64,000 nt of DNA from Stylophora pistillata. Lineage: Eukaryota. Made by a program: the position numbers and the translations under genes. Positions 1-64,000 of the stretch are shown one piece after another (position 1 is the first letter of the stretch; each line of letters starts with the position of its first letter). The notes under the pieces are model-generated. The model was given only the letters and a program-made list of their open reading frames with translations, was not told the origin of the DNA and did not search any database. The stretch covers positions 472,380-536,379 of the forward strand of contig NW_019217801.1 in NCBI RefSeq assembly GCF_002571385.2, in the 5' to 3' direction.

Positions 1-12800: not shown

Positions 12801-15726
12801 TGGTTGAACTGAGAGACAACTCCTACCATCTAATCTTTGTGGGTGCACCTGATGGAAAACAGGAGGCAGTTATGGAAAACTTGCTGCAAAGTGGCATATT
12901 TAGACGACAGCTGACAGTGAGAAAGTTTTTGCAAAGTAAGGAGAAATTGAAAGAGTGTTTTTGTGAAGTTGATCTCTGCATTATGCCATCCCGGACGGAA
13001 GGGTTTGGTTTAACCGCATTGGAAGCCTTGTCGGCTGGTCTTCCCATTCTTGTTAGTGGAAACTCGGGATTGGGAGACGCACTGCGCACTGTACCATCCG
13101 GCAAATCTTTTGTGGTTGATTCTGAGGACCCCAAAGTGTGGGCTGAGGCAATTGCTGGTGTCCGAAAAATAAAGAGATCCCAACGTCTTCATGTAATTGA
13201 ACGACTTAGGGCAGCATATGAAGAGCATTTTAGCTGGGAGAAGCAGTGTGACCTTGTTCTGGATAAGATGTGGCACAAAGTATATGATGCAGGTCTGTTG
13301 ATGATAATTATATTTCGTTTTAAAGAAAGCGTTGTGTTGTTCTATCCTGCATTCATCCTCACATTGATGTGACAACATCTTGTACCAGGAAATAGGTTTC
13401 TGAAACAAAGTCTTATGGATAGTTTGAAATTTTTTAATTTCAAACTATAATAAAGAAACAAAGAAAAAGAAAGCAAAGAAAAAGAAAGAACCCTCTAAAA
13501 AAATTTTGTTATCCATACATTAATAAACCTTTATTTTAAAGCCTGAAAAAGTTAACATTGTAGATAGAATAATAAAGATGGTGGGTTTTTTAGCTCGGTA
13601 AAACTTTGCATATTTCGTATTCTATTTAAAAAACATAATGCTATCGATATTGCCGATCCTAGCAGTATGCTGAACGATTGTCTTATGTGAAATTCGTAAT
13701 GGCCTTGCTCGCCATAGAGTTTCTGTGGCTCTGCGGTAGTGGATCGGAGCGCGGAATCCAAAGGTCTGAGATTCGATTCTTCATAGGGACTCAGAATACT
13801 TTTCTCTGTCCCACGCTTTTGACAAGACGAAAAAACCTTTATCTAAATTCAATATTGTATAATGAGGTCACGTTAAAAGTTATCTGCTCCGGCTGTTCAC
13901 AATGCAATTATTGCTTTCGTTACAAAATAACAATTTTTTTATGATAAAAAAAAAAACAGCATTGTGGGGTGTTAACTGAAAAGTCTAGGCTATTACTTGC
14001 GACTTTTTATTCCAAAACTATTTCTCATTTTCGAATCAGAAGGTAGAGTTTGTTTATTTTATTTAACATGGTTATTGGCCTGAATAAGAACTCCCTGCTG
14101 TATTTTTCAATATTAAAGTATTCCCTCGTAGCTGAAAGAAGAACCCTGTCCCTCTCATTGAAAATTTTAGATCAACTTGTGTCCTCATTAAATATTTGTA
14201 CATACATGATCCTGTTGATAAAGAAAGATCTCGTTCATTTGATGGTAGCGCCCTCCATACAAAGTAAATCCGAGTACCTGATTGAATAACTGTCCCTCGC
14301 AGCCCTTATTTGGACGAATAGTAAACCACTGGCAGTTTAGTCGGGGCCACTAAGCCAGATCTTAAAAAGGTTTCACACAGCTTGTTGTACCCATATCGAA
14401 AGAGGTCCTAGTGGGTAAAAAAGATATTTATGAAAACTTAAACTTCGGTGTCAGATGTGATGGATTTTTTTCTCTGTCATAATTGAAACCTTCTCTTCCA
14501 ACTAGAGTTTATGATTCAAAGAAAAACACCTAATACGACTTTTCTTCAAGGGCTGCTTGAGCGAATCATCAAGAATCTTCAGAGGATGCAAATCTGCACA
14601 AGCAAGGTCGACAGCAACACTAACTTGACAGAAGAGTTAACAACGATTGTATCAGATAAGGGATTCAGAATTTCTGACAATCAAGGGTCAGGAAACTGCA
14701 TGTTCCATGCCTTGTCAGAACAGCTAGAAACCGTCAACGGAATCAAAACCCAACATGGCCAGTTGAGACGATCTTTAGTTCAGTACCTCAAGGAAAACCC
14801 AAAACTGGTGAGTTACTTTAAGCTACATGGGTAAAGAGAACTTGGGGTTGATCATCAGTTTTTGCTGCTGTGTTTATTTCTCTATCCGTAACGTGAACTG
14901 TTACTCCTCGCTGGGACACTAGTCCTTTTCACACAGATATCTGCAAGCATGTTTTCAGGTTGGCCTGACAATTTTCCCTGTGTTTACTTGTCTACTCACT
15001 CGTGGAGAGAGGCACTTTGACAGTGAAGTGTCTTCTCCAAGAGGTCGATAAGACAGTCACCCTATATAGGATTGTGTGGAGAGCTCTTACCGTGGATTTC
15101 AATGTCGTAAGCAAGAGGAAACGTAGTCTCTCTCCATGCATACTCTCATGTATTCAGAAGGACTCTCTTGCAAAATGTTGTTCTTAGTTATGTTAGTCGC
15201 ACGCTTAGAGAAATATGCCTGTTAGAATCAATGTGTTACCGTCAGTTTAGCTCGGCTCTAAATGAGGCGAACTTGTTTAAAGACCCACCTACCGGTCTAG
15301 ACGATATCTTTAAGCGACTATGTCTTCCTTTCTTCATTTAGGACTTGGTTAACATTTTACTCCCGGTGAAGAGGGTGCCTTTTTGTGACGATATCTTTGA
15401 ATTGTACTTGGCTCTTTCCAAATGCTTTTTGGTGTTTAAGTATTTATTGCTGTTTCTTCTTATAGCCGGATGGAACAGACCTGTCTCACTTTGTCCATGG
15501 ACATAAAACGTGGGCTGATTACCTGGCATATGTTGAACAAGATGGCGCTTGGGGTGACCACCTCATTCTCTGTGCAGCAGCAAATTTCTTTAAAACGTGC
15601 ATTCATGTGGTCAGCAGTCTTCACAATGATGTAGTCGTCAGGCCACATTGTCCTGTCGACGAAAGCAAGCCACTAGTACTGGGACATATTCATGAGGTAC
15701 ACTATGTCAGTCTTCAACCCATATAA
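314..15726 (+). CDS. Copy A: multi-exon Rab5-like-LRR-Roc-COR-GT4-OTU protein (5' exon outside window). Exons 314-400, 522-802, 1681-1780, 3566-4042, 5726-6174, 6301-6426, 7080-7830, 8065-8176, 8714-8963, 10692-11480, 12059-13292, 14551-14807, 15466-15726(TAA)
   Basis: Every exon is AG/GT bounded and phases chain without a frameshift (1,1,0,1,1,0,0,1,2,0,0,1,0). Splice sites are homologous to copy B. Confidence 0.8.
1940..2062 (+). mobile_element. Degenerate Gypsy-type LTR retrotransposon RT fragment in an intron
   Basis: Translates YGIALSSALAQHTGDVILQDLDNVESIHNDILVTGRDD, matching the PYGIASSPA.FQ...ILQG...DDILVTG consensus with a decayed YxDD. Confidence 0.6.
2293..2325. mobile_element. 33-bp micro-MITE / transposon footprint
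   Basis: 15-bp perfect inverted repeat CATAGTTAATAGAGG-gga-CCTCTATTAACTATG flanked by direct repeat GTCACAT. Confidence 0.6.
3566..4042 (+). CDS. Copy A leucine-rich repeat exon
   Basis: LxxLxLxxN repeats (VLNLSHNNF, LYVNDNRL, ELDLRNNQL, LFVEGNP). Acceptor at 3565 is in frame with the Rab exon donor at 1781. Confidence 0.9.
4716..4760. repeat. (ATT)n microsatellite
   Basis: Direct observation. Confidence 0.9.
5345..5682 (+). mobile_element. Short deletion derivative of the Crypton-like element at 9188-10630
   Basis: Shares the 5' end (ataaaatctcg..tctgattggttaacgaagc..aaacgaggctaagtga) and the 3' hairpin ending ttttcctata. Confidence 0.65.
5726..7830 (+). CDS. Copy A Roc GTPase domain split by a charged low-complexity insert (exons 5726-6174, 6301-6426, 7080-7830)
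   Basis: P-loop GQDRAGKTS, switch I STDGIEI, G3 WDFAGQHLYYAAHPVF, G4 VGTHAD. Confidence 0.9.
6462..6881. mobile_element. MITE with imperfect TIRs inserted at TA
   Basis: TATAGG..TTGTTTACA..CTCATT.GCAT at the left end versus its reverse complement at the right end; interrupts the duplicated intron segment. Confidence 0.6.
8065..11480 (+). CDS. Copy A COR domain exons (8065-8176, 8714-8963, 10692-11480) ending in a Cys/His-rich segment
   Basis: PYMGEKIPVRWFNFE, MLNFYHDLGIIV, QWLI, LMEQFGLI, YFVPCQL, VPHGLFTRLV typical of COR following Roc; CVECPYC..C..H..C tail. Confidence 0.85.
8222..8425 (+). mobile_element. Penelope-like terminal repeat fragment with decayed hammerhead core
   Basis: gcgaagggctaatactcgaaacttcagct..ggccaatttaca..tatcaactcagttgataaaac..ccaccgacgcagcaccac; related fragment inverted near 54425-54462. 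Confidence 0.5.
9188..10630 (+). mobile_element. Non-autonomous Crypton-like (tyrosine recombinase / DUF3504) element, specific to copy A
   Basis: 9544-9640 translates KISELTGHANPGSISICSHNLLEKQQRMSSKL (YR box II TGH..Y with Tyr>Cys); C-terminal LFTNVSFNNSPVNISINF; ~70-bp-arm hairpin at 10481-10627. Confidence 0.65.
12059..13292 (+). CDS. Copy A GT-B fold, GT4-like glycosyltransferase exon (intact)
   Basis: EWNSSMGGLST, VHT, FGRGD..LKGYD, MPSRTEGFGLTALEALSAGLP (Ex7E motif), FSWE. Confidence 0.9.
13640..13845 (+). mobile_element. tRNA-derived SINE-like repeat shared by both paralogs (copy B at ~35425-35625)
   Basis: gtggctctgcggtag..cggagcgcggaatccaaaggtctgagattcgattc A/B-box-like motifs at orthologous intron positions. 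Confidence 0.6.
14551..15726 (+). CDS. Copy A OTU-like cysteine protease / deubiquitinase (exons 14551-14807, 15466-15726)
   Basis: GSGNCMFHALSEQL (catalytic Cys), WGDHL, HYVSL (catalytic His). TAA at 15724-15726 lies 1 nt before a GTAAG donor. Confidence 0.85.
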
Positions 15727-16299
15727 GGTAAGAATGGAGAAGTACAGTACACCTACTGTTCAATATGAAAATGATGACAAAAACTGAAGTTGTTACACTC
15801 GGACTTTGAACTATTCTCGAATCTTTGCGAGTACTCAGATTTAACAGAGGGAATGAAGTAAGCTTTCCACTTCCTTACTTGCTCGACACAGCAGCGTCTT
15901 CAGGGACTTAAAATGCACTTTTGCCATCGTTTTATAAGTCGCACAGAATCATAAATTAAACTTAAAACTATATTCTTTCTCCATTTACTTTCTGTTTAAT
16001 GTTAGCCCTGAATGAAGAGTATCTTGGCTTGGAATTTAACTGGTAGCATGCAGTGTTACTTGGAACTGATCATTTCTTGTTTGTAGTGAAAAGATGGCAA
16101 CCGAAGACAACGTCTGAAAAGCAAATTTAACATTCATTTATCCAGTTTTTAGCTATACTAAGATAAGCTATTTGTATTTGAACAAGAGTCACTCGCTGAG
16201 AGAACTTTGCAAAGCAGTCAGAAGTGTTCACGAATCACACCTGCTGAGTATGAAGTCGGTGAGACCTCATGTACGCCTTACCCGTTGTGACTCGTGCTA

Positions 16300-16655
16300 T
16301 ATGAATATGAATATAGTTTATATCTGATCACTTGCAGCCCAGAGGCTGAATTACGGGTGCAGTGTAAGGTTGAGAACAGACGTCAGCATATCAGGCGCCA
16401 CTGGCAGCCCCTTCAGTCTATCGATCTCACCTCCTCACCCATCCCACCCCAGGGGAGGACATCCATCACACAGTAATCCATTTATTCGTCCCTATCCGAG
16501 AAGACTAGAATATCTAACCATTTCTTGATGTTATAGAAAGGTAGCAAATTCTTCTCAATTATTTTAAGACCTTGAGTGTTGGTCCGGCCGGGGCTCGAAC
16601 CCTCGACCTCCCGCACAACAGTCCAGCGCTCTATCCATTGAGCTAACCGAGAGGC
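16300..16655 (-). mobile_element. tRNA-derived SINE, specific to copy A
   Basis: Minus strand GGTTAGCTCAATGG (A box) .. GGTTCGAGCCC (B box), then a body also seen at 23245-23517 and 46310-46527; absent at the homologous copy B site (~37810). Confidence 0.8.
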
Positions 16656-17437
16656 CTTGCCTCTCATATGATGGGCTGACTTCTTGTCGATCCTTGTCTT
16701 TGCTCCCATTGTTTTTCTCGAGGTTCTCTTTTACTTCCATAATTTTAACTTTCCCAATTCCAACCCCTATGCGGAAAACCATTTTTTTGGATATGAAACT
16801 GTGAAACTCTTGCTTGTTTTCTAATTGCGGTGTTTTTCGTTGCGTTTACAGGCTAAAGTTACACAAACCGACATGGCTTCAAATCGGCAAGACTTCCACA
16901 AAGAATCAGAAGGCAGCCATTAAATACTGGTGTTAATTTGGAGATATTTTCTTTCATATAACCATGTGCTCGACAAAAAATATCAGCTGCAGATGAAACA
17001 TAACTTTTTAGAGGTCGTCGGTTGTTCGGTTTGGATGAGCTTTGTCAATGATACTGCTGCTATCGATTTTTGGTGGTTTCATCAGTATTTTGATTTGAAA
17101 GAGATAATTTATTTTTAGAAATTGCTATCAATACTCGGCTGAATATTTGGAGTTAATTAATTTTTAGGAAACTTTTGCGTCTAAATACCTTATGATAACG
17201 AGTAGTCCTTATTTACCCCTCCCCCACAAGGAAGACTCTGGCAGCAGCTGCTCTCTATATTCATTCAACAAATGGATGGTCACAGTAACGGATTTTTCTC
17301 ACCCAATCGTGTTTTCATGTACATAAAGGTTTTAGCCTGATTACTTGGGATATAGCTTTTACAACCACATCGATCGAACGTTTAGACGGAGAAAAATGAT
17401 CCTCGGGAAAATGCGTTGAATGGAATTGTTGTATTCG

Positions 17438-17597
17438 TGCATAATGTATACTATGTAAGTTCCTTTATTAGAAAATAATTTAGCTAGGAAACTTTAGGTA
17501 GATGACTTTTTGGTAGGTGCATAATGCATACTATGTAAGTTCCTTTATTAGAAAATGAATTAGCAAGGAAATTTTTGGTAGATGGCCCTTTGCTAGG
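17438..17597. repeat. Tandem duplication of an ~80-bp unit (single in copy B)
   Basis: gtgcataat..tactatgtaagttcctttattagaaaat..ggtagatg occurs twice. Confidence 0.85.
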
Positions 17598-18454
17598 GAA
17601 AACCAAAATTAGGGTAGGTTTCGTGTTGCAATGAAAACGTTGATTTTTAAATCTCCTAAAGAAATATATAGACCGTCTTTATATTTTAGTGAGAACTGCA
17701 TCATGAAACTCACTACAGCTAACCAATAACTTAACTGTGAAATTTTTAAAAAGACTTGTTAAAGGGAAATTCGTGTCCAACTTCTAAAAGACAAGTTTTT
17801 TGTCTTTGCATTAAATCACTGCGGCCCAGTCTGTGTCATTTTTTACGCTTCCAAATATTGTTCCATGAGAGAAACGACACATCGCTTAAGATATCTCTGT
17901 AAATTGCTACAATTTGTTATTAAGTTTTTAATTCTACGACTATTAATTTATTACTTTAAGAGGACGCCTCGACAAAAATGTGTATCCAATTGTATCCAAT
18001 TAGAATTTCAGAAATTATAGTCTACGGTAATGTAAGACCTTCACTCTCTGAACGTAAACACTTTTGCAAATTTACTATTTTACCTTTAATCTAGAAGTTC
18101 AATATTAGCATGTAATCGGTTGATGAGCTGCAACTTCTGAAGTTTTCTCGCCTTGGCGGGTAAGGTTGCCTTGTCAGGCTGGACATTTTTTGTTAATCAC
18201 AAAACACTTCGGTTTCCCACCTGAGATGAGATTGCTAATCCTTTCCTTCGGTGATTAATTGTGACCAGCTTCACTTGGCAGAGAGAGACTGAGTGCCTGA
18301 GTGGACAGCCGTTGGCACAACTCCATTTCAACGCTCCGTAGAGCTGTTTCGAGAGGCAGGGTCCCGATTCTGTATAACTAGATCCTTAATGCTGCTTCTC
18401 GCCTTTGCTTTGAGGATACTTTCTAAGTCCTTGGGTTTTCCTCCCTCTGTTTGG

Positions 18455-19115
18455 ATAGTTAGATAGTTTAGATAGTTTATTTACTTGAAAGACATTGCAA
18501 CCAAAGGTTGAATTACGTATTCATTTGCAAATTTAAGAAATATATAAGAAATGGTAACATACTTTTAAAATATTAAAATTAGGTAACATGGATAGAGTCA
18601 GCTCATACAAAGCGTGCGTAAATTATGAAAGATAAAACTATCGCGGTACCTGTTCGTACGGACCACAGGTAAATTAAAAGCGCGCTTTTTCCTTAAGTCC
18701 ACCCTAGATACATTCCTGGGCGGCAGGAACTTATGCAGCTTGTGACCTGGTACAAGAACGTTAGAAAAGAGCTTGTTGGAAATATTCTCGCGCCGCTCAT
18801 GCAGGGAGATAAGCCCAGTGCACGCTAGCGCCTCGTCATATTCTTTATCAGGGAAAATTATACGTAATGCGCGCTTCTGGCATCTTTCTAAAACAACTGA
18901 TAGATATTGAGGTAGGCTGCTGTGAAAGAGAGCGCATGCGTATTCTATAACAGATCTAATACATGTAAGATAGAATAAAACGAGCTCCTTAGACTTAACC
19001 TGGGCGCGCTTTAAATGGCGTAGGAAGTAAAGCCGCTTGTTGACTTTCTTTACTGTCTCATCTACATGTGTGTTCCATTTAAGATCGACGGAGAAGGTGA
19101 CACCTAACATCTTAG
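18455..19115 (-). mobile_element. 5'-truncated non-LTR retrotransposon (CR1/L2-like) RT C-terminus with short tandem tail
   Basis: ORF 18598-19110 LGVTFS.DLKWNTHV..KRLYFLR.LKR..YLTCIRSVIEYAC..LERCQKRALRII; AATAAA plus (AACTATCTA)n tail. Confidence 0.9.
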
Positions 19116-19203
19116 CCTCTGCAAGAATAATTATCCAGCCTCTTCTATCGATTGAAAGGGGTCATTTTCTCATGCTCGTGTACACAGAAAATAGGTCTTA
19201 TGC

Positions 19204-19529
19204 CAGGAGCCCATTACCCGGAGCTTCCATCTTTCATACTGACCCTCTGAGCCAACCCTGTCCCGTATCTTTCTATTTTTAGAAGCATCTCCCACGGCGG
19301 TTTCCGCGGGTGTTTTTATAATAGCCAATCATAAGAGAGCTGTCGTCTCTATTGTGTTACGTCTCTGTTGTGTCACATGCAGGTCGCACGAGATTATTTC
19401 AATAATGGCGGAAAGCGCGGAAAGATTAAAGAATCCCCGCAGATATCTCAGTTCTAAAAATAAAAAGATACGGGACAGGGTTGACTCAAGGGTACAACTG
19501 AGATGGAAGCTCCGGGTGATGGGCTCCTG
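19204..19529. mobile_element. MITE with ~80-bp terminal inverted repeats
   Basis: caggagcccattacccggagcttccatct..accctgtcccgtatcttt versus aaagatacgggacagggt..agatggaagctccgggtgatgggctcctg. Confidence 0.75.
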
Positions 19530-19974
19530 CTTATACCCCCTTTCTTCAATTACGTCGGTCAGCTTTCCAACCTGTTCATCTTCTTCGTAAGAACAAATTA
19601 AGTTGACGATTGACGCAGAAAAAAGAAACAAAGAGGGAAAAAAAAGAGTAGGGTTAGGAAAATAGTAAAACAAAAAAACAAGGAAAAGCAAACTAGCGCT
19701 TAAACTGAGGTAATTTTTATTTGTTTATTCAACATTAGAAAGCTGAAGGTCCACTCGAACAGGTTCAAAATTGTCGTAAACGAGGTATAGTGTGATAAAT
19801 CTTGAGATCTATATTCATGATTGTGAGTCCTAAATATTGGATAAATTGTCCTTTTCGATCTGTCAGTCAATTCGTCTTGGAATAGTCTTTGATTGTCCTT
19901 ATGATCTCGTTTGTAGCAACTTCGCGTGACCACTATTAACTCAAAGTCACGCATAGGTCCAACTGGCTGGGGCT

Positions 19975-20149
19975 CGTTCATTGGTTAGTTCATTGGGTAG
20001 GAGTAAACGCTGAGCTGCCAGGCAATGCAAATTGGGCGGAAGTGTTACTCAACTTATTATCTGCTGTTTACGCGAATTTTTAGGCCGTTTTTGTCAAAGT
20101 TTGGTCATGATCTCTCGCTCCTGTACAGTTTGTAGTTTCTCCTGCTGAG
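19975..20149 (+). promoter_or_regulatory. Possible promoter and first non-coding exon of copy B
   Basis: ATTGG boxes, GGGCGGAAGT (GC/ETS-like) and a strong donor GAG|GTAAG at 20150. No transcript evidence. Confidence 0.25.
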
Positions 20150-20181
20150 GTAAGATGTATTTAATGAATACTAAGCTTAAT

Positions 20182-20409
20182 ACGTATGATGCACGATCCT
20201 CGCAGTAGAGAGCTCTATTTATGCAATAGCGAAAATCAGACCTGAAAAAAATCAGGCCTGTACGGGATTCGAACCACTGACCTCTGCGATACTAGTACAG
20301 CGCTCTACCAATTGAGCTAACAAGCCATCTGGGAGCAGGCCGTTAAGTTGATTCGTAATAAACCCGTGATGATAAATCTGATAAATATGAACTTCATATA
20401 TACATTGTA
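20182..20409 (-). mobile_element. tRNA-derived SINE with 12-bp target-site duplication
   Basis: Minus strand TTAGCTCAATTGGTAGAGCG..GGTTCGAATCCC; TSD ACTAAGCTTAAT at 20170-20181 and 20410-20421. Confidence 0.8.
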
Positions 20410-21553
20410 ACTAAGCTTAATGTAAGGTAGAACTGCAAAGTAATTATTGCAATCGATGTAAGGAATTTGGGCTTAACTGCAGAATATCCCGTCACTCCAA
20501 GTAAATTCCACGCAGCCGACCACGCGGTATCCAGAAATTAATTTATTTGAATAAGAATATGATTAATTTCATGGACAAATGAATTCAAAATGGCGCAGCA
20601 CTCTTTTGTGCTGGTTACGCGGTGCGCTGTACGCCGTAATAACGAAGACACATTATGGTGCATTCTTCGTTTTTTGGTACGCGGTACTCGGTGATAAATA
20701 ATCTAAGCCAGGGGATTGTACATTCCTCTTTCTTTGAGATCGATAGCCTTGGGTAAAAGCCTATAAGTAATTCCACCTTCAAGACGCTGACATTTATCTG
20801 TGCGCGCTGATGAATAAATAATTTAAGACAGATTATCGTGTATTCCTCGCTCTTTAATTAAGCGTAAGTAATTCCACAGTCGAAACACTCACATTTTTAC
20901 ACTTCATTCCATGAACGCGATATTCCTCGCATTAAAAACGTGCAAACCTCAACAATATTTCCCGTTCTAAAATCGTGGAACCCAAATATTTGGCCAGGTT
21001 GTCTAAACCTTGTTCTATGTAGACACGTGCAATTGATAAACACAAAATTTTTCTGAGTGGCGAGTGGCACATGAAATTTCAAGCAACGAGCGATTTAGTC
21101 AGTACTCAAGTCTTCACAAGTTAGATGCGCACGGAGAATGCACTGAAGCACAATTGAAACTTGTGAGCGATATTCAAAGTTGTCAGAGTGTTTATTTGTT
21201 TGATTTTGAGTTGCTTTTATGTTCTGTTAATTCAGTTAATTTACAGAAAGTTGAAATTTATTGGCTGAAATTTTCTCTTAATAGTAGCATGCTGATTTCC
21301 TTAATACTTTGTTTTTTTCAACCAAGGTACCAAGTCACAACAGTCAGCTGATAATTATTTTAGTAAGATTTCTGCGCAGTGGCATACTTCATTATGCATA
21401 CAGTTCTTGGATAAAGAAAACAATCAAAAAATTGGAACTGCGGCTTTGTTTTGGGGTTTTATGGAAAATTTTCCAATCTTTATTTTATGATTTAGACAAC
21501 TCTTCAAAATGTCTCTTATTTCAATCAATCTTTCGTCACTTAATTAGGTCTTC

Positions 21554-21765
21554 TTAACCCTGTAACTCCCTTGATCTGATGGTTAATTCTCCCCTCTAGC
21601 TGCTACACATTTCTTTGTAAATTAGTTACAAGGATGTGGTGTTTGATCAAGAGTACTACCTTTTGTGATGAGTTTCAGTTTTCTCATGACTAGTTTGCTA
21701 AATAATGTAACGATATAGTGTGGAGAAATTACATGTTAACTAATCACTTCTGGGAGTTAAAGGGT
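21554..21765. mobile_element. MITE
   Basis: TIR-like ends ttaaccctgtaactccc ... gggagttaaaggg. Confidence 0.6.
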
Positions 21766-22940
21766 CTGTAGCAGACAAGCAGACTACAATGAGCAGATCA
21801 GACCCATTCTTTCTTCTGTTTATGTGGGAATTTCAGATTTTTGGAGGTGAACAAAGTGTGATCTTTCATGTTTCATTGCAGTAATTTGGCTCATCATGAT
21901 CAGTTTCAGACTGCATGGGTGGCAACTAGATCATAGTAGCCTGGGTTAAGCTTACCTTCTGATGTGAAAATATTAAGAGTCTTGCAAAGGAGAGTTTAGA
22001 TCTTAGAAACTGAGCTAGTGAGTCCTCTGGACTTCTATGATTGGCCCAATAGAGTGTTTGATTAATCTCTGAGCAACTCTTAATGCAGTTCTGAGGGCTT
22101 ATAAAGAGAAATGCATGATTTTGTTGTTATGACAACTACTAGTTCAAATCAAAACAAAAGGGAAACTGAAGAACTTTTGGGACAATGAATAATTTAAAAT
22201 TCTCAGAGTTAAAGTGCTGAACACTCTTCCTTCATTATTTAAGCTCTTTAGACTTGATAAATGCCAGTAAAATTTTAAATCAAAGAAGGAAAAGTACTGA
22301 CAAAAACAAATAAATCAAGCATTGAAAATGATTGCAAACAGACAGAGCATGTAGCCACCTGAAAGTATATAATAGCCATGCATGTAGTGCAGCTGATTTG
22401 ACTGGCTGGTTGATCGAAGTGTCCACTACTTGGTTATTTCTTTGTTATCCATACCTGCACATATAAATTTGATCATTTGTTAACAACTACTTTGGACTTT
22501 AGTAGTTGCTTGCCTCTCCAAAAACCTTAAATTAACTCAATCCTCTGCAGAATAAAATAAATTAATAATCTAAGTTTTTACCCTAAACTGTGCGCATGAT
22601 AGCTTGACGCAGAGAATTATCTTCATGAACATTATGAATTTTAATGGACATTTTCACTAAGACTTTTGCTAAATAGCATTAAAACCAGTTTTTTTAATTA
22701 TTAACCTGTGTGCATGTTATGTTTATGGTAGTCACATAATCTGAGTTTGGCATTCAGTTCTCCTTTCTTTGTTACTTTGTGTGCAGAAGTCTTATGGAGG
22801 CGTTTTTAATGGAATTATTATATTAGCCATTGGGGAGATCATGTTCTCATCTGTGGGGAAAAAGGATGTCCTATGAAGATAAAACAATTTATGAAACTGG
22901 ATCATTGGATAATGCAATTCACTGGTATATACCATTATGT

Positions 22941-22976
<36 letters not shown>

Positions 22977-23244
22977 AAGCATACGTGTTAGCTTAAAATA
23001 AAAGAGGGAGCTAAAAAATTTAATAATTAAAAATTTAAAAATTTGATTTAACATCAATAATAATAATAATAATAATTTAATATTTATATTGCACAAATTA
23101 ACATGACTTGTGGATATGATCAAATGCGCATCACAACACTTTTCGGGGGACTTTGGTTGGACTGCATCAGGAGTTTGCAAACAATCGAAGGAAACTTATT
23201 TGAAGATGCCCCCTCCCCCCCAATTCCCAGTAAACAGGCCAGAC

Positions 23245-23517
23245 CACATCACAGTAATCTCGTGAGTAGGTTCTTTAATGTCACCTGCCTAACCAAATTA
23301 ACTAATTAATCGATGCAGGAGACAGGACCTACGGTTTATTCATCCTTATCCGAGAAGACTAGAATGTCTATCCATTTCTTGATATTATAGAAAGGTAGTG
23401 CATTCTCCTCAGTTATTTTAAGACCTTCAGTGTTGGTCCTGCTGGGGCTTGAACCATCGACCTCGACCTCCCGCACAACAGTCCAGCGCTCTAACCAATT
23501 GAGCTAACTGGGAGGCG
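23245..23517 (-). mobile_element. tRNA-derived SINE (family of 16300-16655)
   Basis: tccttatccgagaagactagaat..tgttggtcc..gggcttgaacc..acctcccgcacaacagtccagcgctct..gagctaac. Confidence 0.8.
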
Positions 23518-23677
23518 GTTTTTAATAAAACAATCAGCCACATTTAAGATAGTATGTAAACAAGGTTGTGACATTACACTTTCTGTGTTTTCTAGAAATA
23601 TTTCATAAAGTAAAATAGAACATTTATTGTGTTCATCTTAAACTCAGGGAGTGGGGGGAATTTGGCTGTTTTTAATA

Positions 23678-23737
23678 AAACAATTATTCCACTTGTGCTT
23701 GTTGGTTATGAGATGATTATAGTCAACTCGGCGCTAT

Positions 23738-23771
<34 letters not shown>

Positions 23772-23797
23772 TGTGTGCTCATGGAATAATTGTTAAA
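23678..23797. mobile_element. Palindromic MITE; partial inverted copy at 24855-24918
   Basis: aacaattattcca..ttggttatgagatga..|..tcatctcatatccaa..tggaataattgtt. Confidence 0.7.
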
Positions 23798-24881
23798 TGC
23801 AAAACCATATTCCCACTTAATTACATCGAGTTCCACCTTATTTGATGGTTTAACATATAGGTGGTATAACAATATATATTCTGAGTCCCAAAGGGGCAAG
23901 GAAATTATGAGCAAAAGTTGGAATCGTTTAGTATGGCCATTTTGGTGCTCTGTATTTTTGTAGTGTGTAAAATATGACTAAATGTAGGGGATCAGTTAAC
24001 AAACAACATTCCCTTCCTATAGGTAGAAGTATTGTAAAAAAGGGATATAATCAATCAAGTAATGCACATTAATTTACTTTCTGGAAAGTAATTATGTGGG
24101 GTGGAAAGGAGCCTGCTCTCTTTAAAATTAACTTTTGGGAAGGCTTTGGGTAATTAAGCATCTTTTACAAACTTTTTTGTTATTTACTCGCTTTGAGGGG
24201 GTAATGGAGGAATTCTGGAAAGGTAGTGCAAACCAGATCAGATGCAGTCAAGGTTTTTCATAACATTCAAGAATTCTCCCAACTCTCCGAGTTTAAGATG
24301 AACACAGAAAATGTTCTATTTTGCTTCATAAAATATTTCTAGAAAACACAGAAAGTGTAATGTCACATTACCTTGTTTACTTACTATCTTAAATGTTCTC
24401 TAAATTGGAAAATAATCTTTGGGAAAATGAGCCACTAGGCTTGTAGTCTAGGCTTGTAGTCATAACTGACTTGAAAAGGAACTGTTTTTAAATAAGAGTG
24501 GGTGGAATGGAGGTGTCTTATCAAGTTTACTGTGACTGTTTGATAGAGTGATTTTAAGTGTAATTTAATAAATGGAATTTTTTCATTGTGCTGTTCCTTT
24601 ACTGGTCAAAATTATCTCAAATGTTTTTTTTTTTTTTTTAATTTGCAGATGCTTTTTTTTCAGAAACTCTTCTGTACTCCTTTGATTTAAGAAAAAGATA
24701 CAAATCAAACTAGTTTGATAAATTCAACTATGACACATTACATTACCACTCGTGGTAATTACATTACTTACCGGTGACAATCTACATGTCTGCTTACCTC
24801 AGATCACCAGAATTGTTTGGTATATACCAGGGAGAAGGTGGATTCATAAAGGTTATTTAACAATTATTCCATGAGTGCGCA

Positions 24882-24912
<31 letters not shown>

Positions 24913-24937
24913 TGCGTATGTTACAATGTACAGATAT

Positions 24938-24989
<52 letters not shown>

Positions 24990-25105
24990 ATTGAATTACA
25001 AATATCCAATGATCCAGTTTTTAATAATATCTATTAACACACAAATTAAGTCATAGAGTCACTTATTTATTGTGAAAGGCTTTGTGTCATTCTTGATAGT
25101 CACTG

Positions 25106-27093
25106 ATGGCATTACGCTTCAGAATTCCATTGGAGTTTGATGTGGTGCTCCAGGGTAAGTGGAAACAAAATGAATTTTAAATCAGCAGCATACCGGCAAC
25201 TTTATTTTTTAGTTCCTCTTACCTTAGCATGGATTATTTTGAAAGTTTCCTATGTCATAAATTATTAGTAAGTAAATCATTTAACTGAAAAACATGTCCA
25301 TTTTCAAGTTATTAGAGAAAATAAGTAGATATGTATGTACATCATCATACATGTCTCAAAAAGCACCTGTACAATTGTTGATTTAAATTTTATCTGTGGT
25401 ACCTGATGTCCATAAATTACTTAGTCAGTGATTTGATAATTGACAAAAAGTCACTTGTTTATATCCAGTTTTTATTTAGATATTTGATGGTTGAAAAGCA
25501 AAGAAAAACTGCCCATACAAGATTGCTACCTGGGCAAACCAAGGACCATCTGCAAACATTAAACATTTTGCTTCAAGTCTGTTCCTTTTATATTCCAATT
25601 TTTAATCCCCTGCAAACATTTAATGTAAATACGGTTCTCATGATAATCTGTGTTTAAGTTTTTAAATTTCTTTTGTGGCTATGTATTATGAAACAGGAAG
25701 TTCATCTGTGGGAAAATCGAGCTTGTTTGATAGATGTGTTTATGGGCGTTTTCCTGATTTCCAAGAATATCCCATGTGGAGAGGTGAGGTAAACGTTTCG
25801 TAATGAGCATACAAGCGATCAAATTATATTTTTGGGAGTTCAGTGATGTACCTCTTATCCAAAATGTTATTTGAATTTAAATTTGTGTTCATTTCTACTT
25901 TTAGTTGAGTTTGTTAGGAATGAAGTATATCTGCGTCATGGCATGTTGAGAGTGCAACTTCGAATATGGGATTGTCCTCATTTGGAAATGAACCTTTATC
26001 TAGATTTTTATAACTTCTCCCGTGGATTTGTTGCTCTGGTTTTGTATGACATAACACAGAGATGTACATTTGAGAGCGCAAAAGAGTGGGTTGACATTTT
26101 CTCTAAGCGGGTCGAGGGAGTTGACTTTGTAGCACTTGTGGGGAGTAAAGCAGATCTTGAGAGCAGACGGGAGGTGTCCTCTGAGGTAATTGATTTGTCC
26201 ATATTTATATGATGCCATTGTACCACAGTACCGCTCAAGTGTCTTACCGCTCACGAGTACCGCACTGCAAGCGCGGAACACGCACACTGCGTGTCATAAA
26301 ATGTGAACTTACGTTAGTGTAGATCAGTCAAACGGATCTTATTAAACACGCGTACAAAAGTGCGTGTAATAAGGCAAAAATATTCCATTGGTAATCCTTA
26401 AGATTTCCGACAAACACGAGCGTGTCACTCCACCCATTCTGGGACCGTTGATACATGGGAACACCCTACGAGTCTTTTGAAATCGTATTTGTGAGACGGA
26501 AAGTGTATGGAGCAACGATTGCGGGCAATTGACATCCTATTTGCTGAAACACCGACCTCTTCAGTTTTAACCGACCCCAACAACTCCATGCCCGTCACAC
26601 AGATGTCAGCAATCTGACATAGGCACCATAGTTTTTCACGAGAATGATATAACAAACGGACCGACCAGAACTACCTTATTTGTCTATGATTTCGAAAGTA
26701 ACCAGTCGTGCACGACTTATGCTATACCAGAGTGTTACAGTCAATAACATCATGGCAGAACGACCGTGACAATCACCACTAGTAACAACAGTCCTTCCTA
26801 AGGCCAGTTGCAATCGAATGATCAGACTGCACAATCAACTGTGGCTCCATAGTGTAGGCTATTTGCTGTAAAATCTAAATTCAGTTTTTATCATACTCGC
26901 GAAACTAACTTCATATTATTCTAGAAAAGCAGCCTGTACACGTAGTTATTTAGCAGTTGGAGACTTCAACTTTATCAGAATTTGTTCTTTTAGGAAGCTC
27001 AGAGTTATGCTGATGGAATCGATATTATTGAAATTTTCATGGAAGTGTCAGCAATGAGTGGTGAAAATGTTGAAGACCTGTTCTGCAAAGTAG
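25106..27093 (+). CDS. Copy B Rab5-like domain (4 exons)
   Basis: GSSSVGKSSLFDRCVYGRFPDFQE (cf. Rab5 [24 protein letters not shown]), WDCPHLE, GSKAD, EAQSYAD, EVSAM. Confidence 0.85.
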
Positions 27094-30000
27094 GTATGTG
27101 GAATTTCCTATTCACTCGAGTCAAGTGGCACAAGAGCTTATCACGATTATTTTGGCGCGAAGTGACTTGGAGAATTGCTACTCCCACCACGATGAAGTAT
27201 TGCTAGTCCATTGCAGCTTTTTGCCTAGCATTGCCCCATAAAGTAATGTCAGATGTCAAGCTTTTCTCGTAATGTTCATAGTTTCGAGAACCATGGGGGC
27301 TTCTAACGCTTTCCAGAATCTGTTGTCGTTCTTATCACTTTTTACTGGTCTCTGGTAAATATATGGGATGCAGGAGGTTTTCTGTTTTGCATGTGAGACA
27401 AATCTCCAGCAACACCACCTTCAAGTGTCATTATACAACCTTTATTTCTTTTCAATCATGTGATAATTGTTATATCAGTAGCCGCGTGCATTCTCAGACT
27501 GCCTATCGTTTTACTAACGCCAGTTTACTTGAGTAAAGAAAAAGCTCCCTTTGCAATTTGAAATTTCCTAATAGTGTTTTTTAAACTAGCTGGGCTTCGT
27601 TAAACATCAGCGATTTCGTTCATGATGTTCCACATGACAGGTAAACCATATCTTAAAGAGTTCATGCCAACCACTGGCTAGAGTCAAGTCATCTGTTAAA
27701 CGGCTTGAAAAGATCTTCCAAAAACTTTCTTTGAAGAGTCCCCGTAGGGAACATGACGTCTTCAAAAATAAAGAAGTTAATAGGACTAATGAGAGACAAA
27801 GAGGATGAAGCAGATCTGTAGATATGTCGATAGTGTCAGTGTCGGCATTTACGTTGAGCTGTTAAATAATTTTGGTTGTTGTTGATCTGTTTTGCATTTG
27901 TCTTTTGTCTCGTGCTTACATTTTTTCGTTATATCGGGGTATATTATACCTTTGGGCTTCTGGATTGTGTTCGTTATAACGAGGATTTCGCTTTATTGAG
28001 GTTCTTCCCCATACGTTGTAAGGTAACTTTTACCTGTAACTGTATAAAGTTTTGTTCATAGTGTCAAAACAAGGTTATTCCTGGTACCTCAACGAGAGTT
28101 ATTAATTTTTCAAAGCTTTGTTTATCTTTCTTAGTATAGAACTCCAGCTCCAGACAGTGAATTACGATGTGATGCGTAAATTTTTTTTCTAATCCTATTT
28201 TGCAGCGGAACGTTTAACTGCAGCCATATCCGTCATCGACCAAGGAATTGCTACGAGAAAGGAAACGTTGGATCTAAGTAACAGGAATTTGTACAGGATT
28301 TCGCGGTATGACTTCCTGATTACAGCTATTCCCCCACGGCACCATTTACTTGCAAATATTCGAGTGCTGAATTTGAGCCAAAACAATTTTACATGGCTTC
28401 CTGATATTGCACTAGGCTTAGTAAACCTGACGTACTTATATGTAAATGACAACAGACTGTCCTCCCTGCCTGAAAGTATGAAATGCCTGGTAAGACTTCG
28501 AGAGCTGGATTTGAGAAATAACCAACTGAAGGAGCTCGGTGTAGTTAGAGAACTCTCTAAACTTGAAAAACTGTTTGTGGAAGGAAATCCTCTCAGACTA
28601 GAGGAAATTCGAAGTCTTGTTAAGCACGTGGATAGAACTAAAAGAAGAGTCTTGATGGACATTGCAGGTAGGTGTTAACTATTACCATGGATGTTTAGCA
28701 TACTCGTGTGCAATGTCAACTTGTGGGTACGATTGTGTGGCGTGATGGCTGCATTAATGTTTAACTTAGTTTGGTGTTTTAAGATGGACTTCTCTGTACG
28801 GATGAACGGATGAGAGCCTGAAGTAGGTCAAAGGTCAAGCCTTTTTTTCCATCGTTGGGTAGAGATCCATATTGCCATAAACACAATCTTCAAACATCCT
28901 TTTGCTAATTACGATTGCTTGCTTATGCTCTTTGTTATTTGAAAGGAATTCGATTCGTGCGAGTGTTTGATCAAAATTTGTTAGCAAATCCATCTGGCTC
29001 TACTGTCACGGAGTATTTTATTGAAGAAGATGTAGCAGTAGAAATCATACTTTTATTGTTGTTGAACGTAGTTTTAATGTACTTTACAGTGTAAAACCCT
29101 TTTTCAGGTATTTCATAGTTTAAAAAAGAACCTTGCTTGAAGGTTATTATTGCTTGAATCATTTAAATTAATCTTTTGACAGCCGATTTAATGTTCATCG
29201 TAGTTCATTATAAGAATGTCCTCACCCGTGTTGTATTCATAGTTCGACCATTTACTGCAGAACTGTTCTTTTTTTCTACAATTTGCGGTTGGAGAGAGCT
29301 TTTGAATTGTGCAGTTATAGGGAAGTCTATTAATAATAATGTGAAATATAATGTAATATTAACGTTTCCTTTACCCTCGCTTGCAGCTGTAGCCCCTTCC
29401 GAAATTTTGGCGAAAGGTCATTCTGCAAAAATTGTTTATGAAAAGGCCCTTAGAGATGGATTTGTGAATGTTTATCGAGGTCGCATAGTATTGGTTGGCC
29501 AGGATCGTGCTGGTAAAACAAGTTTGAAGAAGACGCTCTTAGGTCTGCCATTTGACTTCAAGGAACAAAGTACGGACGGAATCGAAATTGAGCCGTCAAA
29601 GTTTGAAATTGAAGTTGACCAGATTAAGAACTGGACTCCAACTTCCAACAAGTCAAGTTTATCTGAATGTTCGGAATATAAAACATGCATAGCAAAAATG
29701 TTAGCAACAGAACGGTATCACACGATTGTTGGTAGTAAGAAGGAAGACTCCAGAATGAATTCAACATGGGCCCAGCCTAAGGAGGAACGAAAAGTGGAGT
29801 CAGAAAAAGAATTAATCACTAAAGATGCTGTCGCTGATGAGGTCTGTTTCCTACGTTTTCACTTTGAACCTTGATTTTTTCGGTATGAAACGCATAGAAT
29901 AATGTAAAAACGGTTTACACTTAAAACGCTTATTTCATTGCTTTGACATAACGAGATAGATATCGACACTTACTGTGTAAATGGGAATGCATGAACCATG

Positions 30001-33000
30001 CAATTTCTTACGCAGTTTGGTATCCACATTATTTATTTTTCGTCTCATTTCAAAATCTTAGGTGTTTCTGAAAGAGGACTCGGCCACTAAGTTTGCAGAT
30101 AGATCGTCGTCAAGTGAAATTCGTCAAGGAGAGAAAGGGAAGAGTTCTGATTACAGTATGACTCCAAGCAGAAAGTTTGAAATGGGTATCAACGCAACCG
30201 CTCTTCCTAATGCCGTTAAAAAACATGCTGATCAACTCTTAAAGAACATGGTCCTTGAAGGTGTGGATGTAGAAAGTAAAAATATTAAGGAAGGAACCAC
30301 TATAACTGCAGATGTGTGGGATTTTGCGGGTCAACATCTGTACTATGCTGCTCACCCGGTATTTCTTTCGTCAAGAGCTGTATACATTGTAGTTCACAAC
30401 CTTAGCAAGCCACTGAATGCCCAAGCTCAGCCATGTGTCAGACAGGGAACTCATGAAGTAACTTTGGAGAACCCGAACAATGAGACAAATTTGGAGAATC
30501 TGCTTTCGTGGCTCATGACAGTTCGTAATATGAGACCAACTGGAGAGGAAAAAATTGAAACTTCTAACCTGCCCTATCTCCGGCCCCCGGTGTTCATTGT
30601 CGGTACCCATGCTGACAAGCCTTGTGAAGATACTAAGGATGTAACATCTAAGATACACCGTGAGATTTCCAGTAAGGAATTTGGAAAGCACGTGATCAGA
30701 CCTTTCTTCTGTATTGATAACACACAAGCTGGCAGATCATTTGCTTGGAAAATCTGGAATTTCTTTACATTTCGAAGAAATTGTCAAACAGGTAAATCAT
30801 GTACTTAGGTTCAACATCATGTGTTCATGAGGTTTACTTTCATTTCTATCGAGAACAGACAAACTCATCGTTAAATAAAGTTGATTGGATTCACGGGAGA
30901 TTTTCTAGTAGATTTTTTCACATCTTATTCATGGCATCGGTTTGTTCCCAATCTGGATATTTTCCTACTAGTCATGCTGGCATCCTCTTGGTGCTTCTGT
31001 CATTCCTGGAATTTTTTAGTATGAGTTTCCGCTATTTTATTTGGTTCATTTCTTGTTGTATTAACCCGGATTGCATATTTTAATACTATGGAGAATGTTT
31101 CCGTTAACCAAATTATCTTTAACTGGTGAAATTTATAATTCATGGCAGAAAAAAGTAAATTACAAGTTGAGTGCCACAGCGGAGAGAGACCTCTCCGAAT
31201 ACGAAACTGTTGATCATACTCTTGATCATAGTTGCCATCAAAATTGCATCGAAAGTCCAAAGAGAAAGTTCTGCTCCTCCTTGGTTGCTCTTAACGGTAC
31301 TTATTGTTTGATGTCATTTATTATTGAAAGGTCAAGAAGGAGACAATGATAGCACCAGTGCCAGTGGAATTCATGCTCTTCGTGCGAGAATCCTGGAAAT
31401 CCTTCAACAGGAACCTTATATGGGAGAGAAGATACCAGTGAGGTAAAATATGATGTATGATGATTCAAGCACGAGATGTTGAGCTCATTTTTTTCCAGTA
31501 CTGCTTAGCTTAATGTGTAAGGTACTTTGCCATCATATTACATACCGGTGAAGTTATAGAAAGTACAGCGTAAAGGGTACTTTGACGACTCCGCTTTGGG
31601 CTTAAAACCACCGTGTCAATGCCTTCTCCTAAATTGGTAATACAATTTATCAAACCTTCGTTTGTTATGTGTTGAATTTAAACTTAGTTGAAATCTGGTA
31701 ATAAATAACATGTTTTTGTTTCCCCGCATAATTTGTTAAAACTCTTTGGATCAATGTAAGGAATGCTACAAATATCAATTTTTTCCCGCTGAATGCGTAC
31801 AAATTGGTATTCCTTTAGACCGGGAATTTGTTTTTGGAGTGTAAGGCGACGAGCGGAACAACTTATTTTCTCCTGTTGCTTTTTTTTTTTATTTTTGTTT
31901 GAACTTGTTACGTGTTAAATTAGCATGTTAACATGGCTTGTACATTTGATGTATCCACGAAGGATATTGAACATGATATCGAGCCATATTCGAAAGTTCC
32001 ATTTAGACATTTCTAAACTTTGCCACGTGCAACATGGTAAGTGAATTGTTGCTAAGTGAATTCTTCATATTTCTAGATGGTTCAACTTCGAAAAGGTCAT
32101 TGAATCTTTGGTAGCTGAAAATGTATACCACACGAATATTGCCAATCTTCAAACCTATGCCAAGGATGTGTGTTTTATAGAAGACGATGAACAGTTTCAT
32201 ACCATGTTGAGTTTCTATCACGACCTTGGTATGATCGTGAGACACCGCAATACAGTCATTCTGAAGGTGCAGTGGCTGGTTAGCCTATTCAAGAAACTTG
32301 TAACCATTCCACCATTCAAAAAAGCGGTAGGAAAATTTAATTTACTGTGCACCGAGTTCATCAAATAATGCAGGATGTGTTACCTTTCTGCCACTTCACA
32401 TAAAAAACAATGATTGTCTGTTTGTTAGTTTGATTGTTTCATCATATGGTTGGCACCTTCTACAACATTTTAAGTTTTCTTTATAACCTGCATGTCTTCC
32501 CTCTTTCTCCTTTCAATATTGCGTAATGTAAACAAAGTGTTCAATCATTTATTGCAATATTGTTTGGGAGGGGGTGAAGGGGGGTAAGGGGGACGTTCAA
32601 GTATCCAATTAGAGATGAATTACAAGATTTTTGTTCTTACGTCGAGTGGAGATTTTTTGTCCACCCTCTAAGGGGAGGCGTACCAACTTCGTTTTAACCA
32701 CTAATTGCAGCTTTAGTAATGGGGAAAGAGCAGATTTTTTAGGTAGGTCCACTGTAAAATGAATAGAGCATTTTCAAGAAAAAACTGTTGTGAACCTATT
32801 TTGAATAGGGTCTTTGTGGTTTCAGGATCCTGTGCATTCTAAGTACTGGCTTGAGCTCGAGAGAAGTGGTGTCCTTAAGATGGAGCTTGTTGATCACGTT
32901 TTCTCCACTCTTATTCAGCAAGGCGTTAACAAAGAAGACATCTTGGACATGATGGAACAGTTTGGTTTGATTGCCAAATACTCACCATCCCTGGCTGACG

Positions 33001-36000
33001 TTAAGTATTTTGTCCCATGTCAACTGAGATCCTCACCTAAAGAGCTTTGTGACATGGTACCGTCTCCTACAGATCCTTGTCCTTTGTATCTTCATTTCCA
33101 AGAAGGTTTTGTCCCGCATGGTCTCTTTACCCGCCTTGTCTCAAAATCAGTGTCCTGGTGTTGTGCGAATGGATCGTCACAGGAACCAAAACTCTACCAG
33201 AATGGTGCATGGTTCGTTCTTGAAGGAAGCGTCATGCATGATATGATTCTGATTTGTAAAAAGAACGTCATAAAAATCCTCTTGAGACAAAGAACTGAAG
33301 ATGAAGCAGTTCCAGTGTCTCACTCAGCTTCAGAGGAAGTTGCTAGAAGTGTGCGATTGTTTGTAGAGAAAGTTCTAGAAAAGATGTCAGAGGAGTTCCC
33401 ATACCTGAGCAGGCTGCAGTATGAATTTTGTGTTGAATGCCCCTACTGTCGGCAGGGAAGCCGCCAGTGCACAAACCACAAGCAAGTGTCCTGTGCAGAA
33501 GATGACTGCTTACACCTGCTTGAATTAAAACAAGGGCAGAATTTGATATGTATGGAAAGCATGTCTGAGAAAGTACTTAGAGTTTCTGGGCAAGAAAAAT
33601 GGTTCTTAAACCAGGTTTGAAGCATTCTTGGTATGTCCCTCGCAATAGTGAACGGAGGTCTATTAAAAAGAGCTTATGTTGGCTGCAATGATATTGCATT
33701 GTGCTAGGTTTTTGAACAGTTTCAGTCACTGGCATCCTCTGAATTGAAATACTAAATTTAGAAAATCGTCCTGTGCATTAGATAGTTTAAAATAGCTTAC
33801 CTCAAATCCGTAAATACTTCAGCAATACTTTACGAGATTCTATATTGCGCAATTGCGGACTTCACTTTTTTTTTCGGTGATGAATACGTATAAGGAGTTT
33901 GCAAAAGGTCTGTCGATCTGGATTTTATTTTCGTGATAGCAAACAGGATGTCATACTCTTTTGACAAAATAAGGTTGTTTCAGTTAAAATTGTTTTATGT
34001 ATCGTACTTGCAAAATGACCAGCTTTCCTTTAAATGTATCTCTGTTGTAATTTTCCAAAAGGTTTTGGCTCCGTCAGTGATAAATACCTCACAAGCTGCA
34101 CCAGTTGGTGGTCACCCCGCAAAGTCCAACAAAGCAATGAGAGTTACTCTTCTGGCCAATGAGTGGAATTCATCAGTGGGGGGTTTGTCCACCATCAATC
34201 GACAGCTTGCCATACTTTTGGCCAAACGCACTGAATTGGAAGTCTCTCTCCTAGTTCCACAATCTGCTTGTTCTGAAGAAGAGAAGAGAGCTGCACAAAG
34301 TCACAAGATTGTCATCAAAGAGGCAGAGAGACGTCCAGGCTTCGACCCTCTTGATTGGTTGAGCTTTCCCCCGAAAGACCTTGTCATCGACGTGGTCGTG
34401 GGTCATGGAGCCAAGTTAGGTAAGCAAGCCCAAATCATTAGAAAGTCTCACTGCTGCCAGTGGATACAAGTAGTGCATACTGCGCCTGAAGAGCTTGGAA
34501 TGTTTAAAAACGCCGCCAGAGCAGTGGTTGAATTGAAAGAAAACGCCTACCATCTGATCTTTGTGGGTGCACCTGAAGGAAAACAGGAAGCAGTTATGGA
34601 AAATTTGCTGCAAAGTGGCATATTAAGACGACAGCTGACAGTGAGAAAGTTTTTGCAAAGTAAGGAGAAATTGAAAGAGTGTTTTTGTGAAGTTGATCTC
34701 TGCATTATGCCATCCCGGACGGAAGGGTTTGGTTTAACCGCATTGGAAGCCTTGTCGGCTGGTCTTCCCATTCTTGTTAGTGGAAACTCGGGATTGGGAG
34801 ACGCACTGCGCACTGTACCATCCGGCAAATCTTTTGTGGTTGATTCTGAGGACCCCAAAGTGTGGGCTGAGGCAATTGCTGGTGTCCGAAAAAAGAAGAG
34901 AGCCCAACGTCTTCAAGACATTGAACGACTTAGGGCAGCATATGAAGAGCATTTTAGCTGGGAGAAGCAGTGTGACCTTCTTGTCGATAAGATGTGGCAC
35001 AAAGTATATGGTGCAGGTGTGTTGATGGTTTTTATACTTCGTTTCATAGAAAAGTGTTGTGTTGTTGTATCCCGCATTAATCCTGTCATTGATGTGAAAA
35101 CATCATGTACCACGAAATAGGTTTCTGAAATAAAACATCTTGTACCACGAAATAAGTTTCTGAAACAAAGTCTGATAGATAGTTTTAAATTTTTTTGTAT
35201 AACATCACTGTTTGCAAAAATGAAAACGATTTGCACCAGCTGATAGGAGTTAAATAACAAAGCTAAAGAAAGAACCTTCTAAAAAACAGTTGTATCCATA
35301 CATTTGTAAACCTTTATTTTTAAGCCTGACAAAGTTTATATTGTAGATAGAATAATAAAGATGGTGGGTTTTTCATCTCGGTAAAACTTACCATATTTCG
35401 TTTTCTATTTACAAAACATGATGCTATCGACATTGCCGATCCTAGTAGTATGCTGGACGCTTGTCATCTATGAGCTTGGTAATGGTTTTGCTCGCTATAG
35501 AGTTTCTGTGGCTCTGCGGTAGAGCATCGGAGCGCGGAATCCAAAGGTCTGAGATTTCATGCTTCATGAGGACTCAGAATACTTTTCTCTGTCCCACGCT
35601 TTTGACAAGACAAAAAAACATCTTTCTCTAAATTTGATATCGGTTATTAGCCTTACTGAGAACTCCTCGCCGTATTTTTCAATTTTTTTAAGTCTTCCCT
35701 CGTAGCCGGAAGAAGAGCCTTGTTCCTGTCAGTGAAAGTTTTGGATCAATTTGAGTTCTCATGAAGTATTTGTACATACATGATCCTGTTAATAAAGAAA
35801 GATCTCGTTCATTTGATGGTTGCGCCCTCCAAATAAAACGAAATCCGAGTAGCTGATTGAATAACTGTCCCTCACAGCCCTTATTTGGGCGGATAGTAAA
35901 CCACTGGCAGTTTACTTGTGGCCAAGCCAGGTCATAAAAAAGTTTCACGTAGCTTGTTGTACCGATACCAAAAGAGTTCCCGGTGGATAAAAATGATATT

Positions 36001-37281
36001 TATTGTAAACTTTAACTTCGGTCTTAAGTGTGACGGATTCTCTTCCAACTACAATTTATGATTCAAAGAAAAACAGCTAATATGATTTTTTTTCAAGGAC
36101 TGCTCGATCGAATCATCCAGAATCTTCAGAGGATGCAACTCTGCGCAAGCAAGGTCGAAAGTAGCACTAACTTGACAGAAGAGTTAACAGCGATTGTAAC
36201 AGATAAGGGCTTTAGAATTTCTAACAATCCAGGGTCAGGAAACTGCATGTTCCAGGCCTTGTCAGAACAGCTTGAAACCGTCAATGGAATCAAAATCCTA
36301 CATGGCCAGTTGAGACGATCTTTAGTTCAGTACCTCGAGGAAAACCCAAAACTGGTGAGTTACTGTAAGCTACAGTTACTGTAAGCTAGGTACAGTTACT
36401 GTAAGCTAGGTAAAGAGAACTTGGGGTTGATCATCAGTTTTTGCTGCTGTGTTTATTTCTCTCTCCGTCACACGAACTGTTACTCCTCCTTGTTGGGACA
36501 CTAGTCCTTTTCACACCAGATATCTGCAAGCATTTTTTCAGGTTGGCTTGACAATTTTCCTTGCGTTTACATGTACACTCACGCGTAGAGAGAGGTGTAC
36601 TTTGACAGTGAGTTGTCTTGTACAAGAGTACGATAAGACAGTCACGCTATACAGGATTCTGTGAAGAGCTGTTATCGTGGATCTCAATTTCTCAAGCAAG
36701 AGGCACCGCAGTCTCCGTCCATGCGCATTCTCTTGTATTCAGATGGACTCTCTTGCAGAATGTTGTACTTAGTTATGTTAGTCGCAAGCTTAGAGAAATA
36801 TGCCTTTCAGAATCAATGCGCTACCGTCAGTTTAGCTCGGCTCTAAATGAGGCGAAGTTGTTTGAAGACCCTCCCACCGGTCTAAGCGATATCTTGAACG
36901 ACTATGTCTTCCTTTCTTTATTTTTGACTTAGTTAACGTTTTACTCCCGGTGAACAGGTTGACTCTTTTGTGGCGATATCTATTTGGAATCGAAATATTT
37001 ATTGCTGTTTTTGTTACAGCCGGATGGAACAGATCTGTCTCACTTTGTTCATGGACATGAAACGTGGGTTGATTACTTAACATGCATGAAACAAGATGGC
37101 GCTTGGGGAGATCACCTCATTCTCTGTGCAGCAGCAAATTGCTTTAAAACGTGCATTCATGTGGTCAGCAGTCTACACAATGATGTAGTCATCAGGCCAC
37201 ATTGTCATGTTGATGAAAGCAAGCCACTAGTACTGGGACATATTCATGAGGTACACTATGTCAGTCTTCAACCCATACAGG
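25106..37281 (+). CDS. Copy B: multi-exon Rab5-like-LRR-Roc-COR-GT4(deleted)-OTU protein, ~1,600 aa plus an unresolved 3' tail. Exons 25106-25154, 25697-25783, 25905-26185, 26994-27093, 28206-28667, 29387-29841, 30062-30791, 31331-31442, 32077-32326, 32826-33614, 34062-35016, 36098-36354, 37020-37281
   Basis: ATG at 25106 reads MALRFRIPLEFDVVLQG (cf. Rab5 FKLVLLG). All 13 exons are GT-AG and phase-consistent (4,789 coding nt). Confidence 0.82.
28206..28667 (+). CDS. Copy B LRR exon
   Basis: Paralog of 3566-4042; VLNLSQNNF, YLYVNDNRL, ELDLRNNQL. Confidence 0.9.
29387..30791 (+). CDS. Copy B Roc domain (exons 29387-29841, 30062-30791)
   Basis: GQDRAGKTS, WDFAGQ, GTHAD. Confidence 0.9.
31331..33614 (+). 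CDS. Copy B COR exons (31331-31442, 32077-32326, 32826-33614)
   Basis: Same exon sizes (112, 250, 789 nt) and motifs as copy A. Confidence 0.85.
34062..35016 (+). CDS. Copy B GT4-like exon with a 93-codon in-frame deletion
   Basis: 955 nt versus 1234 nt in copy A; reads GMFKN|AARAVV at ~34510. Confidence 0.85.
36098..37281 (+). CDS. Copy B OTU domain (exons 36098-36354, 37020-37281)
   Basis: GSGNCMFQAL, WGDHL, HYVSL; reading frame open through the donor at 37282. Confidence 0.85.
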
Positions 37282-38008
37282 GTAAGAGTGGAACACAGCA
37301 CAGTACACATGCTCTTCAATGTGAAAATGATTACTAAAACTGAAGTTGGAGCACTCGGACTGTTAACTCTTCTCGAATCTTTGCGAGTAGTCAGATTTAA
37401 CAGTGGGAATGAACGAAGCTTTCCACTTCCTTACTGGTACAACACAGCAGTGTCTTAAGTGACTTAAGATGCACTTTTGCTATTGTTTCATGAGTCCTAC
37501 AGAATCATAAATTAAGCTTCAAACTATATTCTTTCTCCATGGCTCTCAGAAATGATAGCAATGTTACTTGAAAATGATCATTTCTAGTTTGTCGTGAAAA
37601 GATGGTAACCGAAGAAAACGTCTGAAAAGCAAATTTGACATTCATTCATCTAGTTTTTTAGCCATACTAAGATAAGTTATTTGTATTTGAACAAGAGTCA
37701 CTCGCTGAGAGAACTTTGCGAAGTAGTCAGAAGTGTTCACGAACCACACTTGCTAAGTATGTAATCGACCTCATGTACGCCTTGCCCCGTTATAACCCGT
37801 ATTATATCCGGGACGTTACCTCTCATATGATGGGCTGAGTTTTTGTTGATCCGCATCTTTGCCCCCAGTGTTTTTCTCGAGGTTCTCCTTTACTACCCAT
37901 AAATCAACATTCCCAATTCCAACCCCTATGCGGAGAACCATTTTTGGATATGCAACTGTGAAATTCTTGTTTGTTTTCTAATTGCAGTGTTTTTCGTTGT
38001 GTTTACAG

Positions 38009-51807: not shown

Positions 51808-54519
51808 NCCCCAACTGTAAAAAAGTTAGCTTTCTTTTATAAAAAAAATCAACAATAACAACAATTAAATGATAATCTTGAAGTCGCTTTCGCACCGAGC
51901 ATGGTATGTGCGACAATAATTTGGAAAGTTTGGATAATCATAACGAACGACATTGAAGAAGAAAGTAATTCCTTTGGTAAAAAATCTGTTCCGTTTGCTT
52001 TGAAGTTGAAGTATTGACAAATGCAATTTTTTTTTCAGGAAAGAAGAACTGAAAGGGGATAACAAAGAGGCAAAGAAAGAAACAGAGTGACAAGTGATCC
52101 TACACAAAGATTCTCCCACCTGTAAATTGATTTTAAATGGACACTAGTATTTTTCTGCGTAGACATTTTGATTTATTTTAGAGTCAAGAAGTCGATTTTT
52201 GCATACTTTTGGTAAACACGGTTGAATCGAAAGCAAGCGACAATGAAACCTGCAATTCAACCGTTAGATCTATTAAGAATATCAATAGGTAACTGAAATT
52301 GAAATCAAGATAAAAAATTGAACGCAGGAAATGAGCTTAATGTTTAAAAATGTAAAAATGTTGGCAAAGATTCGTCAAGACTCAAAATCATCATTGTTTT
52401 ACATAACCATGATCTGGTTTTCAATTATCCCGTAGAAGGCAAACTTGATAATCAAGGAATGAATAATGTTCGCGATTGTAGGAGATAGTAACATAACAAA
52501 CAAACGGAGGAGGGAACAAAAGGTGCGCGAGATACTTTATAATAATCTAAAAGTTAAAAGAAGAAGGAATGCAATATGCTCTAAACAAAAAATTGTAGCA
52601 AACAGAGAAGAAAAGAGAAACATTATGCAAATTGTTAAGGTAAAATAAGGAGAAAACATTGCCCGAGATACCATCGCAATAGTTAAACAGAAGAGTGCAA
52701 ACTACCATTTCGCAGGATGTTAACGAGACAATCGGCCAGAATTCATAAAAAAAGACTAGCAGACTAGATTCTAATTTAAGATACAAAGGTAAATTAGAAA
52801 AACAGCGAGGCAAATATTAACTTGGAAATCAAACGGAGAAGAAAAAAAGTATTGCACAGGATTCTGACCCAAATTTCAATCAGAGAAGAGAACGTACTAT
52901 GCGCAAGATACAAACAAAACAACCAAACGGAGAAAAGACAAAATCAGTATGTAATATATCCGTAACAAACAAAAGTAAAGGGAGGAAAAAGGGGACTAAA
53001 CTTTGATGAAAACGTCATATTGGAAAGAAAAGGAAAATGTATTGCGCAGAACATTAAAGTAAAAGTCAATAAGAAGAAGGGAAGAAATAGTGCAAAAGGT
53101 AAACTGAAGTAACAAACTGTAAACGTGGGCATGTTACGCATGCGTGAGTTATGTTTTAGATGGGTGGGTTGAGATAAGACATTTTTAGCGAGTTATTTTT
53201 TCGATTTTGTAAAAGAAAAAAAGCGTTAACTTTCAAAGTTTCCAAGAAAAATACCGTTCGATAGAGAGAAAAAAATACCCTTCTAATTCATATGTAATAA
53301 ACTCAGACATAGGCATTTTGTTCTCTGTTGTCACTGTTGTGTAAACAATTTTGATGTCACGCTTACTATAGCCTCCTTTACAGCCTTCTTTTGGTCTCGT
53401 CACACAACGCGCTCTCTTCCCCCGTGGCGTGACGAGACCAAACAACGGTTGCGATCAAGACTTTGCTTGCTCATATTGGTGCTTCGGCTCGAGCGTTTTT
53501 AATTTAACCGCAGAAAGCAAACCAAAATTTCATTTTATCTCCGGGAGACCTTAACCAAATATATTTCACGTTCTACATTTTTCGAATAAGAGAAGGTACA
53601 TTGAATAAGGTAAAAAAAAAAAATTTAAAGGCTTTTTACGTGGGCATTACAACACGTGAGGGGTAAGGTGCAGTTGTCAATCTGGACTTTGCATTCTGCA
53701 TGTGGAAGACGTGATTAAATACTGGTTGTTTACAAGGAAATCACACGTGATGGCGTGAAGTCTAGGGTAGCTTTAGGCGAATTTGATTGGTAGAAAACGG
53801 CGTCAAAGCACGTGAGAGTAGAGTGGAAAATTTACCAACTGTATCATCTGGTCTCATGAAAATTTGTTTTGTGTGAAAGGACAATACCGTAAAATTTAGG
53901 CTGTTTACTGGACAATGTCATTTTATGGGGGAAAGTCTAATCAATAGTGGCAAGAAAACACGTAACTGGTTCCGGAAAATAGCGTTTAAAAACACAAGAT
54001 GTAACTCAATGAGAACTTCAAAACGTAAAGACACGGATATTAACAGGGCAGTCGACACAGAAAGTAAATTTAACTTGCTGATCTGTTTGACCTTGGCCAA
54101 TAAAGCAACCACAAGGCAAAAACAAGATTATTGATCAAACATGCTTTTTGCAAATGTTTTCCGCAAAATTTTTGCAGAGTCAGCAAAACTAGCTATAGCC
54201 CTTACAAAACAAACGCTTAAATGATAACTTCATGTTAGACCTAAAGTTAAGGAACTTTTGTAACCCGATGTTATCGCGACAAGGCATACACAAAGGACAT
54301 TTTATATTTCAACAATTCTTTGTTGATTTCGTTTTTAGTGTGTGGCAATGTTGGGTTGATTTCATCGCCACACTTTGTGCCACCCTTATTCCATGGCATG
54401 ATTGACAAGAGGGACGATGTAATTCGGTTTCATCAACTGAGTCGATAATGTAAATTGGCCATAATGTGATGTAAATCCGTCGTACATTCAGCAGTAGGAG
54501 TGATCAGTTTCTGCCAACA

Positions 54520-54925
54520 TTTAGAACTCTCTACTTGACCCTTGTGCGTCCCCATCCGTCCAAAATCTGTCACCTTAATATATTTTATCGAGGGTGTCCA
54601 ACGACGTGTTACACGGCTTCTCCTGCCCAGGCTTCTCCTTCCCAGTTTAACCTACAACGAACGTCTTCAGCAGCTCAGTCTTCTCCCATTGGTGCACCGA
54701 AGAGAAGTTAAAGATATAATAACTTTTTGTAAATTGAAGTGTAATCTCTATAACTATTCAGTTGAAAGTTATTTTGAATTTTGCTCAGACCAAAGATTAA
54801 GGTCATATTCTAGTAATAAATTAAAGATTAACAAAGTCAGAACCGAATTATTTAAAGGCACTTTCTTTAATAGATTACCATATTTATGGCACAACTTGCC
54901 TGACAAACTTAGGACCTCAATGTAA
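54520..54925 (+). mobile_element. LINE RT C-terminal fragment (degenerate)
   Basis: IEGVQRRVTRLL..YNERLQQLSLLPLVHRR..FFNRLPYLWHNLP. Confidence 0.8.
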
Positions 54926-55027
54926 TGAGTTCTGTAAAAAGAAGAGCTTCGATGCTGGCCGCCCGCATATTACTTACCGAGATCGGTAAGACTTTTTAGA
55001 GTTGCAAAGGTTAAGTAGAGAGGGACT

Positions 55028-55456
55028 NNNNNNNNNNNNNNNNNNNNNNNNNNNNNNNNNNNNNNNNNNNNNNNNNNNNNNNNNNNNNNNNNNNNNNNNN
55101 NNNNNNNNNNNNNNNNNNNNNNNNNNNNNNNNNNNNNNNNNNNNNNNNNNNNNNNNNNNNNNNNNNNNNNNNNNNNNNNNNNNNNNNNNNNNNNNNNNNN
55201 NNNNNNNNNNNNNNNNNNNNNNNNNNNNNNNNNNNNNNNNNNNNNNNNNNNNNNNNNNNNNNNNNNNNNNNNNNNNNNNNNNNNNNNNNNNNNNNNNNNN
55301 NNNNNNNNNNNNNNNNNNNNNNNNNNNNNNNNNNNNNNNNNNNNNNNNNNNNNNNNNNNNNNNNNNNNNNNNNNNNNNNNNNNNNNNNNNNNNNNNNNNN
55401 NNNNNNNNNNNNNNNNNNNNNNNNNNNNNNNNNNNNNNNNNNNNNNNNNNNNNNNN
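55028..55456. other. Assembly gap
   Basis: Run of N. Confidence 1.
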
Positions 55457-57408
55457 AACAAGGATCCCATGGGAATATGGTCCACACTAAAAAAGTTACT
55501 ACCGAAATCTTCAAAATCTCCTAATACCATTGAAATTGATAAGAAAATAATAACATCTCCAGTCAAAATTGCTAACTATTTTCATTCATATTTTGCTACA
55601 ATTGGCTCTAAACTTGGTGAAACTCAGTCCAATTTACAGTCTGTCTACGGGCCATCATTAAGTAGTTCTACCTTTAAAACCCAACCCGTCAAAACTTCAT
55701 CAGTGCTTAGGGAACTGAAATCTTTAAAGATTAATAAGGGAGCAGGGCTGGATAACATCCCTCCTCGCCTTTTGAGAGTAGCGGTTGATATTATTGCACC
55801 ATCACTAACTTACATTTTCAACCTATCGCTAGGGTTTCTTTCCCCAAGACCTAAAAGTAGCCAAAGTGACTCCTCTTTATAAATCAGGTGCAAAGGATGA
55901 AGTTGAAAATTACCGTCCAATATCCGTGCTGCCAATTGTGGCAAAGGTATTTCAAAAAGAAGTTCACAATCAGTTCTATAAATACTTGATGGACAACAAT
56001 CTTCTACATTCCTCTCAGCACGGTTTTCGTCAGAAAAGATCAACACCAACAGCCTTGATAAAAGTCGTTGATGAGTGGTTGTACAATATTAACAATGGTC
56101 AAGTTTCAGCTGTTAAAATCCTCGATCTTGCAAAGGCCTTCGATACCGTAAAGTATAGTATTCTGGCGAGAAAACTCCAAGCTCTTGGAGTTACTGGTCT
56201 TGATTTAGACTGGTTTATTTCATATCTTGACAATCGACAACAGCAAGTATTTTTCAACGGTTTGCTTTCGTCCACCGAACATATCCTATCAGGGGTTCCC
56301 CAAGGCTCGGCCCTGGGGCCTCCACTTTCCTTGGTCTACATAAATGACCTTCCTTCTTATATCTCTGTTTGCAGACGACACTGCCTTGTATTATTCTTCT
56401 AATAATACAGATGAGATACTAAGAAGGCTTAATGATGACCTTGAAAACGTATCCAGATGGATAAAATTGAATGGATTAGCGTTAAACCACAAGAAGAGTG
56501 AGTACTTGGTCATTGGTTCACCACAGAAACTTAACCGTGTTCAATTTGGCACATTAATGCTAGATGGGATCGCAATAAAGAGAGTAGAGACCTTCAAATA
56601 CCTTGGAGTTGTACTTGACAGTAATATTTCTTGGTCAAGCCATATCGACAACTTGTGTAACAAGGTCTCCTCAAGAATCGGTATCCTTAATTGCATAATG
56701 CCTTGCCTCACATTACCATTAGCTCAAACTATGTATAAGTCAACTTTTCAGCCCTTATTTGACTACTGCGCAGCAGTCTGGGACACATGCAGTGAGACAT
56801 TATCTCTACGACTACAGAGACTGCAAAATCGTGCTGGGAGAGTTATCCTCTTGACTGATAATCGCACCCCGTCTGCCTTACTACGAGCTAAGCTCAACTG
56901 GTCGACATTACAACAGAGAAGAAAGTGCAATAAATCCATTCTTACTTATAAATGCTTAAATAATCAGCTAGAATGGCTTAATACAAACTACTTACGCCAT
57001 TCAGAAATACACAATTATAATACTAGCAACAAAGACAAGTTTGTTTTTTTCTTAAACCAAGAACTGAATACATGAAACGTACTTTTAAGTACACAAGTAT
57101 TACCTAATAGAACACATTTTCTAAGAATATCTAAAACTCTGCTTCTGTGTCAAGCTTTAAATAGCGAAATAATATTGTAATCATTTTATCATTTAATTTT
57201 ATCATTGTGTCAAGTTTTAAAAGGAAAATCAGCACAATGTTATTGTCTTAATTTCATAGTTTTGAGGTGTTCATAATCTATGTTTATATTTATTGGTGTC
57301 GTATATTGTACATTATTTTATAATTGTATTTATTTATGTCAGGGACACCTGGCAGAACAGACTGCTGAATGGTGTTCCCTGGTTAAATAAAGCTCATTAT
57401 TATTATTA
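55457..57408 (+). mobile_element. Frameshifted non-LTR retrotransposon ORF2 (CR1/L2 group) with 3' UTR and (ATT)n tail
   Basis: KGAGLDNIP, NYRPISVLP, QHGFR, DLAKAFDTV, GVPQGSALGP, FADDT, FKYLGV, LQNRAGR across three frames; AATAAA plus attattatta at ~57386-57408. Confidence 0.92.
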
Positions 57409-57889
57409 GAATGATTAAGTTTTGAGTATTAAGGTCTGAAAGCATAATCTCTCAATAAGGGCCTTTTTAAATCTTTAAAAAGTTAAAAAGTTATTTAGTC
57501 ATCACTCGCGTATTATGCAACCTGACTGATGACGATGGGAGCTGCAAAGTTCATTTTACCTGGATCATTTTTGTTGTAATACGATGTTGGCCGGCCGGAG
57601 ATGACTCTTACAATTGGACTGAGTCATGACGGGCCGGAAAGTATGGATCTCTCATGGCCTCGACTCAAGTATTTTCCCGACTGACCCTGCTACAAAATGA
57701 AGTCAATAGGACATACATGGTCGTGAATGCCTTATTTCGAGATTAAAATCATAAGTATTCTATCGTTAGAATGTCAACGCGAAACTCTTCGCAGACCTCT
57801 TTTCACTCGCCACCCCCCAACCCCCTTGGAAAAAAATCATGCTTCAGTGAAAAAAATTGACCACGCTAATCACACGGAAACGAATATAA

Positions 57890-58120
57890 TTAACAAATGG
57901 TAAACACCACAGCGTACACTATTGAGTTATGGATGCACGCGGGAGGTTGCTAAGCACGAAAGAAGCGTAAGAGTCGAGCGACTCTAGCTTCATGAGTCAA
58001 GAAGCTAGAGTCGCTCTCGGCTATCGTCTCGAGCGACTCTTACGCTTCTTTCGTGCTTAGCAACCTCCCGCGTGCATCCATAACTCAATAGTGTACGCTG
58101 TGGTGTTTACCATTTGTTAA
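57890..58120. mobile_element. Full palindromic MITE (~95-bp arms)
   Basis: ttaacaaatggtaaacaccacagcgtacactattgagttatggatgcacgcggg.. is mirrored at the 3' end. Confidence 0.85.
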
Positions 58121-58374
58121 TTAAATAGCGGGTTTACTTTACTCGTTTTAGCCTGGTAACGCTGTAGAACATGATTGCATTTAACGCCTGCGTCATGGAA
58201 GTGTTAGGAATTTATTTATTAAATGTAAATTATTTTTTTTATTCTCTTAGGATCAGTGTAGTTCGTGATTATTTGTATCTGTTACGTAATTTTTATTCTT
58301 CACTTGTGTAAACTGTTGTGTAATTAACCTTTATTGTGTATATCACGCTTATAAATACAGGCGTTTAGTCATAC

Positions 58375-58444
58375 TTGTAAAACTCCCTGAAGAAGTCTAC
58401 GACAGTTAGACGAAACGCGTAGAAAAATACAACAAGTTTTACAA
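58375..58444 (+). ncRNA. Candidate type I hammerhead ribozyme in a Penelope-like terminal repeat
   Basis: CTGAAGA core, GTCTA/TAGAC stem II, GAAA, palindromic ACGCGT, GTA triplet; outer helix TTGTAAAACT/AGTTTTACAA. Confidence 0.55.
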
Positions 58445-59003
58445 CTACTGTTCGCAGAAGTGCTGCTCACTAGTCTATAATTAAAAAATTGTTAAAAAAG
58501 TGTAAAATAACCATTTGAAAATTGTCTATAAATGTTATTTTCAGTCAAATGCAAATAATACAATGGAAACTCACTCGCCAGTTTTTTTCAGTCCAAAATA
58601 ATACGGAAAGTCTAAATGTTCCCTCTGCGTTTATTTTTTACCCAAAATAAGGGGACTACGCTTCCCCTTGCCCCTCCCATAGATCCGCCACTGATTAATA
58701 ATGACTGGTCTCTAATTACACCATGAAAATCAATAATTAAACAGTTTAGAATCTCTTGATGAACATCTGTATGAGATTGAAGGTTTCAAATGTAAATGCT
58801 TAGTTGAACGTTTAGTTGAAATTATAATTAACTTGAAACTTAAGCTCAATTAGAGTTCAATTAGAACTGGAACGAGCAAACATTGTGTCACGCAACTTTA
58901 AGAAATTTGCCTTTTTGTTAATTGATCCTTATTGACACGCTTTCGTTGTGTTTGCAAGAGGAACACCTATTCTTTTGAAAGCTCCACTACAGAAACGAGG
59001 ACC

Positions 59004-59570
59004 ATGAGTGTAGATGGGGATCGACAACGCAATCAAGTCTTCACAGACGCTGAAAATTACATCAAACAAGCTAGTGAGGTGCTACAACGAGGAGCAGCAA
59101 GACCTCGCCACGAGAAGGAGGCGATCGACGCCATGTCGAAAAAGTTAGAACATGTTCATTTTTTCATATGTGTGAATGAACATGTTCATTCACACATATG
59201 TTTCATATGTTTGTTGATGTTCATTTTTGTTCGACTATATAGCTGAATGTTGGCGGTCATCGCTTTACTACAGGTATTCAAACGCTGACCAAAGATCCAA
59301 ACTCGATGCTGACCGCCATGTTCTTAGGGAAGTTTAAGATTAAACCTTCTAATGATGGCGCTTTCTTTATCTACCGAGAAGGAACACATTTCCAGTTTAT
59401 GCTCAATTATCTTCGCACTGGGAAATTAACTCTGCCAGTAGGAGCAACATTTCTAGACGAACTTGCCGAGGAAGCTGAGTTCAACCAGATCCAAGGGATA
59501 CTGGGCGAGTTAGCGTCTAAGGCGCCGAAGTATTTTGAAGATTCAGTGATACTGACGAATGAGGAGCGAG
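59004..59570 (+). pseudogene. BTB/POZ (KCTD-type T1) domain pseudogene, 3' truncated
   Basis: STI*LNVGGHRFTTGIQTLTKDPNSMLTAMF..DGAFFIYREGTHFQFMLNYLRTG..LAEEAEF; TAG at ~59240 and a small duplication (gaacatgttcatt) break the frame. Confidence 0.8.
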
Positions 59571-59878
59571 AGAAGATTGCAAACATAAAATACTTTAGAG
59601 ATTTTTTCAAGCTTTTTGAGACTCTACAACAAAAAGGATCGAGGCTGTGTGAAACGGAATGGAACGGAAATTGCAATAATTTATTACGGACTTCAACCCG
59701 AACCCGCGCATTCGAAGCAAAAGAGGGGACGAAAATCGTCTGCACTGCAAGTATCCTGGAAAGTTCCATACATTTTCTTAGACTAAAAGTCTAAGAAAAT
59801 GTATGGGGCTTTTTGAGCGCTCCAGGGAGCTTTCCTGTAAGGCGTCATAATCTTGTTGCTGCTGACATCGATGTGACA

Positions 59879-60574
59879 NNNNNNNNNNNNNNNNNNNNNN
59901 NNNNNNNNNNNNNNNNNNNNNNNNNNNNNNNNNNNNNNNNNNNNNNNNNNNNNNNNNNNNNNNNNNNNNNNNNNNNNNNNNNNNNNNNNNNNNNNNNNNN
60001 NNNNNNNNNNNNNNNNNNNNNNNNNNNNNNNNNNNNNNNNNNNNNNNNNNNNNNNNNNNNNNNNNNNNNNNNNNNNNNNNNNNNNNNNNNNNNNNNNNNN
60101 NNNNNNNNNNNNNNNNNNNNNNNNNNNNNNNNNNNNNNNNNNNNNNNNNNNNNNNNNNNNNNNNNNNNNNNNNNNNNNNNNNNNNNNNNNNNNNNNNNNN
60201 NNNNNNNNNNNNNNNNNNNNNNNNNNNNNNNNNNNNNNNNNNNNNNNNNNNNNNNNNNNNNNNNNNNNNNNNNNNNNNNNNNNNNNNNNNNNNNNNNNNN
60301 NNNNNNNNNNNNNNNNNNNNNNNNNNNNNNNNNNNNNNNNNNNNNNNNNNNNNNNNNNNNNNNNNNNNNNNNNNNNNNNNNNNNNNNNNNNNNNNNNNNN
60401 NNNNNNNNNNNNNNNNNNNNNNNNNNNNNNNNNNNNNNNNNNNNNNNNNNNNNNNNNNNNNNNNNNNNNNNNNNNNNNNNNNNNNNNNNNNNNNNNNNNN
60501 NNNNNNNNNNNNNNNNNNNNNNNNNNNNNNNNNNNNNNNNNNNNNNNNNNNNNNNNNNNNNNNNNNNNNNNNNN
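59879..60574. other. Assembly gap
   Basis: Run of N. Confidence 1.
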
Positions 60575-61124
60575 TTTTTTTTATCTTAATAGTAATAATC
60601 TTGTAAATAGTTTTAGTGTACTGTAGTTTAAGTTAGCGTATTCCTGTAAATTAATTAGATCATTGTATTATCGTTATTGTTAGTCGCTTTATTGTTTTAT
60701 TAGCATAATAAATATCTCTAGGCCTACGTTTAGTTGTATTGTGGCGTGTGTTCTCGGACTCGTTTATGTTCTGTGTTTTGTTTGTGTTAGGGGGCACCCA
60801 CCTTTGTGGCGCGGATTCGTCACAATATGGAAAAAAAAAATAATTAAATATTTCTGTACGTAAGAAAGTTTGTTAAGCTAACTAACACTGACACTGGGAG
60901 GAAAACAAAGGAATGTTAAGTTTTCTCAAGTACGTAAATTTATAGGGACTTTGTACTCGTGCGTATTCACTTCTTTCTGCAAATGACGAATTCATGGCCC
61001 ACTCGGAAGACAAATCATTCTCGTACTATACTACGTCAAAAGCTGTTTCACCATACTTTCACGATGACTATCTGCAAAAAACCAAACTTGAGATAATATG
61101 TCAGTTTCAAGAGGCGCTATCTGT

Positions 61125-63752
61125 TCAGTTTTTCTCGTCAAAATGGTGAGGACAAATGATATCTCCTTTAAGGTCATCAAAGTTGATGTGACCCCAACCA
61201 CCAGAACTCTCATCTACAAGTCTGACTTGCGCATATTGACCAATAAACTCCACTAGGTCCCAGCTCTTACTGTACATTGTCTCTGAACAGTTTCCTGTCT
61301 CATTTCTGACGACCTGAACGCAACCAAAAACAAACAGTTTTGAATGCTTTGTTACGATGCTTGCTGACATAACTAACAATAATAATAAGAATAATGATTT
61401 ACTGACTTCATGATTGCACAGTTATCAATATAGGAATTTTCAATTGCGCATTACAATTACATGCTAAAAAATCAACTCTACATAGATAGTAAAAACTAAA
61501 AAATCAAAATGTTCACTAAGAAGATGTAGACATATAAAAAAATTACATACAAAGAATAAGAAAGCTTTTGCAGATAAAAAATGTCTTAAGGGCTTTCTTA
61601 AACTTGCTTAAAGATTGGGTATTTCTGATAGAGCCTGGAATATCCTTCCAAAATTTAGGGATGGCCCTAACATGACTATATCATGCATCAACTTACTTGC
61701 AACGCTTTAAACTTAGAGGTAAAAAACCTGTCCTTTCCAAGAAAAGTAAGCAAAAGACTAAAACAGTGAAGTAGAGTGTGGCAGAAGCCAAGTTGGTTAT
61801 CTCACGGACTCTCCCATAAGTAAGCTCAAAATAAGCCATTTCTAAGTCAAAAAATATTTCAAAAGTAAAACCAAACGTTTTCGACACTTGGTTGTTATCA
61901 GGATCATCATCAGTTACCCAGATGATGACAAAGGGTCGAAAATGTTTAGATTTTACTTTTTAAATAAATTTTTCCCTATGAGTATCTCATTTTAAACCGA
62001 AGCGAACCTTATCGATATCACGAAGCTCAGCATGGTTTCGCAAAATTAAATTCCTGATACCTTGATGAAACTACCTAAGATGTTTTAAAAGAATTAAAGG
62101 ACAAATAATAGTCAAAGTGAATAACCTCACCTCGTTGTTGACAATAAGCTCCGCGCGAGCCTCAGCCATGGTACATCCCCCACCGATAAGAAACGAGATC
62201 TTCTTGCCGACGATACGAAAACAAGGTGAAGTGAGAGTTCCTTTGGGTTTGTCGGCTCCATCTGGATGCAGCTTTCCTGCGGGATCGCTCTCATTAGACC
62301 GTTTCTCAGCTCCCCCTATCCACCAGTCCCCTTGCTGCTGGGCGCTTTCTCTTTCCCGAGCTGCTGGATTGTCACCAAATGTTGGCTGGTAGATGAAAGC
62401 TCTGCCTGTCTTTTCCCACCCGCCGATTCCATCCTCAAAGTCAAAGCTGCATGCTACATTAAGAAAACAACAAAAATAAATGTTTGATCCCCCTGAATAC
62501 TATATGATAATCATTCGGTATTTATTTCACTCATTAAAGTTTGTGTTTAATCACCTTTTTTGCAGTATACGCCAGTGAATCCTAAAGGACATTTACAACG
62601 AAATCCTTTATCAGTGTACCCAGCTTGACGTGTGCCATTGTTGAAACAGGGACTGCCGCTGCAGGGATTCTATTCAAGACAAAATGACTAAGTATCATAA
62701 ACATCCATCTTTAGTTTACTTTCCCGGGTTATCATGTAGTCTCAAAAGAGCACATTCTTGCTTGAACGATAATCTCTTGAGGCCATTTGATAACGTAAGT
62801 GCAGACAAGAATTAATTACACTTTATCAGTCGTTAAACTAGAAAATCTATCAATCGCGGTAGTCGATAATTTGTTTGCTGATCGAGTAGCGGCTGATTTA
62901 TTTTGAATGGGTCCCTTTATTTTAGCCACAAGTACCTTGTTGTTGCCTTTGTTTCAATATTGTAGAGGTAACACCACTGGTGAACCTTAGCTTTAGTGCT
63001 CTGTCCTATTCAAGTGATTCCTCATTAATTAATAATGAAAGTTGTCGAAGGATTCTTTTATCGACATTTTCCTCGAAAGTTCGATTCGTCGCCAATCTCT
63101 GTTTCTAGAACTACCATACGAAGGATGGTCAGCAAGGAGATAGATAGGCCATTCTTACCCTATTTAGTCCCGAACTAGTACTAATCATGAAGGCTATTTC
63201 ATCGTTTCACAGCACATTTCTCGATAGTCTATATAAACTAACACTTGAGAAAAAAAACGTTTATCAGATAAAAAAAAGCGTCTCTAGCGTTAGTAACAAT
63301 GTTATATAACATATGGAAAAATCTCTCAATTTCATACCATCGAAATCAGGTCAAAACTTTCCTCAGGATGCGCAATGCATTACTGAGGAGTCACTTCAAT
63401 TCAATTCATGTGCAATTGCAAGGCTAGCTTAAGAAGTAATCAAACAAACTGATCGCTAAGAATAATTGTTCACCTTTTAAAATAAGTCACTTTACCTCGA
63501 TACTGAGATGAGTGTAGTCTTGTTTACTCTGAAGGTTGGACGAGCCTGGACTTTCGTCCGATGCGTTGTTCAACTCACAAGTGTAGTTCCCTCCTTGTGA
63601 AGGCCCAACATTTATGGACACACAATTGGGCTCCCTATAACACAGCAAATTACAACTGCCTTGATGGGGCACCTCTTCAAGCCTGATTAAATGGCCTTTC
63701 AAGACTCTGTCCTGTATGGGTTCTTTGAAAATAATGGATCGGCATTCTTCAC
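61125..63752 (-). CDS. Probably secreted PAN/apple - EGF - beta-sandwich domain protein; exons 63752-63496, 62669-62555, 62453-62131, 61313-61125; 5' exon not identified in window
   Basis: Phase-consistent GT-AG exons: CNLLCYREPNCVSIN..CELNN (PAN); NPCSGSPCFNNGT.QAG..FRCKCPLGFTGVYC (EGF); FDFEDG..W..TG.AF..GTLTSPCF..ISFLIGGG..WD..GQYAQVRLVD..GGWGHINFDD. Confidence 0.8.
61858..61962. repeat. Inverted repeat resembling paired, decayed Penelope/hammerhead-like ends
   Basis: aaaagtaaaaccaaacgttttcgac..catcatcag versus gatgatgac..gtcgaaaatgttt..ttttactttt. Confidence 0.4.
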
Positions 63753-64000
63753 CTATTTGGTTTGCAAATAATAAAACAAGTTCATGCACAGTTTTGGTTT
63801 AGAATAAGATAATGTCAGGGTAATATCCTTAACAAATTAATTTGCCTCGAGAGACTCTGGATAATGGTTTGTCGCTGCCTTTTTGAACTCTAGGAGTTTT
63901 CCCTGACACGGTATCCTAGGAGACTCAAGCTCCTGCTTGTTAGTTTTTCACCGAAGAAAGAACTTGTCTCAGCAGTCTCTGTGATTTTACCGTTAGATTT

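Follow-up and report, generated by a model that had tools for sequence, protein, structure and literature searches.

Effector-triggered immunity via integrated decoys is characteristic of plant NLR proteins (e.g., RRS1-WRKY and RGA5/Pik-1-HMA). To our knowledge, guard- or decoy-type sensing is represented in animals by few cases, such as pyrin, which guards Rho GTPases, and the NLRP1 tripwire. Rab5 is a target of effectors from several bacterial pathogens in other hosts, and small G proteins deficient in GTPase activity (or pseudoGTPases) include the Rab5 Q79L mutant, Rnd, RhoH, and CENP-M. Proteins with the architecture LRR+AP-GTPase(Roc)+COR+GT4 have been predicted to act in bacteria as counter-invader systems, and an expansion of GT4 is described among coral immune-like proteins (Kaur et al., 2021; PMC8195603). 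The GT4 architecture table of that study contained no "GTPase+LRR" string; the part of the table holding the Acropora digitifera, Branchiostoma floridae, and Saccoglossus kowalevskii entries contained no architecture joining a Rab domain to an LRR, the nearest entry in that part being the amphioxus ImmLRR+LRR+sGTP+OTU+GT4. The Roco reviews consulted do not feature an N-terminal Rab domain, and a literature search returned no coral ROCO or NLR protein bearing a Rab domain.

The window (the whole stretch of 64,000 nt analyzed on Stylophora pistillata contig NW_019217801.1) contained a gene, copy B, and its tandem paralog, copy A, both on the plus strand. The domain order was: Rab5-like, LRR, Roc, COR, GT4 "conflict" glycosyltransferase, and OTU. 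Positions 25106-27093 of copy B comprised four GT-AG exons of 49, 87, 281, and 100 nt that encoded the Ras-family domain, while exons 2-4 of copy A lay within positions 314-1780. Exon 1 of copy B (25106-25154), assigned from sequence and an RNA joint, contained the ATG start and the beta-1 strand and ended in phase 1, within the Gly codon just before the P-loop. For copy A, no exon 1 was found in the window, the upstream edge of which is adjoined by a 5.7-kb run of N.

Exon 2 (copy B, 25697-25783; copy A, 314-400, with AG/GT borders taken from sequence) encoded the P-loop SSSVGKSS in both copies, followed in copy B by alpha-1 and a divergent switch I (DFQEYPMWR; RFKVIPSTE in copy A). Exon 3 (copy B, 25905-26185; copy A, 522-802) encoded, in copy B, the interswitch, a degenerate G3 (WDCPHL), switch II, beta-4 (VLYDIT), alpha-3, and G4 (SKAD); the corresponding copy A motifs were WDTMYM, VVYDIT, and NKAD. 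Exon 4 (copy B, 26994-27093; copy A, 1681-1780) encoded EAQSYAD, the G5 motif EVSAM, and the first half of alpha-5 in copy B, and EARDYAD and EVSAK in copy A. Exon 3 matched Pfam Ras (PF00071) with E-values of 1.6e-16 (copy A) and 2.6e-10 (copy B), both above the curated cut-off, and its assignment to the Ras family is far beyond chance in both copies. These readings bear out most of the preliminary description, which had listed VGKSS, YDIT, and EVSA as conserved, reported the loss of the usual DTAGQ from G3 and the SKAD of copy B, and contrasted the two switch I sequences against equal exon lengths (87/281/100 nt). Its further scaffold motif, EAQSYAD, applied to copy B and not to copy A.

Copy B exon 4 and Rab5 exon 4 shared one end point, in phase 1. 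The exon stops midway through alpha-5, and so the Rab tail and its prenylation motif are absent; the Rab-like module had no C-terminal Cys motif. In both copies exon 4 ended without a stop codon and the LRR exon accepted phase 1 in frame. The copy B LRR exon (28206-28667; LRR_8, 8.4e-21, Pfam) had RNA joints at both ends, and the copy A LRR exon (3566-4042), with borders inferred from copy B homology, was 81% identical to it (blastn). The reading frame is possibly kept merely as the 5' coding exons of a long protein.

The remainder of copy B (29387-37337, with exon borders mapped to 30062) contained Roc in two exons, COR-A/COR-B, GT4-conflict, and OTU. The remainder of copy A (5491-14834), delineated by ORFs and Pfam, contained Roc, COR-A, COR-B, a full-length GT4-conflict domain, and the first OTU exon. 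The unit of analysis for searches, Pfam scans, trees, and codon tests was the single exon, and on this scale Roc scored 24.3 and 34 bits (cut-off 27), COR-A 23.8 bits (35.3), and COR-B 16.6 bits (27). The order and spacing of these Roc and COR matches, and the position of the LRR N-terminal to Roc, were those of the Roco/AP-GTPase family, and loci from the Tara coral metagenomes carried precomputed Roc and COR-A matches. The GT4-conflict profile (PF20706; 385 positions) matched copy A from position 2 to 383 with an E-value of 3.1e-83. Copy B was collinear with copy A (blastn), and its GT4-conflict match (1.8e-55) was split into two stretches because of an internal deletion relative to copy A. 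No NACHT or NB-ARC match was found by Pfam in the scanned ORFs. The gene order Ras, LRR, Roc, GT4 was repeated on Tara coral metagenome scaffolds, and a Desmophyllum pertusum gene model joined the Rab-like domain to the LRR.

Copy B was represented in RNA by GT..AG joints seen in polyA RNA contigs and raw reads. Joints were found between exons 1 and 2 (25154/25697; one X5 contig), exons 2 and 3 (25783/25905; X5 and X10), exons 3 and 4 (26185/26994), and exon 4 and the LRR exon (27093/28206; X5, X10, and four raw X24 reads, three runs), with further joints at 28667/29387 and 29841/30062. A single 655-nt X10 contig ran from exon 3 through exon 4 into the LRR exon. The Rab-LRR fusion of copy B is thus transcribed, as polyA RNA contigs splice 27093 to 28206, and a complete lack of splicing between the Rab and LRR exons, which the preliminary description named as a refuting outcome, was not what the RNA gave. 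Some contigs kept introns, and no differences between two RNA samples were found in copy B exons 2-3.

Descent of the module from Rab5, as earlier proposed, was supported by common intron positions and phases, reciprocal best matches, and a tree. All four exon borders and phases were those of the coral's own Rab5 gene (C283/L006), whereas at least seven other Rab loci of S. pistillata (e.g., L009, L012, L020, L026, and L027) were split elsewhere. The best non-self match of Rab5 exon 3 was a further family member, copy E (90.7 bits), ahead of the next ordinary Rab (74.9 bits), and the best non-family match of copy A was Rab5 (55.7 vs. 45.1 bits). In a profile search of 1.84e9 proteins, family fragments ranked at the top, and of the 86 single-domain matches below them that were kept for the tree, 58 had the Rab5 switch II signature. 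Both there and within the coral genome, the canonical Rab closest to the module was Rab5. The tree, built on the exon-3 region only, placed the family not outside the Rab5 group but within a clade (96/94) of Rab5-type proteins, and separated it from 14 other Rabs of the genome. Exon-3 identity to canonical Rab5 was 35-57%. Against PDB, exon 3 alone left the subfamily unsettled, with copy A scoring 57.5 bits to Rab5A and 57.0 bits to Rab1a, and copy B scoring about 39 bits to each of Rab2, Rab6, and Rab5C. Shared introns, reciprocal matches, and the tree show the module to be a copy of four exons of the coral's own Rab5 gene along with their introns, cut off after the first half of helix alpha-5.

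At least five copies (A-E) were present in the S. pistillata genome, and relatives were found in coral metagenome scaffolds and in D. pertusum. The P-loop GKS was invariant in 12 of 12 family members. The G3 motif read DTMYM (A), DCPHL (B), DTGGL (C), DSPDF (D), and DTAGA (E), and in seven relatives DTAGL, DTNGG, DTPGH, DTAGR, DTAGC, DTSGS, and NPSAM. The catalytic Gln was therefore lost in every member, none having the DTAGQ of a functional Rab5; it was replaced by M, L, L, F, and A in copies A-E, respectively, and four of the seven relatives had H, R, C, and G in its place. The Gly of DxxG was missing in copies A, B, and D. G4 was NKAD or NKVD in most members and SKAD (Asn to Ser) in B and D, and G5 was SAK in copy A and SAM in copy B. 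The prenylated Cys tail of a functional Rab5 was not present either, with exon 4 spliced to the LRR in mid alpha-5. Copies C and E retained G1, G2, most of G3, G4, and G5.

Since the Gln is lost while the P-loop, NKxD/SKAD, and SAK are kept, the Rab-like domain is probably a nucleotide-holding, non-hydrolyzing Rab5 look-alike. From these motifs, nucleotide binding is predicted in copies A, C, and E, and absence of hydrolysis from the lost Gln. Copies C and E would resemble the GTP-locked Rab5 Q79L, with A, B, and D further degraded. The term pseudo-GTPase used in the preliminary description fits the loss of the Gln throughout the family and is too blunt for C and E, which look GTP-locked rather than like nucleotide-free shells. 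Copy D, in which the exon-1 donor is mutated and a TGA lies in frame, shows that some copies are decaying; a Tara copy (on L044) had a 9-residue deletion in switch II. The NCBI gene model of copy C (XP_022800782.1) is a 189-aa "Rab-5B-like" protein. Current annotation splits at least one N-terminal module off as a "Rab-5B-like" gene.

In the Rab-like exon 3, omega was 1.16, and M2a was favored over M1a with an LRT of 49.3 (p = 2e-11) in a test that is prone to false positives if paralogs exchange sequence and on a phylogeny whose deep branches were saturated. With poorly aligned columns removed, the LRT was 43.6; it was 31.5 when restricted to gap-free columns and 38.3 when copy D and the Tara switch II-deletion copy were left out. 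The 17 null simulations gave LRT values of at most 6.1. Fifteen of the 20 sites with posteriors >0.95 (NEB via custom code, not BEB) fell within the interswitch/switch II half (Fisher p = 0.005). About a quarter of exon 3 sites were at omega 0.14, with purifying selection on P-loop-adjacent positions, the G3 (DxxG) Asp, IVVYDIT, and GNKAD, kept across at least three coral lineages. The LRR gave a weaker signal (M2a LRT 17.4), and the Roc, COR-B, and GT4 controls gave LRT 0 with omega 0.24-0.32. Pairwise NG86 dN/dS lay near 1, and pooling five sister pairs brought no significant excess over 1 (switch II 1.69, p = 0.23). Synonymous divergence was also greater in the switch half, and single-omega fits were alike in the two halves (1.23 vs. 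1.12), which only site-class models separated. From the 5' half to the 3' half, dS of copies A and B made a jump that points to gene conversion in the gene. The selection pattern is sensor-like and not one of even decay: variability, which had been attributed to the switch regions from sequence alone, was concentrated in the interswitch/switch II half, and the codon models backed positive selection.

With origin, splicing, motif states, and selection pattern as given above, the best explanation as a whole, to which we assign a probability of about one half, is a protein with a Rab5-derived, fast-evolving recognition end, a conserved Roc-COR switch, and a GT4/OTU output. The Rab-like domain and the LRR would form the recognition end, and the Rab effector face (interswitch, switch II, and alpha-3/beta-5 loop) would engage a quickly changing partner, most likely a microbial factor whose usual target is phagosomal Rab5. 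Once this bait was bound or modified, a signal might pass to the conserved Roc-COR GTPase, and this switch would then release the conserved GT4 and OTU output domains. The nucleotide state, the partner, and the relay are the parts of this explanation that we infer, and a bait role for microbial effectors is suggested by analogy. A Rab5-like module on an LRR-Roc-COR-GT4-OTU protein is a credible candidate for an animal counterpart of plant integrated decoys. A stronger version, in which this would be the first animal integrated decoy, a GTP-locked Rab5 mimic in a Roc-COR immune switch that traps microbial or symbiont factors manipulating Rab5 on phagosomes and unleashes a glycosyltransferase and a deubiquitinase, each paralog being tuned to another effector, is tentative and on balance doubtful. 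Any link of the family to symbiosis is weakened by its presence in D. pertusum, which is not known to have algal symbionts.

The same features could instead belong to a host-directed adaptor or regulator, the domain binding the coral's own Rab5 partners (GEF, effectors, or GDI-like factors) or another part of its own protein, placing or gating the ROCO on endosomes, with paralogs divided among host partners and no arms race. Human LRRK2 is recruited by Rabs via its N-terminal repeats, and C and E, which keep nearly all nucleotide-binding motifs and look GTP-locked, could recruit Rab5 effectors constitutively; purifying selection on nucleotide-binding residues is in keeping with such a role. 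The strongest diversifying selection, however, fell on the canonical Rab5 effector contacts (switch II helix and interswitch), and these residues differed even between close orthologs (copy E and its Tara ortholog). Because host Rab5 itself hardly varies between species, its partners would not be the cause of such change, and a domain without a prenyl tail cannot sit in a membrane alone. We consider this reading rather unlikely.

Should the captured exons be functionless and drifting, their frame preserved solely by the need to keep the downstream ROCO free of stops and frameshifts, an overall omega near 1, the destroyed G3 of A, B, and D, and the lesions of copy D and the L044 copy would follow readily. 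Decay of that kind is improbable given that the neutral-plus-purifying M1a was rejected (LRT 31-49), that the quarter of sites under constraint was kept in several coral lineages, that exon lengths and phases were preserved, and that variation was clustered rather than spread as an even dN/dS near 1. Least probable by far is a free-standing Rab-5B-like protein encoded beside the ROCO gene, the arrangement that the copy C model and the retained introns would suit: the joint to the LRR exon occurred in three runs, one contig linked exons 3 and 4 to the LRR, the phase-1 end without a stop and the phase-1 acceptor were found in both copies, the Desmophyllum model fused the two domains, and the C-terminal Cys motif was absent. 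For copy B, a separate gene is contradicted by the RNA joint itself.

If the recognition-end explanation is true, the decoy principle would have evolved convergently. The coral family may follow decoy logic with another switch, i.e., a captured trafficking GTPase wired to Roc-COR and to GT4 and OTU outputs. Confirmation would provide a handle on microbial factors that manipulate coral phagosomes, with a bearing on coral disease and symbiont uptake, and a natural Rab domain fused in cis for the study of ROCO biology, including the LRRK2-Rab axis.

Compared with canonical Rab5 (the coral gene and human RAB5A/B/C), the family was alike in its Ras-fold G domain, in its four exon borders and phases, and in the motifs xxVGKSS (P-loop), YDIT, GNKAD, and SAK, with (D/E)AQSYA(D/E) in copies B and E. 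It differed in the absent catalytic Gln, the DxxG Gly lost in A, B, and D, the rewritten switches I and II, the missing hypervariable tail and prenylation Cys, the fusion to an LRR, and an omega of about 1.2 against near invariance in Rab5. With GTPase-deficient G proteins and pseudoGTPases it had in common the lost Gln and retained nucleotide-binding motifs, DTAGLEEY of the copy C ortholog resembling DTAGLERY of the Rab5 Q79L mutant (PDB 7bl1); the dead coral G domain, in contrast, sits in a much larger multidomain protein and is under diversifying selection. The LRR and the probable Roc-COR core were common to the bacterial LRR+AP-GTPase+COR+GT4 proteins and MFHAS1-type metazoan Roco proteins, as were a C-terminal GT4 effector slot, a rapidly evolving LRR, and paralog expansion, whereas the coral protein has a second, Rab5-derived G domain before the LRR, an OTU after GT4, and an intron-rich animal gene. 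As in plant NLR integrated decoys, a copy of a host protein, here Rab5, lies within a sensor-switch-effector protein, its binding surface diversifying and the switch conserved. Plant decoys copy host proteins that pathogens commonly target, a status that is an assumption for coral Rab5, and the coral protein is animal, has no known paired helper, and carries the domain on a Roc-COR switch rather than on the NB-ARC of a STAND protein.

The window is eukaryotic DNA, part of contig C18 of the 398-Mb Stylophora pistillata assembly, and contained two tandem plus-strand copies of one very large ROCO-type gene. Copy A begins before position 1 and extends to about 18.1 kb; copy B spans 25.1 to about 39.1 kb. 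The Rab5-like exons of copy B, all with GT-AG borders on the plus strand, were located at 25106-25154, 25697-25783, 25905-26185 and 26994-27093 (exons 1 to 4). Copy A exons 2 to 4 occupied 314-400, 522-802 and 1681-1780 on the same strand and were identical in length to those of copy B (87, 281 and 100 nt). No exon 1 was found for copy A, and the 5.7 kb directly upstream of the window consist of N. Exon 3 of both copies matched Pfam Ras above the curated threshold. The Rab5-like motifs named in the preliminary description were all found, except that EAQSYAD occurred in copy B only, copy A having EARDYAD. Minus-strand retrotransposon fragments (reverse-transcriptase-like ORFs) flanked the gene pair at 18598-19110 and 55469-57075, and runs of N were located at 55028-55456 and 59879-60574. 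Beside the pair, a long ORF (48404-51820) encodes numerous TPR_12 repeats plus a CHAT domain (Pfam 4e-35), another immune-like architecture.

RNA from two polyA contig sets and two raw RNA-seq runs was aligned to 24900-30800 (5,901 letters), within copy B only. GT..AG joints were found at 25154/25697, 25783/25905, 26185/26994, 27093/28206, 28667/29387 and 29841/30062. A single 655-nt RNA contig joined exon 3, exon 4 and the LRR exon, the Rab-to-LRR joint was seen in three runs, and raw reads had the orientation expected for plus-strand RNA. In both A and B, phase 1 at the end of exon 4 agreed with phase 1 at the LRR exon acceptor. ORFs downstream of the Rab exons matched Pfam LRR_8, Roc, COR-A, COR-B, GT4-conflict (PF20706; 3e-83 in copy A) and OTU, with Roc and COR scores near the cut-offs because searches were run exon by exon. 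The Rab-like exons belong to the ROCO gene, and their splicing to the LRR exon was borne out by the RNA joints of copy B and the phases of both copies.

Just 5' of copy B exon 1, a short repeat (24900-25100) had very large RNA depth in both orientations, word depth rising to tens of thousands for the contig sets and to hundreds for raw reads; its many loose RNA ends suggest a highly expressed dispersed repeat, perhaps SINE-like. Further downstream, the GT4 exon of copy B (34500-34525) lacked about 270-280 bp present in copy A (12519-12787), and the copy B GT4-conflict match fell into two stretches.

The Rab-like module descends from Rab5, as had been claimed from the sequence alone. In the coral's ordinary Rab5 gene (contig C283, locus L006) the motifs are canonical, and the exon borders matched those of the ROCO copies in place and phase: inside the Gly codon preceding the P-loop, inside the Ala codon following TIG, after the Glu preceding (D/E)AQSYA, and one base past the Ile/Val of alpha-5. 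At least seven other Rab loci in this genome are interrupted at different positions. Since the capture ends in mid alpha-5, it lacks the Rab tail and prenylation site. The best non-self match of Rab5 exon 3 was copy E, a further family member (90.7 bits, against 74.9 for the best ordinary Rab), and the best match of copy A outside the family was Rab5. A profile of five paralogs, searched against 1.84 billion proteins, retrieved fragments of this family as top matches; ranking after these, 58 of the 86 single-domain matches kept for the tree had the Rab5 switch II signature. In a maximum-likelihood tree of the exon-3 region only, both family clades (97/93 and 95/91) fell within a 96/94 clade with Rab5-type proteins, and 14 other Rabs of this genome fell outside it.

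At least five copies were present in the genome, three of them (C, D and E) on contig C372. Copy C had the full architecture. NCBI annotation treats its Rab exons (38143-38600, L002) as a protein of their own, the 189-aa 'Rab-5B-like' XP_022800782.1. Assembly gaps separate these from the exon 4 and LRR of copy C, which are located 11-14 kb further downstream. Copy D (401-1429, L005), the nearest relative of copy B, was truncated by the contig end. AT replaces GT at its exon-1 donor, and its exon 3 has an in-frame TGA near the beginning; this copy has probably either become a pseudogene or come to rely on other splice sites. Copy E (141405-147590, L004/L034) was the most Rab5-like (G3 DTAGA) and contained Rab-like, LRR and OTU parts. 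The 20 kb searched 3' of its Rab exon gave no match to Roc, COR or GT4; in the orthologous Tara copy (scaffold L042), Roc, COR-A and GT4 were present downstream. Relatives on Tara coral metagenome scaffolds retained the order Ras, LRR, Roc, GT4. A Desmophyllum pertusum gene model also has the Rab-like domain fused to LRR; as this coral is not known to have algal symbionts, the family is not bound to symbiosomes.

The P-loop GKS was invariant in all 12 family members and NKxD was retained, B and D having SKAD. Every member had another residue in place of the catalytic Gln, and the DxxG Gly was absent from A, B and D. In copies C and E, as in their relatives, the Thr of switch I and the DT(A/G)G motif were retained; the copy C ortholog has the sequence DTAGLEEY, which nearly matches that stretch of the GTP-locked Rab5 Q79L mutant (PDB 7bl1). 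Judged by these residues, the Rab-like domain is probably non-hydrolysing, and the less degraded copies probably still bind nucleotide.

Between A and B, dN/dS was 0.67-0.71 in Rab exons 2-3 and 0.25 in Roc. Site models were fitted with our own GY94+F3X4 likelihood program, which matched the IQ-TREE likelihood and omega (1.16); in the Rab-like part, the test covered exon 3 only, in 12 family sequences. M2a was favored over M1a (LRT 49.3, p 2e-11), a value to be read with paralog gene conversion and saturated deep branches in mind. The fit placed 26% of sites in a class with omega 0.14, 29% in one with omega 1 and 45% in one with omega 2.9. Leaving out the poorly aligned switch II columns gave an LRT of 43.6, restricting the test to gap-free columns 31.5, and dropping copy D together with a Tara copy that has a deletion in switch II (L044) 38.3; in 17 simulations under M1a the LRT never exceeded 6.1. 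The interswitch/switch II half held 15 of the 20 sites with posteriors (NEB, not BEB) above 0.95 (Fisher p 0.005), the remainder mapping to alpha-3 or to the alpha-3/beta-5 loop. In human Rab5A numbering, with Q79 and N133 as alignment anchors, the selected block corresponds to A77, Q79, R81 and S84-R91, the effector-contact surface of Rab5. Purifying selection was seen at the Asp of G3 and in the blocks IVVYDIT, F-E-x-A-K and ALVGNKAD. Applied to other exons of these genes, the test gave omega 0.53 and LRT 17.4 (p 2e-4) for the LRR, and LRT 0 with omega 0.24-0.32 for Roc, COR-B and GT4. The Rab-like and LRR end is therefore the fast-evolving part, while the GTPase switch and glycosyltransferase are conserved.

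For the Rab, LRR and Roc exons, synonymous divergence between A and B was about 0.5-0.6; for COR-B, GT4 and OTU it was only 0.13-0.21. This drop, with values near 0.55 for the 5' half and near 0.15 for the 3' half, points to paralog gene conversion; the 3' halves of A (1-18100) and B (25100-39140) seem to have been homogenized by conversion or by a later partial duplication.

Rab5 marks early phagosomes, and bacterial effectors often target it. The integrated-decoy idea of the preliminary description, modeled on plant NLRs, predicts sensor-like selection on a host-GTPase copy, as found here. We give a recognition or bait mechanism for the Rab-like domain a probability of about one half; the strict version, a microbial decoy, is less likely than not. 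A host-directed adaptor is rather unlikely. Pairwise dN/dS in five independent sister pairs scattered about 1 and was not significant; a drifting relic is nevertheless improbable, as exon 3 departs from an even value near 1 in its M2a result and clustered sites, with Roc, COR-B and GT4 conserved. A separate gene, apart from ROCO, is contradicted by the RNA and is very improbable.

In bacteria, proteins with LRR, AP-GTPase (Roc), COR and a C-terminal effector, GT4 included, form a predicted counter-invader architecture, and GT4 is massively expanded in coral immune-like proteins (PMC8195603). Unlike the bacterial LRR/Roc/COR/GT4 proteins, the coral genes have an extra captured Rab5 domain in front.
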